Of a stretch of 64,000 nt of DNA, positions 1 to 64,000 are shown piece after piece. The notes below the pieces were generated by a model. That model was not told the origin of the DNA. It saw only the letters and a program-made list of their open reading frames with translations, and searched no databases. The DNA comes from Bacillota bacterium (GTDB taxonomy: Bacteria > Bacillota > Clostridia > Peptostreptococcales > Anaerovoracaceae), in NCBI GenBank assembly GCA_017397825.1, contig JAFQHT010000145.1, positions 1,024-65,023 on the forward strand. Reading direction: 5' to 3'. Both the position numbers and the translations under genes were made by a program. Every line of letters starts with the position of its first letter. Position 1 is the first letter of the stretch.

Positions 1-265
1 ACCGTCATAATATGTTATATTATTAGAATAATATGGGCGGTTTCTGTTTTCGTTGGCGCGTCTGCAGAAACCATATGTCAGAAGCCCTCTCTGGCATACG
101 GAGGATACCCTTTTCACCTTTCGGTGAGGAGCTCTATACCCACCTTCCAGCTGCCTGTGACCAAAATTTATACTATTTCCATACTTTTGTCCCCACCCCA
201 AATGCTCAAAAGGGTGGGAAATCATAAAAAAAAGTGTGAAAAATTCAAAATCAGGAGGGTTTTTC

Positions 266-1594
266 ATGAAAAAATTCATTACACTGCTTATCTGTCTGGC
301 GATGCTGCTGTTCACCTTTACCAACTGCGGAGAAAAGGACATTATGGACCCGGATCATCCGGTAACCCTGACCATGTGGCACAATTACGGCGGCGACATG
401 CAGGAAACCATGGACTATCTCATTGACCAGTTCAACGGTACCGTCGGCAAGGAAAAAGGCATCGTCATCAACGTGACTGCCATCTCTTCCAGTTCCGAGC
501 TGAATAAAAGCCTGGATATGATTGTGAACGACGATCCCGGTGCACCGGAAATTCCGGACATTTTCACCGGCTATCCGAAGATTGCCGTCAAGTTCCAGGA
601 AAAGGACATGCTGGTAAACCTTGATGATTACTTCAGTGAAGAAGAAGTGGCCGGTTATGTGGAAGCTTTCGTGGAAGAAGGACGTCTTTCTGACGGTGGT
701 CTCTACGTATTCCCTATCGCCAAATCCACGGAAATTCTCTATGTGAATCAGACGCTCTTCGACCGTTTTGCAGCGGAAACCGGTGCTTCCATTGAGCAGC
801 TCTCCACCATGGAAGGCATGATGGAAGTCTCTGAAATGTACTATGAATGGAGCGGAGGCAAGCAGTTCTACGCCGCAGATTCCTGGTTCAACTTCGCAGA
901 AGTGGGCATGGCCCAGCTGGGTGACAGCATCTTTGATGATTCCGAAGAACTGGACCTGAGCGGAGACACTTACGAATATATTTTCAATACGGTTTATGAT
1001 GCAGCGGTAAAGGGCGGAGTGGCCATCTACGACGGTTACTCTTCGGACCTGTCCAAGACCGGTGATCTGGTATGCTCCTCCGGTTCTTCTGCCGGCATTC
1101 TTTTCTACGGCGACACCATCACCTATTCCGACGGCACCGTAGAAGATGTGGAATACAGCATCCTGCCTTACCCGGTATTTGAGGGCGGCAGCAAAACGGC
1201 TCTCCAGCGCGGCGGCGGCCTGATGGTGGCAAAATCCACCCAGCAGAAGGAATATGCAGCCTGTGAATTCATCAAGTGGCTCACTGCATCGCAGCAGAAC
1301 ATGAAGTTTATCGAAAAGACCGGATATCTGCCGGTTACACGTCAGGCCTTTGAAGAAGACATGACTTCCCACCTGCAGAATCTGGAAGATCCGCGCATTG
1401 CGAAAATGCTGACTGCAGTCATGGACATGTACGAAGACTACACCTTCTTCACTGCACCGAACTATATCACCTTTGATGATGACAGCAGCTGGTATGAAAG
1501 TGAATTCAAGGCCATTCTGTCCGCACAGCGTGCAGAATACCTGGACGGCGAAGAGGTCTCTGCGGCTGATGCACTGGCCGCACTGAAAAAGTAA
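266..1594 (+). CDS. ABC transporter extracellular solute-binding lipoprotein (carbohydrate type)
   Basis: ORF 236..1594. AGGAGG at 253-258 favours the ATG at 266. N-terminus MKKFITLLICLAMLLFTFTNCGEKD is a lipoprotein signal with Cys. Size and composition are typical of family-1 sugar-binding proteins. Confidence 0.75.
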   Translation: MKKFITLLICLAMLLFTFTNCGEKDIMDPDHPVTLTMWHNYGGDMQETMDYLIDQFNGTVGKEKGIVINVTAISSSSELNKSLDMIVNDDPGAPEIPDIFTGYPKIAVKFQEKDMLVNLDDYFSEEEVAGYVEAFVEEGRLSDGGLYVFPIAKSTEILYVNQTLFDRFAAETGASIEQLSTMEGMMEVSEMYYEWSGGKQFYAADSWFNFAEVGMAQLGDSIFDDSEELDLSGDTYEYIFNTVYDAAVKGGVAIYDGYSSDLSKTGDLVCSSGSSAGILFYGDTITYSDGTVEDVEYSILPYPVFEGGSKTALQRGGGLMVAKSTQQKEYAACEFIKWLTASQQNMKFIEKTGYLPVTRQAFEEDMTSHLQNLEDPRIAKMLTAVMDMYEDYTFFTAPNYITFDDDSSWYESEFKAILSAQRAEYLDGEEVSAADALAALKK

Positions 1595-1640
1595 TGGTCT
1601 CCATTTCCCCTGAAATTCAGAGAAAGGAGGCTCCGGCAGT

Positions 1641-3290
1641 ATGATCAGACAGGCTTTCAGCTTATGGAAAACAGAACGGCAGAAAAAAGGAACGACGCTG
1701 CACCGCCGGCTTGTCCTCTTTTTCCTGTCCGCAACCGTCACACTGGTTCTGCTCTTTACCCTTCTCATGGTACTTCTGGGGATGACCGGGGAGGAAGAAA
1801 AGGCAGTCCAGAACTATTTTAACAACGCAACCAACAGTATCTCTGACTCGATAACGGAGGACTTCGGAAGAATTGCCGTGGAAGGCATCAATCTGGCAGA
1901 ATCCATTTCTTCCATTTCAGAGAACTATTTTGAAACCGCCGGCATTACCCCTGCGGATCTGCAGGGAAGTCCGGAATACATCGAAGGTCTCCTGTCCCAG
2001 CAGGCACCGCTCCTTCTTGGAACCATCAACAGCCGTACCTGCGGCGGCGTATATGTCCTTCTGGACGCTACGGTAAAACCGGAGGCCGAAGGCGCGGATT
2101 TTGCCAAGTCAGGATTGTTCCTGAAGAAGACCCAGCCGAACCACACCCAGGTGGTAGGAGTGAAACTCCACTTCCTGCGCGGACCGGCTTCCATTGCCCG
2201 TTCAGTGGGCATCGAGCTTCTGGGCCAGTGGAAGATGGAGTACGATATCGAAGGGCAGGAATTCTTCACACAGGTTATGGAGACAGCCCGGGCCAATCCG
2301 GATCTGCCCCTTTCCCGCCTCTATTACTGGTCCGGACGGGTGCAGCTGAAGGATAACAGTGAAGCCGGATTTCTTCTCTGCGTACCGCTGCGCGCCAGCG
2401 ACGGAACCGTATACGGGGTCTGCGGCATTGAAGTCAGCGACCGGATGTTCAAGACCCACTACACACCGGCATCAGATACGTATGACAATGTGTTTGCCGT
2501 AGCAGCTCCATCGGACAGCGCCGGCCTGAAAACATCACAGGGCATCATTGCAGGCAACTATTATCTCACCGGCAACCGGCTCAGTGATGACCTCCGCTTC
2601 GCAGGAGAAAAGAACGGATTCCAGCAGTTTGCCATCAATGGTACATTTTACAGTGGCAAGTCCGCCTCCATCCGCCTCTATCCGGACAATTCCCCTTATG
2701 TGGATGAAACCTGGTCTGTGGCACTGCTGATGCCATCGGATATTCTGGACGAAGTCATGAGAGGAAACCGTTCCCAGTTCATTCATATCGTACTTGCACT
2801 GCTGGCCGCAAGCCTGATTGGCTCCTTCCTTATCAGCCGTTATTACCTGCGGCCTGTAACGGAAGCCCTGGATTCCATCCGTTCCTCTTCCGGCATGGTG
2901 GAACACCGGCGAGCCGTACCGTATCAGGAAATTATGGACCTGTTTGAATTTCTGGATCAGAAAGACCGGGAACACGAGCAGGTGCGCAGTCAGTTTGAAA
3001 AGGTCCAGCTGGACAATTCCCGCCTTGCCTACTCACGTAAAACAGAGGTCGATCCGGACAGCTACCAGCAGTTCCTGGATAATCTGTCTACCCTGACGCC
3101 GACCGAGCGGGACATCTTCAACCTGTATATCGACGGACGTTCCGCGAAAGAAATCCTGGATATCGCCGGTATCAAGGAAAACACGCTGAAATACCATAAC
3201 AAAAACATCTACAGCAAGCTGGGTGTCACTTCCCGCAAGGAACTTCTGCGCTACGCGGCACTGATGAAGCAGGAGTCTCCGGTAAGATGA
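1641..3290 (+). CDS. LuxR-family transcriptional regulator with a membrane-anchored N-terminal sensor region
   Basis: Two hydrophobic segments bracket a ~330-aa extracytoplasmic region. C-terminal LuxR-type HTH (TPTERDIFNLYIDGRSAKEILDIAGIKENTLKYHNKNIYSKLGVTSRKELLRYA). Confidence 0.75.
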   Translation: MIRQAFSLWKTERQKKGTTLHRRLVLFFLSATVTLVLLFTLLMVLLGMTGEEEKAVQNYFNNATNSISDSITEDFGRIAVEGINLAESISSISENYFETAGITPADLQGSPEYIEGLLSQQAPLLLGTINSRTCGGVYVLLDATVKPEAEGADFAKSGLFLKKTQPNHTQVVGVKLHFLRGPASIARSVGIELLGQWKMEYDIEGQEFFTQVMETARANPDLPLSRLYYWSGRVQLKDNSEAGFLLCVPLRASDGTVYGVCGIEVSDRMFKTHYTPASDTYDNVFAVAAPSDSAGLKTSQGIIAGNYYLTGNRLSDDLRFAGEKNGFQQFAINGTFYSGKSASIRLYPDNSPYVDETWSVALLMPSDILDEVMRGNRSQFIHIVLALLAASLIGSFLISRYYLRPVTEALDSIRSSSGMVEHRRAVPYQEIMDLFEFLDQKDREHEQVRSQFEKVQLDNSRLAYSRKTEVDPDSYQQFLDNLSTLTPTERDIFNLYIDGRSAKEILDIAGIKENTLKYHNKNIYSKLGVTSRKELLRYAALMKQESPVR

Positions 3291-3302
3291 AACAGAGCAT
3301 AT

Positions 3303-3330
3303 AAAAAGGGCTGAAAATCAGCCCTTTTTG
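3303..3330 (+). terminator. Rho-independent terminator after the LuxR-type gene (A-run upstream, so possibly bidirectional)
   Basis: GGGCTGA-AAA-TCAGCCC stem (3308-3324) followed by TTTTT. Confidence 0.7.
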
Positions 3331-3352
3331 TGTATATATTGTTTCTTATTTT

Positions 3353-5101
3353 TTATGTAATAAGCTTACTACCTCGCAATGTGTCAACCCTTGTATCTCG
3401 CGGCACAATTGTTGGTTCGCTATTATTATTTGACGGCATTTTGTCATGAGATTTTTTTCTTCCTTTCTGGATTCTGTTCTTTGAATTATTCCAAGTATCT
3501 TCAAAACCAGTCTTATATACAAAGACTAATCGATAAGGATCTATTTTTCCATCTTCATTATACCCTCCGACAAGTACTTTTTCAATTACACTTTCGAAAA
3601 TCTCCCTGTCGAATTCCATTGTTTCTTGATAATTCATCAGTTTCTTTTTGAATTCATTAATTCTGCTTCGTATGGGTGCTTTATTATCCTCCAAACTCTG
3701 TAACTCTTCAATCGCCAATTCATACTTTTGTAATTTCAAAGCCATTTTTTTATCAGCTTGCTTATACAGCTCTGCTTCCACATTTCCTTCCAAATACTGA
3801 TTAAGAAGAGTATTCCGTCTTAGTCGGAGATTATCATACTTCTTCGTAACCTCTTCCAGTTTGCTTCTATCATCATTGGCTGTCAGTACCTTCTCAACCT
3901 GTTTAAGAAAAGTGTCAAGCAGTTCTGGATTATCCTTGCAAATCAGTTTATATGATTCCACAAAGGCTTCTTCTATCAACTCTTCCGGAATAGATTTCGA
4001 ATAGACACAATTCTTTTTACCAGTTTTACTTGCCTGAACACATTGCCAGATATGTTTTTTATATTTAGATGCGCTGTGCCACTCTCTTCTTGACATGGAG
4101 CTCCCACAAAAGCTGCATTTCAGCATTGAACTGAATGCATATTTTCGACTCCATTTATCGCGTTTTCCTGGTTCAACCATATTTCGGCTTCCATTCCTAT
4201 GGTTTAATATTGCCTGAGCTTTTTCAAACATCTCCCGGGAAATTATAGGTTCATGATGGTCACGGACATAGTACTGATCCTGCTCCCCGCAATTCATCAG
4301 CCGTCTTTTTGTAATCGGGTCAACTGTGTAAGTTTTCCCCATCAGTACATCTCCTATATACTTTTCGTTACGGATAATCCCAATTACGGTATCATTATTC
4401 CATTTATTCCCTCTGATTGTCTTAATCCCCTGTTCATTAAGTTCCCTGGAAATGATAGTCCCACCTGCGCCACTCACATATCTGTCAAAAATATACTGCA
4501 CAACATGTGCCTCATTTTTATTCACGGTGATAGCTTTTGTAACAGGGTCATAATCATAACCCAGGCATCTTCCGAATCCCACGATTTCTCCACGCTTCAT
4601 CTTCATCTGAAGACCCTTTTTCACATAAGAAGAAGTGTTTACAACTTCCTGCTGTGCAACAGAACTTAGTATGGTAAGCAGAAACTCACCATCCGTCAGC
4701 GTATTAATGCGTTCTACTTCAAAATACACTGCTACATTCTTTGCCTGAAGCATACGCACATACTTGATTGTGTCCAATGTGTTTCTGGCAAAACGAGGGA
4801 TGCTTTTAGCTATAACCATGTCAATTTTCCCATCGAGACATTGGCGAATCATTTTTTGGAATTCTTCACGGGTATCTTTCGTACCGGTTATTGCCTTATC
4901 TGCAAAAACCCCTGCAAAAATCCATTCTTTATTGTTCTTAATTAAGTCGGTGTAATGCTGGACCATCGAATTATAGCTTTTTATTTGGTCTTCATCATCG
5001 GTACTTACTCGGCAGTATGCTGCAACACGTAATCGTTTTATTTTATGGAGACTTCCACTTCGAGCCGCGACATCCGTAGCTTTTATTACTTCTACTTCCA
5101 T
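3353..5101 (-). CDS. Large serine recombinase (ICE integrase)
   Basis: N-terminal resolvase catalytic domain (RVAAYCRVSTDDEDQ). Recombinase domain. Zinc-ribbon Cys cluster (CSFCGSSM...WQCV...KKNC). C-terminal coiled coil. Start chosen at MEVEVIK, preceded by an AGGAGAAAGGAAG RBS. Confidence 0.9.
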   Translation of the reverse strand: MEVEVIKATDVAARSGSLHKIKRLRVAAYCRVSTDDEDQIKSYNSMVQHYTDLIKNNKEWIFAGVFADKAITGTKDTREEFQKMIRQCLDGKIDMVIAKSIPRFARNTLDTIKYVRMLQAKNVAVYFEVERINTLTDGEFLLTILSSVAQQEVVNTSSYVKKGLQMKMKRGEIVGFGRCLGYDYDPVTKAITVNKNEAHVVQYIFDRYVSGAGGTIISRELNEQGIKTIRGNKWNNDTVIGIIRNEKYIGDVLMGKTYTVDPITKRRLMNCGEQDQYYVRDHHEPIISREMFEKAQAILNHRNGSRNMVEPGKRDKWSRKYAFSSMLKCSFCGSSMSRREWHSASKYKKHIWQCVQASKTGKKNCVYSKSIPEELIEEAFVESYKLICKDNPELLDTFLKQVEKVLTANDDRSKLEEVTKKYDNLRLRRNTLLNQYLEGNVEAELYKQADKKMALKLQKYELAIEELQSLEDNKAPIRSRINEFKKKLMNYQETMEFDREIFESVIEKVLVGGYNEDGKIDPYRLVFVYKTGFEDTWNNSKNRIQKGRKKSHDKMPSNNNSEPTIVPRDTRVDTLRGSKLIT

Positions 5102-5153
5102 GATTGCTTCCTTTCTCCTGCAGTCTCCAGTAATCCAGTACCTGTCCAAAGAT

Positions 5154-5303
5154 TTATACGGTTACATCGGAGACCACCCCATATTTCTTTCGAAGTTGAT
5201 TAATTATCAGCTGATATTCGCTGTCTGAAATCAGTTTCTGTTTTTTCAACTGCTTCAGCATCGCTATCTGCATGCTATAATCTAAAAGATTGCTTTTTAC
5301 CAT
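5154..5303 (-). CDS. Small 49-aa protein, SHOCT-like motif (hypothetical)
   Basis: Hand-translated ORF below the track cutoff: MVKSNLLDYSMQIAMLKQLKKQKLISDSEYQLIINQLRKKYGVVSDVTV. It has a GAGG RBS and lies immediately upstream of, and co-oriented with, the recombinase. Confidence 0.4.
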   Translation of the reverse strand: MVKSNLLDYSMQIAMLKQLKKQKLISDSEYQLIINQLRKKYGVVSDVTV

Positions 5304-5337
5304 CTTTGCACCTCATTTTACTTATCTTTTCAAAAAA

Positions 5338-5372
5338 GTAAAATGTGCGAATTCATAAATCGCACATTTTAC
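5338..5372 (-). terminator. 13-bp perfect hairpin with T-run (terminator or attenuator upstream of the recombinase genes)
   Basis: GTAAAATGTGCGA / TCGCACATTTTAC arms. On the minus strand the hairpin is followed by TTTTTTG. Confidence 0.4.
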
Positions 5373-5829
5373 AAGTATCGCATAATGTATTATGCTTAAA
5401 ATTTTGTTGCTAATTGCAGTGACAAAAAGTATTACAAATGCCCCTTGGCACTGCAATTAAATAATTTACCAGGCGGCCGCTGGCGATGCGGCTCCACGGG
5501 CTTCTCACCCCTTTTCCATATTAAGCTGCTCCCATTGCGTGATCCCTGGTGGGGCTGTGGCTGAGCAGGAGTATCATTATCCCCAATCGCCTGTCATCGC
5601 AGATCCGGAAGCCATCCGGATTCTCAGCCCAGTTTGAATCGCTCGGTCAAAACTGACCATCCTGGCGAACCGGCTGAAGTGCTTTGCGCTCATCACGCCT
5701 GCGTTGGGAACGTACCTGATAAAGTATATGCAGTTTTCATGGTCCATATAATGTGAGACTGCTGCCTCACACTATACGGACATTTTTACGGCATATCCAC
5801 AACAGGTAAAAATAAAATTTTTTCAAAAA

Positions 5830-6243
5830 TTAAAAGATTTTTTTGCGGATCTGTTTCAATGTGGCCGAAATCCTCTGCTGGCTCACATTTTCAGCCTGAG
5901 CAATCTCGTTGATGCTCATTCCATGCAGACGCATGGCCAGACGTCTTTGCTGTGTCTCCGTCAATTCATGTATCTTTTCACCGATTTCATGTTCAATTTC
6001 CTTTTCCAAAAGAAGCCCTTCCGGAGTATCCTTGTCAAAGTATTCTTCACCCTCATATGTGATTGCATTGAGGGAATAATTATGTCTGCGTTCTTTTCTG
6101 TTTGAATTTGCTTCTCTTCTGCGGTCTTCAATGATAAATGCTGCTATTCTGTCTTCATCCGCAAACTCCAAATTTACAGATTTTCTGTCCACAAAAATAT
6201 ACCTTATTTTAATTGTCACGTCCGCATATGCCCTGCACCACAC
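5830..6243 (-). CDS. Sigma-70 region-4-like HTH protein typical of Firmicutes ICEs
   Basis: C-terminal LTETQQRRLAMRLHGMSINEIAQAENVSQQRISATLKQIRKKIF. A GTG at 6219 (VTIKIRY...) is an alternative start. Confidence 0.65.
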   Translation of the reverse strand: MWCRAYADVTIKIRYIFVDRKSVNLEFADEDRIAAFIIEDRRREANSNRKERRHNYSLNAITYEGEEYFDKDTPEGLLLEKEIEHEIGEKIHELTETQQRRLAMRLHGMSINEIAQAENVSQQRISATLKQIRKKIF

Positions 6244-6340
6244 ATTTTTTTAATATAAACAGTGCAGTATTCCTCCTACCATACGGGCATATCCGGCAGG
6301 GTTTCACAACAGGCATAAGCAAAATATTTTTGAAAAGCAG

Positions 6341-6378
6341 AAAAGACGTCACCCGGTTTTATACGAATCACGTCTTTT
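6341..6378 (-). terminator. Hairpin terminating the cargo operon
   Basis: AAAAGACGT / ACGTCTTTT arms. On the minus strand a T-rich tract (CTGCTTTTC) follows, downstream of the stop at 6449. Confidence 0.5.
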
Positions 6379-6448
6379 GCATTCCATTCAGACCTCCGGT
6401 TTTCCGGTCAGCCTAATGTTTATATATTATTCTATGGCAACCTATCTG

Positions 6449-7753
6449 CTATTTCACCTTAATCTTCTTCACACTGCTGTAGCTTCCATAAACTTTCGTA
6501 TCATTCACTACCTTATAGGCACGTACCTTCACATAGTAGGTCTTACCCTTCTTCAGCTCCTTGATGGTCTTGGAGCGGGACTTGGAAGAGGAATCCTTTA
6601 CGGATACGGTCTTTGTGTTCTTGGTGAAGTCCTTGTCTGTGGCAATCTTAATCTGGAAGCCATCTGCCATCTGCTGGTTGGTCCAGGACACCTTTAAGGA
6701 ACCGGACTTCGGAGAAGTAGCCTTAACACCTGCAGTCTTTGCAGGGATGTTTTCAAAATACTGTGCCAGGGCATAGTAGGCCTGCTCGGTTGCCATCAGG
6801 TTTACCACTGGTTCATAGCCGCCGCTTGCATGATTTACATGGCGGAAACCGCCTGCATCAGCACCGTCATTGTCGTAATAAGTCATCATGGCATCCAGTA
6901 CGGTTTTACCATTTTTCTTAAAACGCTTGTCAGTATTAGCATTGATACCCAGGTTGGAAAGTGCACTTACCACCTGTGCACTGCTTTCCAGCGTCGGAAC
7001 ACCCCAGCTGCTGAAGCCACCGTCTGCATCCTGCATCTTGGACAGGCAGTTGATAGCCTTGTCGATGGCTGCCTTTACCTTCTTCTGTCCGGAGTATGGT
7101 GCCAGGGATTCCAGACCCATGGCAGTCAGGTCAGGGTCAGATACGCTGCCGCTCAGTGCCCATCCGCCATCCGGCAGCTGATTTTCAATCATATAGTTAA
7201 TCAGCTTCTGACGGGTTGTGAAGTTCTCAATACCGGCTGCTTTCTGCTCTGCTGCAGTCATCTTTGGAATGTCATAATCACCTGCATCCAGGGCACGGAG
7301 TGCGAAAATCGGACCGTTGATGCCCTGCCATACTACCTTATCAAAGTCCGCCAGCATGGCCACCATATCATAGCCGTTAATATCGGTTGGATCAAGGCCC
7401 AGTGCTGCGTAGGCAATAATCACACGGGAGTATTCGGTGTACTTTCTGTCATGGAGAATGCCTTTCACGCCGCGGTAACCATCTTCCAGTGCTGCTTCCA
7501 CAGTCTTCTGATAGCTCTTCACATAGGAGTCCGGGAAGTCGTAGCCCGCTTCTGCCAGACCGTACATGAGCCATTCGCCTCCGATGGAACCAAAGGCAGG
7601 TTCTTTGATAAGATTGTAAAGATAGTCGCCGGTCTTTTCCCAGGCAGCCTTTACATCGCTGTAGGATGCTGCAGAAGCACTTCCCGCACTGCCCAGGCAC
7701 ATAGTCAGCACCAGAGCCAGAATCAGAAGCAGTGATACTAATTTTCTTTTCAT
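6449..7753 (-). CDS. Secreted prenyltransferase/terpene-cyclase-like alpha/alpha-toroid repeat protein with a C-terminal FN3-like domain
   Basis: Signal peptide (MKRKLVSLLLILALVLTMCLGSAGSASA). Repeated toroid motifs (QLPDGGWALS, MQDADGGFSSWG, GGFRH). C-terminal FN3-like module (GKTYYVKVRAYKV). Confidence 0.65.
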   Translation of the reverse strand: MKRKLVSLLLILALVLTMCLGSAGSASAASYSDVKAAWEKTGDYLYNLIKEPAFGSIGGEWLMYGLAEAGYDFPDSYVKSYQKTVEAALEDGYRGVKGILHDRKYTEYSRVIIAYAALGLDPTDINGYDMVAMLADFDKVVWQGINGPIFALRALDAGDYDIPKMTAAEQKAAGIENFTTRQKLINYMIENQLPDGGWALSGSVSDPDLTAMGLESLAPYSGQKKVKAAIDKAINCLSKMQDADGGFSSWGVPTLESSAQVVSALSNLGINANTDKRFKKNGKTVLDAMMTYYDNDGADAGGFRHVNHASGGYEPVVNLMATEQAYYALAQYFENIPAKTAGVKATSPKSGSLKVSWTNQQMADGFQIKIATDKDFTKNTKTVSVKDSSSKSRSKTIKELKKGKTYYVKVRAYKVVNDTKVYGSYSSVKKIKVK

Positions 7754-7780
7754 TCTTTTTTCCTCGCTTTCATTCGCCTT

Positions 7781-8665
7781 TTATGCCATGGAGTTATCGC
7801 CTACGTCCTTGCCCAGGTCGCAGGTATAAACCCACTCAATTACATCGCCGTCACGGAGATAATATGACGAGCATCCGTAGTTCGGGAACCAGCCGTTAAC
7901 CTTGTACATCCATCCGGACAGCGGACCGCCGTCAAACTCGTACAGGTAGTTGATTCCTTCAATATAGTTGGATTCATACACCGGAGTGAAACTGAATTCC
8001 ATGTGTACCCCATTGTTTCTGCAAACGGTGTTGAGTACATCGAACACGGTGTTATCCGTGGTTCCCTGATATACCACATCCTTCAAAATCCATCCGTCTT
8101 CCGGTATGTAATCGCGGATGGACTCGGTTTCCAGCTTGCTCATGTCACTGGAAAGGGTCTCGCAGCTGATGCTGATGGTCACAGTCACCGGCTCCGGTAC
8201 ATCTGGCTTGTAGGCACGGTTGCCGTCATTGGACGCGGTCGGGTCTTTGCTGTTGTCAACCTTCAGTTCTTCTGCTGTCATGTCCTTTGCTTCTTCTTTG
8301 GTCGGACGGTCATCTGCAGGTTTCTGTTCAGGCTCATCAGCCTGGTCTTCTTCAGCGGACTGGTTATCAGAAACATCTTCCTGTTTAACATCAGTCTGCG
8401 TTTCATCATCCTGCTGCAGTTCATCAGACTCAGACTGCTGGATATTATCACCGGTCTGCTGTTCTTCCTGAACCTGCTGCTCCTGCTGGTAATCTACGAT
8501 GTTGCCCTGTCCATCGGGAAGCAGTGCATCTTTGCCTTCAATGCTGAAAATAGAGGCGGTGTAGATGACTGCCGCAATGGCAATCACGCCAAGCACAATG
8601 CGGCGGATACGCTTCTTTCTCAGGTTCTTCGCCAGTTCTTTTTGAAAATCGTGTTTTTCTTCCAT
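7781..8665 (-). CDS. Membrane-anchored DUF4430 (transcobalamin-like C-terminal domain) protein
   Basis: N-terminal TM anchor (IVLGVIAIAAVIYTASIF). About 80 aa of acidic Q/E/D-rich linker. C-terminal domain ending in GPLSGWMYKVNGWFPNYGCSSYYLRDGDVIEWVYT, recognised as DUF4430-like. Confidence 0.7.
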   Translation of the reverse strand: MEEKHDFQKELAKNLRKKRIRRIVLGVIAIAAVIYTASIFSIEGKDALLPDGQGNIVDYQQEQQVQEEQQTGDNIQQSESDELQQDDETQTDVKQEDVSDNQSAEEDQADEPEQKPADDRPTKEEAKDMTAEELKVDNSKDPTASNDGNRAYKPDVPEPVTVTISISCETLSSDMSKLETESIRDYIPEDGWILKDVVYQGTTDNTVFDVLNTVCRNNGVHMEFSFTPVYESNYIEGINYLYEFDGGPLSGWMYKVNGWFPNYGCSSYYLRDGDVIEWVYTCDLGKDVGDNSMA

Positions 8666-8674
8666 AGATACCCC

Positions 8675-9625
8675 CTATTTATATATCCCATATTTAATCT
8701 TAATTCGTTCAATCTTGCGTATCATCGGATCACCCATGAGGAAGATGCAGAAAGCTGCCGCAGCCCCGTGAGCAAGGTCATAAGGAAGCCCGGATACATA
8801 CAGCAGCCTAAGAGTGTTCCAGTTTAGGCCACCGCTTTCACCCATTCCCATGGATGTAACGAAACTGCAGATATTCATCAGGCCGCCATAGAGAATTACG
8901 GTAGTGAAGAACGTAAATACAGTGATTGTGATGCTATCTACCGGCATTCTCTTTCGCTGGAGCAATACCCCCGCCATAAGTCCAAATACGCCGCAGGCAT
9001 ACACAAGCCAAGATGCCTCTTTAATCAGGTTCCAGCCGCATACAAGGCATATTACATAAGCTGTAATCTCAAATGCCGCAATGCACAATACCGGCCCCAT
9101 CACCACGGAGAAGTTTCTGGATTTCAGCCGTTCAGTCTTCTGTCCCAGTTCCACCTTATTAAAGGTCAGCCCCGCAAGGAAGCCTAAAAGCCCCCAGCAG
9201 AACATCTGCCAAGGTGTCCACGGCCCCTGTCCCATATAGAAGTTGCAGACAAATCGTGAGAGTGCTCCTACCAGGAAGCCTGCTTCCGGTCCCATGGCGA
9301 TACCTGCCACAATAACCATGGCAGTCCCAATCTGCAGAGGTACCGTCACATGAAGGAACATGTGGGCTGCCACCGTGATGGCGCTCATCATGGCAACCAG
9401 CACGATTTCACGGGCCTTCGGCTTTCTCTTTTCGAAGACCATGAAAAACGGTGCCATGCAGCAGATAACTACACCTACGCTGATAATCATGTAATACTTG
9501 CCGCCGTCAAGGACGGTGGATAAAGCAATGAGAGCCGGAACTGCCACGAAAATCATCATCGCAGCCATGGCGGTACGCTTCCTTACGGCTTTTGCCCTTA
9601 CCGGATCGTATTCTGTTCTGCCCAT
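8675..9625 (-). CDS. Polytopic membrane protein, putative ECF substrate-specific (S) component (atypically large)
   Basis: 316 aa with about 8 hydrophobic helices. It lies directly downstream of the ECF ATPase with a 28-nt overlap. No enzymatic motifs seen. Confidence 0.55.
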   Translation of the reverse strand: MGRTEYDPVRAKAVRKRTAMAAMMIFVAVPALIALSTVLDGGKYYMIISVGVVICCMAPFFMVFEKRKPKAREIVLVAMMSAITVAAHMFLHVTVPLQIGTAMVIVAGIAMGPEAGFLVGALSRFVCNFYMGQGPWTPWQMFCWGLLGFLAGLTFNKVELGQKTERLKSRNFSVVMGPVLCIAAFEITAYVICLVCGWNLIKEASWLVYACGVFGLMAGVLLQRKRMPVDSITITVFTFFTTVILYGGLMNICSFVTSMGMGESGGLNWNTLRLLYVSGLPYDLAHGAAAAFCIFLMGDPMIRKIERIKIKYGIYK

Positions 9626-11334
9626 GCAGCCACCTCCTCCCAGGTCACAAGGTTTTCATTCCACTGACGCACGATGCGGTTTGCAGTGGTAGTATAGAAG
9701 CTGTTTCCCGCAAAGAACGGTCTTGCAGGGCCTGCAGACACCACATCCCCGTCAAAGAACATGGCGCATCGGTCGCCGTACTCTGCACAGAATTCCACGT
9801 CGTGGGATACCATGAACAGGGTCACGCCCTGCTCTTTCAGCTTCTTAAAGATGCCCGCCAGGGTAATTTTAAAGAACGGGTCAAGGCCCTTGGTCGGTTC
9901 ATCAAGTAATAAAATCTTCGGTTCTAAGAGCAGGATTTTGCCAAGGGCCAGTCTCTGCTGCTCACCACCGGATAAGTCATATGGGTGAGACTTGCGAAGA
10001 TGGCTGATTTCCATTGTTTCAAGCATATTCTCTACCCTTGCTGCCACTTCTTCAGGCGGGAGCTTGCGGTCATAGAGTGCTTCTGCCAGTTCTTCTTCTA
10101 CTGTAATTTCGGTAAAGAGAGCCTGCGGGTTCTGCGGTACCATGGCCATCACGTGCCCCATCAGCTTCCCTGTATTTTCCTTGCAGACTTTCAGGCCGTC
10201 TACAGTGATACTGCCCCTCTGCGGTTTAATCAGCCCCGCCACGGCTTTTAAGGTGGTGGACTTACCGGCACCGTTACCGCCCATGAGGCAGAACAACTCG
10301 CCTGGCTTCACTTTCAGGTTCAAACCACGGAGTACTTGTGGACTGGTTCGGTCATACTGATGCCACAGGTCTTTGATTTCAATAATTGCATCCCCCGGCA
10401 AAATCTCCTCTTCCGGCATTCTCACAGGGTCCAGAGATGCGGATTTTGCGGAGTCTTCCAGAACTGCTTCCAGCCAGAGCCGGCCGTCACGGATGGTCAG
10501 AGGTGCTATACGCTTGCCATCGCTGGTGCGATGAAGGCCCTTTTGCATTTTACTGCCGCCGCAGGCTGAAAAAATCTTCATAACAGACGGAAGACCATAG
10601 AACATAGGGTGGCGTTCCCCCGCGGAGTTTCCTGCCAGGAAGTCACCGATTTTCCACGGGCTGTCACCAGCTATAATGCGGCCCTGATCCATAACCACCA
10701 CCCGGTCTGCCATTGGAATCAGGTCTTCCAGGCGGTGCTCGGAAATGATGACGGTGGTGCCAAGGTCACGGTTGATTTTGTAGACGGTTTTCAGGAACTC
10801 CTCTGCAGCAATCGGATCAAGCTGAGAAGTCGGTTCGTCCAGGATAAGGACTTTCGGCTGCATGACCATAACGGATGCCAGGTTCAGAAGCTGTTTCTGA
10901 CCGCCGGAAAGTTCGGACACGCTCTTGCGGAACCAGGTCTGCATATCGAAGAAGCTTGCCATTTCGGCTACTTTGCGGCGGATAGTCTGGTTGTCCATGC
11001 CCAGGCTTTCAAGACCAAAGGCCAGTTCATGCCATACTTTATCGGTGACAAGCTGGTTGTCCGGGTTCTGCTGTACGAAGCCGATGTCGGTGGTACTGAG
11101 TCTGTCAGGAAGTTCTGCGATTTCCACGCCGCCGTACAGAACGCTGCCTTCCTTATCACCATAAGGAATCAGGTTCTTTTTCAGCTGGCGAAGGAGCGTA
11201 CTCTTGCCGCAGCCGGATTTGCCGCAGATGACGATAAATTCGGACTGCTCTACATCAAGGTTTACATCACGGAGTGCGGGACTTTCTGCCAGCGGATATG
11301 TAAAGGTTAAATTTCGGATTGCAATGCTTGCCAT
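9598..11334 (-). CDS. ECF transporter fused double ATPase (EcfA-EcfA')
   Basis: Two Walker A motifs (GKSGCGKST, GGNGAGKST) and two ABC signatures (LSGGQKQ, LSGGEQQ). Start taken at MASIAIRNLTF. Confidence 0.9.
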   Translation of the reverse strand: MASIAIRNLTFTYPLAESPALRDVNLDVEQSEFIVICGKSGCGKSTLLRQLKKNLIPYGDKEGSVLYGGVEIAELPDRLSTTDIGFVQQNPDNQLVTDKVWHELAFGLESLGMDNQTIRRKVAEMASFFDMQTWFRKSVSELSGGQKQLLNLASVMVMQPKVLILDEPTSQLDPIAAEEFLKTVYKINRDLGTTVIISEHRLEDLIPMADRVVVMDQGRIIAGDSPWKIGDFLAGNSAGERHPMFYGLPSVMKIFSACGGSKMQKGLHRTSDGKRIAPLTIRDGRLWLEAVLEDSAKSASLDPVRMPEEEILPGDAIIEIKDLWHQYDRTSPQVLRGLNLKVKPGELFCLMGGNGAGKSTTLKAVAGLIKPQRGSITVDGLKVCKENTGKLMGHVMAMVPQNPQALFTEITVEEELAEALYDRKLPPEEVAARVENMLETMEISHLRKSHPYDLSGGEQQRLALGKILLLEPKILLLDEPTKGLDPFFKITLAGIFKKLKEQGVTLFMVSHDVEFCAEYGDRCAMFFDGDVVSAGPARPFFAGNSFYTTTANRIVRQWNENLVTWEEVAAWAEQNTIR

Positions 11335-12221
11335 TTCTTTTCTCCCAGTATACCAATGACTGCCGGTGTGAACAGCAAAATGCCGTATGCCGCCAGCGTC
11401 AATATTCTCATAAGATTCCATGTGCCCAGCACAATGGTCGGATAGTAGTTAATTGTGGTAAGGCCCATGATGCAGCCAGCCGCAGTCAGAAGTCCCAGGA
11501 TGGTCATGAAGATAAGCAGCTTCTTGTCCCGGTCTGTGAACTTGAACAGGTGGAAGCTGGTTCTTCCTTTCAGGCCGTAGCCTCTTGCTTCCATGGAGTC
11601 GGATGTTTCAATGGATGCTTCCAGTGACCAGGAAATAAGAATAGAAACTTCCTTCACCGTCTGGCGCACCTTTTCCAGGAAACTCTTTTCCGTGTGGCGG
11701 CCCATGCACCGCTGTCCCATGGAGATTTCGGTATACCGGCTCTTTAAAAGAGGGATAAAGCGGAAAATCATGGACAATGTCAGTGCCAGCACCGGCGCTG
11801 CCTTACCGAAGAGGTAGATAAACTTATCGGATGTCATAATCACATTAAAACAGGAAAACCACACAATCACGGAAGAAAGCATTACCGCCCCAGCCAGTCC
11901 GTAAATGAAAGATTCCAGTGTAATGCGGTTTCCGAACAGGTAAAAGAGCACGGTTGCTCCGTTATGTGTAAAGAGTGTATTGATAACGGCCATGAGAATC
12001 ACGACCGGAATTGTCATAAGTAAGTTGAATTTCAGGCCTTTGCTGCCGGACAGAATGTATGACCAGGTCCAGCTCGCGGCCAGTGTCAGTGCCAGGAAAG
12101 CCGGGTCCATGCTGAACATGGTGATTCCGATGGCAAAGACGAAAAATATGAAGTTTACAGCAGGGTGATACCCTGCAAAGGTACTGGTTTCACCCAGTCC
12201 TGTTCTGTTTTTTTCAGTCAT
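11307..12221 (-). CDS. ECF transporter transmembrane T component (EcfT/CbiQ family)
   Basis: Polytopic protein with the conserved ARG-type coupling motif (SMEARGYGLKGRTSF). It sits directly upstream of the ATPase. Confidence 0.8.
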   Translation of the reverse strand: MTEKNRTGLGETSTFAGYHPAVNFIFFVFAIGITMFSMDPAFLALTLAASWTWSYILSGSKGLKFNLLMTIPVVILMAVINTLFTHNGATVLFYLFGNRITLESFIYGLAGAVMLSSVIVWFSCFNVIMTSDKFIYLFGKAAPVLALTLSMIFRFIPLLKSRYTEISMGQRCMGRHTEKSFLEKVRQTVKEVSILISWSLEASIETSDSMEARGYGLKGRTSFHLFKFTDRDKKLLIFMTILGLLTAAGCIMGLTTINYYPTIVLGTWNLMRILTLAAYGILLFTPAVIGILGEKKWQALQSEI

Positions 12222-12258
12222 TTAAGCTCCTAATACAAAAAACGAAAATATCAACAGG

Positions 12259-12283
12259 TCCCGGGCAGGGTTTCTGCCCGGGA
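12259..12283 (-). other. 10-bp GC-rich hairpin between the giant surface-protein gene and ecfT (possible partial terminator or processing site)
   Basis: TCCCGGGCAG / CTGCCCGGGA arms. The T-run is not immediately adjacent. Confidence 0.35.
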
Positions 12284-12343
12284 TTCTGCTGATTGAATGA
12301 GTTTACCTCATGGAAAACCCCTTGTGATTTTTATTGCAGGATA

Positions 12344-15300
12344 TTACTTGCTCCAGGTTCTGCTTGCATATCTGCACTGCTTCAGAGCAGTTCTTGCAAT
12401 CAGCTTGCCTTCTGCATCGTATACCTGTACGCGTACCTTGTAGTAGTACTTGGTACCCTTCTTACCGCCAGTCTGAGTATAAGTTGTAGTGTCCTTAATC
12501 AGTCTGGAGCTGTACTTGGAAGACTTCTTAGTGGATCTGTAGAAGTTGTACTTCACGGTAAATCCTTCTGCTTCCAGTTCTTCAATGATAGCCTTATCAG
12601 CCTTATCCAGCTGTACGGTTACCTTAATATTCTTCTTGGCAGTCTTGGAAGAACGTGCTACAGGAGTCAGGTCAGCAATCAGAGCCTTCACTTCTTCTGC
12701 AGTCATAGTTTCTTCTTCAACTTCCAGACCGATTTCGTCAGCATCAACCAGTGCAAAGGTGGAGAAGTGAGGAGTATCGAATCTGTAGTGTTTCTTGCCG
12801 CCAACAGTCACTTCCTGACCCTTGAGGTGTTCAATCTTGCCATCGTCTCCGATGTGGATTGCTGCAACCTTCTTACCGTCAAGTTTAGTTGGAATTTCAA
12901 CAGTTACAGTTGCCTTACCTTCGTTGAAGGAAGAAATAGTCTTGTCACCGGACTTGATAACAAGCTGGATAATGTGGCCGTTTTCACCTGCTGCCTGCTT
13001 GTGAACTGCAGTAGGAGCTTTCACTTCCACGATTTCCAGAGTTACGGTGCTTCCTGCAGCTTCAGCTGCTACAGTCTTCAGAACTTCCTGGTCGAGGGAT
13101 ACAGTACCGTTTTCGGTCTTTACAGTCAGAGCTGCAGTAGTATCTTCTACGATATCCTTTACAGTAGCAGTATCCAGCTGAACCTTAACGGTTGCTGCAC
13201 CCTTAGTGTCATCTGCAGATACCTGCAGAACGATTTCGGAAGCCTTGTTTTCAGTTGCCTGCTTGAGAGTTTCGGTTACATTTTCTTTAGTAACAGTTGC
13301 GGTTGCAGTAGAACCAACGATAGTTACTTCGGTTGGAGTAGTGGTAGTGTTGGAAACTGAGCCAGATTCCTTGGAGGTGGTAACTTCAGTCTTTTCTTCT
13401 ACTGCAGGAGGTGCCCAATCTTTACTATCCGGTTCATAAAAATAGTCATCTGTATAGTGGAATATAATTTTGTCACCGTTTTCTAAATACTGCTCAGCAA
13501 CACTAAGTGCAGAATGTTTGCCATTCAGAGTGTACATCCAGCCGGAATTAGGTCCGTTCGTATACTCAGCCAGTTCTTCTTGTGTTCCTGGTTTTGTGAT
13601 GCCCTGTACATAGTTACCCGTTTCATTTCTCCAGGCATATCCTGCATCCCTCAGTGCCATTTCAAAAACATCTCGCACAGTTGCATTGATGCTTACAGGA
13701 TAATTTTTCACATAAATCCATGTCTGCAATCCACCAGTTTCCAAAGTATGGATCTTTTTGTCTGCAGAACTGTCATGAACACTATCTCCAAGCAAAGTAA
13801 ATGATACATTAATAGTTTTCGGATTTTCTGGTGTATCAGCTTTAAGTACTGTCACGGTTATCGTCGTTTCAGCAGTATTGTACTTCAAAGTCACAGTCTG
13901 CAAACCATGCTGATTCTTATTGTATCCATTAATCTGAAGGTCGTTTAAATTCACAGAAGTTCTGCTTCCATCAGACCAATTTGCACTAACAGTTATTCCA
14001 TTTAAATCCAAGTCATCCCCGATGATATACTGAGTCTTATACTCACCGCCAAGGCTTAAGCTGGTCACTATTGGTGTATCACTGATGACTGGATATTTTT
14101 CTCCCTGAATCCAATTCTTATAACTGGATTCAGAATTGTTTAATTCCTGTACAACAGTATTATCCGCTAATTCAGTTTCACTTCTTGGAGAACTGAATTT
14201 GTCTGCACCAACGATCGCACCTGTAACAGCACCTCCAATTCCATCAGCAGTGCCACAATTATCAAGGAAGAAATTTGTTGGATTGCCTTTTGTTTTTGTG
14301 AAATCATTTACGCACCCTATAATTGCACCGACATTTTTTTCGCCATAGAGCTTACCATAGAATAAGTTGTCTGACAGTGCATTGGCACCTTTAATTCCAT
14401 AATCATCGCCGGTGTCATTATAATTGACATGGCCCACTTCTGAACCAATTATGCCTCCTACTTCTTCGACACCTTTAATATCAGCTGCTACATAACAATT
14501 ATGTATTTGAACTACCGGTGTTCCTGAAGCACCTCCAATATATCCAGAACCTGCAATGCCGCCTACTCTCATACCGGATGCTTCTATTGTTCCTAAAAAT
14601 GCACTGTTTTTTACAGTACACGGTCCTATAGACTGTCCTTTTGAACCGAATAAACCACCTACATAATCTACGCCATAAACTGCAGCATAGCTTTTACTGT
14701 TTTCAATGGTTCCATTAAAATCTCCACAGAAAGATCCAATTCGGCTTTGGTCTTTGTTATATCCAATAACAACACCATCTTCAATCAGACAGTTGCGAAT
14801 ATTAATGGCATTAACTCCCGATGCATATCCCCCGGCGAATCCCGATTTTAAAATCTTTGTTCCCGATTTTATGGTTACTTTTTCAATATCAATAGTTCGT
14901 AATTTTACCGTGTCATTTTGATATTCTCCTGTTTCGCCATAGTCAACTACATATTTGTCAAGTAAACCGTATCCATCAATATGATTTCCCTGAATTGTCA
15001 TATTTTTAATCGTTGCATGACGTGCATAGTTCAAGAGTGGTTTCCCGTAATCTGCAATAATTAAAGAATACCCCTTGCCATCGATGGTTCCACTAAAAGG
15101 CTGCAGACTAATGCCACAATCATTCTCTTTTCCTCCAGGTTTCAGATTGCCGATTGGTTTCCACGTTTCTGATAACTCAATATTATTTGCAAATGCCAGA
15201 ACCTGTCCTGAAAAGCTAAATGGCTGCCCAGCTTCTCCTTCAACTAACTTTTTCACGTAATTCAGGTCATCTTCGTTATGAATCAGATACGGATCACTTT

Positions 15301-17062
15301 CTGTTCCTGAGCCTTTCAGTCCAGTAACAACATCCGTAGAATCTTTAAATGTTACCTGTACAGGATTACTTACTATACTGTCTCCTGTAAAACCTTCAGA
15401 CGAGACTTTAATTTCCGCATAATAGAAATACGATCCTATTACATCTTGTGTATCATTTAAAGTAACACTATATTTATTACATTTTTTCTCATCTTTAGTA
15501 GTGTTTCCATCGCTACGGCATTCAGTTGCGATTAGCTCACTTCCTTCAAAACTTGCTGTTTCATTGCGATACATGGAAATTTTATAATCTACACCTTCTA
15601 TAGGGTCGTTATTCGAAGCAGCAAGCAAACCAATTTCAAACGATGGTTTCTCCCCTTTGAACAATATATCCTTACCACTTATCTGGAGAGGTATCAAAAT
15701 TTCAGGAGCAGTAAGTGTGCTTGATCTAACTTCATAGTTTATATCATTGGATGTAGACTCAAAAGATATACCATCAACTGTATAGGTAACAACACAGAAG
15801 TATTTTTCTGTTCCTATATATTTCGTTGAAGGCTGATAGGATGATTCTGTTGCACCATTGATTATTTTTTTATTTGTTCCCAGATATCTGTACCACTGAT
15901 AAGATAATGTTCCTTCGCCATCTGTCGGTTCACTCACAACAGCCGTCAGCATTTTTCCACTGCCTTTTTCAGTAGTCACATCGTCGATTTTTTCTATAAC
16001 AGGAGATAAGTCCTTTTTACATACGAATAAGGTGTATTCAGTCTCTAATTCCCCATTTTTGACTTTGATAGGAATGCAGGCACGATCTGATTCCGGTGTA
16101 GGCTTGTATTTGGTCAGTTCATATTTATTATTTTTAGCGTCATACTTTTCTTCACCTACCCATATTTCTGTTTCCGTACTATCAATCTTAGTTGTTGTTG
16201 ATTCAAGATTTAAATTAATTTCATTCGCAGCAGTAATTGTAGTAAAATTATTATTATATGGGTCAACTACAGAATTAAATGCCGGAGTAACAGTCAAATT
16301 ATCTGTTCCCACGCTCACGCTTAAAGTTTTTAGGGTTAAGCTTCGCGTGATAAGGTAATCATACGAATCATAATTAACAAAGCTACCATCCTTATCCACT
16401 GGCCCAACTTTGACAGTCAATTTCGTTTGTTTTCCAGCAGGGAAGTTCTGAATTCTAAGGATTTGTTTAAACGGATCCGATGTGGTTTTCTTCGTTAATG
16501 CAATCTTGGTATTTTTTTGTTCGACACCATCGATTAGTAAAGAAACATGCAACTTTAAATCTATACAATCATCTGGTATAGTGATATTAATTTTTGAAGT
16601 CATATTTCTTGAGTCAGGAAGTACTAAACTATATTCTTTTGTATTTGCCTGGAAGACACAATCTTCGACAATTCCGCTAGTTACTAGTTGATTAACATTG
16701 AATGTGATATCTTCTACATACCCGTGTATCTCATTACCACTGTTGTCTGCTGGTTCACTCACAGTCTGCGGAGAATCCTGCTGCTGTTCCGAATTAGCAC
16801 CCAGTTCCGTCAGGGCTGCAGCTGCCACAGTGCCGTTATCAACGGTTGCCACAGCGGCATTGCTGCTTAATTTAATCGTTTCCACGGGCACAACATCCGT
16901 ACTCCCGCCATCTTCCACTGATGCCGATACTACAACTTCATCACCACTGCCTGTAATGGTTCCATCCTCAGCAAATGCCATACTGGGCATCATTGTGAAA
17001 ACCATCATGAATACCAGAAGCAGTGAAATCAGTCTTGAACTTTTTTTCATGTTCTTTTTCAT
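12344..17062 (-). CDS. 1572-aa secreted multidomain protein: Ig-like repeats, GLUG-motif region, internal DUF4430 domain, C-terminal FN3-like module
   Basis: Signal peptide (MKKNMKKSSRLISLLLVFMMVFTMMPSMAFA). GLUG-type repeats (VGGLFGS, VGGIAGS, VGGIIGS, VGAIIGC; about nt 14288-14680). DUF4430-like segment at aa ~1083-1207 (nt 13442-13816; NSGWMYTLNGKHSALSVAEQYLENGDKIIFHYT). No LPXTG signal. Confidence 0.8.
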   Translation of the reverse strand: MKKNMKKSSRLISLLLVFMMVFTMMPSMAFAEDGTITGSGDEVVVSASVEDGGSTDVVPVETIKLSSNAAVATVDNGTVAAAALTELGANSEQQQDSPQTVSEPADNSGNEIHGYVEDITFNVNQLVTSGIVEDCVFQANTKEYSLVLPDSRNMTSKINITIPDDCIDLKLHVSLLIDGVEQKNTKIALTKKTTSDPFKQILRIQNFPAGKQTKLTVKVGPVDKDGSFVNYDSYDYLITRSLTLKTLSVSVGTDNLTVTPAFNSVVDPYNNNFTTITAANEINLNLESTTTKIDSTETEIWVGEEKYDAKNNKYELTKYKPTPESDRACIPIKVKNGELETEYTLFVCKKDLSPVIEKIDDVTTEKGSGKMLTAVVSEPTDGEGTLSYQWYRYLGTNKKIINGATESSYQPSTKYIGTEKYFCVVTYTVDGISFESTSNDINYEVRSSTLTAPEILIPLQISGKDILFKGEKPSFEIGLLAASNNDPIEGVDYKISMYRNETASFEGSELIATECRSDGNTTKDEKKCNKYSVTLNDTQDVIGSYFYYAEIKVSSEGFTGDSIVSNPVQVTFKDSTDVVTGLKGSGTESDPYLIHNEDDLNYVKKLVEGEAGQPFSFSGQVLAFANNIELSETWKPIGNLKPGGKENDCGISLQPFSGTIDGKGYSLIIADYGKPLLNYARHATIKNMTIQGNHIDGYGLLDKYVVDYGETGEYQNDTVKLRTIDIEKVTIKSGTKILKSGFAGGYASGVNAINIRNCLIEDGVVIGYNKDQSRIGSFCGDFNGTIENSKSYAAVYGVDYVGGLFGSKGQSIGPCTVKNSAFLGTIEASGMRVGGIAGSGYIGGASGTPVVQIHNCYVAADIKGVEEVGGIIGSEVGHVNYNDTGDDYGIKGANALSDNLFYGKLYGEKNVGAIIGCVNDFTKTKGNPTNFFLDNCGTADGIGGAVTGAIVGADKFSSPRSETELADNTVVQELNNSESSYKNWIQGEKYPVISDTPIVTSLSLGGEYKTQYIIGDDLDLNGITVSANWSDGSRTSVNLNDLQINGYNKNQHGLQTVTLKYNTAETTITVTVLKADTPENPKTINVSFTLLGDSVHDSSADKKIHTLETGGLQTWIYVKNYPVSINATVRDVFEMALRDAGYAWRNETGNYVQGITKPGTQEELAEYTNGPNSGWMYTLNGKHSALSVAEQYLENGDKIIFHYTDDYFYEPDSKDWAPPAVEEKTEVTTSKESGSVSNTTTTPTEVTIVGSTATATVTKENVTETLKQATENKASEIVLQVSADDTKGAATVKVQLDTATVKDIVEDTTAALTVKTENGTVSLDQEVLKTVAAEAAGSTVTLEIVEVKAPTAVHKQAAGENGHIIQLVIKSGDKTISSFNEGKATVTVEIPTKLDGKKVAAIHIGDDGKIEHLKGQEVTVGGKKHYRFDTPHFSTFALVDADEIGLEVEEETMTAEEVKALIADLTPVARSSKTAKKNIKVTVQLDKADKAIIEELEAEGFTVKYNFYRSTKKSSKYSSRLIKDTTTYTQTGGKKGTKYYYKVRVQVYDAEGKLIARTALKQCRYASRTWSK

Positions 17063-17161
17063 TTTATTATATTTTCCTTTCTCCGGACATCAGCTGCCCG
17101 GCCGCCTTTCGCAGTTTTATCTGCGATTTATCTATGTCAAACACTTAATGTACAAGTGTGG

Positions 17162-17491
17162 TTACCTAGTGGTCTGAAGGAGACATTCTGTTGCAATACG
17201 CTCTTCTCTGCACTTTTTACGGTTTTCCGCAGAACGTTTCCGCATCTCTGTGTGCTTCTTCCTATATTTTTCTTTTCTGTGCAGATGCTTCTCTGATACC
17301 GGCTTCAACCCGGCCTGTTCCAGAATTCTCGGCCACGGTCCGAATCTCTGTTTGAAATAGAACGCACATGCAACATCATCCTTTATAGGCAGCCGGCCAA
17401 GTTCTGCTGCCTTCTGGCGTAGTATATCCAGAAGTGCTTCATCACTCATCAGGGTATATTCCGCTGTGATGCGTTTTTCTTCCTGTGTCAT
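17162..17491 (-). CDS. Small protein with one homing-endonuclease-associated (HEARO-like) repeat and a basic tail
   Basis: DEALLDILRQKAAELGRLPIKDD...FKQRFGPWPRILEQAGLKP followed by a K/R-rich tail. The start overlaps the upstream stop (TAATG). Confidence 0.5.
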   Translation of the reverse strand: MTQEEKRITAEYTLMSDEALLDILRQKAAELGRLPIKDDVACAFYFKQRFGPWPRILEQAGLKPVSEKHLHRKEKYRKKHTEMRKRSAENRKKCREERIATECLLQTTR

Positions 17492-17817
17492 TATTTACCC
17501 TCCTCCGCTTGTTTACGTGTTTCTGCAGATTTATCTCTTGCAGCCTGCAGTTTCCGTCTGCTGGCAGCCTTTCTTCTCTGATGGGTCTTGGAGGCCGGCT
17601 TCAGCCCTGCCTTCTCAAGCATTCTCGTCCATGGGCCGAACCGCTCTTTTAGATACCACGTCAGCTCCATCTCGGATTTTAATGGGCGGCGCCCCAGCTC
17701 TACAGCCTTTTGCTGCACCACTGCCAGAAGTTCCTCATCGCTCATCTGCTTATATTTACTTAATAAAAATTCTTCTTCCTCTGTTAAATGAAGTTTGAAA
17801 TCGTCGAAATCTTTCAT
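17491..17817 (-). CDS. Paralog of 17162..17491 (HEARO-like repeat and basic tail)
   Basis: DEELLAVVQQKAVELGRRPLKSE...LKERFGPWTRMLEKAGLKP. Start taken at MKDFDDFKL (17817). Confidence 0.5.
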   Translation of the reverse strand: MKDFDDFKLHLTEEEEFLLSKYKQMSDEELLAVVQQKAVELGRRPLKSEMELTWYLKERFGPWTRMLEKAGLKPASKTHQRRKAASRRKLQAARDKSAETRKQAEEGK

Positions 17818-17985
17818 GTTCAAGTTACTTCCTGTTTCTATGTATTGAGAGAGCGGAGCAGCACCTTCGAGGGTTTTCTCTGCTCCGCAGAATGAAAAGA
17901 CTATTTTTATAAAACAAAAAGGCTGTAACAAAACTACCAGATCTACTGGTAATTTCATTACAGCCCGGGTTTCCTGTAATAGGTA

Positions 17986-18220
17986 CAAAAACAACAAAAA
18001 ACACCTGTATCATTCCCCGTGATACTGTGCCTTCGCTTTTCCACTTTCATGCATGTTTTCTGACTTGTGCGTCATCGCGTTCTCCGTCTTCTCAAAATAC
18101 TACAGGTTCCTGCTCATATTTCAATGACATAATGGAGAAAACTCTTCACCTACAGCGGCGGGTGCCGTACCGGACTTCGACCGGATTCCATCTTAGCCCC
18201 AGGCTTCCGTCGCCCAGGGA
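17986..18220 (-). promoter_or_regulatory. Probable cobalamin riboswitch (short form lacking the peripheral extension) with terminator
   Basis: Minus-strand core TAAGATGGAATCCGGTCGAAGTCCGGTACGGCACCCGCCGCTGTAGG. Then ATTATGTCATTG and a degenerate B12 box, GAGCAGGAACCTGT. Hairpin at 18002-18029 followed by TTTTTTGTTGTTTTT. Confidence 0.55.
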
Positions 18221-18280
18221 ACATAAAAGCTCTATTTAATTGTATATTTTGCTTTCCATTACGATTTCACAGCCTGTCAG

Positions 18281-18304
18281 TCCGAGAAAGTATACTTCCC
18301 CGGA
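18281..18304. promoter_or_regulatory. 24-bp imperfect palindrome, copy 1 (candidate operator)
   Basis: TCCGAGAAAGTATACTTCCCCGGA, centred on the perfect palindrome AAGTATACTT. Confidence 0.4.
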
Positions 18305-18405
18305 TGCTTACAAACCACTTAAATCGTACATATTCTATCATCAAATATTCAGAAAATCAACTGTTTTCGTGCAGATTTTGAATAAAAATTATCTCAGGAG
18401 AACGG

Positions 18406-18429
18406 TCCGGGAAAGTATACTTTTCCGGA
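18406..18429. promoter_or_regulatory. 24-bp imperfect palindrome, copy 2 (candidate operator)
   Basis: TCCGGGAAAGTATACTTTTCCGGA. It matches copy 1 at 21 of 24 positions and lies 125 bp away. Confidence 0.4.
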
Positions 18430-18543
18430 CTTTTTGGTTTTTGTTGGAATTTCAAGGTTTTAGGTGATTTACGATACTTCAAAGTTGCTCATTATTTATG
18501 TTCCCGTTATCGGGCATACTATATCCGGGAGGTGATTTGAATT

Positions 18544-18663
18544 ATGAATAAAGACATTGCCAAGCTCAGTCCTGCTGATATTGCAGCCATTTCTGATACA
18601 GAACAGAAGCTGAATAAGAACCGGGATACCAAGATTGCATTAGTTGCCTATAACACGAAGTAA
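18544..18663 (+). CDS. Hypothetical 39-aa protein
   Basis: Hand-translated: MNKDIAKLSPADIAAISDTEQKLNKNRDTKIALVAYNTK. GGGAGG RBS 8 nt upstream and a terminator immediately downstream. Confidence 0.3.
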   Translation: MNKDIAKLSPADIAAISDTEQKLNKNRDTKIALVAYNTK

Positions 18664-18665
18664 TT

Positions 18666-18711
18666 AAAAAACGCAAATGAAACGTATTTTTACGAATCAT
18701 TTGCGTTTTGA
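18666..18711. terminator. Bidirectional terminator hairpin between convergent genes
   Basis: AACGCAAATGA / TCATTTGCGTT 11-bp arms, flanked by A-runs and T-runs. Confidence 0.6.
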
Positions 18712-18712
18712 T

Positions 18713-19261
18713 TTATTTCTTGTCATTATGAAAAGCCAACATGCCGAACAGGTAAAGATGCTCCGACGACCATGCCAGTTCCAGACCGCAGCGTTCCGCC
18801 AGCTTAGCCACATCGATACAGTAGGCAGACATACAGCTGATTCTCTGGTCCGGATGACGGCAAGGAAGATTTTGACGGCGCAGGCAAGGCTCGCACAGCG
18901 GACAGCCGTTGTAACCGGAACAGAATCCATAATATCCCTGTTTCTCCATTTCGGCCTTCAACCGGAGCACCATCTGATTATGAGCTTTTTTAGCCTTCTG
19001 CACGGTTTCCTTGTCTTCATATCCTGCAATATCCCAAATTGTCTGAACGATCAGAACCCGTTCTTCTGCCAGAATGTTCTGCCGAAGAGCTTCGACCGGG
19101 CCGCAGTCTGGCGGGCAGGAATAATTGGCATTGTAATTGCCGCAGAGGTTCTGCTCACAGTAAACACGAAATTTCGCGTCCACCGGAACGTCTTCCGGCT
19201 TTATCAAAGCCGCACGGAAGCCATGTGCCTCCGCCATGAGAAGGAGTTCTTTTTCAGTCAT
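18713..19261 (-). CDS. DUF2284-type predicted metal-binding (Cys-rich) protein
   Basis: Cys clusters (YCEQNLCGNY..YSCPPDCG; CPLCEPCLRR..PCRHP). Family name recalled from memory. Confidence 0.6.
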   Translation of the reverse strand: MTEKELLLMAEAHGFRAALIKPEDVPVDAKFRVYCEQNLCGNYNANYSCPPDCGPVEALRQNILAEERVLIVQTIWDIAGYEDKETVQKAKKAHNQMVLRLKAEMEKQGYYGFCSGYNGCPLCEPCLRRQNLPCRHPDQRISCMSAYCIDVAKLAERCGLELAWSSEHLYLFGMLAFHNDKK

Positions 19262-19267
19262 AGATGA

Positions 19268-19696
19268 TTACACCTCTTGATTACTTTGACATTCCGCCTT
19301 CCAGCAGAGTTTGTAAAGTGATTTGTTTGTTTTGCCTGCTGGCTGCAGAACGCCCACATCACATAACTTCTGCAAGTAGCGCCATGCGGTAGCCGAAGAT
19401 TTACCTGTCAATTCTACAACTGTTTGAGTCTTGATTTCTTCGTGCTCTTCTAAATATTCAATAATATTATAAAGTTTTTTATACTCACTTTCTTTCAAAA
19501 CTTCTTTCAAAACTTCTTTCATTTTTTCATTTTTTTGAATTAAGTTTGAATCGTCATTTAGAAATCCTTCATGGATAAACAGTCTTGAAATAAAATAGGT
19601 TCTACCCTCATCGGTTTCAAATTCCGGTTTTGGAGAGCCATTCGCTTCCAAAGCATCAAGGATTTTCTTAAATCCGGTATTTCTGCCTTCTGTCAA
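19268..19696 (-). pseudogene. 5'-truncated remnant of an AlbA_2/HATPase_c_4-type regulator gene (C-terminal part plus wHTH only)
   Basis: It begins mid-domain (TEGRNTGFKKILDALEANGSPKPEFETDEGRTYF), whereas the full-length neighbour is 480 aa. It is flanked by a 25-bp direct duplication. Confidence 0.6.
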
Positions 19697-19796
19697 ATGA
19701 AGTTCTTTCAGAAAATCTCCAACAGCAGAAGGAGTTCTTTTTCAGTCATAGTTAGTTACCTCGGTAGTTTGTACGGCAGTGGTGCTATTTTGTCTT

Positions 19797-21239
19797 TTAA
19801 TTCACGCTTACCATTTCTGATTTGGTCTTAAAGTAAACTGCCCTTCCAATCTTGCTCTTTTCCAGATACCCCTGTTCTTCCAGATTTCCAAGTATCTGTT
19901 TTCTTAAATATGATGAATCGCTGATGCCTAAAAAGTCTGCAATTTCAGATACTTTATGTGCCTGATAATAACAGAATGAAAGCACTTTATCATCATAAAC
20001 AGTCCCAGCACTCGGCGGAACAAATGTAAGAACAGGCAGATTGCTGTCTTCCACACCATCCATATAAGTCAGATCCGGAAGTACTAATGTAAAATGATCT
20101 GATGATGAGAAAATATATGGTTTATGATTATCGTCTGCATGTCTATACTCTTCCATTATCTTATCGAAACCTGTACCCGCAGCTTCCATCACTTTGCAGT
20201 TTACAAGAACTTCAGCAATCAGGCTGTTTCTTCTTTTTGAAATAATGCCGGATAAGTCATAAGTCTTTCCGATTTTTTCACCTCTGTAAAAGCTGCCCGG
20301 GGATGATATTTCGAGTCGGTCTTTAAACATATCCAGCTGAATCTGGGTGCCATCCAGAAAATAGTCCCGATGTGCTACAGCATTGATAATTCCCTCAAAA
20401 AGTGCTCGCTGCGGATATGCATCAATTTCTCTTCTGCCATCTCCCATTTTAACCATGGAATGATTCATTCGCTGTGTCACGAATTCCATCATATAGTTAA
20501 TTGTCGCTATCAGATTGCCCTGAAAGCGGTTGATTGTCACAATACGTTCACTGCCTTTGTTAAAGCCGGAAAACAGTGAGCATTGAATTTCTGTCTTTTT
20601 ATCATTGTAATTATCCGAGAACAATATCGCCCCATTGGCAAGCATTCCATTTTCATCGAAAAATCCCATCGACTGAAGAGCTTTTTCGGTCAGAACTTTC
20701 CCGCCATTATGCTTTGCATAAAATTCTTTAAGCACATTGAAGTCCGAAGAATTATATTGAACATCAGAAGCGAGAATATCGTATTGAGTGTTCTTACTTT
20801 TTACACTCATTTCTATGATTTCCTCATAGGTTGCACCATTGGTGAATCCATCTCTGCGCATAAATATGGATGGTATATTCTTGTACTTAACAATAACCGG
20901 CTTAATCACAGAGTCCTGAACATGGACGCATATAATAAACCTTTCCTGTTCTTTTACCTCATACCGAAGAAAGGAAATGCTCATCTGCGGTCTTGGTACC
21001 AGATGTTCATTCACCTGATTATTAAAATAATTGCGTTCATTATCAGCTGCAACCCGGTCAAATCCGATCAGTTTGTTTGTCTTGTCTTCTACACCGATAT
21101 AAAAATCGCCGCCACTGGCGTTAGCAAAGCCTGCTATGGTTTTTAACCACCCAATTACATCTTCCCGATTCAGCCTGCTTTTACATTCAAAGCGGTCGCT
21201 TTCCATTTGTATATCTTCAATAAGTTCTTCCAGATACAT
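19797..21239 (-). CDS. AlbA_2 (Schlafen-like divergent AAA) / HATPase_c_4 / winged-helix putative regulator
   Basis: N-terminal ESDRFECKSRLNREDVIGWLKTIAGFANASGGDFYIGVED. Central ...AVAHRDY...SPGS. C-terminal HTH (VSEIADFLGISDSSYLRKQILGNLEEQGYL). Confidence 0.7.
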   Translation of the reverse strand: MYLEELIEDIQMESDRFECKSRLNREDVIGWLKTIAGFANASGGDFYIGVEDKTNKLIGFDRVAADNERNYFNNQVNEHLVPRPQMSISFLRYEVKEQERFIICVHVQDSVIKPVIVKYKNIPSIFMRRDGFTNGATYEEIIEMSVKSKNTQYDILASDVQYNSSDFNVLKEFYAKHNGGKVLTEKALQSMGFFDENGMLANGAILFSDNYNDKKTEIQCSLFSGFNKGSERIVTINRFQGNLIATINYMMEFVTQRMNHSMVKMGDGRREIDAYPQRALFEGIINAVAHRDYFLDGTQIQLDMFKDRLEISSPGSFYRGEKIGKTYDLSGIISKRRNSLIAEVLVNCKVMEAAGTGFDKIMEEYRHADDNHKPYIFSSSDHFTLVLPDLTYMDGVEDSNLPVLTFVPPSAGTVYDDKVLSFCYYQAHKVSEIADFLGISDSSYLRKQILGNLEEQGYLEKSKIGRAVYFKTKSEMVSVN

Positions 21240-21256
21240 ATCGCCCCTCCATCTTA

Positions 21257-21341
21257 CTTCAAGTTTATTTCATTTTACTTCAAAGTCACTTCAAAGTCAA
21301 CTTCAAGTTCGCTTCAAACAAACTTCAATAATAATTGAAGT
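21257..21341. repeat. Array of six direct CTTCAA repeats at 11-12 bp phasing (one 21-bp gap), ending in the palindrome ACTTCAAT-AATA-ATTGAAGT
   Basis: CTTCAA starts at 21257, 21278, 21289, 21301, 21312 and 21323. The inverted copy TTGAAG is at 21335-21340. Confidence 0.7.
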
Positions 21342-21451
21342 TCATGTCATTATTATATACTGTTTTCTGTAACTTACCCCTTACCATTCTCCTATTGACA
21401 TCTCCCACCACTTGCCATATAATCAATCAAAACTTCCGAAGGAGACAAACT

Positions 21452-21940
21452 ATGAAACCTGTAATTATAGACGAAAACAAAATTTACGCCATTGGATATT
21501 CTTATGCGACTGATTGGAAAAATCTCTGCCGTACCACAGACCGTGCTGCTTACTGGTCCGTCATTGATTTTTCAAATATGGATAAGTCTGCTTATGCCGG
21601 TATTGAGAACAAGTCCGGCATGGAGATTGCCTTCTGGTTATGCCGTGAAACCGGCGATTTTGAAATGAGGTTCTTCTTCGGCGAAAGAGTGGATGCTGTC
21701 GGAGCTGTACCGGAAGGCATGGAGGTGCTGGAAATCCCGGAAGCAAAATACGCTGTTTTCACACTGGATTCCCAGTTCACATCTGCAGATCAGTCAGCTT
21801 ACGTCGAAGCAATTCGTAATCTGTGGCAGTATATCATCGAAGAATGGCTGCCTGGCAGCGGATACCGCCACGATGATGAGAAATGTAATTTCGAAGTGTA
21901 CTCCGGTGATGTAATGCAGATTTATATCCCTATTTGCTGA
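21452..21940 (+). CDS. GyrI-like / AraC-effector-binding-domain small-molecule-binding protein
   Basis: Start at MKPVIIDENKIYAIGYSY with a GGAG RBS. About 160 aa. The motif pattern (KYAVFT..., EWLPGSGYRHDD...FEVY) is typical of GyrI-like domains. Confidence 0.55.
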   Translation: MKPVIIDENKIYAIGYSYATDWKNLCRTTDRAAYWSVIDFSNMDKSAYAGIENKSGMEIAFWLCRETGDFEMRFFFGERVDAVGAVPEGMEVLEIPEAKYAVFTLDSQFTSADQSAYVEAIRNLWQYIIEEWLPGSGYRHDDEKCNFEVYSGDVMQIYIPIC

Positions 21941-22548
21941 TTACTTTCCTTCAGCCGCTGATAGAAAGTGCTTCTGCTGACTCCGCTCAGCTTTACAGCT
22001 TCAGCTGCTGTAATCTTTTTCTGTTTATATAGTTTTATGGCCCGGACAAGTTCCGGGCTTTTGATTTTCTCCCTGCCGAAGTGTACACCCCTGGCAAGAG
22101 CCGCATCGATGCCCTCACGCTGGTTCTTGCGGATTTTGCTCCGTTCATTCTCGGCGACAAAGGACAGCACCTGCAGCACCAGGTCGGCGATGAAGGTGCC
22201 AATCAGGTCTTTGCTGATGGTTGTATCAAGAAGGGGCATATCCAGTACCCGGATGTCTGCACCGATTTCCTTGGTAATGCGCTGCCACTGCTGCAGGATT
22301 TCTTCGTAGTTTCTGCCAAGACGATCGATGCTTTCGACCACCACCAGGTCATCCTTCTTCAGTTTCTTCATCAGGCGGTTGTAATGGGTCCGGTCAAAAT
22401 CCTTTCCCGACTGTTTATCGATAAAAAGATTTTTCCGGCTGATGCCCTGCTGGAGCATGGCGATAATCTGTCGTGCTTCGTTCTGGTCCTTGCTGGATAC
22501 GCGGATGTAGCCGTAAACCTGCGGACCGGGCTGTATTCTTCTGCTCAT
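21922..22548 (-). CDS. Small serine recombinase (resolvase/invertase type)
   Basis: YGYIRVSSKDQNEARQ catalytic serine motif, DLVVVESIDRLGRN, and a C-terminal HTH (LSGVSRSTFYQRLK). The GGAG RBS favours the ATG at 22548. Confidence 0.85.
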   Translation of the reverse strand: MSRRIQPGPQVYGYIRVSSKDQNEARQIIAMLQQGISRKNLFIDKQSGKDFDRTHYNRLMKKLKKDDLVVVESIDRLGRNYEEILQQWQRITKEIGADIRVLDMPLLDTTISKDLIGTFIADLVLQVLSFVAENERSKIRKNQREGIDAALARGVHFGREKIKSPELVRAIKLYKQKKITAAEAVKLSGVSRSTFYQRLKESNQQIGI

Positions 22549-22605
22549 GTATATCATTCTCCTTCTACGATTTCATCTCAGGAGAACGCTGCTGCGAATT
22601 GAGCC

Positions 22606-22636
22606 AAAAGAAAAGAAGCCCGGCTCTCCAGGCTTC
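22606..22636 (-). terminator. Rho-independent terminator after the 99-aa gene
   Basis: GAAGCCTGG-AGAG-CCGGGCTTC followed by TTTTCTTTT on the minus strand. Confidence 0.7.
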
Positions 22637-22680
22637 CCTTCCACTAATATTAACTATGGAAAACAAAAAGTAACATTTTT

Positions 22681-22980
22681 CTATTCTTCTTCCGGCATAG
22701 GCCAGTACAGGCAGTAGGCCGGGTACATTTCACCGATGTACACCCACACCGTTTCCCCCATATCGATGTGTTTCTTAAAGGTAAGATCCGGGATAAATAT
22801 CTTCAGTGCGGACCGCTTCTTTCCGATGAGAACCACCCCTTCTGCTGTCGGATTCTGTCGGAATTCCTCGATTTTTTCTCTCAGCCCTGCGATTCCGGTT
22901 TCCTTTCCGAAATTATCCGCAAAATCATCAATCGGCACGTATGCCACATTGTCCGGGTTTTCAAACCATTCTACTCTCAT
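22681..22980 (-). CDS. Hypothetical 99-aa acidic cytoplasmic protein (target of the riboswitch)
   Basis: MRVEWFENPDNVAYVPIDDFADNFGKE... with a GGAGG RBS. It is bracketed by the riboswitch leader and its own terminator. No family recognised. Confidence 0.6.
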   Translation of the reverse strand: MRVEWFENPDNVAYVPIDDFADNFGKETGIAGLREKIEEFRQNPTAEGVVLIGKKRSALKIFIPDLTFKKHIDMGETVWVYIGEMYPAYCLYWPMPEEE

Positions 22981-23086
22981 AGTGATACCTCCATGTATTG
23001 AAATTTTTTGTTTGGGTCTTGCAGGAGATGGGGCGAAGCTGCACACGGCACCCACGCCCCAAAATGAATGAAAAGAACAATTGCAA

Positions 23087-23393
23087 TATAAAAAGCCTGA
23101 TAGCCACTTGGGTCATCAGGTCCTGCAATCCTTTCCTGTTTCAATAAAAAAGCTGCGGCCCTGCCACAGCTGATAATCATTGATAGAAGAAAATCCTCAC
23201 CCTAATTACCCGTAGTGTGCTTCGATAGTTATGGACTCATGCAGGTCTCCTGGCTCGGACGTCTTCGCACCTTCCGTCTTCCCAGTCTTTCGACCAGTGA
23301 CATAAATGAAAGGCACTCTTTCCTTACAGTGGCGGGACCGCACAGGACTTTAACCTGTTTCCCTATTAACCGGCGTGCAGCCGGACATGAATC
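23087..23393 (-). promoter_or_regulatory. Cobalamin riboswitch (aptamer ~23233-23393) with two tandem terminator hairpins in the expression platform
   Basis: Minus strand: GGTTAATAGGGAAACAGGTTAAAGTCCTGTGCGGTCCCGCCACTGTAAGG ... GTCACTGG...CTGGGAAGACGG ... B12 box GAGCCAGGAGACCTGC. Terminators at 23146-23170 (GCTGTGGC/GCCGCAGC then TTTTTT) and 23087-23121. Confidence 0.85.
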
Positions 23394-23414
23394 GGATATT
23401 CAGTTTATATGGGG

Positions 23415-23443
23415 AGTATAACACAGCTGCAGGCAGAATGTAA
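23415..23443 (-). promoter_or_regulatory. Sigma-A-type promoter for the riboswitch leader
   Basis: TTACAT, a 17-nt spacer, then TATACT on the minus strand, about 20 nt upstream of the aptamer. Confidence 0.5.
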
Positions 23444-23461
23444 CCCCCAATTTGAAAAATA

Positions 23462-23502
23462 TAAAAAAGAAGGAGAGCATTGTAATATTGATATGCTCTC
23501 CT
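23462..23502 (-). terminator. Rho-independent terminator after the HU gene
   Basis: AGGAGAGCAT / ATGCTCTCCT stem followed by TTCTTTTTT on the minus strand. Confidence 0.7.
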
Positions 23503-23512
23503 GAGTGTTTAA

Positions 23513-23791
23513 CTATTTATTTACGGCATCCTTTAATGCCTTGCCAGCCTTGAATACGGGAGCTTTAGAAGCAGCAATCTTAACCACTTCTTCTGGATTC
23601 CTTGGATTTCTGCCTTCTCTTTCTTTTCTTGCCTTTACTTCAAAAGTACCGAAACCAATCACCTGTACCTTATCACCAGCTGCTAAAGTTTCTTCAATAG
23701 TCGCTACGAATGCGTTCAGTGCCGCTTCTGCGTTCTTCTTGGTTACTCCAGCCTTTTCTGCTACTGCAGTTACCAGTTCTGCCTTGTTCAT
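23513..23791 (-). CDS. hup: HU family DNA-binding protein
   Basis: MNKAELVTAVAEKAGVTKKNAEAALNAF...GFGTFEVKARKEREGRNPRNPEE is a classic HU sequence. Confidence 0.9.
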   Translation of the reverse strand: MNKAELVTAVAEKAGVTKKNAEAALNAFVATIEETLAAGDKVQVIGFGTFEVKARKEREGRNPRNPEEVVKIAASKAPVFKAGKALKDAVNK

Positions 23792-23872
23792 AGTGTTCCT
23801 CCTGTAATTTTTAATACTTGATTATAATTCCTACAGTATTATATCGAAAATCATTGAAATTACAAGTATTAT

Positions 23873-24874
23873 TTATCGAATAATGCCATACCCCATAATC
23901 TGACTGCTGTCTTGCAAATAGTATCTGCTTGCAACCTGGTTGCTGGTATTACCTTCGATGGCATATACCACGCCATGCTTGCACATTTCGACGATACCAA
24001 CATGATCTGCCACTCCATCCTGTTCCCAATCAAAGAAGATCAGTGTTCCCGGTGATGACTTGTAATCAGTCTCTTCTGCTGCAGCAATCCACCTGCCCTG
24101 TTCCCGAAACCAACGAATCCCCTCATTGACTTCGGCGAACTTGGGTACCATGCCGTCCTCTATCAGTCCTGCTTCATCAGCACACCAGGACACGAAACAT
24201 GCACACCAGTCCACCGGCTCTGTAAACCCGTACCACCGCCAGTATTTTTCTCCACCTTCAGTTCCTATTTGAGACTTTGCGATGGAAACCATCAAGGCGG
24301 GCTGTCCTGCCTCCAGATTTCCTTCGCCATCATCAGCCAGAAAGAAGAACATGGAAAGTGTGAACACGAAAAGAACCATAGCCAGAAGCACAACACTGCT
24401 GCTGACTATGGTTTGATTTCGTATTTGGTTCTTAATTCGTTTAATCTGGTAATTTCGCTTTCGCCTACGCTGAAGACGGCGGGTTCTCATAGCAGATTGC
24501 TGAGCTGTGTTCTGCCTGGTTGCTGCTGTCTGTGCAGCCTTCTTTTCCTTCTGTTTCTTCGCCGAAAACTGCATTACTTGTGGTCCTGCAGCCGCAGCAC
24601 TTCCCGATTTTTCAGAGGTTGGTGTAGTATCCTGATTTTCCTTGATTTTCAGCCGTTTCACCGAAAAAGTGACCGCCAAAATGGACCTCTCAGCGACTTT
24701 TTTACCGGTGGTGGAAGTCTTGTACTCCGCATAATTCTGCGGATTCTGGCGGTTTTCGTTTTCTTCGTCGTTCTGATCAGATTTACTCTTGATTCGCATA
24801 TTTTTCAGCATTGGTCGGATATCTTTCATCTTCAGAGGTTTGTCTTCATACTTACCCCTTACCTTAATGTCCAT
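23873..24874 (-). CDS. Conjugation-associated CHAP/NlpC-P60 peptidoglycan hydrolase
   Basis: Basic N-terminus, a TM segment, and a C-terminal Cys/His domain (WCACFVSWCADEAGL ... DHVGIVE ... IEGN). Confidence 0.8.
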   Translation of the reverse strand: MDIKVRGKYEDKPLKMKDIRPMLKNMRIKSKSDQNDEENENRQNPQNYAEYKTSTTGKKVAERSILAVTFSVKRLKIKENQDTTPTSEKSGSAAAAGPQVMQFSAKKQKEKKAAQTAATRQNTAQQSAMRTRRLQRRRKRNYQIKRIKNQIRNQTIVSSSVVLLAMVLFVFTLSMFFFLADDGEGNLEAGQPALMVSIAKSQIGTEGGEKYWRWYGFTEPVDWCACFVSWCADEAGLIEDGMVPKFAEVNEGIRWFREQGRWIAAAEETDYKSSPGTLIFFDWEQDGVADHVGIVEMCKHGVVYAIEGNTSNQVASRYYLQDSSQIMGYGIIR

Positions 24875-27208
24875 TTACGTATTCCTTTCCCCCGGCTTGG
24901 TAGTCATGAGCCGGTAAAGTTCCGTATTCTTCGGGAAATGATTCTCAAAAGGAACCATGGTATGTCCCACCTTCAGCAGCCCATGGCCTTCCGGCACATT
25001 GGTGATGTAAGATAGCTGCCTTTCGGAAATGTGCAGCAGCTTCGCCAGTTCTTGCCGGTCTGTCGGTGCCTGATTCATCATGATGATAAACTCGGAATTA
25101 GACAGCATAAGCCGTGCTGTCTGAGACCGCAGCACTTCCTCCAGATTTTGCGTGATACCGGTGCAGTACGCCCCGTATTTTCTGACGCGTTTCCACAGCG
25201 TAGCTAAGAACTGACCGGAATACTCATGTTGAAAGAGAATGTAGAATTCATCGATGAAGATGAAGGTCTGCTTCCCCTCCTGCCGGTTCCGGGTAATCCG
25301 ATTCAGGATGCTGTCCAGGACCACCAGAATGCCTACACCCATCAGCTGCTTACCCAGTTCATGAATATCATAGCTGATGAACCGGCTGGTGGTATTCACG
25401 TTGGTCTGCTGTGCGAAGGTATTGAGAGAACCTCTTGTGAAAATCTCCAGTTCCAAAGCCAGGTCTTTTGCCTCCTGTTCTGGCTGCCGAAGAAGGTCCT
25501 CTCTGAAATCATCCAGTGTCGGTGGGTCGCCCTCATACCCACGCATCCGGTACGGCTGGTAGATATGCTCTACGCAGCGGTCGATGATGGACTTCTGCCC
25601 CCTGGTGAACTGATTACCGGTTATAATCTGCTCACAGAGTGATTGTAGAAACTGAGACTTCTCCGCAATTGGATCCTTTTCACCATAATACTTGTTGATG
25701 TCCATGGCGTTGATGTGGTTATCACTGGTAGCTGAAATCTCGATAACCTCACCACCGAATGCCCTCACAAAATCCGTATACTCCCGGTCCGGATCGATGA
25801 CGATTACATCCGCATCGGTTGCCAGGACAAAGTTAATCAGCTCACTCTTTGCCATGAAAGACTTACCAGAGCCGGATACACCCAGAATAAAAGAGTTACC
25901 ATTTAAGAGCTGCCGCCTGTCAGCCACAATCATGTTCTGACTGATGGCGTTCTGTCCGTAGTAGATGCCGTGGTCGTGGGTCACTTCCTGGACATGAAAC
26001 GGCATGAACGCAGAAAGTGATTCCGTGGTGAAAGTCCGGAGAGCATCGATTTTGCGGTGTCCTGCAGGGAGCACCGTATTCAGACCATCCAGTTGCTGAA
26101 AGTGCAGTACACCCATCTGGCAATGACGCGCCTGGATGATATTCTGCAGCATACTGGTGTCTGCATCAAGCTGCTTCTTATCGTCTGCAGTATGAACCAG
26201 TGTCACTACCGCCAGCATCATCTGCTGATCCCTCATGGTCAGGTCGTCCAGGAACTCCTTGCTCTCCTTCATCTGTTGCTCCATGTCGTAAGGCACGATG
26301 GCACCGAAATTGTTATTGGCGTTCTGCTTCCGCTGCCAGTTGGTGATGTTGGTGGCAACTCCCAGAAGCCGGTTTTCCGCTTCCTTGATGGCCTCCTCCA
26401 TGGGCACCGGCAGCACATCGATGGAAAGCATCATATTCTGATTCAGTCCGGTCAGCTCAGCCACTAACGTGTCCTTCAGATAGGCGCCTACGTCCTTGAT
26501 GAAAATTACCCTGCCGAACCGGCTGCCGATTTTGAAATAGTCATGGTGCAGTTCCATTCCATCCGGGCAGATATAGTCTTTAAAGCTGTGGCCTTTCTTC
26601 CGGCTGTCCTTCAGATCAAACTCGAAGTGGTCCTCTTCCCCGGCACGGTAAAAGTCATGCAGTATCTTCAGCCGTTCATGACCATCCAGTTCCAGGCACC
26701 GGCATCCCAGCCTTGAAAGCCTTGCCGTCAACTCTGTACCACTTCGCTTAAAAAAGGTACGTGCTTCCTCAATGCTATTCTTATGCACCGACATGGTGAT
26801 ATATTTTTCCTGGATGATAGAATTGTTCCCTGCAGCCTTTGCAAGCAGCATCTCGTTGTACTCCTGGCGGTATGCGTCCAGTTCATCTCCCTTCATCTGC
26901 AGCAGAATTTTATCCTCAAAATCCCCACGGCTGAATCTTCGGTTGTTTATGGTTATTTTAGTGGTCGCACTGCTGTCGAAGGAGTTCAGCAGCGCGCCGT
27001 ATGCCTTTATGGTTTCAATCCGTTCTTCATCAGACAGTACATCGTAGTTGATATCTGTGAACAGCCATGACTTGCTGTACTTGTTCCTTGCAATCTGAAA
27101 GACTCCGTCCTCCCAGACGGACCTTACAGGCACTGCGTCTTGAACTGAACGGGGAACTTTCACTCGTTCCCTATCTTTCTTCATAGTGTTTCTTATTGAT
27201 TTCAGCAT
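24875..27208 (-). CDS. VirB4-like conjugal transfer ATPase
   Basis: 777 aa. Walker A GVSGSGKSF and a Walker B/DEF region (FIFIDEFY). The position in the T4SS module fits. Confidence 0.9.
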   Translation of the reverse strand: MLKSIRNTMKKDRERVKVPRSVQDAVPVRSVWEDGVFQIARNKYSKSWLFTDINYDVLSDEERIETIKAYGALLNSFDSSATTKITINNRRFSRGDFEDKILLQMKGDELDAYRQEYNEMLLAKAAGNNSIIQEKYITMSVHKNSIEEARTFFKRSGTELTARLSRLGCRCLELDGHERLKILHDFYRAGEEDHFEFDLKDSRKKGHSFKDYICPDGMELHHDYFKIGSRFGRVIFIKDVGAYLKDTLVAELTGLNQNMMLSIDVLPVPMEEAIKEAENRLLGVATNITNWQRKQNANNNFGAIVPYDMEQQMKESKEFLDDLTMRDQQMMLAVVTLVHTADDKKQLDADTSMLQNIIQARHCQMGVLHFQQLDGLNTVLPAGHRKIDALRTFTTESLSAFMPFHVQEVTHDHGIYYGQNAISQNMIVADRRQLLNGNSFILGVSGSGKSFMAKSELINFVLATDADVIVIDPDREYTDFVRAFGGEVIEISATSDNHINAMDINKYYGEKDPIAEKSQFLQSLCEQIITGNQFTRGQKSIIDRCVEHIYQPYRMRGYEGDPPTLDDFREDLLRQPEQEAKDLALELEIFTRGSLNTFAQQTNVNTTSRFISYDIHELGKQLMGVGILVVLDSILNRITRNRQEGKQTFIFIDEFYILFQHEYSGQFLATLWKRVRKYGAYCTGITQNLEEVLRSQTARLMLSNSEFIIMMNQAPTDRQELAKLLHISERQLSYITNVPEGHGLLKVGHTMVPFENHFPKNTELYRLMTTKPGERNT

Positions 27209-27537
27209 TTCTTCCTGCCTCCCATCAGGTCATAGTAAAGGTTGCTTCCCCGGTATGGCAGCTTCTTCGGTGTCAGTACCGCCGACTTGATTACCGCCCA
27301 AATTACCTGCTCCGCTGCCATGCCGTTATATTTTGCAAAGCCCATGACGCCGAAGGGGAACACCCCCAGCATACAGGCCCAGGACACAGCCTCAGTACCC
27401 AGCTGCCCCCGCAACAGAAAGTACAGTGCTACCGATACCAGGCAGCCCAGGGCAGAAAAAAAGAACTGTCTAAGCGACAGTCCGAAAAACATACTTTCCG
27501 TATAGGTACGGATATCTTTATTCATTTTAATTTCCAT
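27202..27537 (-). CDS. PrgI-like small conjugation membrane protein
   Basis: 111 aa with two TM helices, overlapping the virB4 start. The family is assigned by context and memory. Confidence 0.55.
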   Translation of the reverse strand: MEIKMNKDIRTYTESMFFGLSLRQFFFSALGCLVSVALYFLLRGQLGTEAVSWACMLGVFPFGVMGFAKYNGMAAEQVIWAVIKSAVLTPKKLPYRGSNLYYDLMGGRKKC

Positions 27538-27548
27538 TGTTTCACTCC

Positions 27549-28385
27549 TTACAGCCCCATCATTTCCCGGACCACGTGATCCGCCATTTTAATGGTACCT
27601 ACCAGCACCAGCATATTAAAGACCAGTTCTGCGATGTATGACCAGACCATGGTGACCACACTGGCCGTTGCATCCACCACCGGCGGCGATGATGCAAAAA
27701 AGGAGAAGATAACACACGCCAACATGATGATGGCTCCTTCCAGGCACACTCCGGTGTATGATTTGATAAAGCTGATCCCAACCTGTTGTGTTGGCTCACC
27801 AGCAAAGGCAGCCAGCGGCAGCGGTGCGATGGCAGTGTATAGGTACAACTTAAAAAACCGTCCGTAGACGGTCAGAATCATAATAAAGGACAGTACCGTA
27901 ATCAGAAGGCTTCCAATCAGCGTCACTGCCCAAAGCGGTATAGACTCCAGGAAGCTGCAGTCTTCGATAGCTGTTATCATCTCCGGCGGCAGCATGGCCT
28001 GATCTGCTCCTCCTATTCCAGAGGACTTCATGATAGTCCCCACCACACCCTGCAGGATGCTGAAGATTGCCAGCATCAGCTCCAGTCCGTAGGTCACCAC
28101 CCCTTTTGCCAGGATAAACCGCAGGAAAAGCTGGATGGCCTGTTCCGGCCGCTTCAGTTCCGACAGGCTGCTGCAGGTCTTCATGACCCCGGTTAGAAAG
28201 AACAGCACCAGAAGTGCCAGGCCAATAGCCTGAATCCCACTGTGTACGTCCAGTATCACCGCCCATATCCTGCCACCCTTAAACTCCTCCGGCGACACCG
28301 TCAGCAGCGTCCATATCTCCTGTAGCTTCTCGTTCCAGGTCGCCAGAGCCTTCTGCAGGTTCTGCACCACCCAGTTGTCCGACAT
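27549..28385 (-). CDS. VirB6/TrbL-like polytopic conjugation channel protein
   Basis: 278 aa with multiple TM helices, conserved in position upstream of the PrgI-like and VirB4 genes. Confidence 0.6.
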   Translation of the reverse strand: MSDNWVVQNLQKALATWNEKLQEIWTLLTVSPEEFKGGRIWAVILDVHSGIQAIGLALLVLFFLTGVMKTCSSLSELKRPEQAIQLFLRFILAKGVVTYGLELMLAIFSILQGVVGTIMKSSGIGGADQAMLPPEMITAIEDCSFLESIPLWAVTLIGSLLITVLSFIMILTVYGRFFKLYLYTAIAPLPLAAFAGEPTQQVGISFIKSYTGVCLEGAIIMLACVIFSFFASSPPVVDATASVVTMVWSYIAELVFNMLVLVGTIKMADHVVREMMGL

Positions 28386-28454
28386 AAAATCACCTCCTTT
28401 TCTTCAAAAAGTAGAAAATCGCCATCCGAGGATGACGATTCTAAATTCTTGTAT

Positions 28455-29366
28455 TTACTTCTTATCGAAGATTCCACTGTTAATGATCTTCTGTACTGCT
28501 TCTTTCGCCTCGGAATATTTAACTTCCTCAAAAAGCAATCCTGAAGTAATTGTTTCATAATCATTCTTATAGATATCCTGATCTATAATTTCCTGAATCA
28601 ATGCCTTGAGGTCAATCCCATCCTGCGCAGAAAGACATGCCTGATGGTGTTTTCTTTCTTCTGCAACTTCCTTAACTAGTTCTCTCATCTCAGAATTCAG
28701 CTCAACTACCCCAGATAACTTATACAAGTCATAGAGATGCCTTGAGTGTTCTGTCACCTTATTATCAAGATAATAATCCCCTAAAGCAAACACTTTATCA
28801 ATCAAAGTACGTTCTTTAGATTGCACATTCAGTTCAAATGGCTGCAGTCCATACTCTTCTATCAGTTGGTCGAATCCAGACTTCTGCAGATAATCATGAA
28901 TAAAGCTTGAAGCATTCATGCGAACCGAAGGATAGGCACGGATATATACTGACGTTTCAACAATAAGATTTTCTTTCAGATACTGCGTGCCAAATACTGT
29001 TTCATAATCTACAATGTATTTGTTATAGGAACGTCTGCTTCGTACATCATCCGGATTGGTTAGTGTAAATCCGAAAGCATCTATAACAGAAACGATTGCC
29101 TCCTTCAGCTTTTTTCTCTGCCCTTCTGTTGGCTTATTCTCCGTATCAATATTTAAGTCGATATCCTCAGAGAAACGATGAATCAGCTTATGGCATTTAG
29201 ATAAAGAGGTTCCGCCTTTAAAAATGATATCAGGATACACCTTCACTATTTCTTTCAGGAATAACGTAACATAATAATCCTTTTCAATAATTGCCGGATT
29301 AATTCCCAAGTCATCAGCCGTTCTCAATATTACCTGTTCAAACAAATCTTTATTATTGTGCAACAC
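28455..29366 (-). CDS. AbiEii/AbiGii-family nucleotidyltransferase toxin
   Basis: IFKGGTSLSKCHKLIHRFSEDIDL motif, typical of DUF1814/AbiEii. 303 aa. Confidence 0.7.
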   Translation of the reverse strand: MLHNNKDLFEQVILRTADDLGINPAIIEKDYYVTLFLKEIVKVYPDIIFKGGTSLSKCHKLIHRFSEDIDLNIDTENKPTEGQRKKLKEAIVSVIDAFGFTLTNPDDVRSRRSYNKYIVDYETVFGTQYLKENLIVETSVYIRAYPSVRMNASSFIHDYLQKSGFDQLIEEYGLQPFELNVQSKERTLIDKVFALGDYYLDNKVTEHSRHLYDLYKLSGVVELNSEMRELVKEVAEERKHHQACLSAQDGIDLKALIQEIIDQDIYKNDYETITSGLLFEEVKYSEAKEAVQKIINSGIFDKK

Positions 29367-29973
29367 TGTAAATCAACTCACTTTCTACCAGATTACGGAT
29401 TGCTTTGTCAGGAAACAATGGAGCATACTGTGAAATATCTTTGCGGTTAATACCATTGTCTTTAATATACTCTACCAAAATCCCTTGTTTTTCATTATCA
29501 ATAAATCCTGATGGTATAGAATTCATTAATTCTAAAAAGCTAAGCACAGCAACATTTTCACGGTTTACATCTGTTCTGGATTTACGCAATAGAACCTTTT
29601 GCTTACCTACCATCATGTCACGAACATTTGAAGTCTCCTTATTTGTATAGACCTCAATGACATTAGACATTTGTGTGGTTAAACGGAGCTGATTCAAAAA
29701 TGTAATTCCTGAATAGTATCCAATTATCTGCTCACCATCAAAAATATACTTTTTCTCAATAATTTTATTTGGATTAAGGATACTTGGTCCAAAAATAGTC
29801 TCTTCTGGAATATAATAAAGCCCACGTTCAAAGCGGATAATTTTATTTACACTGCAAAGCTTATTTAATTCTTTGTAAATCCATGGTCTAGAATAATCCA
29901 TGTACTCTATATCCGAAGTAAAAAAAGGATTGTTTTTCCCAAACTTATCACATAGATAATTGTATAAACTCAC
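29353..29973 (-). CDS. AbiEi-type antitoxin/transcriptional regulator
   Basis: 206 aa. It overlaps the AbiEii start by 14 nt. The N-terminal wHTH-like region and gene order (antitoxin first) fit. Confidence 0.55.
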   Translation of the reverse strand: MSLYNYLCDKFGKNNPFFTSDIEYMDYSRPWIYKELNKLCSVNKIIRFERGLYYIPEETIFGPSILNPNKIIEKKYIFDGEQIIGYYSGITFLNQLRLTTQMSNVIEVYTNKETSNVRDMMVGKQKVLLRKSRTDVNRENVAVLSFLELMNSIPSGFIDNEKQGILVEYIKDNGINRKDISQYAPLFPDKAIRNLVESELIYSVAQ

Positions 29974-30230
29974 TTGAACGCACCTCGCTTTCTATTAGTA
30001 TTATATTCGTTCACAGTGAAATTATACTTCATTTTACTCTATATGTCAATTTTAATATATTTTCATTAATTCGCTCATTTAACTAAATTGCTTCACCTTT
30101 ATTAATTACTCAAATTTGATAAAATTTTTCTATACAAATTTCACTTAATTTATCGAATTTTGCAAACAACTAAAATTTTACTCAAAAATAACTCAAATTC
30201 CATTTTAGTTATTTTTATAAATTTTATCAT

Positions 30231-30569
30231 TTACCCCGCAATCATATTCACAATCTCTTTTGCAAAAGTGATAATAATCCCGCCAGCTACAGTCAAAATC
30301 CCATTTGCTCTCTGTGATGGATCATGGCCTTTCAGTGAAAGCCCCACCTGCACGATACCAAGCCCAATCATAATCATTCCTACAGCTCTTACCAGGGAAA
30401 ACATAAAGTCCGAAAGATTGTTCACCACCGCAATTGGATCAGAAGTACCGCCGGATGCAAACGCTGCATCAGACCAACATAATGCCAAAATAACTGCAGC
30501 TATTATGTACAGCGAATATCTCTGTTTTTTAGGTTTCTTCATAAAAATAGGCTTATTCGTATTCTTCAT
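30231..30569 (-). CDS. Maff2-family small conjugation membrane protein
   Basis: Signal/TM segment (YSLYIIAAVILALCWSDAAFA) plus a C-terminal TM pair. It sits immediately downstream of virD4. The start is uncertain (30569 or 30542). Confidence 0.55.
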   Translation of the reverse strand: MKNTNKPIFMKKPKKQRYSLYIIAAVILALCWSDAAFASGGTSDPIAVVNNLSDFMFSLVRAVGMIMIGLGIVQVGLSLKGHDPSQRANGILTVAGGIIITFAKEIVNMIAG

Positions 30570-32280
30570 TTTTACTAACCTCCGTAATATAGATTGTTCC
30601 AACTGCATGGCTCACCTGACCATGCTTGTATACTTTTTTTCCGCCATCTGCTGTCTTCTTCAGATTCGGATGCCGCAAAATATCATACTTTCTGTCACGC
30701 ACCGGTCTTTCACCACGTATAAACAGCAGCGCATCCCGGTTGTCCAGCATCCGTACTTCGTCCGGTGACAGCAATTCACGGCCACTGTTTTGGTAATTGG
30801 TCGAATAGCTTCCACTCCTGCCACTGGTCTTCCCGAACGTGTTGGTATCAATAGTTTCCTTTCCTAAAAGCTCACTGACATATTTATGTGTTCCCTGCTC
30901 ATTGCCACCCAAGTACAGAAAAGTATCACAGTTACCTACAATCGACTCCCACTGTTTCTCAAAAAGTGCCTTCAGCTGGGCCAGGTTCTGCAGGATGATA
31001 GACACAGAGACTTCACGTGAACGCATGACAGAAAGAATTTTGTCAAAGTCATCCGGCAGCGACACATTGGCAAACTCATCCATGACGAAATGACAGTGCA
31101 CCGGAAGGCTGCCACCGTATTTGTGGTCCGCAATGTAAAACAGCTGCTGAAAGAGCTGGGTGTACAATATGCTGACCAGAAAATTGAACGATGTATCGTT
31201 ATCCGGTATCAGCGCAAAGAGTGCCACCTTCTTTTCACCCAATGAAGGCAGATTCAGTTCATCTGTCATGGTCAGACCGGCCAGGCTCTCCAGATTGAAC
31301 TTCTCCAGTCTGGATGCCAGGGTAATCTGAATGGATTTCAAGGTCTTCGCTGATCCACTGCGGTAGTCCCGGTAATACTTCACGGCGATATGACCAGGCT
31401 TTTTCTCCTCCAAATCGAAAAACAGATTATCCAAATCACTCGGTCTGTCGCCGTCCTCCTCGCTCACATCACCGGCCCGTAGCAGTTCCAGTACCATGGC
31501 GAAGTTTTGCTCTTCCTCCGGAGCCTCATATTTCAAATAAAACATCAGTGCCATCAGAAGCATACTAGCCGATGTATCCCAAAACGGGTCGTTGCTTTGG
31601 CTGCCCTTTGGAGTGGTACTTTTGAACAGATTAGTAACCAAACGCTGCACATCGTTATCCGTCTGCAGATACACAAACGGATTGTAGCAGTGGCTCTTCT
31701 CCATATTTATCAAATCCAGTACGCGGATTTCATATCCTTCTTCCTCCAGCAGGTACCCCAGGTCCCGCAAAATTTCTCCTTTCGGATCCAGTATCACAAA
31801 GGACGTATTGGCCTGCATAATGTTAGGCTTACAGTAAAACCTGGTTTTCCCTGCACCGCTGCCACCGATGACCAGCACGTTCAGGTTACGCAGATGGATT
31901 TTGCCGTTTAATCCAAGCCTTACGTTCTGTGTCAGCAAAAGGTTCGCGGACTTGGGCTTCTGCAGATATTTTTTATTTATTTCTGCAGGACTTCCCCACC
32001 GAGCAGAACCATGTTCCTCTCCTCGCCGGTAATTCTTTCTGGTACTGAAATACAAAGCCATCCCAAAAACATACACAAAAAGAAACAGAACCACTGATTT
32101 CAGGCTGTCACTACACAGCTCAACTCTCAGTGGCTCTATATTCCCTTTTGCTATTTCGGCTATAAAATCAATCAGCCCATCTTCAAAATACGGCGCGAAA
32201 ATCAGTCCCAGCCAGACTGCAGCCGGAATACCTGCCAGTGTAAGCAGAATAGATTCCACCCGACTACCTTTCCCTGTCAT
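30553..32280 (-). CDS. VirD4/TraG-type type-IV coupling protein
   Basis: N-terminal TM helices. Walker A VIGGSGAGKTRF. Walker B-like CHFVMDEFAN. Confidence 0.9.
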   Translation of the reverse strand: MTGKGSRVESILLTLAGIPAAVWLGLIFAPYFEDGLIDFIAEIAKGNIEPLRVELCSDSLKSVVLFLFVYVFGMALYFSTRKNYRRGEEHGSARWGSPAEINKKYLQKPKSANLLLTQNVRLGLNGKIHLRNLNVLVIGGSGAGKTRFYCKPNIMQANTSFVILDPKGEILRDLGYLLEEEGYEIRVLDLINMEKSHCYNPFVYLQTDNDVQRLVTNLFKSTTPKGSQSNDPFWDTSASMLLMALMFYLKYEAPEEEQNFAMVLELLRAGDVSEEDGDRPSDLDNLFFDLEEKKPGHIAVKYYRDYRSGSAKTLKSIQITLASRLEKFNLESLAGLTMTDELNLPSLGEKKVALFALIPDNDTSFNFLVSILYTQLFQQLFYIADHKYGGSLPVHCHFVMDEFANVSLPDDFDKILSVMRSREVSVSIILQNLAQLKALFEKQWESIVGNCDTFLYLGGNEQGTHKYVSELLGKETIDTNTFGKTSGRSGSYSTNYQNSGRELLSPDEVRMLDNRDALLFIRGERPVRDRKYDILRHPNLKKTADGGKKVYKHGQVSHAVGTIYITEVSKNEEYE

Positions 32281-32833
32281 AAGATACCTTACCTTTCTGG
32301 GTACGCTGCTGTCTCATTGATTTAAGCTTTGCTTTTACCGATGTTCGGTTCACCTTATCTTCCCCGTCTTTGATACGGGTCGTATCGCGCTGCCTGTAAC
32401 CTGTTTCGGACCGAAGGTCTTCTCTGGTCCTTGACTGGTTTGGGCGTGATTTTTCCTTTACTGTAGCCAAGTCAAAACGCTCAATAATGCGGTTAATCTT
32501 CGGAGCATCTTCTGCCCTTGTAATTATATCAATTACCGGATTATCAGAATCACCCCTGTCCTTGATATCGCTGTAGAGCACACCATACCTCTTTGCCTCC
32601 CGCTTGAAGGCTGCGAGGTCTTCTTCCGGAATGCTGAACACGGTCAGCTCCCTGCCAGACTTAATCAGGCTGGTCAGGCTGGTCTTACCAAGAGTCTGTT
32701 TTTCTTCTTTAATGGCTGCCGCCAGCAGTACTGCCAGATTCTTTGCCCCGGTTCCGCTGACACGCAGTACCACTTCCATGCCTTCCAGCGACAAACGAAC
32801 CATCTGCTCTGCCGCATCTGCTCCATGCATCAT
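32264..32833 (-). CDS. PcfB-like (DUF3801) conjugation protein
   Basis: 189 aa between the relaxase and coupling protein genes, overlapping both. The family is recalled from comparable ICEs. Confidence 0.5.
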   Translation of the reverse strand: MMHGADAAEQMVRLSLEGMEVVLRVSGTGAKNLAVLLAAAIKEEKQTLGKTSLTSLIKSGRELTVFSIPEEDLAAFKREAKRYGVLYSDIKDRGDSDNPVIDIITRAEDAPKINRIIERFDLATVKEKSRPNQSRTREDLRSETGYRQRDTTRIKDGEDKVNRTSVKAKLKSMRQQRTQKGKVSYDRER

Positions 32834-34185
32834 TTTATCATCTCCTCTCGCTTCATATTTTTTTCATCTTCTCGTGTTGACTGAATTTTCTCCTTCATCT
32901 TCTGACTCCTGGAAGAAATCCGGTCACAAATCACCACCTGCCGTCTGCTGTCCTTCATCTGCTCTTTCAGTTTCTCTATCTCAGACTGCAGTTCTGACTT
33001 TTTTGTAGCTGTCGTACTTCTTCTCATTTTCAGATTACGAAGCTTCCGAATCTCTGCCTCCGTCATAAAGACCTTCTCATACATAGCCTTACGGTAATCA
33101 AAAAGCTGCTGCAGGTCATCAATTTGATGTTCCTGAAGCAGCCTCACTTCTATAGACAGCTCATTCAATTTTAACAAATCATCTCTCAGTGCCGGTGACA
33201 CCTGATAAGGTTTCAGCCTCCGCTTCGGCAAATAGCCCAGCAGATAACAGTAATGGTAGTAAAGACCCCTGAGACCAGAGATTTTGCGGTGTCTGGATTT
33301 TTTGCATAGGCCAGAAGAATAGCTTCGTCGATAATATTTGCACTCGGCAAGATGCAGCATCCCTTTTCGAACTTCCGGAGGATTATCCCGCAGCCTCTGC
33401 CGAATCTGGTCATTGCTGTACTCCTCACCCATGCGAATCAGGCGAATTGGACGCTTCCAGTCCTGCTGCCGGATGGTCCAGTACTTCCGGTTCTCGTTGA
33501 ACTGGCAGATATACCCCATGACCGACAGGTGGTACTTCAGCTCCCGCAGGTTGCAGCTGACCGACAAAGCAGCCTCGACGGCCTCTCTTGCAATATTCAG
33601 CCTGGTCGGTGCCCCCTCCCGCTCTGCCTTCGCCAACTGGTATGGTATTCCTCGGCCATGACGTTCCACCACATTCAGTCGATACTTGCTGCAGATTTCG
33701 TCATTGATTTTGGAAATATCCGTCCACTGTTTCTGTCTGCACCGCTTCCCGTCCAGGTAAGACACAGAATTCACGACAAAATGATTATGCAGACACTTGG
33801 TATTCAGATGGGTTGCCACGACCACCTGAAACCCTTCTCCCCAAATCGTCTTCGCAAGTTCCACTCCAATCTCATGAGCCTCCTGCGGCGTCACTTCCCC
33901 TTCTGCAAAGCTCTGGTACCCGTGGTACGCAATGATGCCGCCCTCTTTTCCAAACTGCGTCTTCACCGTCTGAAACTGCTGCCGTGCAATTGCTGGATTG
34001 CAGTTCACACCTGATACATAGAATTTCTTCTCTGTCTTTTCTTCGTTCACTGCGTAGTTCATTACATCCTCCAGGCAGTCCAAATCCGGCTGCCGAAGGT
34101 CTGCATCAGTCTTCTCCGGGTTCATGGCATAATCGATGGAATGGTCAAGCCGTCCCCGTACCGGCCATATCTTCGTTACAGCCAT
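32830..34185 (-). CDS. MobA/VirD2-family relaxase
   Basis: N-terminal relaxase/mobilisation nuclease domain (MAVTKIWPVRGRLDHSIDYAMNPEKT; His cluster HLNTKCLHNHFVVNSV). C-terminal coiled coil. Confidence 0.85.
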   Translation of the reverse strand: MAVTKIWPVRGRLDHSIDYAMNPEKTDADLRQPDLDCLEDVMNYAVNEEKTEKKFYVSGVNCNPAIARQQFQTVKTQFGKEGGIIAYHGYQSFAEGEVTPQEAHEIGVELAKTIWGEGFQVVVATHLNTKCLHNHFVVNSVSYLDGKRCRQKQWTDISKINDEICSKYRLNVVERHGRGIPYQLAKAEREGAPTRLNIAREAVEAALSVSCNLRELKYHLSVMGYICQFNENRKYWTIRQQDWKRPIRLIRMGEEYSNDQIRQRLRDNPPEVRKGMLHLAECKYYRRSYSSGLCKKSRHRKISGLRGLYYHYCYLLGYLPKRRLKPYQVSPALRDDLLKLNELSIEVRLLQEHQIDDLQQLFDYRKAMYEKVFMTEAEIRKLRNLKMRRSTTATKKSELQSEIEKLKEQMKDSRRQVVICDRISSRSQKMKEKIQSTREDEKNMKREEMIK

Positions 34186-34505
34186 GATACCTTCTCCGGA
34201 GCCAGAAACCGCTCTTCAATGGCAAGCTGAAACTGATGCCACCGGTGGATTTCTTCATATAAAGCATCCGTATTCAACACTCTGTATTCCCCCAGCTGAC
34301 CTATGAAATTCTGAAGCTGCTCTGAAAACAGACTGACCTTGTTCATCGTTTCATAGAATTCCGCATCCGGTTTTTCTTTTGGTACCCGATTCTGCAGAAG
34401 CATACGAATGTACTCAGCTTCAGTCAGACAGGTCTTTTGTGCTGCAGCCTGCAGCAAAGTATTTTCTTCTTTCGTAAGCCATATCTGCTTTTTTACTTCA
34501 TTCAA
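34176..34505 (-). CDS. MobC-like relaxosome accessory protein
   Basis: 109 aa. The LTKEENTLLQAAAQKTCLTEAEYIRMLL ribbon-helix-helix-like segment overlaps the relaxase start. Confidence 0.65.
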   Translation of the reverse strand: MNEVKKQIWLTKEENTLLQAAAQKTCLTEAEYIRMLLQNRVPKEKPDAEFYETMNKVSLFSEQLQNFIGQLGEYRVLNTDALYEEIHRWHQFQLAIEERFLAPEKVSWL

Positions 34506-34616
34506 CAGTTCATCACTCCTCCCCGGGGTTTTAGGGGTATCCCCTGAGTCTTCCCTTTCGTACCAGGAGTAGAAAGGGTCTGCTTGCTAAGACAAAGAGG
34601 GAATTGCATAAAGCTA

Positions 34617-35030
34617 TTATCTCTCATAATCCCTGCTGTGTGGTTTCTTCTCCACTACTTCAACTCTCGACCACATTTTTACAAACTCCTCCGGATACCT
34701 GAAGCGTTCCATATAATTATCAATCTGTTCATCAGTAAGACTGGCAAAGGTATCGCTGTCTGCCGGTGCTCTGCAGATAAAGAAATCCCCTGCGATAATG
34801 TCATAGATTTCATCCCTGAGGTCATACAAGGCACGGTTCAGCGGCATTCCGAGGATTTTCCCTTCATCATTGCAAATCAATGCCGCATCATCATCGAACG
34901 GATAAATCGCCTGAATCAATCCTCCGCCTACCAGTCTCTGCATCTCTTCCAGCGTATGCTCAAATTCAATTATTTCCGGTTCTTCTCCTGGTTTAACCAG
35001 TACTGCCCGGATTATATCTTTTTCACTCAT
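34617..35030 (-). CDS. DUF3846-like protein (ICE accessory)
   Basis: 137 aa, acidic. The family name is recalled from similar ICEs and cannot be verified here. Confidence 0.4.
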   Translation of the reverse strand: MSEKDIIRAVLVKPGEEPEIIEFEHTLEEMQRLVGGGLIQAIYPFDDDAALICNDEGKILGMPLNRALYDLRDEIYDIIAGDFFICRAPADSDTFASLTDEQIDNYMERFRYPEEFVKMWSRVEVVEKKPHSRDYER

Positions 35031-35986
35031 CGTTCAAGCCCTCTCATTTTTACTATCTTAGGCATAGACTCCGGCACAACTTCAATATGTCCAGTTTCTT
35101 TAGAATACGCATATATACAATCTGACAGAATCTCATCAGTCCTGCGAAAGCGGTTATTGTTCTTCCGCAGTTCCTCGCCATAACGCTGTGCATCTATATT
35201 GTTCTTTGATGTAATGAATACTTCATGTTTTGAAACAGGTACAATATAAAAATCCTGGCCGATATAGTCATGTATCATGTCCATCATTCCAGGATAAAAA
35301 ACTGCCGCAGCACCCTCTATCGGAGCTTCAGTGGTAAGAATATATAAATCCTTTTCAGGGGCCAGCTTCAATGCATCTCTCGCCTCTGGTGGAAAATCCA
35401 TCTTTTGTAATGCCTTATCCACTGCTGATATAAATACTGCAGGCATCCTCCGCTGCATATTATCATTTGCCACACTTGCAAGTTCGTCCTTGGAAATGTT
35501 CCAACGAGAAAAAAGTTCTTCACTGATTCTCATTCCCATAGCCCCTTGTTCCCCAAGGAATAATATCTGATAAACCTTGGCAAGATCAGCCTCTGTTTCG
35601 TGTACAACCGTTTTCAAATACTCAGTGTTGAAGCGTGCATTCACAACTTCATATGTAATATGATCTTTTACCGATTCATAATCGAAAGGATTAAGGTGCG
35701 GAATCATATTCACCATTTTCTCATGCTGAACATAATCTTCTGCTATGCTTCTCATTGTCTTTTCAATGTCCCTGTGCTGAAGATATTCGCTATAATACGG
35801 TTCAACATAAAACAGTGGTGCCCCATGTATACCCTCACTTTTCCGGTGCAGGCTAAACCCCTCAAGGTGCAAATCATTTTCTTTTATCCTTTTTGTTGTT
35901 TCCAACTCACAGTCCATATACTCTTCCGGCATATATGACTTAATATTTTTCTTTACATACTCAAAAAATTCTTCAAAAGATGGCAT
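35027..35986 (-). CDS. DUF5688-like protein
   Basis: Paralogous to 35997..36992, with shared YMPEEYMDC/FMPEKFRDC, IAEDY, AKVY and GQDFYIVPVSKHEV/GKDFYVVPISIDEV. Confidence 0.45.
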   Translation of the reverse strand: MPSFEEFFEYVKKNIKSYMPEEYMDCELETTKRIKENDLHLEGFSLHRKSEGIHGAPLFYVEPYYSEYLQHRDIEKTMRSIAEDYVQHEKMVNMIPHLNPFDYESVKDHITYEVVNARFNTEYLKTVVHETEADLAKVYQILFLGEQGAMGMRISEELFSRWNISKDELASVANDNMQRRMPAVFISAVDKALQKMDFPPEARDALKLAPEKDLYILTTEAPIEGAAAVFYPGMMDMIHDYIGQDFYIVPVSKHEVFITSKNNIDAQRYGEELRKNNNRFRRTDEILSDCIYAYSKETGHIEVVPESMPKIVKMRGLER

Positions 35987-35996
35987 AATCTATCCC

Positions 35997-36992
35997 CTAC
36001 CTCTCGTAATCATTTCGTATCTTCTCTTTTACATCTCTTTGTACCGGAAGCAGCATCAGATCCTCATTGGTATATTCCATAAGTGTGTTTGAAAGCAGAT
36101 ACTTACTTGGCAGATGCTTGTTGTCACTGATGAGTTTCGCTTCTATAATTCTCTCTGCCTTACACATTCTGTCTTTCGGCATAATAATAACCTCGTCTAT
36201 ACTAATGGGAACAACGTAGAAGTCTTTCCCCATCATATCCCAAATCTGCTGCAGAACTTCAGGATACATGATTGCCCCGGCACCAAGACGTTTTCGTTCA
36301 TTAGTAAGAACAAAACAGTTTTCCGCATCTGGAAGACGGCCTGCCTTCAGATAGTTTACTGCAGATACTCCGTTCTCACAAAAAAGTGATAATTCGCCGG
36401 CTTCATACAGCGCAGGTGCAAAATACTTTGGTGTATTCTCAGAAGCCGCTTTATCTACTTCGTTAAGAGTAACGCCCCATTCGTCAAGCATTACATTTGG
36501 GATACAGCGGTACGATATACCTTTTTCATCTTCTGCTTCTACGATGTAATACACTTTCGCAAAATCCATACATCTTTCATGAAGGGATATTTCAAGAAAA
36601 TCGCGGTTTGCGTTATAATTCATGAGTCGGAAACATATTTTATCTTTCATCTTTTCAAAATCAAAAAGTTCCATCTCCTCTTCGGTAACCTTGTGTCCTG
36701 TTTCCAGTTCTACTCTCATTTCAATGTCCAGCTTACGATAATCTTCAGCAATCTCTTTGAGGATTTTATCCATATTCCAGCAACCAAGGAACTCCTTAAA
36801 ATAGTTTCTCAGACTGATTCCCGGAACGGCAGGAGCTTCATCTTTGAAGAGACCCAAGATTTCAATAGTACCTTCACCAATCTCGATTTCTTCTATATGT
36901 ACCCTGCAGTCCCGAAATTTCTCTGGCATAAAATCCAGAATTCGCTTTTCGACTTGTCCAAGAAAGTCGCTATATCTGATTCCCTTCTCCAT
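35997..36992 (-). CDS. DUF5688-like protein (tandem paralog)
   Basis: See 35027..35986. Start taken at MEKGIRY. Confidence 0.45.
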   Translation of the reverse strand: MEKGIRYSDFLGQVEKRILDFMPEKFRDCRVHIEEIEIGEGTIEILGLFKDEAPAVPGISLRNYFKEFLGCWNMDKILKEIAEDYRKLDIEMRVELETGHKVTEEEMELFDFEKMKDKICFRLMNYNANRDFLEISLHERCMDFAKVYYIVEAEDEKGISYRCIPNVMLDEWGVTLNEVDKAASENTPKYFAPALYEAGELSLFCENGVSAVNYLKAGRLPDAENCFVLTNERKRLGAGAIMYPEVLQQIWDMMGKDFYVVPISIDEVIIMPKDRMCKAERIIEAKLISDNKHLPSKYLLSNTLMEYTNEDLMLLPVQRDVKEKIRNDYER

Positions 36993-37200
36993 TTTTTCCC
37001 TCCTGTACACTTGCTGCAATCTGCATATACTCGTCAAGTCTCTTTTTCAGGTCATTCTTATCTGTTTCTTTATATTCCGCAATTAATGTCTGATTTTCAA
37101 ATTTCATCATAATATCTGCTTTTCTTTTATCCATATCATTCATCTCCATTTCTTTAAGAAAAATGGAGCAGCAGAGCCGCCCCATTTTCAGTATCAAAAG

Positions 37201-40200
37201 TTATTCTTCTTTTCTCTTGGCAATTAAGGTAATTATTGAAATGCCTGAAGCAAGCATGAGCAGAATCCAGAGATTCATATGTGAATCGTATCCCGTCTTT
37301 GGCACATCTGCCACCGATGGAGTATCTTCTGGTTCTTCAGGCTTTGGTTCCTCTTCCTTCGGTTCTTCAACTGGATCTTCCGGCTTCGGTTCTTCCTTTT
37401 CCTGCAGGTATACAGTCTGACCTTCATCTGTAATGTCGCGGTGCTCTGCCATCTTTGTTTCCAGGTCTGCATTTCCATCATTATCAAGGTCGGTCAGCAG
37501 GTAAAGTTCTTCAAATACCACTACGGACTTATCGCCAAGCTCGCTGCCATCGAAACTGAATGTCACATCTACAGTGTCATTTGCTGCAGCAGCCTTAAAC
37601 TTTACTTCCGAAGTAACGGTCTTTCCATTAATCATCAGTTCTGATCCGGTAGACTGGTCCATAAGAACACCTTTCAGAATATATTCTCTTCCCACAGTCA
37701 GATTCCAGCAGGTTACGGTATCTACAATAGTTACAGACTTATCTGCCTCTGAAATGTGGTCATTTGTCTCGCTGTCCACTGCAGTAGTTCTGATGGAAGG
37801 GTTGTCTGGAACCGGGATATATGGGATATCCGGTCCCTTTGGTACATCCTTGGCATCGTTCTTAATCTCGCCACTGTTAAGATTATCGGTAGTGTTAATC
37901 TTAATCTGAACGGTTTTGGCAGCAGAATCCTGTCTTGCCAAAGTCACACTCTTTGCAAAATCCACTCCTTCTGTCTGAATATTGCCGTCAACAGACACTA
38001 CCGGAATCTGTGTATCATCAATGGCGCAGTCCAGGCTACCGCTTACGGATACTGTGATATTACCTTTTTTGTCCGCCTCGATGACGTACACTGATCCGTC
38101 AGCTGCAGTAAGGCTTTTCTTTTCCCCTTTATCAAGTTTTACCGGAACGCTGCCGTCTGCACTGGCATTGACGTAATAATCGAAGACCTTATTACCCTTT
38201 TCATCTGTCTTCTGAATCAGGTCCAGTGGGTCTTCCGGATTATCCGGATTCTGAATCATGACGGGTTCATGTACTGTTTCTGCAGTCAGCTGAGAAGTAC
38301 CTTTTGCTGCAGTAAATACAATAGTCTTTGACTTAGGGTTATTTGCATCAACCTGCTTTTCTTCCAGAGTATATTCTGCAAAGTAACCGGTATAGGCTGT
38401 TTCAGGTACATACTGGCCGCTTACTCCATCATAAGTATAACTGTATGTGCTGCCATCCACGGTAAGTGTCAGCGTCTTTCCATTAGGAAGCGTAACGTCA
38501 GCCGGACTGCTTTCTGTAACGCTTACCAGGTATCTTGTCATATCTGTATACTCTGCTACCTGCAGCTGGCTTGTGCTGTTTACAGTCACAGTTGCTGCCG
38601 GATGCTCTTTAAGAATATCAATTGTGATTGTCGCCTTGCCGAAGCTGTCCATAACTGCCTTCACGGTCATACCATCAAGGTCCGCTCCGTCAGCGTCATT
38701 ACTGATATACAGCGGTTCAGATTTCACATCGCCAATCACAAAATAAAACGGAGTTTCATTGAGATAATATCCGTCTCTTGTCTTTACTTCCTTCAGGTAA
38801 TAAAGTCCTTCCGGAAGTTTCGTCTTCATCAGTGCTCTGCCAAGGCCATCTACGGTAAGCACGTCAACGCAGGTATCTGCATCAAGCACCTTATCACCAT
38901 ACGCAATCGGCTCTGCATTGTAAATGCCAAACACAGCTCCGCTTCCAGCAACATACTGGCCTGATTTATACCCTGTTTCAAAGACTTTGCGAAGGTCAAT
39001 TTCTACAGCAAAAGCATCATTTACTGCATTCACTTCGTCCCACACAATCTTAGTAACCTGGTCTTTATATTTCAGTTCTGCCAATGCAGACCAGACGGTA
39101 TCAGCAGTATGCTCATCCGGTGCAGAAAGTTCTCTGACAATATATGTTCCAAGAGGAAGTGCACTGGATACTGCTATGCCGTCTTCTCCTGTTGTGATTG
39201 TTTCCACCAGATCAGACAGTGCATAGCGGGTAGTTTTGTCAACTCCATCCAGCATTAGAACGCCGATGCCATTTCCTGCTGCAGACTGGCTGCATGCGAT
39301 AGTCGCTGTATAGCCATCTGCGTATATGACAGAAAAAGGTCTTTCCGCTGCCAATGCTTCATCACCGGTGCTGTCTGCTGTCTGATTTGAAATGAGAGTA
39401 ACGGTATAGTAAACATCACTGCTCTTATCTCCTTCATGGCGTTCTGCCTTTACAGATACATTTGTCTGAAGCTCCTGATAGAATACCGGATCATCTGGTG
39501 ACAGTGGTGTAAACCAGTCAATAATTTCATCACCATATCTGATAGTCGGTACAACCGGACTGAAGTTGCCGTCTACCGCATCCATAGGAATAGTCAGGAT
39601 AGTTTTTGTCAGGCCGCCATAATAATACATTTCAGTGCGGATACCATCACCGACCATAAAGTATACCGGTGCTGCAGGCTCTGCTGCAGTGAATGTAGTG
39701 GTGTTTCCTTCAGTACTCTGACTGTAACCGATGCCTAAAGAAATATCAGGTGTAACAGCAAACGGGCTGCTTACTGTAGTAACTACTGTACCATCCAGCT
39801 TTGCAGTGGCTGCAACCTGAATACCATCCCAGCTTACCATGAAGCCTTCTTCATTTCCTGCTTCCTGGGTATATGTAACCTTATACTTCTGCACAAGCAT
39901 CTTCTCAAAGTTTCCATCTGCCTGGCAGTCCTGCCATGTGATGCCGTCTTCGAGAAGCACTTTGTATGAAGTGATGCCATCTGCTTCTTTACTTACCATC
40001 GGATAAATTGGCATCGGTTCTTCTGCCGGATTATCTCCAAGGGTCCACTGGGTAATATCAGTCCAGCCTTCAGGAACTGTATACTGAGAAATGGTTCCGT
40101 CTGCACTGCAACCAATCCACGTAAAGACGTCTGTAAACTGGTCAGTTGCAAGTGTCTGATATGCTTCATCAGACACCTTTGACACTGCAATTTCGCCTTC

Positions 40201-43200
40201 AACCGCATTTGTAAGTGCAACTGCATTCTCCCATTCAAAATGAGTTTTAGACACCTTAACAGGCGTTTCTGAGCCTTCTGGAGTGATTTCACGTTCTTCG
40301 ACAGCTACGTCCTCTGCAGTAAGCCTGTAGTATTCATAAAGCTTTGCCTCAAAGCGATTCACACCGATATTTCCAAGCTCGCCTTCTCCGTCAGCTTCAT
40401 AAAGGTCTGCATTATTCCATGCATCCAGAATGTTTCCATAATCCGATTCGTAGTTAGTAATCGGACTTACCTGCACCTGGCCGACTGCAGCTTCAGGATA
40501 GGTCGTAATGTCTGCCAAAGTTGGGAGATAGCCATCCGCCACAGAGGTAGTCTTTGTGACTTCCACATCTGTTACATTCTTGCCACCGGCCTTGTATTCC
40601 ATCTGCAGGGCTACATCGTAGCGATATTTCAGGCCGCTTTCTATAGTCTCATAGACATAGGAATATGTTGATGGTTTCTGTTCAGGTGTGGTATACACCC
40701 TGAGATAGTGGTTGTCTTCAGTCTTGTCACGTTCTCTCTTAAAATAAAGCTTCGCTCCGCTTTCATGGTCATAAGTACCTTCGTCATAGATGCTGCCATC
40801 AGCATTATTGCCGGAATGAGTACTTCTGTCTGTCGGAATGACAATTACTTCATTGGTCGCCGCATCATAAATCACAGGACCATCATTGCCGTCATTGAGC
40901 TTAATGTCTTCTGCTGCAAAGATGCCGAACACTGCATCCTTCAGTTTGGAAAGAGCATACTTCGGAGTCCAGACTTTGATACCATTCTTGGTTGTTTCCT
41001 CAAAGCCTGTCAGCATTTCTCCTTCTTTCTCAACGGTAATCTTGCCTTTTACCTGATTGTTTGGCATGGACACTGCCTGGTAATACTTTTCGTATTCAGT
41101 GCCGTTGAGATGTCCATCCTGCTCAGTCACACTGAAGGTATAGTAATTAGTGCCGCCATCATCAACATAATATCCTTCAGGCAGCAGCCATTCTTCCAGT
41201 CTGTAAGTACCAAATTCCAGGTCGTATGGAATTGTAATCTCACCGTTCTCATCGCAGATAAAAGTGTAGTCCTTTTCAGCAGAGTTGATGTCCGCTGCAT
41301 TCGGCAGAAGTCTTCCGTAGTTTTCAGACTGCGTCGGATCAGCTAAAAGAGGATTACCCATATAGCGGATGTAGAACTTGGTGCCGTTAAGGTCAACAGC
41401 CTTACCTGTTTCCGCATCAGTCTTGATTACTTTGACTACGTTTTCCTTTTTCTTATCACGCAGGTTCCAGTCATAGCGGTTGTCCTTTTCGGAATCATTT
41501 GGATAGTATCCATTGCTGTGTTCTCCGATGAACTGGTCAAATAATTCAAGTACGAAAGATGTATCATCTGCTGACACTTCTTCCACGCGGTAGCTTCCGT
41601 ATGGAATATCGTAGATGTAAATGCAGCCGTTGGTGCCTACTGTCATATCGGTCACTGCATTGTCAGTGCCTGACGTATCACGTACTACTCTGTATATGCG
41701 TGTTCCTGATGCATCCAGTCCTTCTTCTACAAAGCTGATATATGCATGGTCTTCCCACCCACCGGAGTTCAGATACATTTTACACTTGGAATTTCTGGAC
41801 TTCGTCTGGGCACCGGAGCTGCCTTCTTCATTGAACACATCCTCTGATTCATTGGATTTTGAGAGGAACAGACGGCCACGGTAGCAGTCGTTTATAAATA
41901 CATCCTCATCATATTCCAAAGTGTCTTCAAGGCTTCCTGCTGTGCCCTGAGTACTTCCATCGGACCAGGTAACTGTATACTCAATCTCTGACCAGTTTTC
42001 CGGTGTATCGGTGCAGGTTCTGGAATCCTCTGTCACCGCATGGTAACTTGCTGTGTAGGTACGCTCACCACTGTCCGGCTCAATAAATCTGCCGTCCGGT
42101 CTGGACTCAACTATTCGGTAGGATACTTCTGCAGTCCATTCACACTTCGTAGGCTCCACTGTACAGTGAGTGGTTACATTGCCCTCATCGTCTTCTTCTG
42201 TGTGAACATAACTGCCGGAGTTTTCTTCAATTAAAATACTCTCATCCGGCCATGGCTGGTCGTAGAGAGTATCGCTGCTTCCATATTCATCAAGTGTGAC
42301 GCTGTCCACCATTTCTTCCGGTCCGCCGTTTACTGAGCGGTAAAGTGTATATGTCGCTGCAAGAGAAGCATCGCCCATGCCGGTGGAAGTATTGCCGTCC
42401 CAGCCAGGATTCAAATCCTCTTTGGAAACGGTAAACTGAAAGGTTGGAAAGTATTCCGGCACAGGCTTTTCTCCTCCTTCAGGAGCCGGAGCGTCCTCTG
42501 GCTTACTGAACTTGATATATGCGGATACCGGGTCCGCTGCACCTGTCACGATGGTCTGTACATGAGATGTTGCTGAGTTCCAGCCCCAGAAAAGAAGGTC
42601 GTTTTCCGGAATCTTTCCCTGTGCTGCGTGCTTAATCATGTACCCATCTTCATTCGGTTCACCTTTTAAGTGAAGTGTGTATTTCTTTGAAACCTCATCA
42701 TATGTAATGGTGATTTTATCATTCTTCAGTTCTTTTCCTTTGAGGCTGAGTGCTACATAGCCTCCACCGTTTCCGGTGTTATCATCAAAGGTCCATTCAT
42801 AGCCGTCTGCTGTCTTCATGTCTTCTGTCAGCTTGATGGTTTTAGGGTTCTTTTCAGTTCCATCAACGGCTCTTGGAAACTCTTTGTGCTCCTTGATGGA
42901 TGTAACCATCCAGTTGTACACGTCTACAGCCGGACGGTTTCGCACCATGGATAAATAGTGGTCACCGCTGACACCAAGTTCATTGGTCTGACGCTTCATA
43001 TTGTCATCGCGGTTTCCCTGCTGAATTTCCCATATGATGCACTGTGTTGCCACATACCAGTCGCCCCAGCTGTATGAACTGCCATGCTTACCATAATATT
43101 TGGACTCTTTAAATCCCTGGCTGAACAGATCGTTTACATCATCGCCGGTCTGGTAGCCGTAGAAAAGAGCCAGCTGCAGGTTTGCAGCTGCTTCATCAGA

Positions 43201-43581
43201 AAGACCTGCATAAATAGCATCGTGCTGCTCATTGGCAGTAAGCTTTCTGCTGGTATCAACCCACACGCCGTGTTCAATACAGTAGCCACGGTAAGATGTG
43301 TCACCCTGCTTCAGCACGTAAGTACGCTTCGGGTTGCCATGCTCGTACTGCCGGTCATAGACTTTCCATTTACCGGTCGCAAGGTCGATATATCTGATTT
43401 TGATATATCCCTGTTCTGATTTCGGGAACTGATAGGTTCCGCCATCACCGCCGATTATGACTGCACCTTCCCTGTAGTATGCTGTATCATCCGCATCTAT
43501 CGCTGCCATAGCAGTAGTTGGAAACATACTTACAAGAAGTGCAAACATCAGCAGCAAAGCTGTGATTCTTTTTTTCTTCAT
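37201..43581 (-). CDS. 2126-aa LPXTG-type surface adhesin with an N-terminal thioester domain, SpaA/CnaB-like isopeptide domains and a VaFE/T-Q-ester repeat
   Basis: Signal peptide. Thioester motifs YCIEHG and TQCIIWEIQ. Repeated G.Y.v.E...P.GY motifs (GTYRLEEWLLPEGY, GLYYLKEVKTRDGY). VVVFEELY. C-terminal VPKTG, a hydrophobic stretch, then KRKEE. Confidence 0.85.
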   Translation of the reverse strand: MKKKRITALLLMFALLVSMFPTTAMAAIDADDTAYYREGAVIIGGDGGTYQFPKSEQGYIKIRYIDLATGKWKVYDRQYEHGNPKRTYVLKQGDTSYRGYCIEHGVWVDTSRKLTANEQHDAIYAGLSDEAAANLQLALFYGYQTGDDVNDLFSQGFKESKYYGKHGSSYSWGDWYVATQCIIWEIQQGNRDDNMKRQTNELGVSGDHYLSMVRNRPAVDVYNWMVTSIKEHKEFPRAVDGTEKNPKTIKLTEDMKTADGYEWTFDDNTGNGGGYVALSLKGKELKNDKITITYDEVSKKYTLHLKGEPNEDGYMIKHAAQGKIPENDLLFWGWNSATSHVQTIVTGAADPVSAYIKFSKPEDAPAPEGGEKPVPEYFPTFQFTVSKEDLNPGWDGNTSTGMGDASLAATYTLYRSVNGGPEEMVDSVTLDEYGSSDTLYDQPWPDESILIEENSGSYVHTEEDDEGNVTTHCTVEPTKCEWTAEVSYRIVESRPDGRFIEPDSGERTYTASYHAVTEDSRTCTDTPENWSEIEYTVTWSDGSTQGTAGSLEDTLEYDEDVFINDCYRGRLFLSKSNESEDVFNEEGSSGAQTKSRNSKCKMYLNSGGWEDHAYISFVEEGLDASGTRIYRVVRDTSGTDNAVTDMTVGTNGCIYIYDIPYGSYRVEEVSADDTSFVLELFDQFIGEHSNGYYPNDSEKDNRYDWNLRDKKKENVVKVIKTDAETGKAVDLNGTKFYIRYMGNPLLADPTQSENYGRLLPNAADINSAEKDYTFICDENGEITIPYDLEFGTYRLEEWLLPEGYYVDDGGTNYYTFSVTEQDGHLNGTEYEKYYQAVSMPNNQVKGKITVEKEGEMLTGFEETTKNGIKVWTPKYALSKLKDAVFGIFAAEDIKLNDGNDGPVIYDAATNEVIVIPTDRSTHSGNNADGSIYDEGTYDHESGAKLYFKRERDKTEDNHYLRVYTTPEQKPSTYSYVYETIESGLKYRYDVALQMEYKAGGKNVTDVEVTKTTSVADGYLPTLADITTYPEAAVGQVQVSPITNYESDYGNILDAWNNADLYEADGEGELGNIGVNRFEAKLYEYYRLTAEDVAVEEREITPEGSETPVKVSKTHFEWENAVALTNAVEGEIAVSKVSDEAYQTLATDQFTDVFTWIGCSADGTISQYTVPEGWTDITQWTLGDNPAEEPMPIYPMVSKEADGITSYKVLLEDGITWQDCQADGNFEKMLVQKYKVTYTQEAGNEEGFMVSWDGIQVAATAKLDGTVVTTVSSPFAVTPDISLGIGYSQSTEGNTTTFTAAEPAAPVYFMVGDGIRTEMYYYGGLTKTILTIPMDAVDGNFSPVVPTIRYGDEIIDWFTPLSPDDPVFYQELQTNVSVKAERHEGDKSSDVYYTVTLISNQTADSTGDEALAAERPFSVIYADGYTATIACSQSAAGNGIGVLMLDGVDKTTRYALSDLVETITTGEDGIAVSSALPLGTYIVRELSAPDEHTADTVWSALAELKYKDQVTKIVWDEVNAVNDAFAVEIDLRKVFETGYKSGQYVAGSGAVFGIYNAEPIAYGDKVLDADTCVDVLTVDGLGRALMKTKLPEGLYYLKEVKTRDGYYLNETPFYFVIGDVKSEPLYISNDADGADLDGMTVKAVMDSFGKATITIDILKEHPAATVTVNSTSQLQVAEYTDMTRYLVSVTESSPADVTLPNGKTLTLTVDGSTYSYTYDGVSGQYVPETAYTGYFAEYTLEEKQVDANNPKSKTIVFTAAKGTSQLTAETVHEPVMIQNPDNPEDPLDLIQKTDEKGNKVFDYYVNASADGSVPVKLDKGEKKSLTAADGSVYVIEADKKGNITVSVSGSLDCAIDDTQIPVVSVDGNIQTEGVDFAKSVTLARQDSAAKTVQIKINTTDNLNSGEIKNDAKDVPKGPDIPYIPVPDNPSIRTTAVDSETNDHISEADKSVTIVDTVTCWNLTVGREYILKGVLMDQSTGSELMINGKTVTSEVKFKAAAANDTVDVTFSFDGSELGDKSVVVFEELYLLTDLDNDGNADLETKMAEHRDITDEGQTVYLQEKEEPKPEDPVEEPKEEEPKPEEPEDTPSVADVPKTGYDSHMNLWILLMLASGISIITLIAKRKEE

Positions 43582-43598
43582 TTGCGTTCTCCCTTCAT

Positions 43599-43668
43599 AA
43601 AAAAAACAGCCTGACGGCTGCTTTGGTTTGATTATATGTAAAAAGACGTGCCGTAATTGACACGTCTT
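43599..43668 (-). terminator. Two tandem terminator hairpins between the FN3 protein gene and the adhesin gene
   Basis: AAGACGTG/CACGTCTT followed by TTTTT (43638-43668). CAGCC-GTCA-GGCTG followed by TTTTTTTT (43599-43620), minus strand. Confidence 0.65.
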
Positions 43669-43683
43669 GGGTTGGTTAAATTG

Positions 43684-44682
43684 CTAACTCAGAAGATAAA
43701 CTGTCACCCAGTTTTTATCGTTCTCCAGAGTTACATAGAAGCAGACCTCCTGCGGGCACCCGCCCTGCATCTTCGCATCAGTATTGATGGCAGCAATGAG
43801 TTCTGCCTTCACTTCTTCCCATGGCTCGTAGAGACAAAATCTCTTTGGCCATACTGCCAGCCAGGAAGTTCCGTTATATGGAGTTTTTTCCTCGCCTGTG
43901 GATAAGGTGTTGTCGAATGCAGTTCCTGGCCACTGGCTGCGGATATATTCTTCTCCTGCAGCAATCAGTTCTTCTTCACTCCAGTCGAATTCATACGAAA
44001 ATACTTCTGAAAAATATCCCTTTACTTTCTTTCCATCTACTGTCGTATACGCACGTATCTTCAAATCATAAACCTTTGTGGTATCCGGAAGGTCTATTGA
44101 TGCTGCAGTACCTTTGAAGTTGCCCATAAAGTTGAACTTTTCTGCACCACGTTCTTTCATATACACCTGATATCCGGTGGCACCGGCAACACTTTTCCAC
44201 TCCAGATCAAGAGTTCTGTAGATAAAACCGCTGCATCCCACACCAGTAACCTTTACCTTGTTCGGTCTTGCATAGGCACTGACTGCCTTGGAATACTTTG
44301 AGAAAACCTTCTTTCCGTCCACCAGTTGATAGCCACGGACCTTGTACCACCAGGTTTTCCCTGTTTGGCGGTTGGTATTTATATACCAGCTTTTCTTTGT
44401 ATTGTCGGTAGTATAGACTTTTTTGTAAGTTCCATTCTCACTGGACGACCGGTAGACAATGTAACCGTCTGCATTCTCCATAACATCCCAGGAGATTCGG
44501 ATTTTGCTGTAATTGTATCCCGATGCCTTTACATTTTGTGGTCGGGTATCACTTATCATGTGGACTCCTTTCTGCTCAGCTGCAAAAGCAGGAGCTGCTA
44601 AGGACATACATAAAACAACGGTCAGGATTATTAAAATCATTTTCTTCATCACTGGTGTCCTCCTTTTCGTTACTTTTATCAT
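43684..44682 (-). CDS. Secreted protein with two FN3-like domains and an uncharacterised C-terminal domain
   Basis: Signal peptide (MKKMILIILTVVLCMSLAAPAFA). FN3 signatures (WWYKVRGYQL; YDLKIRAYTT). Confidence 0.55.
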   Translation of the reverse strand: MIKVTKRRTPVMKKMILIILTVVLCMSLAAPAFAAEQKGVHMISDTRPQNVKASGYNYSKIRISWDVMENADGYIVYRSSSENGTYKKVYTTDNTKKSWYINTNRQTGKTWWYKVRGYQLVDGKKVFSKYSKAVSAYARPNKVKVTGVGCSGFIYRTLDLEWKSVAGATGYQVYMKERGAEKFNFMGNFKGTAASIDLPDTTKVYDLKIRAYTTVDGKKVKGYFSEVFSYEFDWSEEELIAAGEEYIRSQWPGTAFDNTLSTGEEKTPYNGTSWLAVWPKRFCLYEPWEEVKAELIAAINTDAKMQGGCPQEVCFYVTLENDKNWVTVYLLS

Positions 44683-45566
44683 TATCTTTCTGCGTCTCTT
44701 GACCTACGAGACTTCCTTCTCGGAATATCTTCAAGGGCCTTAGAAAGTACCATATCCATCATTGCTTCATCATCCGGAGCCTGTTTACCCTTCTGCCTGC
44801 CAAGTTCCGAGGTAATGTTCTGCAATATAGCCTCGGATGAAAGAATCTTTTTTACACTTACATCATGCTTCAGTTTGAAAATCTGAGAATCTTTCGGGTC
44901 GGCCTCTATTTCTTCCAGATACCCGATTATATAATCTTTATCAAATTCGTATTGCTGGTCAAAATATGCCCTGCTGACTTCTTCCTTGGTCAAAGGAATG
45001 CTGCACGCTTTACCTTCAATCACACGCTGAATTTCAAAATCTGACAGCCCTTCAGTTTTAATATCCGGGAGTGCAATGTCAATTTCCTGGTCCAATTCAT
45101 CAAAAGGTAGTTTTTCAATAATTCCCATAAGTCCCATATCGCGCATACTGTGCATTTCATTTCCTGGTGCAGTGATGATATGATCAATCACCCTAATTCC
45201 TAAAAAGCGGCCTCCGGCGATAAGCCGATGGGTTATTTTAATGTCCTCATCGCTTGGAATCGCATCTCCTGACGGGTGATTATGCAAAAGCATAATGGAT
45301 GCTGCAGATGATAAAATTGCACACTTAAATACTTCCCTTGGATGAACTGTCGTGCTGATCAAATCACCAATACTGATGATACTTGCATTGATGGGTATGC
45401 ATTTGGCATTCAGATTCAGAATACACATTGCCTCACGGTCAAATTCTGCAAGTTCTCTTCTCAGAAGGTCAATAGCCTTTTCGGTTGTTTCAATTCGTTC
45501 TTCGCTGTGAAGTTTATAGTCCGGAACGAGACGGACTTTTACCATATCAAGATTCTTCATTATCAA
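44682..45566 (-). CDS. RadC-like JAB-domain protein
   Basis: JAMM motif LLHNHPSGDAIPSDEDIKIT in the N-terminal half, with an extra ~130-aa C-terminal extension. Confidence 0.8.
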   Translation of the reverse strand: MIMKNLDMVKVRLVPDYKLHSEERIETTEKAIDLLRRELAEFDREAMCILNLNAKCIPINASIISIGDLISTTVHPREVFKCAILSSAASIMLLHNHPSGDAIPSDEDIKITHRLIAGGRFLGIRVIDHIITAPGNEMHSMRDMGLMGIIEKLPFDELDQEIDIALPDIKTEGLSDFEIQRVIEGKACSIPLTKEEVSRAYFDQQYEFDKDYIIGYLEEIEADPKDSQIFKLKHDVSVKKILSSEAILQNITSELGRQKGKQAPDDEAMMDMVLSKALEDIPRRKSRRSRDAER

Positions 45567-45723
45567 ACCTCACAATCAATGTTTCTCCCGGCTGCATCTG
45601 CTGAAGTGCTTCTTTTAGCTGACCCGGTTCTATTTCCTTTTCTGTCTGCTCGGTTCCTGCAAAATCTATCTGCAAGGTCTGATTTTCGCCCATTACATGA
45701 AGGCACTGCTTTATATCATTCAT
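45547..45723 (-). CDS. Hypothetical 58-aa protein
   Basis: Hand-translated: MNDIKQCLHVMGENQTLQIDFAGTEQTEKEIEPGQLKEALQQMQPGETLIVRFDNEES. It overlaps the radC-like start and is below the track cutoff. Confidence 0.3.
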   Translation of the reverse strand: MNDIKQCLHVMGENQTLQIDFAGTEQTEKEIEPGQLKEALQQMQPGETLIVRFDNEES

Positions 45724-45731
45724 TTACTTAC

Positions 45732-46667
45732 CTACCTTTCCTGTGACTGTCTTTCTCGATGCTTAGCGTAAAAGGTCAGTGCTTTAATTATGTACTCTTC
45801 CCGTTCTACAGCTTTCAGACTCTTCGGCAGCAGTCCAAGTATTTTATCACTGCTGATTGTCAGTTTTTCCTTCTGATTTGGTTTTGTTTCAGTGATAATG
45901 TCTTCAATAGCATCTGGTGTCAGATTATCCTCTTTGGAAAGTTCCCTCATGCGGATTGTCTGTGCATGAGAAGGCGTGCAGTCTTCCTGCATCGTTTTTT
46001 CATAAACCTCATACTGCTCGTCCACGGATAAGTAGGAAAGCTCTACTGCCGGTCTAAGTGCAATTTTCCCTTCATCTACCATATCAAGAAGTTCTGGAAT
46101 GAGTTCTGTAAGACGAATGTAACGCTTAATCTGAGTGGCACTTTCTTCTACTTCTTTCGCAAGAGTTTCACTTGAGCGTAAATTGGGTCCCACTGGGTCC
46201 CAATTTTCTTTTGAAGGACGGCCCGCTTTTCTCTTCATTGCTTCAAGTCTCATCTTATACGAAAAAGCCTTTTCACTCGGCAATATGGTCGTTCTCTGCA
46301 GATTGCTGTCCACCATGAAGATGGTTGCTTCATCAAAATCAAGGTCCATAACCTCAGCCCGAAGTGTATCAAGCCCTGCAATTTCACATGCTCTTTTTCT
46401 TCTGTGCCCTGCTATCAGTTCATACCTTCCATCGTCTTTTTGCCTGAGAATTGCCGGAACAAGAATTCCATTTTCCTGCACGCTCTGTACCAGGTTCATC
46501 ATGTCTTCGTCATCACGAACCTTAAAAGGGTGATTTGGAAATTCATCTATCAAGTCCAGTGGTATTTCTCTTATCTTAGCCAAATTTTCTTCTTCGCGGG
46601 ATTCCTGGCTGGAGAATAAATCATCTACACTGGGAAGTCCTATGCTGAATTTTCGTTCTTTCGCCAT
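45732..46667 (-). CDS. parB: ParB/Spo0J-family partition protein
   Basis: ParB-box [27 protein letters not shown], followed by an HTH region. Confidence 0.85.
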
Positions 46668-47451
46668 CTCTCAAAACCTCCTCTGTAAAATTCTCATATG
46701 CCTTTGCCACTTCACATCTTTTGTCATACGCGTAAATACTCTTCCCTGCAGCGGTTGCTTCAGAGGCTTTTACCCCAATGGGGATTTCTGTTTCAAAAAT
46801 GCGAATGTGTGCTCCATATTTTTCACGTATTTCTTTTATGACCTCTTTCGCCATATTTGTTCTGCCATCTACCAGAGTCATAAGAATCCCCTCAATCTCC
46901 AAAGACGGATTGATATTCTTACGCATCATCATAACGGACTGCATGAGCTGCGTCATATCTTCTGCAGCAAGATACTGTGCCTGAACAGGTATAATCACAC
47001 TGTCAGCGGCAGCTAAAGCATTGACCGAAAACATCCCCAGTGATGGCAGTGAATCAATTAGAATATAATCATATAGTCCTCTGAGAGAATCTACATACCC
47101 CTTTAGAATCTTTTCACGATTCATTACCATTACCAGCTTCAGCTCCATGCCTGACAGATTCTGATTTGCTGGCATAAGGTCAATTCCTTCGCTATGATGA
47201 ATAATATCATCCTCAGAAACCATACAGGTCCCGTTAATCACATCGTCCATAGCTTCAGTCAATGTAGCCTTCAGGCTGTATTTGTTCTTGTATCCAAGGC
47301 TGGATGTCAAATCGCCCTGTGGATCACAATCAATCAAAAGAACCTTTTTTCCGCGTTTTGCAAGACCTATACCCAGGTTGAGAGTAGTTGTGGTTTTACC
47401 TACTCCACCTTTTTGATTAACTACAGCAATTACTTTTGTCTTTAGTTTCAT
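46621..47451 (-). CDS. parA: ParA/Soj-family ATPase
   Basis: Deviant Walker A: [22 protein letters not shown]. Confidence 0.9.
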
Positions 47452-47466
47452 GTCCTCTTTCCCTCC

Positions 47467-48408
47467 TTAAATCTTCCCGACGGCAATATCATGCTGTGCC
47501 TGGGATGAGTAATAATTTTCGATTGTCATCGGTGCGTTATATAGTGCTGCCAGCAGATACTGACGTATGTTCGTTATCTGTGTTGTATTCTGTGCCATGC
47601 AGGTCAGCACATATTCAATATGTGAGGCATCAAGCATCAGCAACTTTTCTCTTACGTCATCAGCAGGCTTATCATCACGAGCAATACGAATCCGCTTTTG
47701 TCTGCTGCAAGAAGCATCCACTAGCAATTCAATAATTTCGTTAATCAGTCCTGCATCTTTAGGTCTGCCTTTACGGAGTTCCTCTGCCTGCAGATTCTTT
47801 TCAAATAAATCTTTTATTTCACTTCTCGATTCCGTTCCCTTCCATTCCGTCTCTGGCTTGTCCAAACCGGAAGAAAGGATAGGATCAGTATGATTAAATT
47901 CAGTTTTATTTTTATTAGTATTATTTGCATGTGATTTTCGTGAGTCTGGATTCATGGATATCATGAGTCTTGACTCATGAAAATCATGAGTCTGTGAATC
48001 ATGATTTTCATGACTCTGGACAAATGGCTGTTTTTCAGTGATTTCATCTTCCCTGAGTTCACAGGAAAAGTTCTTCACATATATAAGTGCTGGTTTTCCC
48101 AGCCCCTGACGTTTCCGTTCTATCAGATGTGCTTTATCTTCCAGTTCACTAATCAGCTTAGTTGCTTTCTGATTGGCACAGTCTAATTCTTCCATAATTT
48201 CCTCCAGTGTGAAAATAATGTATACTCTGCCTCGGTCATCTATCCACTGGTTTCTGACGGAAAGAGATACCCTGTCCAGCATAAGGCCATAAAGAACTTT
48301 TGCGTCAGTACTGATATTCTTGAACCGCTTGTCCTTAAACAAAATCTTCGGTATTCGAAAAAAAGCAAACTGTTCTGCCTGTTCCGGATAAAAATAATCA
48401 AAAGCCAT
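47467..48408 (-). CDS. RepA_N-type replication initiator protein
   Basis: N-terminus FFRIPKILFKDKRFKNISTDAKVLYGLMLDRVSLS is characteristic of replication initiator protein A (RepA_N). Confidence 0.7.
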   Translation of the reverse strand: MAFDYFYPEQAEQFAFFRIPKILFKDKRFKNISTDAKVLYGLMLDRVSLSVRNQWIDDRGRVYIIFTLEEIMEELDCANQKATKLISELEDKAHLIERKRQGLGKPALIYVKNFSCELREDEITEKQPFVQSHENHDSQTHDFHESRLMISMNPDSRKSHANNTNKNKTEFNHTDPILSSGLDKPETEWKGTESRSEIKDLFEKNLQAEELRKGRPKDAGLINEIIELLVDASCSRQKRIRIARDDKPADDVREKLLMLDASHIEYVLTCMAQNTTQITNIRQYLLAALYNAPMTIENYYSSQAQHDIAVGKI

Positions 48409-48422
48409 ATTTAACCTCTTCT

Positions 48423-48458
48423 AAAAAAATAAGGATACCTGAAAAATCAGATATCCTT
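48423..48458 (-). terminator. Hairpin with T-run in the leader just upstream of the repA start (attenuator or read-through insulator)
   Basis: AAGGATATCTGA-TTTT-TCAGGTATCCTT (one mismatch) followed by ATTTTTTTAG on the minus strand. Confidence 0.4.
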
Positions 48459-48637
48459 ATCGAATATTATCATTAGATAATTCTTTTATTTATCTTCAAA
48501 AGTCTTTGCCGTTACGATGTCGAGTTCTACAGCAACAACTACCGAAACTTGATGTACATGCTGCTTTCTTCTGCTAATTAAATCACTGGTGTCGAAGGTC
48601 CAGAAGTCCGTAAAGTGTGTAAATTCAACGATTTCCA

Positions 48638-50137
48638 CTATTTTCTTCTCTGCAGTAAAACCACCGTCTCCACGTGAGCTGTGTGAGGGAACATATCGCA
48701 AGGTGTTGCTTCCTTGAATTCATAGCCCTTTTCGCCCAGCCATTTGATGTCGCGGGCAAGGGTTGCAGGGTCGCAGGAAACGTAAACAATTCTGGACGGC
48801 TGAGCCTTTACCACTGCATCGAGAAGGCGCACATCGCAGCCTGCTCTTGGCGGGTCGAGGATTGCAACGTCAGCCTGTGATACGCGGACTTTAGGTTCTT
48901 TGCCGTCTTCCGGCTTAACGATGCCCATCATCTTAGGCAGTTCTTCTTCCGCCTTGCCGCAGACATATCGTGCATTTACGATGCCGTTGATAGTCGCGTT
49001 TCTGTTGGCGTCAAGGATTGCGCCCTTGACTGATTCTATACCGATAACCTGACCAGGATTGTCAGGATTCTTTTCGTTCATCTGTTTCGCGCAGAAAAGT
49101 CCGATTGTTCCCACGCCGCAATAAAGGTCGAGAACTGTTTCGCCGCCCTTCAGGTCTGCATATTCGATGGCCTTGTCATAAAGCTTCACCATCTGCTCAC
49201 GGTTAACCTGATAGAAAGAAAGTGGTGAAATTTCAAAGCTCATGCCGCCCACTTCCTCAAGGATCGTAGGCTTGCCGGCGATGGTGATGCACTCTTCGCC
49301 CAGGATTTCGGAAGTGTTCTTTTTGTTGATGTTGAGTACAACGCTTTCCAGATTGAACTCCACTCCTGCAAGAGGGCCGTCTTCATAAACAGGCACATTG
49401 TAAATCGCTTCATCCAGCATTTCAACCAGCTTCTGTGCGTTAGGAATTGCCTTGCCGTTGATGACAAGGATAACCATAACTTCACCTGTGCCTGCCGCTG
49501 TGCGGACAATCATGTGGCGCATGAGACCCTTTTCCCAGCGCGGGTCATAAGAAGTGATGTGGTCTTCTTCCATGAACTGGCGCAGAGCCTTTGCTGCTGC
49601 CAGGGCCGGTTCTGACTGCAGGACGCAGTCTGCGCAGTCCACCACTTCGTGGCTGCGAGCCTGATAAAAGCCTACACGGGGCTCGTGAACCGGCTCCATC
49701 ACTCCGCCCTTGCGGGTAATCAAGCCACCTGTGCTCACTGGCATGCTTGCTTTGTTTCTGTATCTGAAAGGTTCGTTTTCCATTGCAATTACAGGGTACA
49801 CCACCGGGTCATTCAGACCGCCGAGTCTCTGCAGCTTGTCCTTTACCTGCTTGTGCTTGAGAAGCAGCTGCGCATCGTAGTCCAGCTTGCCGTAAGGGCA
49901 GCCTCCACAAAGTCCTGCATACTCACAGAATCCTTCGATTCTGTCCGGTGACTCCTCAATCATTTCAACCACACGGCCGAAACCGTAATTCTTCTTCACT
50001 TTTGTCAGCTCAACCTTCACACGGTCGCCGACCACAGTATTGTTAACAAACACCGCAAAACCATCCGCCTTGCCGATGCCGTTGCCTTCACTGCTCATAT
50101 CTTCTATTGTAAGCTCTAAAATCTGTCCTTTTTCCAT
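48638..50137 (-). CDS. rlmD: 23S rRNA (uracil-5-)-methyltransferase RlmD/RumA
   Basis: TRAM domain start MEKGQILELTIEDMSSEGNGIGK. Fe-S Cys cluster (CEYAGLCGGCPY). SAM motif DLYCGVGTIGL. The C-terminal ...FPHTAHVETVVLL looks intact. Confidence 0.85.
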   Translation of the reverse strand: MEKGQILELTIEDMSSEGNGIGKADGFAVFVNNTVVGDRVKVELTKVKKNYGFGRVVEMIEESPDRIEGFCEYAGLCGGCPYGKLDYDAQLLLKHKQVKDKLQRLGGLNDPVVYPVIAMENEPFRYRNKASMPVSTGGLITRKGGVMEPVHEPRVGFYQARSHEVVDCADCVLQSEPALAAAKALRQFMEEDHITSYDPRWEKGLMRHMIVRTAAGTGEVMVILVINGKAIPNAQKLVEMLDEAIYNVPVYEDGPLAGVEFNLESVVLNINKKNTSEILGEECITIAGKPTILEEVGGMSFEISPLSFYQVNREQMVKLYDKAIEYADLKGGETVLDLYCGVGTIGLFCAKQMNEKNPDNPGQVIGIESVKGAILDANRNATINGIVNARYVCGKAEEELPKMMGIVKPEDGKEPKVRVSQADVAILDPPRAGCDVRLLDAVVKAQPSRIVYVSCDPATLARDIKWLGEKGYEFKEATPCDMFPHTAHVETVVLLQRRK

Positions 50138-50201
50138 TTTATGCTCCTTATGAAAATCGCGCCTAACCGTGTGTGGTCGGGCGCGGTTTAAAAGTTCAGT
50201 T

Positions 50202-50648
50202 CTATCTTTTTCTTGCCAGAACTTTTGCTTTGGCTTCTTCGTAAAGCATCTTTTCGTCTTCTGTTTCCGGTGTATATGGCGGTACTTTCTGAGCCTTGCC
50301 ATTCCTGCCCATTGCCACCATTGTGAAGTGGGCACACAGTGCCTTTTCCGGACCATTGTTGGACAACATATCTTCTGAATCCACTCTTACATATACGTCC
50401 ATTGATGTAGTTCCGACATAAGTAATTGTCGCAGTACATGTTACCAGAGCTCCCACAAAAATCGGCAGATGGAACTGAAGTTCATCCACTCTTGCAGTTA
50501 CACAGTTACATCTTGCGTACTTCATAGCTACAGCATATGCTGCTTCGTCCATGAATTTCATAATTTCGCCGCCGTGAACATTTCCTGCCACGTTGGCCTG
50601 ATGAGGCATCATAACTCTGCTCATCACTACCTGATTTCTTGCTTCCAT
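50202..50648 (-). CDS. Acyl-CoA thioesterase (hotdog fold)
   Basis: MSRVMMPHQANVAGNVHGGEIMKFMDEAAY motif. Start at MEARNQV. Confidence 0.75.
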   Translation of the reverse strand: MEARNQVVMSRVMMPHQANVAGNVHGGEIMKFMDEAAYAVAMKYARCNCVTARVDELQFHLPIFVGALVTCTATITYVGTTSMDVYVRVDSEDMLSNNGPEKALCAHFTMVAMGRNGKAQKVPPYTPETEDEKMLYEEAKAKVLARKR

Positions 50649-50752
50649 TTTTCTTCTCCCTTTCTCCTGAAACGGTTGCATCAAAACAATAATTTATCAA
50701 TATATATTATAATATAAAACCTTATGTCTTGTAAAGAAAACATTGCCGTACT

Positions 50753-51373
50753 TTACATCTTTGACATAATTATGAGTAATATTCCTTCTGCCACACTGAT
50801 GGTGACTGCCTCTCTGCCCGCTTTCCACTGATTACTCACGCCAAGAGGGAAAGTATTGGTCAAAACTGCATCATTCAGTTCGTATTTTGCACCTGTGATA
50901 TTCACACCCCTGCACTCATCGCTGACTGCAAAAACTGACAGAGACCATCCTTCTCTTTCCGGCAGCATCAGTTCTCCGTTCTTAATTGCCACGACCTCAT
51001 TGCAGCCGTCCACAAATCTGCATATTACGCCATGTTCTGCACCATAAACCGCCGTCTGAAAGTTAGCATACAGATGGTCAAGTCTGCCTCCGAACCCACA
51101 GTAAACGCTCACTTCATCAAAACCCCGCTCAATGGCTGTTTTCAGGGCTATCATTGTATCGGTGTCGTCCTTTTCTGCAGGGAATGTAAGTATCTCCACA
51201 TCTGCCGGCAGCTCACCGTCATAGGAGTCAAAATCACCGATAATCAGGTCCGGTACGATCCCCTGCTCCGCCGTATACATACAGCCTCTGTCGCAGGCAA
51301 TTATATATTTACTTTTTTCGCTCTCCGGCAGCGGGCAGAACTCTCCTCCGGAAATTATTACGCATGATTTCAT
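50753..51373 (-). CDS. thiN: Thiamine diphosphokinase
   Basis: IIACDRG...PDLIIGDFDS...DDTD motifs. 206 aa. Confidence 0.8.
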   Translation of the reverse strand: MKSCVIISGGEFCPLPESEKSKYIIACDRGCMYTAEQGIVPDLIIGDFDSYDGELPADVEILTFPAEKDDTDTMIALKTAIERGFDEVSVYCGFGGRLDHLYANFQTAVYGAEHGVICRFVDGCNEVVAIKNGELMLPEREGWSLSVFAVSDECRGVNITGAKYELNDAVLTNTFPLGVSNQWKAGREAVTISVAEGILLIIMSKM

Positions 51374-51450
51374 AAGTTACCTTCTTTAAATTTTTTGATG
51401 GGTTAATCATAGCACCCGGCATGTACTTTTGTCAAACCGGCCAGACCACT

Positions 51451-52152
51451 TCACAGTAAATAAAGCTTTATTATTTTTTCAATATAGTCTCCGCTTATGC
51501 TCCCGTCTTCACAGTCAAAACTGATTATCAGATTATCCCATAACCTGTAGCCCGTCTTATAATACATCTGCAATTTTTCAAACACATTCTCTCGGTACTC
51601 ATCATCACCAATCAGTCCAACATGTTCCCATAGAAATAATTTTCCATCAGATGCCCGTCTGATTGCAAAATCAGGATAAAACCGCCGGTCTGGCCCCTCG
51701 ATAACCACTTCGTACTTAAACTCAAGCCCATAAGATGCCAGCGTCATTGCAATTGCCAGCTCTGATTTAGAACGATAGTATATACCCTTATACTGATGTT
51801 TCATATTTGCTGTGAAATAACTATTCTGTTGTTCTTTCATCTCATTCCAGGCATCTTTTTCTGTCACAACTGGTTCATACTCTTTTATCAGCCTTTTCAT
51901 AACCGCCAGATTACGTTTCACCTTGCCAAGTTCTTTTTCTATATCACGCTTCTCCAAATAAGCATTTTTCAGCTGCGGATGGTTCAGCAGACTCCTCATT
52001 TTCCCATATTTTTCTTCATAATAATAGTAATTCTCCTTGGCCTTCTTAATCACAAGCCTTCCCCTTGGCAATTCTTTCAGTCTGTTTTGCATCTGCCGTT
52101 CAGTTCTCTGTAAAAATTCAAGCTGCACCTTTATCTCATTTTTAAATATCAT
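51451..52152 (-). CDS. Hypothetical protein with a possible PD-(D/E)XK nuclease-like C-terminal half
   Basis: YRSKSELAIAMTLASYGLEFKYE...FYPDFAIRR...WEHVGL pattern after a coiled-coil N-terminus. The assignment is tentative. Confidence 0.35.
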   Translation of the reverse strand: MIFKNEIKVQLEFLQRTERQMQNRLKELPRGRLVIKKAKENYYYYEEKYGKMRSLLNHPQLKNAYLEKRDIEKELGKVKRNLAVMKRLIKEYEPVVTEKDAWNEMKEQQNSYFTANMKHQYKGIYYRSKSELAIAMTLASYGLEFKYEVVIEGPDRRFYPDFAIRRASDGKLFLWEHVGLIGDDEYRENVFEKLQMYYKTGYRLWDNLIISFDCEDGSISGDYIEKIIKLYLL

Positions 52153-52524
52153 AATCGGCCTCCTCTCAGTGTGAATATTTTACATTATTTTCCAGCGATA
52201 GTAAACAATTTAGTTTTATTAATACGATTTTTGTAAAAGGTTTTCTTTTATCCCCTTTTTAGTTTTCCTTTTGGAAAACATTAGGCCTAATTAAGAAAAC
52301 TTTTGATTATATCAATCAATTCCAGTGCTTCTTCCATGCGCTTCACCACTTAATATATAGCGAAAAATGTCATGTCTTGTCGAAAGGAACGCACCTCACG
52401 ACAAAACATGTAACAAAACCAGCAAAGTTTTCTTTATCACACTGAAAATTTTCCAAAAGGAAAACCGAACTGCCGTTACAGAAAACCCAAACTCGGAATT
52501 GCCCGAAAAAACTTTACTAGGCAC

Positions 52525-52552
52525 GAAAAAACACCACCCCGCAGGGTGGTGT
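52525..52552 (-). terminator. Rho-independent terminator of the V-ATPase operon
   Basis: ACACCACCC-TGCG-GGGTGGTGT followed by TTTTTT on the minus strand, just after the subunit D stop. Confidence 0.75.
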
Positions 52553-52571
52553 TCATCATGTCATATTAAAT

Positions 52572-53261
52572 TCAGCTGCACGATTCCTGATATTCGGCTT
52601 CGCTTGCGGCTCTCTTTTCTTCGATGGCTTCGACGAGGATCATGTCCTTAACCTTCATGAGGCGGGTCTGGTTGCCTCGCTCGTTTTCATCCAGCTTCAT
52701 GCGGATGTAGCGGATGGTCATCTGAAGCTGCGGAATCTTCACGTATTCCAGCGCATTTACACGGCGGCGGGTACGTTCAAGTTCTGCTGCAAGCATGGCT
52801 GCTTCCTTTTCCTTTGCGGCAAGTTCCAGCATAATCGGGAAGACTTCGGACATGTCGCGGATTGCGGAGTCCAGCTCCCCAGATGTGTTGGCGTAGCCGT
52901 AAGGGAAAATGTTGGTCGGATCTTCGGCTGTAGTCTTAAAGTCGAAAACCGGCACATCCACGCTCATTACGTTTTTGCTGCCGACAGAAAGCTCAACTCC
53001 CTGCTTAGGGAACATGAGGGCTTCTTCGAGGACTTCCTGGCTCATCACTGCGCTGGCAACCTCAAAGCTGCGGTAAACATCTGCAAGGCGGGCTTCCACC
53101 TGGTCGCGGAGCTCTTTATTGGCACGGGCCAGCTCAAGGAAACCTTTCATCAGCTCGTCACGTTTATCCTTCATCAGCTTGTGGCCGCGGGTTGCAGTGG
53201 CAAGGCGCTTTTTAAGAGTCGTGAGCATCATTCTGGTAGGATTTACATTTAATCTTTCCAT
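52572..53261 (-). CDS. ntpD: V-type ATPase subunit D
   Basis: MERLNVNPTRMMLTTLKKRLATATRGHKLMKDKRDEL is the classic subunit D N-terminus. Confidence 0.9.
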   Translation of the reverse strand: MERLNVNPTRMMLTTLKKRLATATRGHKLMKDKRDELMKGFLELARANKELRDQVEARLADVYRSFEVASAVMSQEVLEEALMFPKQGVELSVGSKNVMSVDVPVFDFKTTAEDPTNIFPYGYANTSGELDSAIRDMSEVFPIMLELAAKEKEAAMLAAELERTRRRVNALEYVKIPQLQMTIRYIRMKLDENERGNQTRLMKVKDMILVEAIEEKRAASEAEYQESCS

Positions 53262-53275
53262 GGATTCACTCCTCT

Positions 53276-54643
53276 CTAGCCCAGATATTTTTCAATGTAC
53301 TCGTCTCTGATTCTCTTCAGTTCGCTCTTAGGAAGCATCTTGAGAAGTTCCCAGCCTTTGTCGAGGGTCTGCTCGATGGTTCTGTCTGTATCGTAGCCCT
53401 GGGAAACGTATTCCTTTTCGAAGGCCTGGCTGAACTTTGCGTACATCAGGTCAACTTCTGTGAGGGCTGCTTCACCGAGGATTGTTACCAGTTCCAGACA
53501 TTCCTTACCGCGTGCATACGCTGCGAAAAGCTGGTTCATTGTATCTGCGTGGTCTTCACGTGTCTTGCCTTTGCCGATACCCTTGTCTTTAAGACGGGAA
53601 AGTGACGGAAGTACATCAACAGGCGGCTTGAGGCCTTTGCGGTAAAGGTCACGGCTTAAGATGATCTGGCCTTCAGTGATATATCCTGTAAGGTCAGGAA
53701 TCGGATGTGTCTTGTCATCTTCCGGCATGGTCAGGATAGGAATCATTGTAATAGAACCTTCCTGATTTCTCTTCTTGCCGGCTCTTTCGTACATGGTTGC
53801 AAGGTCGGTATAAAGGTAACCAGGGTAGCCACGTCTGCCCGGTACTTCCTTACGTGCCGCAGAGACTTCACGGAGTGCTTCTGCGTAGTTTGTGATGTCT
53901 GTAAGGATAACCAGTACGTGCATTCCAAGGTCGAATGCCAGATATTCTGCCGCTGTCAGGGCCATACGAGGAGTTGCGATACGTTCTACCGCTGGGTCGT
54001 TGGCCAGGTTCATGAAGAGAACTGTTCTGTCGATGGCGCCTGTCTTACGGAAGTCAGATGCGAAGAATTCAGCTTCTTCGTGGGTGATACCGATGGCTGC
54101 GAATACTACGGCGAAATTGCCTTCGCTTCCGCGTACCTTTGCCTGACGGGCAATCTGTGCAGCCAGGTCAGCATGAGGCAGTCCGGATGCAGAGAAAATA
54201 GGCAGCTTCTGTCCTCTTACCAGGGTGTTAAGTCCGTCAATGGCGGAAACGCCGGTCTGGATGAATTCTGACGGATAGTCACGGGCAGCAGGGTTCATAG
54301 GCAGGCCGTTGATATCAAGCATCTTTTCTGCAATGATTTCAGGACCACCGTCCTTAGGACGGCCCATACCGTCGAACACTCTTCCCAGCATGTCAGGAGA
54401 TACTGCAAGCTGGGTGCCGTGTCCCAGGAATTTTACTGTACTTTCTTTTAAGTTGATGCCGGCAGCACTTTCAAAGAGCTGAACCAGGGCGTTGTTGCCG
54501 TTGATTTCAAGCACCTTGCAAAGTCTTTTTTCGCCGGTCGGCAGCATGATTTCTCCAAGTTCGTCGTAGGTTACGTTTTCTACGTCCTTTACCAGCATCA
54601 GAGGTCCTACAACTTCGCTGATTGTTTTATATTCCTTAATCAT
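53276..54643 (-). CDS. ntpB: V-type ATPase subunit B
   Basis: 455 aa. Conserved B-subunit motifs ([29 protein letters not shown]). Confidence 0.9.
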
Positions 54644-56414
54644 CGTCTTCTGCCTCCTTGCTTACTAAATCTGAAATTGCGGCCTTCATTTCACCCATGA
54701 GAGCTTCGAATGACTGGTCAATTTTTTCTTCTTCAATGTATTTGAAACGGCCGATGCTTTCGCGTACTTCCAGGGAAGAAAGTTTGCCGAAGTTAGCACC
54801 TTTCTTAATAGCGTCCTTACCCAGTTCATAGAAGCTGAGGATCAGCTTAAGCAGTTTGTACTGCTTGTTCATGGAAGTGAATGTGTCCACATCGTGGAAA
54901 GCGTTCTGGTGCAGGTAGTCTTCTCTGATGGACTTGGCAACTTCAAGTTTCAGTCTGTCTTCGAAGGAAAGTGAGTCTACACCTACCAGCTGAACGATTT
55001 CGTTGAGTTCTGCTTCTTCCTGCAGTAGTGTGATTGTTTCAAGACGCATTACCGGGAAGTCCTTGGCAACATTGTCTTCGTACCATTTTTCCAGCCTGTC
55101 AACATACAGTGAGTAACTCTGCAGCCAGTTGATTGCAGGGAAGTGTCTCTTGTACGCCAGCTGGGAGTCCAGACACCAGAATACCTTTACGATTCTGAGA
55201 GTTGCCTGGGATACCGGTTCAGAAATGTCACCGCCCGGAGGAGATACTGCTCCGATAGCAGAAAGGGCTCCGAGTCTTCCTTCCTTACCAAGTGAGATTG
55301 TACGGCCTGCTCTTTCGTAGAACTGAGCAAGTCTTGATGCAAGGTACGCAGGGTAACCTTCTTCGCCAGGCATTTCTTCAAGACGACCGGACATTTCACG
55401 GAGAGCTTCCGCCCATCTGGAAGTGGAGTCAGCCATAAGAGCTACGGAGTAACCCATATCTCTGAAGTATTCTGCAATTGTGATACCTGTATAAATGGAT
55501 GCTTCTCGCGCTGCTACCGGCATGTCGGAAGTGTTTGCGATAAGCACTGTTCTCTTCATGAGGGATTCACCTGTACGAGGGTCGTTAAGTTCAGGGAATT
55601 CCATGAGTACGTCAGTCATTTCGTTTCCACGTTCGCCGCAGCCGATGTAAACTACAATGTCCGCATCTGCCCACTTTGCCAGCTGGTGCTGAACTACAGT
55701 CTTACCTGAGCCGAAAGGTCCGGGAACTGCTGCCACACCGCCTTTGGCGATAGGGAACATGGTATCGATAACTCTCTGTCCTGTGATAAGAGGCATTTCA
55801 GGAACCAGTTTTTCCTTATATGGTCTGCCCCTTCTTACCGGCCATTTCTGCATCATGGTCAGGTCGCGGATACTGCCGTCAGCAAGTCTTACTTTACACA
55901 CAGTTTCTTCTACAGTAAAGTCACCCTCTTCGATGGACTCGATTACGCCCTTCACTCCGTAAGGAACCATGATTCTCTGCTGCACGATTACAGTTTCCTG
56001 AACTGTACCGATAATATCGCCGGCTTCTACTTCGTCGCCCACCTGTGCAGTAGGCACGAAAGTCCATTTCTTTTCTCTGGAAAGTGCAGGGACCTTGATA
56101 CCTCTTGTGATGTTGGCACCAACCTGCTTAACCATTTCTTCCAGGGGTCTCTGAATACCGTCGTACATGGTTTCGATGAGGCCGGGACCCAGTTCAACAG
56201 AAAGAGGTGCACCTGTGGTAACTACCGGTACTCCCGGTCCGATGCCTGCTGTTTCTTCATATACCTGTATGGAGGCTCTGTCTCCTCTCATTTCGATAAT
56301 TTCTCCGATAAGGCCCTGCTCACCTACGTGAACCACGTCGAACATGTTGGCCTCTTCCATACCGGTTGCAACAACCAGAGGACCGGATACTTTCAATACT
56401 TTTCCTTGACTCAT
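54636..56414 (-). CDS. ntpA: V-type ATPase catalytic subunit A
   Basis: 592 aa. Walker [10 protein letters not shown] and [10 protein letters not shown]. Confidence 0.9.
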
Positions 56415-56416
56415 TA

Positions 56417-56740
56417 TTAGTTTTCACCTCCAAATAGTATGTCTGCTCCGACAGCTCTTTCTACTGACTTCTTCACGCTGCTCATTCCGATGCCGAGACT
56501 GCCGTCCTTGTTAGGAACCGGAATGATTGCAGGAAGTCTGGAGTCTTTATATTCTTCGATTACTTCGTCCATGTACTGATATAACTGTTCTGTTATATAG
56601 ATGATGGCGAAGTCTTCTTTCGCAATTTTCTTTAAAATCTTTTCGGCTTCTTCAGCCTGGTCACAAGGGAAAACTTCCAGGCCTACGGCTTTAAAGCCCA
56701 GGATGCTCTCCCGATCGCCTATAACACCTATTTTATACAT
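56417..56740 (-). CDS. V-type ATPase subunit F
   Basis: 107 aa. [23 protein letters not shown] is a typical F-subunit N-terminus. Confidence 0.8.
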
Positions 56741-57740
56741 AAGTTTCCCTCAGTCTTTCTTTGATAACCTCAGGAGCTGTTCCCGCAAGCTTGCCGGTGA
56801 GAATCACTCTGAGATTTTTGATTTCACTTTCCTTGCCGATTAAGAAACCCATAACAGGCTCAATTCCGAATGAAACGTAGTGTGCGTCTTTTACATACTT
56901 AATCTTCATATCGTCACAAAGTTTCTCAAGCAGGGTGTACTTCTTGGTATCACGCACCGCTGCGGCACCACTGGCAAAAACTTCTCTGAAACCATAAGGT
57001 GCAAGTTTGTCTGCCAGCTGCTGGTAGCTTTCTTCGTAGGAGCCGGTAAAGGTTCTTTCGTCGATTGCTCCGCCTTCCAGGAAAACTTTCTGGAAAAAGG
57101 CCCAAGGCTTGCCTATTTCTCTTAATCTTATGAAAGTGTTTACGTTTAATATATCAATAAGCAGCTTCACATATCCGATGATAAATTCATTGCCTGCCGC
57201 CTCAGCTGCACTCAGCATATCCCTGTAACATGCCCTGTCGAGGATAATATCGATTTCCTGCGGGTCTCTTCCCTTGGAAAACATATCTATAGCCTCTTCA
57301 ATGGCGTGTTTCATTTCAAGAGACAGGAACGCCATGTTTCTTTCCTTTACCATCTGTGCCAGTTTTTCAGGCTCAATTGAACCTGTTGTTACCATGTATG
57401 GTGCAGGATCAATTCCCAGAAACTCTGCCTTCAGCAGAACTTTGGCATTGTGGTAATCGTTTGGATATAAGAAAAGTTCCAGTTCGGTTCTGTCAGGCAC
57501 AACTGAGAATACCAGGTCATATACCCGGCTCAGCTCTGCCCTCAGAACTTTTTCAAATTCTCTTGGGTTTGCCAGTTCCTTGCCGTCACCGTAGCCGAAT
57601 TCGCCCAGAATATTCATGGCGCCGTTAAACTGCTTGGCCTCCAGTACTCTGGTCAGATCTGCTGCTGACAGCAAAGTTTTTTCATTACTTCTTATAACTG
57701 CACAAGGAAATGCGTATGCGTCTTCTTTACGTCTGGTCAT
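56733..57740 (-). CDS. ntpC: V-type ATPase subunit C (d-type)
   Basis: 335 aa. Assigned from operon position and length. Confidence 0.75.
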   Translation of the reverse strand: MTRRKEDAYAFPCAVIRSNEKTLLSAADLTRVLEAKQFNGAMNILGEFGYGDGKELANPREFEKVLRAELSRVYDLVFSVVPDRTELELFLYPNDYHNAKVLLKAEFLGIDPAPYMVTTGSIEPEKLAQMVKERNMAFLSLEMKHAIEEAIDMFSKGRDPQEIDIILDRACYRDMLSAAEAAGNEFIIGYVKLLIDILNVNTFIRLREIGKPWAFFQKVFLEGGAIDERTFTGSYEESYQQLADKLAPYGFREVFASGAAAVRDTKKYTLLEKLCDDMKIKYVKDAHYVSFGIEPVMGFLIGKESEIKNLRVILTGKLAGTAPEVIKERLRETYV

Positions 57741-57755
57741 AAGACCCTCCTTTCC

Positions 57756-58376
57756 TTATGCCGGAAAAAGCATTTTTACGATTTCGCCTGTAAGGGCTGA
57801 TTTATTTTCGTCCACCAGAGCTTCCACTGTATTGTTTATGAAAGTCTGACCGGCTTTAAGCATATAGCCTCCGCGCAGGTTTCTTGTTTCATCGGCCACA
57901 GTAAACTGTCCGCCGTCAATTGCCGCGTTAAGGGCATCTGCCACTTTCTGTCCGATTGCTGCTTTTTCCTTTTCGTTGAAAATCAGCTGTCCTGCTTTAA
58001 TGCCGCTGCCGGTGCCAAGTTTCACAAGCAGATTGATATAATCAACTTCTTCCATGGCAGTAATTGCTTCCACAGCCTTATCAAAAGTTTCCGCGATGAT
58101 TTCCTGCTTTTTAGCCAGGATAACCTTACGGCTGTCAATGTCGGCTACGGATTTGCGGCGGCTGATAACCTTCGCTTTTTCTTCAAGGCCGCGGGCCTCG
58201 CTGTCAGCAATGAGCTGCTTTGCTTTGGCTTCAGCTTCAGCCAGGACTGCATCGCTTTTATCTTTCGCTTCAGCCAGGACCTGAGCTTTCAGGTCTTCCG
58301 CTTCTGCAAGAATTTTCGATGTAATCTTTTCGATACTCACGTCTATTTCCTCCTTCTTGTGGAGTTTAAAATCCAC
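57756..58376 (-). CDS. ntpE: V-type ATPase subunit E
   Basis: A/E/K-rich coiled-coil N-terminus. The operon position fits. Confidence 0.75.
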   Translation of the reverse strand: MDFKLHKKEEIDVSIEKITSKILAEAEDLKAQVLAEAKDKSDAVLAEAEAKAKQLIADSEARGLEEKAKVISRRKSVADIDSRKVILAKKQEIIAETFDKAVEAITAMEEVDYINLLVKLGTGSGIKAGQLIFNEKEKAAIGQKVADALNAAIDGGQFTVADETRNLRGGYMLKAGQTFINNTVEALVDENKSALTGEIVKMLFPA

Positions 58377-58389
58377 TTACTGTTTCCGA

Positions 58390-58884
<495 letters not shown>

Positions 58885-60861
58885 TTATTTATCTTCTTCA
58901 ATTTTAATATACTTGGTCTTCTTGCGGAAAGGATTAAACGGTTCGCCGCCGTCTTCGTAGAACTTTCCGAAGAATTCAACATACTGCAGTCGGCTTGCGT
59001 GGATAAATGCTCCCAGCACATTGATTGCAATGTTAAGCGTATGTCCTACAATAAATACCAGTACCAGAACAATCGCACCAACTACAGTGTCGCCGAAAAG
59101 GGACCCCATAGTATTTACTACCTGTGCAATTACCCCTGTGGCCAGTCCCAGTGCAAGCAGTCTTGCATAGGAAAGGATGTCGGACATGTAGCTTGTTATA
59201 TTATAGACATTACCCAGACCTCCGGTTATTTTGCCGATGCCCTTGTTATGCCTGCCTCCTGTAAGGAGCAGGCCTGCAATACCGATGATGGACATCCACT
59301 TGCCTATTCCTGTAAGTCCAGGTGATACCATTCCGCCGCCCAGCCATGCGATAAGGCCGATGATTGTCAGGTACCAGAAACCTTCATCACAGATTGCATC
59401 AAGCCATTTACCTTCTTTAATCTGCATATATGCCTTGATACCCATACCTGTAAACAGGTGCACAATACCCAGTGCCAGTGAAATTATCAAAAGCTTCATC
59501 GGGTCATCCAGCGGGTTGAACCAGATTGGCTGAATTGTAATTTCTTTTCCGAGGAACAGCCCTGAAAACACAGTCACGATATCGCCGAACCAGCCTCCGA
59601 ACAGTGCGCCCCATATTGTGGTTGAAATTCCGCAGTAGAAGAACAACTTGATCATCTTGTACATGGTCCCTTCAAGATCGAACTTCTTAAGAATTACGAA
59701 ACAGGCAACTGCCATAAGAATTCCATATCCAGCATCGGAAAGCATGATACCGAAGAATACAGCATAGAAAATTGAAAATATGCTGGTCGGGTCAAAACCG
59801 GTATATGCCGGCAGTGAGTACATTTCTGTAATTGCTTCAAAAGGTACTACCATGCTGCTGTTTTCCATGAGTACAGGAACGTCTTCATCTTCCTGCGGGT
59901 CTCTGAACTGATAGTAGCAGCCGTTTTCATCGAGAATAACTTTTACGTCTTCCACACATCTTGCAGGAACCCAGCCTTCGATGAAAAATGTCTTTCTGGT
60001 CTTAAGTAATTTACTTCTGATTTTTTCTTTGTCCAGTCTGATTGTCAGCATGTCGGCATATTCCTCAATGCTTTCTTTCAGATTGCTGTTTGCACCAATC
60101 TCCGCAGCAATGTCAGCAATGGTGCTGTTTAATTCTTCTTTTTCCCCTTCGATTCTTTTCAGGTTGGCCGAAACCGTACCTTCAAAACCTTTGAACGATA
60201 CCTGAGAAAAACCATTCTGCTTTAATGTGGCCAGGACCTCTTCCTGACAATCCTTCGGCATCATTGCCGCTGTATAATGCATATCTTTGTCGCTGCTCAC
60301 AACTCTGAATGCTACAGTACCGATTTCTTCTTCAAGCTGGTTTGCAAGCGCTGTCATATCAGCTGCTGCAGGAAGTACACCCATATATACTGCCGTCTGG
60401 CGTGTGCTTTCCAGCTCAAGAGGCAGGTCGTATTCTGCCCAAGGATTAAGTGAAACTGTGTCAGTTTCCAGCTTGTTGAGCTTTTCCGTTGCCTGACTTA
60501 TCTGGTCGTTGAGACCAAGGATAAAATCAGTCCTGCCGGCAAACTCTTCTTCCCCGGATATAATCTCTTCCATCCGGTCTTCCTTGATTTTACGGCGAGT
60601 CTTGAAAAGCGGATTCTTCAGGTTTCCGTACTTTTCAATAACCTCCAGAGCCTGTTCAGCTCTGTTGATTCTGCCTTCCAGCAGACTTACTGTTTCCTGA
60701 TCTTCATCGGGAACTACAGTGGCTGCCCAGTTCTCATCGGAAAGCTTGGCGGACTGGTCTGTAAGTTCCACAGCGCCGAAGTCCATCAGCTGGTTTATCA
60801 GTTTCTCTTTTTCGGATTCAAGGCCAATTACAGCAATACGTTGCATGTTAATTATTGACAC
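58885..60861 (-). CDS. ntpI: V-type ATPase subunit I (a-type stator)
   Basis: 658 aa. Soluble N-terminal half and a polytopic C-terminal half. Confidence 0.85.
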   Translation of the reverse strand: MSIINMQRIAVIGLESEKEKLINQLMDFGAVELTDQSAKLSDENWAATVVPDEDQETVSLLEGRINRAEQALEVIEKYGNLKNPLFKTRRKIKEDRMEEIISGEEEFAGRTDFILGLNDQISQATEKLNKLETDTVSLNPWAEYDLPLELESTRQTAVYMGVLPAAADMTALANQLEEEIGTVAFRVVSSDKDMHYTAAMMPKDCQEEVLATLKQNGFSQVSFKGFEGTVSANLKRIEGEKEELNSTIADIAAEIGANSNLKESIEEYADMLTIRLDKEKIRSKLLKTRKTFFIEGWVPARCVEDVKVILDENGCYYQFRDPQEDEDVPVLMENSSMVVPFEAITEMYSLPAYTGFDPTSIFSIFYAVFFGIMLSDAGYGILMAVACFVILKKFDLEGTMYKMIKLFFYCGISTTIWGALFGGWFGDIVTVFSGLFLGKEITIQPIWFNPLDDPMKLLIISLALGIVHLFTGMGIKAYMQIKEGKWLDAICDEGFWYLTIIGLIAWLGGGMVSPGLTGIGKWMSIIGIAGLLLTGGRHNKGIGKITGGLGNVYNITSYMSDILSYARLLALGLATGVIAQVVNTMGSLFGDTVVGAIVLVLVFIVGHTLNIAINVLGAFIHASRLQYVEFFGKFYEDGGEPFNPFRKKTKYIKIEEDK

Positions 60862-61174
60862 TTGACATCACGATCCTTTCTGATATAAATTTTACAATCT
60901 GGTCCTGCTTATTGCCGGCTTCTGCTGCCATCTGTTCACATGCCTTTCCGGCCTGCGCAATGGCTTCATCATATTCTGACTGAGCCTTTTCCTGCCCGTC
61001 AGCTACCAATGCTGCGAAACAGTCCTTGGCCTTGGCCTCTGCTTCGCTGATGATTCTGCCGGCTTCAGTGTTTGCTTGTTCTATCAGCTTGCGGGCCTGA
61101 ACTCTGGCGTCTTTTTTCAAAGCGTCTGCCTGGTCTTCAGCCTGTCTGATAATGTTTAATTCTTCCGTAAACAC
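60848..61174 (-). CDS. V-type ATPase small peripheral-stalk subunit (G/H-like)
   Basis: 108 aa. A/E/K-rich helix. First gene of the operon. Confidence 0.6.
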   Translation of the reverse strand: MFTEELNIIRQAEDQADALKKDARVQARKLIEQANTEAGRIISEAEAKAKDCFAALVADGQEKAQSEYDEAIAQAGKACEQMAAEAGNKQDQIVKFISERIVMSSVNN

Positions 61175-61334
61175 CTTTGCTGCCTCCTTATTACTTATTT
61201 CTCAAATCCCTCTATAATCGATTTCGCTATAATCGGACTTTTCCCTATTCTAATCATACCACAAAAGTAACCATTTAAACCACTAAATTATTATAATAAT
61301 AGTAAAAAAATTTTGTAAACTAAAACAAAACCCG

Positions 61335-62288
61335 CTACAGTTTTGCAGCGAGTTCTTCAATTCGTCTCAAACGGTTATTTATTCCTGATTTTTTAAGTGG
61401 CGGGTCGCAAAGCTCTCCAAGAGCAGCTATGGACATGTCGGGATGTTCAAGTCTGAGCAGAGCAACTTCTCTCAGCTTATCATTAAGGCTGTCCAGGCCT
61501 TTGATTTCATCGATTTTTTTAATAGCTTCCACCTGTTTCATTGAAGCTTCTATACTACGGTCCATGTTGGCACTGTCGCAGTTACTCATGCGCTTGGCCG
61601 AATTGACCATTTCCTTTTTAATACGGGTTTCTTCCAGGCTGAAAACCTGATTGCTGGCACCCATGATTGCCAGGGTGTCGCTGATATAATCCGCCTTCTT
61701 CATGTATACCACATGCTTCTTGCCTCTCTGTACAACTTTGCAGGAAAGGTCCACGAAGGAATTAATCATCTTTTTCAGGTCGTTTGCCATGGTCGGTGAG
61801 TCGAGTACGAATTCCAGGTCATAACTTTTTTCAGGGTCGCTCATGGTGCCCGATGCCAGGAAAACACCACGCAGATAGGCTTTTTTGCAGCACTTGGTTC
61901 TGATAATACCCGCATAAATGCCGTCAGAAATATAGTTATTTCCTTCCTTGATCAGAAGGATGCCGCACTCACGGAGAATCTGCTCGGAAAGGTTTTCGTG
62001 GTCTATATTTATGCTGTATGAAAACTTGCTGCTGCGGCTCTTGCCTACACCGTGGCCCTCACCGATTTCAAGGGTAGTTTCAATACCGAAATAGTCCTGA
62101 ATCAGCTTCTTGTAGTGCCGGGCAACTGCAGGATTCTCAGTAGTAATTTTAATTTTGAATTTACCGAAGCCTGCCAGGCCGATACTTCCGGCCACGCGGA
62201 TAAAGCCGGCGATTTCAGCCAGCATACAGCACTTTTTTTCAGGTTCGATGTGAGCCAGTTCGTTTTTTGTATCTGAAGCAAATGACAT
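61335..62288 (-). CDS. whiA: DNA-binding protein WhiA
   Basis: MSFASDTKNELAHIEPEKKCCMLAEIAGFIR. C-terminal HTH with LRLEHPDMSIAALGE. Confidence 0.85.
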   Translation of the reverse strand: MSFASDTKNELAHIEPEKKCCMLAEIAGFIRVAGSIGLAGFGKFKIKITTENPAVARHYKKLIQDYFGIETTLEIGEGHGVGKSRSSKFSYSINIDHENLSEQILRECGILLIKEGNNYISDGIYAGIIRTKCCKKAYLRGVFLASGTMSDPEKSYDLEFVLDSPTMANDLKKMINSFVDLSCKVVQRGKKHVVYMKKADYISDTLAIMGASNQVFSLEETRIKKEMVNSAKRMSNCDSANMDRSIEASMKQVEAIKKIDEIKGLDSLNDKLREVALLRLEHPDMSIAALGELCDPPLKKSGINNRLRRIEELAAKL

Positions 62289-62441
62289 GTTGTGATGTTC
62301 TCCGTTTCTGCTGTTTTCTCTGTATTTTTCAGTATACCTTATGTACTGCAAAATGTGCAAGATTTTTATGCAAAACATGTTGACTTTACTTGTTTACTTT
62401 GATAAAGTAGTGAAGTAATATTTTCACAGGAGATATGAACT

Positions 62442-63548
62442 ATGCAGATTGACCCAAAAGTTTTAAAAGCAGATGAACAGGCAGCATACGCTCTGCGCTC
62501 TTTGTACCGCCGTTTCGGATACTGCCAGTACAACATGAGTAAATTTGAAGAATACTCACTTTATGCCAGAAACAAAGACTTCCTCGTTTCTGACGCAATC
62601 ATTTCTTTTACAGACACTCACGGCCGCCTCATGGCACTTAAGCCTGACGTGACCCTTTCTATTATAAATAATTCAAAAGACGCTCCGGGACATGTCCATA
62701 AAATGTATTACGACGAAAACGTTTACAGACTTCCCAAAGGCGCCCATTCTTTCAAGGAAATCAAGCAGACCGGACTGGAATGTATCGGCGATATCACCGC
62801 CCTTGAAGTCGGCGAAGTGATTATGCTGGCCCACCGCAGTCTGGAAAGTATTTCCCCGGACTACATATTCGAAATATCACATGTAGGCCTTCTGGATGCC
62901 CTTCTGGCAGAATCCGTTCTTTCACATTCAGCACAGAAAAAAGTCCTCAGCTGTATCATCAGCAAAAACTCTGACGAACTGGAATTTATCTGCAGTGAAG
63001 AAAGGATTTCTGGTCAGGCACGCGATAAACTCGGTGTGTTCTTCAGAAACTACGCTTCATTTGATGATGCAGTTTCTGCTTTCAGCAAAGTCTGCACTTC
63101 GGAGGAAGCAGTCCATATGCTGGGCGAATTCCGTCAGGCACTTGATTTTATCACTGCCATGGGCTTCGCCGGTAAAACCAGAATCAACTTTTCACTGACC
63201 AACAATATGAACTACTACAGCGGAATCGCTTTCCGCGGTTACATACAGGGCATACCTTCCGGTATCCTGTCAGGAGGTCAGTACGACAACCTTATGAAAC
63301 GTATGGGCAGAAAGTCCAGAGCCATTGGATTCGCAGTGTATCTGGATGCCCTCAAAAGATTGGATAATGACGATAAAGAATACGATGTTGACGTAATACT
63401 TCTGGCAGGAGATGATGTGGCCGCAGCTGTGAAAGCGGCTGAAACACTTTCCTTCGACAACACCTCTGTACGTATATGCAGTGAAATCCCTCAGGGTGTC
63501 CGCTGCCGCCAGATTCTCAGCATCGCAGGCAAAGGAGCAGAAAAATAA
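62442..63548 (+). CDS. hisZ: ATP phosphoribosyltransferase regulatory subunit
   Basis: HisRS-like fold without an anticodon domain. Directly followed by hisG, with an ATG 2 nt after the stop. Confidence 0.8.
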   Translation: MQIDPKVLKADEQAAYALRSLYRRFGYCQYNMSKFEEYSLYARNKDFLVSDAIISFTDTHGRLMALKPDVTLSIINNSKDAPGHVHKMYYDENVYRLPKGAHSFKEIKQTGLECIGDITALEVGEVIMLAHRSLESISPDYIFEISHVGLLDALLAESVLSHSAQKKVLSCIISKNSDELEFICSEERISGQARDKLGVFFRNYASFDDAVSAFSKVCTSEEAVHMLGEFRQALDFITAMGFAGKTRINFSLTNNMNYYSGIAFRGYIQGIPSGILSGGQYDNLMKRMGRKSRAIGFAVYLDALKRLDNDDKEYDVDVILLAGDDVAAAVKAAETLSFDNTSVRICSEIPQGVRCRQILSIAGKGAEK

Positions 63549-63549
63549 A

Positions 63550-64000
63550 ATGGAAATGATAGATATCGCCCTTCCCAAGGGCAGACTTGGCGAAAAGGTT
63601 TACGACATGTTCGAGGCAGCCGGATTTGAATGTCCGTCCATCCGCGAAGAAAACCGTAAACTTATATTTGAAAACGAAAATCTTGGGCTGAGATTTTTCT
63701 GGGTAAAACCTTCAGACGTGGCCATTTACGTAGAAAGAGGCGCCGCAGACATCGGTGTTGCCGGCAAGGATATTCTGCTGGAATACGTCCCTGATGTTTA
63801 CGAACTTCTGGACCTGAATATCGGCAAATGCCGCATGGCTGTAGCCGCAAAAAAAGATTTCCGTGACAACAGCGATGCCCCTCTCCGCGTTGCAACTAAA
63901 TTCTCAAGAATCGCAGAAGAATTTTATGCTAAAAAATGCAGGGAAATAGACATTATCCACCTTAACGGGTCCATTGAAATCGCCCCTATTCTGGGACTTT
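63550..64000 (+). CDS. hisG: ATP phosphoribosyltransferase (short form), 3'-truncated by the window
   Basis: Hand translation: MEMIDIALPKGRLGEKVYDMFEAAGFECPS...DIGVAGKDILLE. Confidence 0.8.
   Translation, partial: MEMIDIALPKGRLGEKVYDMFEAAGFECPSIREENRKLIFENENLGLRFFWVKPSDVAIYVERGAADIGVAGKDILLEYVPDVYELLDLNIGKCRMAVAAKKDFRDNSDAPLRVATKFSRIAEEFYAKKCREIDIIHLNGSIEIAPILGL

Follow-up and report, generated by a model that had tools for sequence, protein, structure and literature searches.

A riboswitch-led operon on a clostridial conjugative element as a candidate corrinoid capture and import system

Introduction

Gut communities are shaped by competition for corrinoids. ECF transporters are normally defined as having no soluble binding protein, and in the transcobalamin family of carriers the β-domain makes contact with the nucleotide loop of complete cobalamin. 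ECF-CbrT of Lactobacillus delbrueckii moves vitamin B12 and cobinamide (PDB 6FNP; PMC5997447). In Bacteroides, B12 transporters on conjugative transposons are established (PMC8759732). A review of September 2026 calls extracellular cobamide capture in Gram-positive Firmicutes wholly uncharacterized (PMC13616437). Only one operon composed of the same parts as the locus described here has been studied by experiment: lsa1836-1840 of Lactobacillus sakei, which has been linked to heme uptake (bioRxiv 10.1101/864751).

We analysed an operon in a stretch of 64,000 nucleotides of DNA (“the window”). The source is a gut-type Clostridia bacterium. We consider it probable that the operon, part of the cargo of a conjugative element, is a B12-repressed system for corrinoid capture and import; this reading is well supported in silico, by sequence comparison and by structural models.

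Results

Pfam and NCBIfam searches identified eight co-oriented minus-strand genes behind a riboswitch (Table 1). Their packing had been described as very tight, and this stands for a TAATG overlap (−1 nt), two overlaps of 28 nt and gaps of 9 and 27 nt; two longer gaps, of 99 and 122 nt, had been left out of that description. The hairpin beyond the last gene, judged by its folding energy, is real and likely marks the end of the transcription unit, as had been proposed; it escaped a strict terminator scan, likely because of its long loop. At the opposite end, a boundary placed at position 18220 turned out to cut through the aptamer, which runs to 18241.

Table 1. Features of the operon and its surroundings (window coordinates).
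Feature	Position	Strand	Basis
Surrounding ICE, ~45 kb, serine-recombinase type	3353..48408	−	gene content
3' hairpin, then U-rich tract	6341..6378	−	−22.1 kcal/mol, z −5.2
Secreted α/α-toroid protein, C-terminal FN3	6449..7753	−	SQHop_cyclase_C 25.2 bits (cutoff 26.1), fn3
Membrane-tethered DUF4430 protein	7781..8665	−	PF14478 65.1 bits (cutoff 23.8)
Enlarged CbrT-like ECF S component, 316 aa	8675..9625	−	PF07155 68.5 bits (cutoff 26.7)
Fused ECF ATPases A-A', 578 aa	9598..11334	−	TIGR04520 373.9 bits (cutoff 315), two ABC_tran domains
ECF T component (EcfT)	11307..12221	−	CbiQ 24.4 bits (cutoff 25), multiple TM segments, EARG motif
Secreted surface protein, 1572 aa	12344..17062	−	signal peptide, Big_3, DUF4430 (32.2 bits)
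HNH_repeat protein 2, small cytoplasmic, 109 aa	17162..17491	−	PF18780, 52.6 bits
HNH_repeat protein 1, small cytoplasmic, 108 aa, K/R-rich tail	17491..17817	−	PF18780, 55.6 bits
Predicted expression platform: 20-bp terminator hairpin, then UUUUUGUUUU	17921..17965	−	−32.5 kcal/mol, z −8.0
Cobalamin riboswitch aptamer (RF00174)	18033..18241	−	covariance model, 92.9 bits (gathering score 31.5)
Promoter-like site TTGATT, 17 nt spacer, TG-TAGAAT	18332..18360	−	consensus scan only
99-aa protein behind second riboswitch	22681..22980	−	homologs inside toroid/DUF4430 loci elsewhere
Second cobalamin riboswitch, same cargo region	23223..23405	−	RF00174, 118.1 bits

The leader, originally called cobalamin-riboswitch-like, matches RF00174 over the full length of the model (positions 1-189), and a terminator hairpin with a U-tract lies 68 nt 3' of the aptamer as the predicted expression platform. 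Given that role for the hairpin, the first gene would start at the ATG at 17817 and not at the upstream TTG at 17997. The promoter-like site, about 90 nt upstream of the aptamer, counts for little, since such sites are no more numerous in the region than in shuffled sequence. A 25-nt palindrome pair flanking it was considered as a conserved operator and rejected; the pair is present only in copies of the same element, and so has no comparative support.

The first two genes, which share the TAATG overlap, encode paralogs with 49% identity. The original prediction called them HEARO-like, a label that implies an RNA with an IscB-like HNH/RuvC reading frame and that we discarded: the window has no Rfam match to HEARO RNA at the gathering threshold, and each protein, of about 108 aa, has by Pfam a single homing-endonuclease-associated repeat (PF18780) and no nuclease domain. 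All seven relatives looked up were located in B12 loci, such genes are often the first behind the riboswitch, and in one locus (L003) a small relative closes a cbi biosynthesis operon; HNH_repeat proteins are conserved partners of such B12 loci. A solved-structure search with an HNH_repeat protein returned no match, and a literature search for PF18780 tied to B12 found nothing.

The transporter genes comprise the parts of an ECF system, namely a T component, two ATPase domains (in a protein whose length is counted from the ATG producing a 28-nt overlap) and a membrane S component. The T component is borderline, its CbiQ score being barely below the cutoff; it carries the EARG coupling motif, and homologs in other loci do score as CbiQ. 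The S component has a sole significant match in the PDB, 6FNP_A, the CbrT chain of ECF-CbrT (E 1.2e-7), in two aligned stretches covering both halves of its 182 aa, which bears out the proposed relation to that transporter. Among the matches listed at E<=1, the only other solved S component is 4HZU_S, and it is not significant (E 0.13). The operon has no S component of the CbiM/CbiN type.

Profile searches upheld the assignment of DUF4430 in both the tethered and the 1572-aa protein (Table 1). The tethered protein has a transmembrane segment at residues 23-41, an acidic linker of about 100 aa and a C-terminal transcobalamin-β-like domain at residues ~150-294, and its AF2 model is confident (pLDDT 92.8). 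When this model was compared with the PDB by Foldseek, ranks 1-16 were all β-domains of transcobalamin (TC), intrinsic factor (IF) and haptocorrin, with a TMt of 0.75 to 5NO0 and an E-value cliff past rank 19; hhalign likewise gave a match for the β-domain that was weak and in register (E 0.021). The DUF4430 sequence profile found no match in the PDB, so the link to transcobalamin, as originally drawn, needed Pfam and structure together; on the modelled structure, the domain shares the fold of the transcobalamin β-domain. In the 1572-aa protein the signal peptide is followed by a region of VGG[LI][FAI]G repeats, Big_3, DUF4430 (residues ~1151-1204) and an FN3-like C-terminus; there is no LPXTG in its sequence, and residues ~1060-1572 are kept in related loci.

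The last gene encodes a 434-aa protein with a signal peptide. Its assignment as a toroid survived profile searches: SQHop_cyclase_C is matched by 29 of the 31 family members, and the AF2 model (pLDDT 91.8) has class II terpene cyclases and FN3 domains as its best structural matches. Toroid scores stay below the cutoffs of the terpene-cyclase-type families in Pfam. The 434-aa sequence contains neither DxDD (D.DD) nor DCTAE and a single QW-like motif; a role as a terpene-cyclase enzyme was rejected, given the missing DxDD and the secretion of the protein. Homology to the α-domain of transcobalamin was also sought and found unsupported by phmmer and profile searches of the PDB, by Pfam, by Foldseek and by hhalign: no family member of the 31 matched Cobalamin_bind (PF01122) at E<=10, the toroid profile found no TC in the PDB at E<=10, TC is absent among the 50 Foldseek matches listed, and alignment by hhalign to the sequence of human TC, itself verified, gave a probability of 0.18%. 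The toroid and the TC α-domain have only their fold class in common.

Our survey took in 80 loci, each seeded by a toroid gene and drawn from different Clostridia species. In 72 of them DUF4430 neighbours the toroid gene (at most 4 kb away, on the same strand). In the 40 loci with 6 kb or more of flank on each side, DUF4430 was always present, and 26 of these 40 encode the complete ECF set of T, AA' and S. A scan of 15 loci placed RF00174 upstream and on the same strand in 14; L007, L095, L097 and L099 have it there as well. The systematic co-occurrence of toroid, DUF4430 and ECF genes with RF00174 is what the original prediction led one to expect. In L020, L023 and L026 the toroid and DUF4430 genes directly follow a riboswitch, with no ECF genes nearby, and in L099/L100 the two are fused in one reading frame of 2045 aa, with DUF4430 ahead of the toroid in L099. 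The parts of the system bear surface anchors that are lineage-specific (dockerin/cohesin in L007 and L095, SLH in L011, the transmembrane tether in the present operon), which argues for a location at the cell surface. A scan of species-representative genomes confirmed 482 related stretches, and the families exceed 2000 protein clusters for the toroid and 4000 for DUF4430. Far from being peculiar to the present element, the system occurs widely on Clostridia chromosomes.

The element itself is a single block, bounded on either side by housekeeping genes, that encodes a relaxase, a coupling protein, a site-specific recombinase and a VirB4-type ATPase. It begins with a large serine recombinase (3353-5149), sigma70_r4, pemK RNA and the cargo region, and continues with CHAP, VirB4-like, AbiEii, T4CP, relaxase, a TQ/TED adhesin, RadC, ParB and RepA_N (47467-48408). 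The operon sits between the conjugation module and the recombinase, and its description as ICE cargo is upheld. From gene content alone we infer that the ICE is mobile. Exact-protein look-ups with CHAP and the DUF4430 proteins placed the element in 4-5 contigs only; the same backbone with other cargo was looked for, and wherever a contig extends far enough to include the region, the cargo is the same. Elsewhere, in L101, a second and diverged copy of the system adjoins a sigma70_r4/pemK/serine-recombinase module. The second riboswitch in the cargo region has a terminator-like hairpin at 23171..23151, and homologs of the 99-aa protein behind it were found by tblastn in L020, L031, L053, L082 and L088, in the last of these between the toroid and DUF4430 genes.

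Discussion

A mechanism consistent with these parts can be outlined. At high intracellular cobalamin the RF00174 aptamer would bind its ligand and the hairpin would terminate transcription. When B12 is scarce, two kinds of extracellular binder would be made: DUF4430, both tethered to the membrane by a long acidic linker and as a copy within the 1572-aa secreted protein, and the secreted, catalytically dead, terpene-cyclase-like toroid. The two may clamp a corrinoid between them in the manner of the α- and β-domains of transcobalamin, a step suggested by near-obligate gene adjacency and by the natural fusion; given that the toroid has no detectable relation to the TC α-domain, the clamp stands on context and not on homology. 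The corrinoid would then be handed to the CbrT-like S component and imported with ATP by the dedicated EcfT-EcfAA', a role suggested by homology. Placed inside an ICE, the whole kit would pass to a recipient upon conjugation.

B12 riboswitches are not restricted to B12 transporter genes; they also govern, for example, cobalt uptake and B12-independent isozymes, which counts against reading the operon as a capture system. Cobalt transporters are commonly under such control, and the ECF genes could on that account encode a B12-regulated importer of cobalt or another small substrate, the surface proteins being adhesins or wall proteins that simply share the transcript. The best Pfam and NCBIfam matches of the T component are indeed CbiQ-type, and the 1572-aa protein has adhesin-like Ig domains. 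Yet the S component resembles CbrT and not CbiM/CbiN, and incidental co-transcription is hard to square with the pairing of toroid and DUF4430 across the survey, often behind a riboswitch with no ECF genes nearby; we regard this explanation as highly improbable. Uptake of heme, an iron-tetrapyrrole, by the split transcobalamin-like proteins and the transporter would fit the L. sakei precedent, in which heme accumulation suffered on deletion of the operon and recovered on complementation (bioRxiv 10.1101/864751), and ECF-type heme import is known in Staphylococcus lugdunensis (PMC7299338). It is nevertheless very unlikely here: cobalamin riboswitches precede the present operon and nearly all the related loci scanned, the only significant solved relative of the S component is CbrT, hemin failed to compete with B12 for uptake by ECF-CbrT (PMC5997447), and the DUF4430 fold is that of corrinoid carriers.

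The transporter could also serve salvage and remodelling by taking up not complete cobamides but incomplete corrinoids or building blocks of B12 (cobinamide, a lower ligand), which we think unlikely. Cobinamide is carried by ECF-CbrT as well (PMC5997447), the presence of two distinct DUF4430 proteins in the one operon could reflect several classes of ligand, and an HNH_repeat relative stands at the end of the L003 cbi operon. Against this, we saw genes for salvage or remodelling (cobU/S/T, cbiZ) in neither the operon nor the cargo region. The contact of the β-domain with the nucleotide loop, as made in the transcobalamin family, likewise points to complete cobalamin.

Taken as a system for corrinoid capture and import, the operon shares with ECF-CbrT its T, A, A' and S components and differs in a dedicated, operon-encoded energizing module with A-A' fused, in an S component enlarged by an N-terminal extension and an insertion of ~90 aa, in its predicted riboswitch control and in three added extracellular proteins. 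With transcobalamin, intrinsic factor and haptocorrin it shares the β-domain fold and Pfam family (PMC4350170) and a partner of the fold class of the carriers' α-domain; here, however, these are two polypeptides, or a β-then-α fusion in L099, whereas the carriers are one α-then-β chain, and the toroid is terpene-cyclase-like, with no detectable homology to the carrier α-domain. BtuG, BtuH and BtuJ and the btuGBFCD conjugative transposons of Bacteroides are alike in logic: they too feed a dedicated importer by extracellular capture, are controlled by B12 riboswitches and travel on conjugative elements, as fitness cargo of gut bacteria (PMC8941943, PMC13616437, PMC8759732). Their folds are unrelated, and we saw no match to the BtuG/BtuH/BtuJ families; they follow an outer-membrane TonB/BtuB and BtuFCD logic, in another phylum and another ICE family, in contrast to the ECF transporter here.

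The L. sakei operon, compared by its published description, comes closest in parts, being Gram-positive with S, AA', T, a secreted β-like protein and a secreted toroid (“α-like”). It differs in having been assigned to heme by experiment, and in lacking a giant DUF4430 protein, HNH_repeat proteins and a mobile-element context; term counts in the text of that paper found no mention of a riboswitch (bioRxiv 10.1101/864751). The riboswitch context described here suggests that the heme-assigned operon may merit re-testing with B12. With this operon published and conjugative B12 transporters known in Bacteroides, the novelty claimed by the original prediction was overstated, and its wide chromosomal distribution means that the system is no speciality of the ICE.

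We regard the operon as a probable transferable kit for scavenging B12, of a kind common but unstudied in Gram-positives. A wider proposal, which we put forward tentatively and at somewhat less than even chances, is that a two-chain analogue of transcobalamin is common in Clostridia, feeds CbrT-like ECF transporters and crosses species as a kit on serine-recombinase ICEs. If so, a DUF4430 β-domain and an unrelated dead toroid would trap corrinoids outside the cell, an exception to the rule by which an ECF transporter has no extracellular binding protein, and HNH_repeat would be a new component of B12 homeostasis, for example a regulator or an intracellular corrinoid handler. The location on an ICE brings to Clostridia a concept known from Bacteroides, that of mobile cargo for vitamin scavenging, and the bacterial pair of β-domain and toroid bears on the origin of animal B12 carriers. 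Together with its hundreds of relatives, the present locus is a testable candidate for the missing cobamide-capture machinery of Gram-positive bacteria.

Organization and predicted riboswitch control of the operon

The original prediction described a tightly packed operon behind a cobalamin-riboswitch-like leader, and a complete RF00174 aptamer is indeed present there, as is the hairpin named at the 3' end (see the table). Folding against shuffles gave -32.5 kcal/mol and a z of -8.0 for the hairpin of the expression platform, which is predicted to be of the classic transcription-terminating type; with a terminator at this site, the first gene of the operon would start at ATG 17817, not at TTG 17997, the start in a mechanical ORF list. 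The operon has eight minus-strand genes, whose junctions are, in order, -1 (TAATG), +99, +122, -28, -28, +9 and +27 nt: the tight ones had been described correctly, whereas the +99 and +122 gaps had gone unmentioned, and a terminator scan found no terminator-like sites in either. Two copies of a 25-nt palindrome, GTCCGRGAAAGTATACTTYYCCGGA, flank the putative operon promoter (18280-18304 and 18405-18429, 125 nt apart). They are present only in copies of the window's ICE and may act as paired operators or as an insulating hairpin.

Features of the operon and of the surrounding ICE, in window coordinates
Feature	Position	Strand	Properties
Large serine recombinase	3353-5149		ICE end; followed by sigma70_r4 protein, pemK RNA motif and cargo region
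pemK RNA motif, RF02913	5494-5580	minus	42.8 bits; near the recombinase end of the ICE
3' hairpin	6341-6378		stable, U-rich tail; -22.1 kcal/mol, z -5.2
Toroid protein	6449..7753	minus	434 aa; secreted alpha/alpha toroid and FN3 domain
Tethered DUF4430 protein	7781..8665	minus	294 aa; one TM anchor, ~100-aa acidic linker, C-terminal DUF4430 (65.1 bits)
S component		minus	316 aa; PF07155, 68.5 bits
Fused EcfA-A'		minus	TIGR04520, 373.9 bits
EcfT		minus	CbiQ, 24.4 bits, slightly below cutoff; EARG coupling motif
Giant protein	12344..17062	minus	1572 aa; signal peptide, VGG[LI][FAI]G repeat region, Big_3, DUF4430, FN3-like C-terminus
Operon genes 1 and 2	17162-17817	minus	~108-aa cytoplasmic proteins; one PF18780 "homing endonuclease associated repeat" each, K/R-rich tail
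Expression platform	17965..17921	minus	20-bp hairpin then UUUUUGUUUU; 68 nt downstream of aptamer; terminator scan
Cobalamin riboswitch aptamer, RF00174	18033..18241	minus	Rfam, 92.9 bits (gathering score 31.5); model 1-189, complete
99-aa protein (MRVEWFENPDN...)	within 22681-23405	minus	cytoplasmic; behind second riboswitch
Second cobalamin riboswitch	23223-23405	minus	118 bits, above the first; own terminator
AbiEii/DUF6088 pair	28455-29973	minus	toxin-antitoxin-like; within conjugation module
ICE surface protein	37201-43581	minus	2126 aa; thioester (TED), SpaA and T-Q ester-bond domains
ICE past the cargo	to 48408		CHAP, VirB4-like ATPase, AbiEii, coupling protein, relaxase, 2126-aa TQ/TED adhesin, RadC, ParB, RepA_N

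Gene identities were taken from Pfam and NCBIfam searches, in which the earlier ECF and DUF4430 assignments hold. The giant protein has no LPXTG motif. The two small proteins at the head of the operon are paralogs (49% identical), and their label "HEARO-like" is a misnomer, as neither a HEARO RNA nor a nuclease domain is present.

The corrinoid reading

Compared with all solved structures, the S component had a sole significant match, 6FNP chain A (E 1.2e-7), with both halves aligned; this is the CbrT of ECF-CbrT, which imports cobalamin and cobinamide, and for which hemin does not compete (PMC5997447). An AlphaFold2 model of the tethered DUF4430 domain (pLDDT 92.8) was searched against the PDB, and ranks 1-16 were all beta-domains of transcobalamin, intrinsic factor or haptocorrin (best E 1.8e-5; TM 0.75 to the isolated human transcobalamin beta-domain). 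A bacterial DUF4430 structure takes ranks 17 and 19 and a further intrinsic-factor entry rank 18, after which E-values fall off about 60-fold. This link to the beta-domain is invisible to sequence profiles alone searched against the PDB; hhalign of DUF4430 and the beta-domain returned a weak, in-register match.

The toroid model (pLDDT 91.8) matched class II terpene cyclases in the structure search, and its C-terminus matched FN3 domains; the protein has no DxDD motif. Since none of four methods (profile against PDB, Pfam, hhalign, Foldseek) connected the toroid to the transcobalamin alpha-domain, a "split transcobalamin" holds as homology on the beta side and as fold-class analogy alone on the alpha side. 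The observation itself is confirmed, and its corrinoid interpretation, supported in silico, is one that we hold to be probable.

Related loci in Clostridia

Scanning one genome per species, we confirmed 482 stretches encoding toroid relatives and kept 80 loci, from Anaerovoracaceae, Oscillospiraceae, Lachnospiraceae, Intestinimonas, Flavonifractor, Lawsonibacter, Sporobacter, Vallitalea, Cellulosilyticum, Clostridium, Peptostreptococcaceae and Tissierellales. In 72 of these 80 loci a same-strand DUF4430 gene lies within 4 kb of the toroid. Of the 40 loci flanked by 6 kb or more on each side, every one has DUF4430, 26 have the complete ECF T+AA'+S set, 27 a giant-like protein and 12 an HNH_repeat (PF18780) protein. 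Rfam placed RF00174 ahead of the operon and on its strand in 14 of the 15 loci scanned, in tandem in some; at three loci (L020, L023, L026) the riboswitch directly precedes a DUF4430-toroid pair that has no ECF genes near it. Locus L099 (7335-13472; also L100) encodes a 2045-aa ORF of Cadherin-like, Big_3, DUF4430 and in-frame toroid domains, the last 45% identical to the window's toroid, downstream of an RF00174 riboswitch and a zf-like/HNH_repeat gene pair; we read this fusion as a Rosetta-stone link. The same parts carry different surface anchors: a dockerin, with a cohesin protein encoded alongside, in L007 and L095, SLH domains in L011, and the TM tether in the window. This pattern is consistent with attachment to the cell surface by means that differ between lineages. 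Adjacency, RF00174, fusion and anchors together assign the toroid/DUF4430 pair securely to the predicted B12 regulon of Clostridia and make it likely that the two proteins are physical partners.

In the rumen-type relatives L007 (9977-12663) and L095 (7221-11133) the dockerin is on the toroid protein and the cohesin is encoded by the next gene, which suggests cellulosome-style assembly of B12-capture proteins on the cell surface. Three contigs with Clostridia-type toroid/DUF4430 genes (L029, L044, L055; toroids about 50-53% identical to the window's) are labelled as Bacteroides stercoris, Alistipes communis and Bacteroidaceae bins. Mis-binning, as can befall mobile DNA, is probably the cause; cross-phylum transfer is a conceivable, less favoured alternative.

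Small companions of B12 loci

Stand-alone HNH_repeat relatives of the window's pair lay in B12 loci in 7/7 contexts looked up (L003, L007, L011, L095, L097, L099, L101): six are uptake loci, and in the seventh the gene closes a cbi biosynthesis operon. In the window, L007, L095, L097 and L099 a riboswitch immediately precedes the HNH_repeat gene or a pair of zf-like and HNH_repeat genes. These small proteins appear to accompany B12 loci specifically; a literature search found no link between PF18780 and B12. In two unrelated B12 loci (L003 8280-8579; L099 6723-7004) the HNH_repeat gene has a neighbour encoding a small "zf-like" (PF04071) protein rich in cysteine, a candidate for another uncharacterised small partner. 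The second riboswitch is predicted to control the 99-aa protein, which has no Pfam or NCBIfam match; its homologs occur within five toroid/DUF4430 loci of other species (L020, L031, L053, L082, L088), in L088 between the toroid and DUF4430 genes.

Mobility

The gene block from recombinase to RepA_N and the genes flanking it (LuxR and SBP genes on one side; RumA-like methyltransferase, V-ATPase and WhiA on the other) put the operon inside a predicted ICE of ~45 kb, between the conjugation module and the regulation/recombination module, so that the proposal of ICE cargo stands by gene content. The 2126-aa surface protein is probably a mating adhesin. At its right end (48409-50356) the ICE meets a TRAM/uracil-5-methyltransferase (RumA/RlmD-like) gene at the 3' side of that gene; serine-recombinase ICEs of Firmicutes are known to integrate at genes of this kind. 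The two copies of a perfect 14-nt direct repeat, ATCTCAGGAGAACG (18391-18404 and 22575-22588; chance expectation about 0.06), enclose DUF2284, an HTH fragment, a Schlafen/AlbA_2-HATPase_c_4 protein and a small resolvase, and are only suggestive of a secondary insertion separating the second riboswitch and its 99-aa ORF from the main operon.

Copies of this exact element are few (4-5 contigs). Most related loci lack conjugation genes within 10 kb, so the predicted B12 capture system is mainly chromosomal. A diverged copy (L101/L102, 37-55% identity) has, in L101, the order operon, WYL, S24, M78, sigma70_r4, pemK RNA, PemK and three serine recombinases, and the HNH_repeat protein of this locus, P0162, is on 23 contigs. 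A VirB4 homolog lies about 3 kb from the operon in L074 (20577-20915; 66% identity over 114 aa at the locus edge), and in L003 (13944-16255) NlpC/P60 and VirB4 genes (58% identical) converge on a cbi biosynthesis operon. The recombinase neighbours of L101/L102 and the VirB4 of L074 make mobile carriage of the system appear recurrent, and B12 cargo may likewise recur on the window's ICE family.

Relation to known systems

ECF-CbrT is an established B12 ECF importer, although without extracellular partners. Lactobacillus sakei lsa1836-1840 encodes S, AA', T and transcobalamin-like "beta" and "alpha" proteins, with a heme-uptake phenotype (Verplaetse et al., bioRxiv 10.1101/864751); the Methods there name a geranylgeranyltransferase template, in agreement with the prenyltransferase/cyclase-like toroid here. 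Bacteroides btu loci ride conjugative transposons and encode the surface binders BtuG/H/J (PMC8759732, PMC8941943), which are unrelated to the putative capture proteins of the window. Given these three systems, the locus is not a new category, and the original prediction overstated its novelty, as an operon of the same parts in L. sakei and conjugative btu loci in Bacteroides had already been described. A 2026 review calls extracellular capture in Gram-positives "entirely uncharacterized" (PMC13616437). The finding is nevertheless of real interest, and the locus is part of a large family unstudied under the corrinoid reading.

Follow-up and report, generated by a model that had tools for sequence, protein, structure and literature searches.

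Adjacent toroid and DUF4430 genes in a cobalamin riboswitch operon probably code for both halves of a transcobalamin-like corrinoid binder

Two adjacent genes in the window (the whole 64,000-nucleotide stretch of Bacillota DNA that was analysed, from a gut bacterium of the Clostridia type) encode an exported α/α toroid protein (gene A) and a membrane-tethered DUF4430 protein (gene B), which probably represent, on separate chains, the two halves of a bacterial corrinoid binder of the transcobalamin type that serves a dedicated, B12-repressed ECF importer. The initial annotation had read the pair as a two-chain analogue of transcobalamin, and the computable parts of that reading held: the pairing of the genes, the occurrence of natural fusions, the transcobalamin-like fold of the fused relative P0255, the cobalamin riboswitches and the CbrT-like S component. 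The pair closes a nine-gene operon that has a cobalamin riboswitch and a terminator at its front; the following elements lie ahead of genes A and B:

18033..18241, minus strand: cobalamin riboswitch aptamer at the operon head (Rfam RF00174)
17921..17965, minus strand: intrinsic-terminator-like hairpin and T-run (20-bp stem, then TTTTTGTTTT)
17491..17817, minus strand: small HNH_repeat protein 1, ~108 aa from the ATG at 17817 (PF18780, E 2.6e-15)
17162..17491, minus strand: small HNH_repeat protein 2, 109 aa (PF18780, E 6e-14)
12344..17062, minus strand: giant secreted surface protein, 1572 aa, with DUF4430 (residues 1151–1204) and Big_3
11307..12221, minus strand: ECF T component, CbiQ-like (PF02361, TIGR02454 and position)
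9598..11421, minus strand: fused double ECF ATPase, EcfA-EcfA' (two ABC_tran domains, E 6.4e-63)
8675..9625, minus strand: ECF S component, CbrT-like, 316 aa (PF07155, E 9.4e-19)

The riboswitch match covers the full model (1–189) and scores 92.9 bits (gathering threshold 31.5; E 8.8e-22), and the same element was recovered independently by nhmmer. The terminator-like hairpin, read from the sequence, follows the aptamer and precedes the first ORF, and is likely to be the expression platform of the riboswitch, acting as an OFF switch. The two HNH_repeat proteins are paralogues, with homologues of the first in 11 of 80 related loci. In the giant protein, Pfam detects both DUF4430 (E 1.5e-7) and Big_3 (E 3.3e-13); this DUF4430 domain is paralogous to that of gene B (BLASTP, 40% identity, E 1e-9), and giant DUF4430 proteins were found in 33 of the 80 related loci.

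EcfT and EcfAA' share one strand and overlap or are separated by short gaps. For the T component, the CbiQ match lies just below its cut-off (E 2.6e-5; 24.4 bits against 25) and is accompanied by a TIGR02454 match (E 4e-4) and by a position that is kept in related operons, while the fused ATPase is matched by both TIGR04520 (E 4e-112) and TIGR04521 (E 4e-100). An ECF S component had been expected next door to the pair, and it is indeed encoded directly upstream of gene B, with gaps of 9 nt between S and B and 27 nt between B and A; the domain matches of genes A, B and S are all far beyond chance. Among PDB chains, the only significant match of the S component is 6fnp_A (E 1.2e-7), a 182-aa membrane chain of ECF-CbrT, followed by 4hzu_S at 0.13; the alignment consists of two blocks flanking an insertion, which amounts to ~74–90 aa in the window's protein. 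From the chain length and the corresponding paper (PMC5997447), we infer that 6fnp_A is CbrT. The closest solved relative of the S component is ECF-CbrT of Lactobacillus delbrueckii (6FNP), for which ATP-driven import of Cbl and Cbi has been proven by experiment and is not inhibited by hemin (PMC5997447). As a group II S component, CbrT draws on a shared housekeeping ECF module encoded elsewhere, whereas the T and AA' components here are dedicated and operon-encoded. In isolation, S components such as CbrT already reach nanomolar affinity for Cbl with no helper (PMC5997447), so extracellular binders are not obviously required; CbrT indeed needs none, whereas here such binders are co-encoded with an S component that carries the insertion.

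The nature of the imported ligand has to be weighed against work on Lactobacillus sakei, whose lsa1836–1840 operon is the only homologous one studied experimentally and has been tied to heme, not B12. Verplaetse et al. 2019 assigned its split pair and ECF genes to heme (bioRxiv 10.1101/864751). As in the window, Lsa1836–1840 comprise an S component, a fused AA', EcfT and separate DUF4430 ('TC beta-like') and toroid ('TC alpha-like') proteins, and the latter two were modelled as an extracellular heterodimer feeding the S component, into which heme was docked; deletion of lsa1836–1840 altered heme uptake (bioRxiv 10.1101/864751). By analogy, the window's system could import heme or another non-corrin tetrapyrrole, with A and B scavenging heme in the manner of Lsa1839/Lsa1840. 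The equivalent operon in L. curvatus (locus L082) is homologous to that of the window gene for gene, with 28.6% identity for A, 52% for the core of B and 28% for S (E 6e-31, with a 74-residue gap), and a search of that locus for a cobalamin riboswitch found none, whereas the operon here is headed by one. We nevertheless consider a heme importer quite unlikely here, since cobalamin riboswitches head this operon and those of many relatives: Rfam places them in all 7 of the related loci tested, and nhmmer recovers 63 across 46 of the 80 loci, every one on the operon strand. The S component, moreover, significantly matches only the membrane chain of ECF-CbrT, whose transport hemin does not inhibit (PMC5997447), and the fold family is that of corrinoid carriers. 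Evidence here thus points to corrinoids (riboswitch, CbrT-like S component), in contrast to the heme claimed for L. sakei. The two systems also differ in gene order (A, B, T, AA', S in L. sakei; T, AA', S, B, A here), in the toroid protein, which is LPXTG-anchored in the L. sakei system and bears an FN3 tail here, and in further genes of the window's operon, namely the one for the giant DUF4430 protein and the two for HNH_repeat proteins.

Gene B, predicted to hold the beta half of the corrinoid binder, is composed of a membrane anchor, a linker and a DUF4430 domain, and the exact coordinates of its ORF were borne out:

8665..7781, minus strand: gene B ORF, 294 aa
8537..8605, minus strand: single transmembrane anchor, residues ~21–43, after KKRIRR (hydropathy)
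8171..8533, minus strand: acidic Q/E/D-rich linker, residues 45–165 (composition)
7784..8170, minus strand: DUF4430 / transcobalamin-beta-like (SLBB) domain, residues 166–294 (PF14478)

The DUF4430 domain, single transmembrane helix and acidic linker of the initial annotation all stand, but the linker measures 121 aa and not the ~80 aa estimated there. It contains 19 D, 16 E and 17 Q and has a net charge of -25, and the protein has one hydrophobic segment only, at about residues 22–42, with a Kyte-Doolittle 19-residue maximum of 2.36 at residues 23–24. Both features are kept among orthologues of gene B, 64 of 67 of which have a segment resembling a transmembrane helix, and their linkers have medians of 99–123 aa in length and -11 to -13 in charge. 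The DUF4430 match itself covers residues 205–281 (E 8e-18), in a family that also takes in the vertebrate transcobalamins through their C-terminal domain (PMC4350170; PMC1796856). Searches of gene B against all PDB chains with phmmer and profiles found nothing, including no transcobalamin, intrinsic factor or haptocorrin.

Gene A, whose exact ORF coordinates were likewise borne out, is organised as follows:

7753..6449, minus strand: gene A ORF, 434 aa
7670..7753, minus strand: signal peptide, residues 1–28, with predicted cleavage between ASA and AS (hydrophobic N-terminus)
6740..7666, minus strand: single α/α toroid, residues 30–338 (AlphaFold2 model and Foldseek)
6452..6730, minus strand: C-terminal FN3 domain, residues 342–434 (Pfam fn3 and model)

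A secreted toroid with an FN3 tail had been anticipated, and each part finds support. The N-terminus (MKRKLVSLLLILALVLTMCLGSAGSASA, followed by AS) is hydrophobic, with a Kyte-Doolittle maximum of 2.56 at residue 5, and the AlphaFold model (pLDDT 93.1, pTM 0.88) has a helix at residues 2–20 and low pLDDT at 20–27 in the signal peptide region, followed by 13 helices at 31–335 and a beta sandwich. The repeat motifs quoted earlier are present, with QLPDGGW at 192, QDADGGF at 241 and GGFRH at 301–305. Since the Pfam match to SQHop_cyclase_C falls just short of its cut-off (25.2 bits against 26.1), assignment of the toroid rests on the AlphaFold model and its Foldseek matches. The beta sandwich corresponds to a Pfam fn3 match at residues 342–416 (E 1.3e-6) and has many FN3 matches in Foldseek (TMt 0.65–0.81); it possibly has a role in anchoring or interaction. 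The C-terminal tails of gene A and the giant protein have no significant similarity (best E 0.013), and we therefore claim no shared anchoring module for the two.

The toroid is the proposed counterpart of the transcobalamin alpha domain, yet Foldseek lists terpene cyclases first for the gene A model (E 7e-6) and transcobalamin 2v3n at rank 50 (E 4e-4), so a transcobalamin-like toroid and a generic one are not distinguishable from gene A alone. Searches against all PDB chains with phmmer and profiles returned squalene-hopene cyclase or FN3 for gene A, with no transcobalamin, intrinsic factor or haptocorrin, and Cobalamin_bind (PF01122), the Pfam family of the vertebrate carrier toroids, gave no match even at E<=10. 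Gene A might accordingly encode an exported enzyme, of terpene-cyclase, prenyltransferase or (α/α)6 glycoside-hydrolase type, with an incidental link to B12: NCBI labels its homologues 'terpene cyclase/mutase family protein', squalene-hopene cyclase and drimenyl-diphosphate synthase head its sequence and Foldseek matches, and it contains QW-like repeats. Gene A, however, has no DxDD motif and a single toroid in place of the two-domain beta-gamma cyclase body, and the protein is extracellular, on which grounds we rejected the terpene-cyclase reading; HMM scores are also far under the family cut-offs (e.g., 32 bits against 322.7 for TIGR01787), and the constant partners of the gene are DUF4430 and cobalamin riboswitches. 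An enzymatic role of this kind is therefore highly improbable.

For a model containing both domains, we used a natural single-chain relative, P0255, in place of the A–B pair. Its toroid half shares 37% identity with gene A over 329 aa (E 4e-72) and its beta half ~50% with the gene B domain (E 4e-42). The mixed alignment was built without FN3-bearing sequences, whose FN3 tails misalign onto the beta domain. The 15 best PDB matches of the AlphaFold model of P0255 (pLDDT 89.5, pTM 0.66) all belong to transcobalamin, haptocorrin or intrinsic factor (E 8.5e-11 to 1.4e-8), with both domains aligned in order over 449–479 alignment columns at an identity of only 13–16%, and the next fold class begins at E 5.5e-5. 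In addition, the beta half superimposes on the human transcobalamin beta domain 5no0 with TMt 0.72 and an rmsd of 3.0 Å. Resemblance to transcobalamin is seen in the two-domain model of P0255, whereas the gene A toroid taken alone is structurally nearer to class II terpene cyclases. The closed sandwich is absent from the P0255 model, which has an open arrangement with an rmsd of ~24 Å to holo-transcobalamin; given this and the pTM of 0.66, the interface geometry is unsupported.

The two halves had been described as separate, adjacent genes, which is the case here and, more widely, a real and common arrangement: across the related loci of 80 genomes, A has a B-type neighbour on its own strand in 66, comprising 30 with the order B, A and 36 with the order A, B, T, AA', S, and five further A loci lie at contig ends. 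Elsewhere the halves are fused, with toroid and DUF4430 in one ORF in 10 of the 80 loci, in either order; in the protein database, P0255, P0253 and P0266 have the order of transcobalamin and ~20 proteins the reverse. The toroid family is very large, with 1,971 cluster representatives at E<=1e-30 and relatives in at least 579 stretches of a one-genome-per-species collection. Cultivable relatives with such loci include Emergencia timonensis and Intestinimonas (L044 and L080). Of the 63 riboswitches found by nhmmer, 31 directly precede B, A or a fused gene.

These data bear on a further reading, in which corrinoid is bound by the DUF4430 domains only (those of B and the giant protein), and A is unpaired and has another surface role, for example as a scaffold, in cell-wall or glycan binding, or with a different ligand in its toroid cavity. 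In its favour, the isolated human transcobalamin beta domain was solved as an apo structure (5no0) and has been reported in several ligand states (bioRxiv 10.1101/864751), the giant protein bears DUF4430 without a toroid, the A toroid is as similar to GH105/GH88 hydrolases and cyclases as to transcobalamin, and the model of the fused relative is open. The 66 adjacent loci and the repeated, independent fusions in both orders are, however, hard to explain other than by a joint function of A and B. The fused relative also matches full-length transcobalamin, intrinsic factor and haptocorrin over both domains, and a riboswitch lies directly ahead of the B–A pair alone in 19 loci. We consider it unlikely, on balance, that the DUF4430 domains act without A.

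Joint corrinoid binding by A and B would resemble the mammalian carriers transcobalamin, intrinsic factor and haptocorrin, which likewise consist of an α/α toroid and a DUF4430 beta domain. These carriers are single chains, alpha then beta with a short linker, an order shared by P0255, P0253 and P0266 but not by the window's pair, which is encoded as two chains with B before A and has one half tethered to the membrane. Their partner is an endocytic receptor, whereas here it would be an ECF importer. A functional analogue is found in BtuG of the gut bacterium Bacteroides, a surface, high-affinity corrinoid-binding lipoprotein that supplies a membrane transporter and whose B12 uptake locus is under riboswitch control. 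BtuG is, however, a single chain with an unrelated beta-propeller fold and operates in an outer-membrane BtuB context.

Taken together, we propose that low intracellular cobalamin would permit transcription read-through at the riboswitch, upon which the giant DUF4430 protein, EcfT, EcfAA', the CbrT-like S component, B and A would be expressed. The DUF4430 beta-grasp domain of gene B would be displayed outside the cell on its ~120-residue acidic tether, anchored by one transmembrane helix, and gene A would be exported as an α/α toroid with an FN3 tail. A corrinoid could then be held in a heterodimer, gripped by the toroid face of A on one side and by the beta domain of B on the other, as in transcobalamin, intrinsic factor and haptocorrin, and, because B is tethered beside the transporter, the ligand would be passed to the S component and imported at the expense of ATP. 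Candidate pocket residues are the invariant W61, R110, N146, D208 and H305 of A and the conserved Y83, E84, D86, S91-G92-W93 and Y104 of B. The giant protein may take part as a relay.

Although the initial annotation implied that the split pair was new, the concept is already known, and the same idea was put forward independently from other genomes, with B12 scavenging proposed by Burroughs, Balaji, Iyer and Aravind in 2007 (PMC1796856) and the split pair described in the L. sakei work (bioRxiv 10.1101/864751). For a bacterial transcobalamin-like clade of the SLBB beta-grasp superfamily, Burroughs et al. reported secreted or surface SLBB domains preceded or followed by α/α toroids, operons holding another, paralogous SLBB protein, and linkage to genes for ATPases like CbiO and membrane proteins like CbiQ, and predicted a B12-scavenging role for these bacterial systems (PMC1796856). 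All of these features are present here, namely surface DUF4430 and toroid proteins, CbiO/CbiQ-like genes and a second SLBB protein. Their description stressed fused toroid-SLBB proteins and covered neither riboswitch control nor a CbrT-like S component; in the window, the two domains are on different polypeptides, each with an export signal of its own. In the literature, we found binding or complex data for no member of the bacterial toroid/DUF4430 family.

A more far-reaching scenario, which we regard as possible but doubtful when all its parts are taken jointly, combines a ligand-gated two-chain clamp, a three-tier relay, carriage as cargo of a putative integrative conjugative element at ~3.3–47.5 kb, and descent of the animal transcobalamins from this bacterial stock. 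The beta half may serve as a fishing line on its acidic tether beside the transporter, while the FN3 tail may hold the toroid at the wall and the halves may close only around a corrinoid; the giant DUF4430 protein and A–B may then form the three-tier relay to the CbrT-like ECF importer. Cleaved intrinsic-factor fragments are reported to reassemble on cobalamin, and an A–B clamp would be their natural counterpart. If this scenario is true, a module on a conjugative element would let B12 piracy spread among gut Clostridia.

Corrinoid competition shapes gut communities, and we know of no experimental demonstration of how Gram-positive anaerobes capture B12 extracellularly. With its unambiguous riboswitch, compact two-gene pair and dedicated transporter, this locus is a good test case. 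Biochemical proof would establish these proteins as a major class of B12 scavengers in Firmicutes, settle the heme-versus-B12 question raised by the L. sakei work, and open the proposed bacterial ancestry of animal transcobalamin to experiment.

Gene A, encoding the toroid protein, and gene B, encoding the tethered DUF4430 protein, which the initial annotation read as a split transcobalamin-like pair, are the final two genes of a co-directional cluster whose junctions are tiny or overlapping. Both open reading frames were recovered as annotated, as was the ECF S component beside them. In operon order, the cluster comprises:

18241..18033, minus strand: cobalamin riboswitch (92.9 bits, E 8.8e-22)
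17965..17921, minus strand: strong terminator hairpin, after the riboswitch
17162-17817, minus strand: two tandem paralogous small HNH_repeat ORFs (PF18780, E 3e-15 and 6e-14)
next in order: secreted protein of 1572 aa that carries Big_3 and a further DUF4430 domain (the giant DUF4430 protein)
next in order: EcfT, CbiQ-like
next in order: fused double ECF ATPase (TIGR04520/04521, E about 1e-100)
8675-9625, minus strand: ECF S component (PF07155, E 9e-19)
8665..7781, minus strand: gene B, 294 aa, 9 nt from the S gene
7753..6449, minus strand: gene A, 434 aa, 27 nt from gene B, at the operon end

The HNH_repeat ORFs, named for a 'homing endonuclease associated repeat', are the first genes behind the riboswitch and have basic C-terminal tails; no export signal was found in either. 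Of the 80 related loci, 11 contain homologues, which directly follow a riboswitch in four cases. Immediately upstream of the operon riboswitch lies a Cys-rich DUF2284 'predicted metal-binding protein' (18713-19261, minus strand, E 1.3e-38).

The N-terminus of protein A is a typical signal peptide (ending ASA/AS); the protein contains the quoted QW-like repeats (QLPDGGW at 192, QDADGGF at 241, GGFRH at 301) and closes with an FN3 domain (residues 342-416, Pfam E 1.3e-6). Pfam places a squalene-cyclase match just below its cut-off (25.2 against 26.1 bits). A very confident AlphaFold model (pLDDT 93.1, pTM 0.88) has one all-helical alpha/alpha toroid at residues 31-335, as anticipated, followed by a beta sandwich. 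The top Foldseek matches of this model were class II terpene cyclases (7xr7, E 7e-6), with good scores also for GH105, prenylcyclase and squalene-hopene cyclase, and transcobalamin (2v3n) only at rank 50 (E 4e-4). Judged from its model, A taken alone is a generic alpha/alpha toroid. Matches of this kind could point to an enzyme; the cyclase DxDD motif is absent from the A sequence, and we regard an enzymatic role as very improbable.

Protein B has a single hydrophobic transmembrane helix (~residues 22-42) after a basic N-terminus, and ends in the DUF4430 domain (residues 205-281, E 8e-18). The linker between them is acidic and Q/E/D-rich as described (19 D, 16 E, 17 Q, net charge -25), at 121 residues rather than the ~80 first given. 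Of 67 orthologues, 64 share this plan of hydrophobic anchor, long, mostly acidic linker and DUF4430. Four cysteines of the domain (7784-8170, minus strand) are (nearly) invariant, at positions 9, 56, 106 and 123 of a 135-aa domain alignment, and could form disulfides or serve as a cobalt ligand.

Sequence methods (searches of PDB chains, Pfam) linked neither A nor B to transcobalamin, intrinsic factor or haptocorrin. The fold comparison was instead carried by P0255, a natural single-chain relative: a 469-aa lipoprotein with its toroid (6-323) and DUF4430 domain (315-468) in transcobalamin order. It shares 37% identity with A across 329 residues (E 4e-72) and about 50% with the B domain (E 4e-42), and its gene lies beside one for a giant surface protein and genes of a transporter. 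Transcobalamin, haptocorrin and intrinsic factor account for all 15 of the best PDB matches of its model (pLDDT 89.5, pTM 0.66), at E 8.5e-11 to 1.4e-8 and with alignments spanning both domains in order over 449-479 columns; the next fold class appeared only from E 5.5e-5. The isolated human transcobalamin beta domain matched with a TMt of 0.72 and an rmsd of 3.0 A. Overall rmsd to the transcobalamin-type matches was ~24 A, and the model domains are therefore not in a closed, ligand-bound arrangement; the model supports the architecture, leaving the interface geometry unsupported.

In a collection holding one genome per species, at least 579 stretches matched the A family, and the genomes listed are nearly all Clostridia-type Firmicutes, including Anaerovoracaceae, Oscillospiraceae, Emergencia, Intestinimonas, Sporobacter and Vallitalea. 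Among 50%-identity clusters, 1,971 representatives matched at E<=1e-30, many within giant multi-domain surface proteins. Some such proteins (1,000-3,500 aa; P0361-P0508; loci L012, L067, L069, L078-L080) carry the toroid two to three times, in some cases with DUF4430, dockerin or cadherin-like domains as well, which suggests large multivalent capture structures.

The split into adjacent genes proved widespread: a small DUF4430 gene directly adjoins A on the same strand in 66 of the 80 loci, ordered B->A as here (n=30) or A->B->EcfT->EcfAA'-S (n=36), and contig ends cut five further loci. ECF T or S genes were seen in 40 loci and the giant DUF4430 protein in 33. Double ATPase and S component are joined in one ORF in most A->B-type relatives. 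With DUF4430 domains also present in the giant protein, the ligand might be bound by such domains only, A having another role; this is unlikely in our view, as toroid and DUF4430 share one ORF in 10 of the 80 loci and in many more database proteins, in both domain orders, and such Rosetta-stone fusions indicate that the two domains work together.

Against the PDB, the 316-aa S component had a single significant match, the 182-residue membrane chain in 6FNP (E 1.2e-7; next 0.13), taken from its length to be CbrT; relative to this chain and to the L. curvatus S component, the S component has a ~74-90-residue insertion. The 6FNP complex, ECF-CbrT, has been shown by experiment to import cobalamin and cobinamide, and hemin does not inhibit this transport (PMC5997447). 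All seven related loci tested with Rfam gave cobalamin riboswitches, and an nhmmer model made from these recovered 63 copies, spread over 46 of the 80 loci and all on the operon strand. Of these copies, 19 directly precede a B gene, 11 an A gene and one a fused gene. Given the riboswitches and the CbrT-like S component, a corrinoid is the most likely substrate.

A related system was assigned to heme. In L. sakei, the split pair Lsa1839 (beta-like) and Lsa1840 (alpha-like), encoded with ECF S, AA' and T, was modelled as a heterodimer feeding the S component (Verplaetse et al., bioRxiv 10.1101/864751), the same combination of split pair and ECF parts as in the window. We also located the L. curvatus counterpart of this operon, in which A, B and S each have a homologue and no cobalamin riboswitch was found. 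Heme or another tetrapyrrole as the substrate here is distinctly unlikely.

We consider it probable that A and B clamp a corrinoid and feed a CbrT-like ECF importer. B12 limitation would switch on the operon; A would be secreted, while the flexible acidic tether would hold the beta domain of B beside the transporter; the corrinoid would be clamped between toroid and beta domain in a transcobalamin-style heterodimer, then handed to the S component, with ATP driving uptake. An outer capture layer may be provided by the giant DUF4430 protein. The available computational tests, on sequences and predicted models, supported the initial interpretation of a putative two-chain corrinoid binder.

Judging by the surrounding genes, an integrative conjugative element (window ~3353-47500) seems to carry the B12 operon as cargo; the V-type ATPase genes that begin at ~53 kb appear chromosomal. 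Bacteroides is known to have mobile B12 transporters (PMC8759732). Features of the putative element and its surroundings are:

5149..3353: large serine recombinase
within ~3353-47500: resolvase, CHAP hydrolase, VirB4-like ATPase, AbiEii toxin
within ~3353-47500: type IV coupling protein, MobA/VirD2 relaxase, two DUF5688 genes
within ~3353-47500: 2126-aa TED/SpaA/TQ adhesin, RadC, ParB
5494-5580, minus strand: pemK RNA motif (RF02913, 42.8 bits), between a sigma-70-region-4-like ORF (6243..5830) and the serine recombinase
23405..23223, minus strand: second, stronger cobalamin riboswitch (118 bits)
23171..23151, minus strand: terminator after the second riboswitch
23055..22681, minus strand: orphan 124-aa ORF behind that riboswitch, followed by a resolvase gene; no match in Pfam or NCBIfam

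The split-pair concept was published before, so this reading of the locus is not novel. Burroughs et al. 2007 (PMC1796856) defined a bacterial transcobalamin-like SLBB clade, fused to alpha/alpha toroids in either order. In their account the operon also encodes another, paralogous SLBB protein, and CbiO/CbiQ genes are linked to it. The present locus extends this only incrementally: riboswitch control is clear, the S component is CbrT-like, and the order is B->A, with the beta half tethered to the membrane and the alpha half carrying an FN3 tail. Further additions are a Foldseek result led by transcobalamin for the single-chain relative, and a location within an apparent conjugative element.

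Follow-up and report, generated by a model that had tools for sequence, protein, structure and literature searches.

A cobalamin (B12) riboswitch that appears to act as an OFF switch precedes a single gene in the window (the whole stretch of DNA analysed here, 64,000 nucleotides). The product of this gene is probably an accessory protein that is made at low B12 and handles corrinoids inside the cell. What is new here is the previously undescribed small-protein family under the B12 riboswitch. The riboswitch class itself is known, and the riboswitch RNA as such is unremarkable, the regulated product being the unusual part. A riboswitch-controlled single-gene unit for an unrecognised, possibly B12-related protein had been proposed in the first-pass annotation of this DNA, and the riboswitches, neighbours and fusions of the homologues lend support to that proposal.

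Results

The riboswitch leader

The unit is made up of the following features, given in the order of transcription.

23415-23444, minus strand: promoter-like site GTTACA-18-TATACT with a TG-extended -10 (9 of 12 consensus matches)
23223-23405, minus strand: cobalamin riboswitch aptamer RF00174, full length (Rfam covariance-model match)
23325-23343, minus strand: aptamer core segment GUGCGGUCCCGCCACUGUA, predicted antiterminator partner of terminator 1 (minimum-energy fold of the leader)
23141-23171, minus strand: intrinsic terminator 1, the putative expression platform, a 9-bp GC-rich stem followed by UUUUUU (hairpin 23151-23171, -15 kcal/mol, z -3.4)
23087-23124, minus strand: second, weaker terminator-like hairpin followed by UUUUU (hairpin 23093-23124, -11.6 kcal/mol, z -1.8)
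23029-23061, minus strand: strong hairpin in the 5' leader, lacking a U-run (-21.5 kcal/mol, z -3.7)
22988-22992, minus strand: ribosome-binding site GGAGG, 7 nt before the ATG at 22980 (sequence)
22681-22980, minus strand: gene for a 99-aa acidic cytoplasmic protein of an uncharacterised family (ORF, homologues, selection)
22600-22642, minus strand: intrinsic terminator closing the single-gene unit (-22.8 kcal/mol, z -3.0)

The aptamer matches RF00174 over model positions 1-189 of 189 with 118.1 bits (gathering score 31.5; E 5.3e-29). Alignment to the consensus shows the conserved core, including GCCACUG and the B12 box AGCCAGGAGACCUGC, in agreement with the earlier description of a riboswitch with every conserved block, and the columns of the core and B12 box show no variation across 17 related aptamers. 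The promoter had been read as TTACAT-17-TATACT; a site is indeed present there, read here as GTTACA-18-TATACT and supported by its match to the consensus. It would put the transcription start about 5-10 nt ahead of the aptamer, a position compatible with the aptamer start. The promoter scan returned 4 sites in the region against 2.6 by chance, which alone is not statistically significant.

The leader extends for 243 nt between the aptamer and the ORF. Two tandem terminators had been proposed in it; the first is well supported, and the second is weaker, being detected by one scan and absent from the output of a stricter one. The second hairpin has no evident antiterminator and would lower expression. 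The hairpin at 23029-23061, unmentioned in the first-pass annotation, is dispensable in a variant contig, as the leader of cluster member P0189 lacks that stretch. For terminator 1, the duplex of its sequence with the core segment has an energy of -27.5 kcal/mol, and positions 23325-23343 are paired with the terminator-1 region in the minimum-energy fold of the leader; in silico, the terminator and the aptamer element are mutually exclusive, as in an expression platform. Among 40 homologous leaders, 23 show complementarity between the terminator and the GCCACUG core. Essentially all riboswitch-bearing homologous leaders carry a terminator 60-110 nt 3' of the aptamer, together with a strong ribosome-binding site at the equivalent position.

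These features are consistent with the notion that the leader is a cobalamin riboswitch acting as a transcription-termination OFF switch. When a corrinoid is bound, the aptamer core would be locked up and terminator 1 would form; when no ligand is present, the core segment GCGGUCCCGCCACUG would pair with the terminator sequence and transcription would read on into the single gene. The btu and cob leaders of Firmicutes (OFF type) likewise have a full aptamer with a B12 box and a terminator competing with the aptamer core, and they are placed in the same way ahead of genes required under B12 scarcity. However, the leader in the window has two additional hairpins, the first of them terminator-like.

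The small protein

The ribosome-binding site, the 99-aa ORF and the strong terminator after it were all confirmed. The protein is identical to NCBI MBQ4650910.1, a "hypothetical protein". It is aromatic-rich with a pI of 4.7, and both a signal peptide and any transmembrane or hydrophobic segment are absent. It had been described as acidic with no Cys motifs or transmembrane segments, which holds for its acidity and its lack of a membrane segment; however, it has one cysteine, C90, the sole one in the window protein and nearly invariant across the family. Further invariant positions are Y14, F20, K26, E27, R56, W79, E84, Y86, Y89 and Y92, whereas His71 is unconserved in the family. With a dN/dS of 0.05-0.08 against relatives, at saturated synonymous sites, the ORF is a real gene under strong purifying selection, and the earlier concern that it might lack conservation can be set aside, as conserved homologues exist.

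The window protein has no match in Pfam, NCBIfam or PHROGs. The same is true of 63 aligned family members in a Pfam search at E up to 1, and of the family in a PDB profile search. Although the AlphaFold model of the window protein has a pLDDT of 92.5 and a pTM of 0.82, a Foldseek search with it against PDB and BFVD gave no analogue (best E about 1, TM at most 0.39). The known B12-binding domains (Rossmann-type with DxHxxG, DUF4430/transcobalamin-like and BtuF-type) gave no profile, motif or fold match, and literature searches on the small-protein family, on PF04071, DUF2284 and HNH_repeat, and on unknown proteins associated with riboswitches turned up no account of it. These profile, PDB and fold searches agree with the earlier view that it belongs to no recognisable family. 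An origin of the small protein as a detached C-terminal domain of SseB was ruled out (hhalign probability 0.1).

Extent of the family and its association with riboswitches

Homologues of constant length form 79 clusters, the most distant at about 45% identity. When 1.84 billion representatives were searched exhaustively with an HMMER profile, only 102 relatives and no link to any larger family emerged. Low-scoring repeat proteins in this search (P0158 and P0170) are spurious relatives, and P0203 ("IMP cyclohydrolase") fell into one 90% cluster through an artefact of clustering. A 102-aa unannotated gene beside the PF04071 gene in locus L091 is not a family member, and there is no riboswitch there. 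The family occurs mainly in Anaerovoracaceae and related Clostridia (81 copies in 80 genomes, mostly Anaerovoracaceae); native hosts include Eubacterium nodatum, Emergencia timonensis and Clostridium aminobutyricum.

A cobalamin riboswitch is directly upstream of 44 of the 81 homologue copies, in many different neighbourhoods. For 43 of them the aptamer lies on the gene's own strand within the 1.5 kb upstream, in most cases at a distance of 97-360 nt; the Rfam search adds one more (L028). On the protein tree, the riboswitch has been gained or lost 13 times or more. The riboswitch-gene unit stands alone amid unrelated housekeeping genes in four loci (L001, L006, L012 and L013), and in another (L004) the riboswitch heads an operon running from a DUF4430 gene to the small gene. 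Recurrence of the homologues behind cobalamin riboswitches had been suggested earlier as a test, and these counts, spread over many unrelated neighbourhoods, answer it in the affirmative. The comparison shows the small-protein family to be a recurrent member of the predicted B12 riboswitch regulon.

About one third of the homologues have no visible B12 link. The upstream riboswitch is absent from 35 of the 81 copies, and a B12-related gene within 6 kb is absent at 26 of 80 loci; the unlinked loci include a rumen clade beside YjeF/MazG and acyl-CoA ligase genes and one clade beside riboflavin genes. Because of these copies and loci, the small protein may serve a role beyond B12.

Neighbours and fusion partners

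Within 6 kb of the small gene, DUF4430 proteins are encoded in 18 loci, a squalene-cyclase-like protein in 17, EcfAA' in 17 and EcfT in 12. In two loci (L064 and L070), BtuFCD is encoded near the small gene under a second riboswitch. A CbiR-like TIM barrel is encoded in the same operon or locus, within 6 kb, in 11 cases. CbiR, which belongs to the AP endonuclease 2 superfamily, is a phosphodiesterase that remodels cobamides (Mok et al. 2020, PMC7733943). The TIM-barrel neighbours score 41.8 and 38.0 bits against CbiR NF041277, below the cut-off of 105, with CbiR still the best-scoring family. The presence of the CbiR-like gene alongside the small gene sets the family in a context of corrinoid uptake and remodelling, although the small protein is itself unrelated to CbiR and the CbiR-like gene is missing from the window.

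The small domain is fused at the C-terminus to the Cys-rich domain PF04071 in 10 loci; one of these fusions is that of Emergencia timonensis (L050, 6001-6564). In 8 further loci a separate PF04071 is present, in 7 of them adjacent to the small gene. The eight-Cys, two-His signature of PF04071 is absent from the window protein, and there is no copy of it in the whole window. PF04071 ("zf-like") is a much larger family of more than 2600 clusters, and in three contexts checked it was not under a riboswitch. The AlphaFold model of PF04071 alone has a pLDDT of 67.5, a low confidence of the kind expected for a metal-dependent fold. In methanogens, PF04071 is also fused to a cobalamin-biosynthesis methyltransferase. 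As these genomic comparisons show, the small-protein family is tied to putative corrinoid importers by neighbourhood and to PF04071 by gene fusion.

The unit within a conjugative element

Four further features define the surroundings of the gene in the window.

22552-23453, minus strand: self-contained promoter-riboswitch-gene-terminator module, about 900 bp (common to contigs with different flanks)
21394-22551, no strand assigned: resolvase and Cass2/GyrI-like cassette, outside the unit (insertion relative to L087 and L088)
18033-18241, minus strand: second cobalamin riboswitch, heading the neighbouring corrinoid-uptake operon (Rfam, 92.9 bits)
6449-17997, minus strand: corrinoid-uptake operon behind the second riboswitch (gene content)

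Two contigs (L087 and L088) share exactly the block 22552-23453, and a third (L083) shares 22608-23792; the homology of the window to the module-bearing contigs starts at 23453, and that to L083 stops at 22608. The small gene lies between T4SS genes, an HU gene and the resolvase, and the exact window protein is present on 37 contigs. The distance to the uptake operon had been given as 4.8 kb, but the second riboswitch is 4.4 kb from the ORF. This operon encodes EcfT, EcfAA' and an ECF S component of 316 aa, together with two HNH_repeat proteins, a Big_3+DUF4430 surface protein of 1572 aa, a further DUF4430 protein and a squalene-cyclase-like+fn3 protein. In other genomes this set of genes is likewise found next to the small gene. 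The riboswitch-gene unit heads the B12-uptake cargo region of a conjugative element. That the unit travels with a full uptake operon on such an element suggests that it contributes to a transferable B12-scavenging trait.

Discussion

We infer that the small protein is produced under B12 scarcity and that, inside the cell, it would be an accessory handling imported corrinoids, for example by receiving and escorting them or presenting them for processing. It would probably partner the metal- or FeS-binding PF04071 where one exists. The family is a good candidate for such a B12-handling step, as yet undescribed, because its relatives are usually found behind a B12 riboswitch or beside B12 import genes. 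The near-invariant Cys of the small protein is reminiscent of thiolate-cobalt chemistry.

Many B12-uptake accessory proteins were first noticed as "hypothetical" genes behind B12 riboswitches. Like the small gene, BtuG and BtuH of Bacteroides, the DUF4430/transcobalamin-like binders, ECF-CbrT and BtuM lie within riboswitch-controlled B12 acquisition loci. However, these accessory proteins are surface-exposed or membrane proteins, whereas the small protein has neither a signal peptide nor a membrane segment; it has no sequence or predicted-fold similarity to them, and its gene is often solitary under its own riboswitch. With the eukaryotic cytosolic B12 chaperones MMACHC/CblC and MMADHC/CblD the analogy is conceptual only, that of a soluble protein taking over imported cobalamin; the small protein is much smaller and without sequence or fold similarity to them. 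A bolder and more tentative version, which we regard as possible but doubtful, is that the family represents a new fold of soluble corrinoid-binding or -trafficking protein: a cytoplasmic "B12 escort" that, with PF04071 as redox or metal partner, would carry corrinoids from ECF or BtuFCD importers either to client enzymes or to decyanation, reduction or remodelling as processing steps, and that would have spread among gut bacteria on a conjugative element within a complete acquisition kit.

The small protein could instead be a regulator or adaptor, made at low B12, that binds a transporter, a B12-dependent enzyme or a transcription factor and retunes metabolism or uptake while leaving the cofactor untouched. 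This would suit a small, acidic protein without a pocket-defining motif whose gene is often solitary under its own riboswitch and distant from any enzyme. It would also suit the tandem paralogues and SseB-like neighbours in 17 loci, and the clade in which the small gene immediately precedes SseB, a sigma-54 activator and ornithine-fermentation genes. Two representatives, moreover, carry an N-terminal HNH_repeat-like unit, possibly a nucleic-acid-binding module, but the evidence for that fusion is weak (E 0.006), DNA-binding features are absent and the pI is acidic. The fusion to a Cys-rich metal-binding domain, the two unrelated kinds of B12 importer and the CbiR-like enzyme better match cofactor handling, and we consider a regulator rather unlikely.

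B12 riboswitches classically repress B12-independent isozymes. Given this precedent, a single-gene unit might encode a self-sufficient replacement or sparing factor for a B12-dependent function, comparable to MetE or NrdDG. Yet the small protein has no catalytic motif, cofactor motif or enzyme similarity, and its neighbours are uptake genes rather than metabolic pathways, which leaves such a substitute quite improbable.

The long leader with its two terminator-like hairpins also recalls EutX/Rli55, in which a B12 riboswitch is likewise followed by terminators and a long non-coding stretch. By this analogy the riboswitch would mainly give a short terminated regulatory RNA, with the tandem terminators as its 3' ends and the ORF expressed independently or incidentally. 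However, the promoter scan found no promoter-like site from the terminators to the ORF, and no ANTAR-type or other conserved element emerged from the Rfam search. In contrast to EutX/Rli55, the aptamer is directly followed in 44 loci by an ORF that is conserved, under strong selection and preceded by a strong ribosome-binding site, and the gap often spans only about 97 nt with a single terminator. An RNA with no cis-regulated ORF is difficult to reconcile with this arrangement, and we hold the regulatory-RNA explanation to be highly improbable. That the gene is ordinary mobile-element cargo (such as an anti-defence or maintenance factor) with a riboswitch nearby by local accident would agree with its placement among conjugation genes and its presence on many contigs, but is hardly credible and appears largely refuted by the comparative data, as most homologues are chromosomal in Anaerovoracaceae with no conjugation genes nearby and the riboswitch still present, there is no PHROGs match, and the resolvase cassette was inserted later.

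Returning to a corrinoid-handling accessory protein, B12 and its analogues are objects of a competition that shapes communities in the gut and rumen, and while the surface capture and membrane transport of corrinoids are increasingly understood, the same does not hold for their fate inside a Gram-positive anaerobe. Riboswitches point to function directly and with ligand specificity, and this one points to a family without annotation, domain match or structural analogue. The small protein, soluble and easy to express, is a candidate for a function so far missing from B12 handling, with PF04071 as a concrete partner. If it were indeed a "B12 escort", it would account for a step inside the cell that is so far largely blank in the B12 handling of Gram-positive anaerobes.

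A riboswitch unit on a conjugative element

The minus-strand block at 23453-22600 is a unit of one riboswitch and one gene, as the first-pass annotation had described, and each part that it listed could be located. The Rfam cobalamin model RF00174 matches the aptamer from end to end at 118.1 bits (gathering score 31.5). The aptamer keeps an intact core and B12 box and is a genuine cobalamin riboswitch.

Parts of the unit, in order of transcription
Ending 10 nt upstream of the aptamer, minus strand: promoter-like site GTTACA-18-TATACT with TG ahead of the -10, a consensus match that alone is not significant
23223-23405, minus strand: cobalamin aptamer
23151-23171, minus strand: intrinsic terminator 1, 9-bp stem plus UUUUUU, about 50 nt past the aptamer (-15 kcal/mol, z -3.4)
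23093-23124, minus strand: second, weaker hairpin with a U-run (-11.6 kcal/mol, z -1.8)
23029-23061, minus strand: third hairpin, strong, without a U-run, absent from a variant contig
7 nt ahead of the ATG, minus strand: ribosome-binding site GGAGG
22980 (ATG) to 22681, minus strand: small gene, 99 aa
3' of 22681, minus strand: strong terminator (-22.8 kcal/mol)

The third hairpin had gone unmentioned in the first-pass annotation. Homology between the window and other unit-bearing contigs starts exactly at the promoter-like site (23453), and a promoter scan found no promoter between the second hairpin and the ORF.

In the minimum-energy fold of the leader through terminator 1, the terminator is unformed and the core GUGCGGUCCCGCCACUGUA (23325-23343) is paired with the terminator sequence, in a duplex of -27.5 kcal/mol versus -15 kcal/mol for the terminator hairpin. 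Ligand binding would lock the core in the aptamer and free the terminator, and the folding predictions thus point to a classical OFF arrangement; the small gene would be expressed under B12 scarcity. Every aptamer-bearing homologous leader has a terminator 60-110 nt behind the aptamer and a strong ribosome-binding site, and the terminator's best aptamer partner overlaps the GCCACUG core in 23 of 40 leaders.

Judged by gene content, the unit is located in a conjugative element: the identical contig L081 carries VirD4-, VirB4-, TrbL-, PrgI- and CHAP-type genes (Pfam) upstream of it. Two contigs 97-99% identical to the window, L087 and L088, share with it exactly 23453-22552 and then resume at 21393. 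The intervening 21394-22551, with a ~12 bp overlap at the junction, holds a gene pair, a serine resolvase and a Cass2/GyrI-like gene, 1158 bp extra in the window; as both contigs run from 22552 straight to 21393, these genes are a later insertion. L088 is also without window 19264-19728 (an HTH_24 gene). A third contig, L083, shares only the HU-riboswitch-gene-terminator stretch (23792-22608) and has a different transfer backbone. This pattern of sharing indicates that the promoter-riboswitch-gene-terminator block acts as a module of ~900 bp, placed first in the B12-acquisition cargo of the element.

The second riboswitch (18033-18241, minus strand) is a full-length cobalamin match of 92.9 bits, at a distance of 4.4 kb, not 4.8 kb as first reported. 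The operon behind it (6449-17997, minus strand) has the same gene set as the neighbours of the homologues. It begins with two small HNH_repeat proteins (17162-17997, minus strand) and encodes a 1572-aa Big_3+DUF4430 surface protein, EcfT, a fused EcfAA', an unusually long ECF S component (316 aa), a DUF4430 protein and a squalene-cyclase-like+fn3 protein. It looks like a Gram-positive system for corrinoid capture and import; the pairing of alpha/alpha-toroid-like and DUF4430 parts presumably recalls the two domains of transcobalamin. A DUF2284 gene (18713-19261, minus strand) lies between the two riboswitch units. Just downstream of the operon, and upstream of a 598-aa ORF (3353-5149), is a pemK RNA motif (RF02913, 5494-5580, minus strand; Rfam, 42.8 bits with the gathering score at 34.8).

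An orphan protein family under recurrent riboswitch control

The 99-aa product (11.5 kDa, pI 4.7, 14% aromatics) has no hydrophobic segment. It was said to lack Cys motifs; it has one Cys, which is nearly invariant across the family. Homologues form 79 clusters at 90% identity, of uniform length and reaching down to ~45% identity, and dN/dS is 0.05-0.08 in comparisons with relatives whose proteins are 73-94% identical to it, where synonymous sites are close to saturated. The identical sequence is deposited as MBQ4650910.1 ("hypothetical protein", NCBI) and occurs on 37 contigs, and all family members with names are "hypothetical". The view that the protein belongs to no recognisable family held up. 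The window protein has no match in Pfam, NCBIfam or PHROGs, none of 63 family members has a Pfam match even at E up to 1, and among 1.84 billion representative proteins a profile search returned only 102 relatives. The AlphaFold model is a small alpha/beta domain, predicted with confidence (pLDDT 92.5, pTM 0.82) and without a fold analogue in the PDB or among viral predicted structures (best E ~1, TM <=0.39); no sequence relative was found in the PDB. The gene is thus genuine, strongly selected and of an undescribed family.

Scanning one genome per species gave 155 relatives, and the analysis went on with the best 80 loci. These are mostly from Anaerovoracaceae (Eubacterium nodatum, E. minutum, Emergencia timonensis, Clostridium aminobutyricum, Aminipila), the remainder from related uncultured Clostridia. 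Aptamers were sought with Rfam on 18 loci and then, on all 80, with an nhmmer profile built from 17 aptamers. Among these best 80 of 155 loci, 43 of 81 gene copies have a cobalamin aptamer less than 1.5 kb upstream on the same strand, mostly 97-360 nt from the gene. Rfam was then run on 13 loci scored "negative"; it upheld the negatives apart from one weak aptamer (L028, 37 bits), which brings the count to 44 of 81, and it revealed that in L004 a riboswitch heads an operon whose last gene is the small gene. Such a genome holds roughly ten cobalamin riboswitches among thousands of genes, and the enrichment before the small gene is therefore very large.

A neighbour-joining protein tree shows at least 13 changes of riboswitch state, and flanking genes vary widely; by these comparisons the pairing is not a single inherited arrangement. 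The suggestion that homologues recurrently follow cobalamin riboswitches is thereby substantiated. In L001, L006, L012 and L013 the unit stands isolated amid unrelated housekeeping genes (such as RmuC, phosphopentomutase and YitT). Seven loci (L010, L017, L020, L029, L050, L066, L075) resemble the window in having one riboswitch for the small gene and a second for the next operon. Behind the second riboswitch of L029 (6317-12282) and L075 (6784-12276), no forward-strand ORF closes for more than 5 kb, which suggests a very large gene leaving the fetched stretch, probably for another giant surface protein. The window gene's closest homologues have SAM riboswitches (78-80 bits) a short way downstream (L001 8477-8612, L002 2675-2790, L003 6481-6596).

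Neighbours and fusion partners

Gene types within 6 kb of a homologue (loci of 80)
DUF4430 proteins: 18
Squalene-cyclase-like/fn3 surface proteins: 17
EcfAA': 17
SseB-family proteins: 17
EcfT: 12
TIM-barrel protein, best family match CbiR: 11
Long ECF S component: 8
DUF2284: 5
HNH_repeat: 5

These neighbours tie the family to corrinoid import and possibly to remodelling. CbiR is a cobamide-remodelling enzyme of the AP endonuclease 2 superfamily (PMC7733943); the TIM-barrel neighbour is only CbiR-like, as it scores 38-42 bits where the cut-off is 105. The next operon in L064 and L070, which has a riboswitch of its own, encodes a classical BtuF/BtuC/BtuD importer, so that the family adjoins two unrelated kinds of B12 importer. 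DUF2284, a "predicted metal-binding" Cys-rich protein, is in the small gene's operon in L038, L054, L059, L065 and L079, and HNH_repeat proteins ("homing endonuclease associated repeat" units, PF18780) recur beside the small gene in the same five loci; no literature on an association of PF18780 with B12 riboswitches or the small gene was found. In a riboswitch-less clade (L027, L035, L037, L040, L055; ~6000-11600), the small gene is followed by SseB and a sigma-54-type activator. The genes that also follow it resemble 2,4-diaminopentanoate dehydrogenase and 2-amino-4-ketopentanoate thiolase, which we take to indicate ornithine fermentation, a pathway that uses a B12-dependent aminomutase.

A fusion to a Cys-rich domain provides the most specific lead. 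In 10 loci (L041, L044, L045, L050, L051, L064, L066, L070, L073, L075) PF04071, a "cysteine-rich small domain" with 8 invariant Cys and 2 invariant His, is attached to the C-terminus of the small domain. A further 8 loci encode PF04071 separately; its gene adjoins the small gene in 7 of them and lies ~3 kb upstream of it in L039. Two GC-rich distant representatives instead show weak evidence of an N-terminal HNH_repeat-like unit. Tandem paralogues occur in L005 (3530-4652: one riboswitch ahead of an SseB_N-like gene, a divergent paralogue of 109 aa and the orthologue of 106 aa) and in L073, where an unfused second copy (6723-7022) follows the fusion. In L089 and L090 (Eubacterium) a stand-alone PF04071 gene (6001-6279), with no riboswitch detected nearby, directly follows a 2-oxoacid:ferredoxin oxidoreductase pair; 1.1 kb downstream of the PF04071 gene is a gene for a ribonucleotide reductase of class II (B12-dependent type).

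Discussion

Riboswitch control, neighbours and fusions make it very probable that the small protein is a B12-regulon member with a role in B12 economy. On balance, we lean towards a B12 riboswitch OFF switch whose product would be an intracellular accessory for imported corrinoids: the protein would act on these in the cytoplasm, and wherever a PF04071 domain exists the two would probably work jointly. That it binds or escorts corrinoids itself is a tentative proposal.

Several observations speak against a purely B12-related role: 35 copies have no riboswitch, 26 of 80 loci have no B12 gene within 6 kb, and PF04071, a large family, was without riboswitch control in the three contexts checked. 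The main rival, a protein-protein regulator or adaptor produced when B12 runs short, is rather doubtful: the Cys-rich fusion partner, the two kinds of importer and the CbiR-like neighbour suit cofactor handling better. A B12-independent substitute, which would also be made under B12 scarcity, is unlikely beside importers of two kinds; so are a riboswitch-terminated small RNA, set against the selection on the ORF, and unrelated mobile-element cargo, which the conjugative setting might suggest and the homologues, mostly chromosomal and far from conjugation genes, do not.

The riboswitch belongs to a known RNA family and is a textbook case of it; the novelty is the regulated protein, an orphan family absent from Pfam (2025 copy), NCBIfam (June 2026), PHROGs and the PDB. 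No published description of the family was found in a literature search of incomplete coverage, which is absence of evidence only. Hypothetical genes beside riboswitches are common, which lessens the surprise; the comparative support here is unusually good. As the protein is small, soluble and equipped with a defined fusion partner, it makes intracellular B12 handling in Gram-positive anaerobes directly testable.
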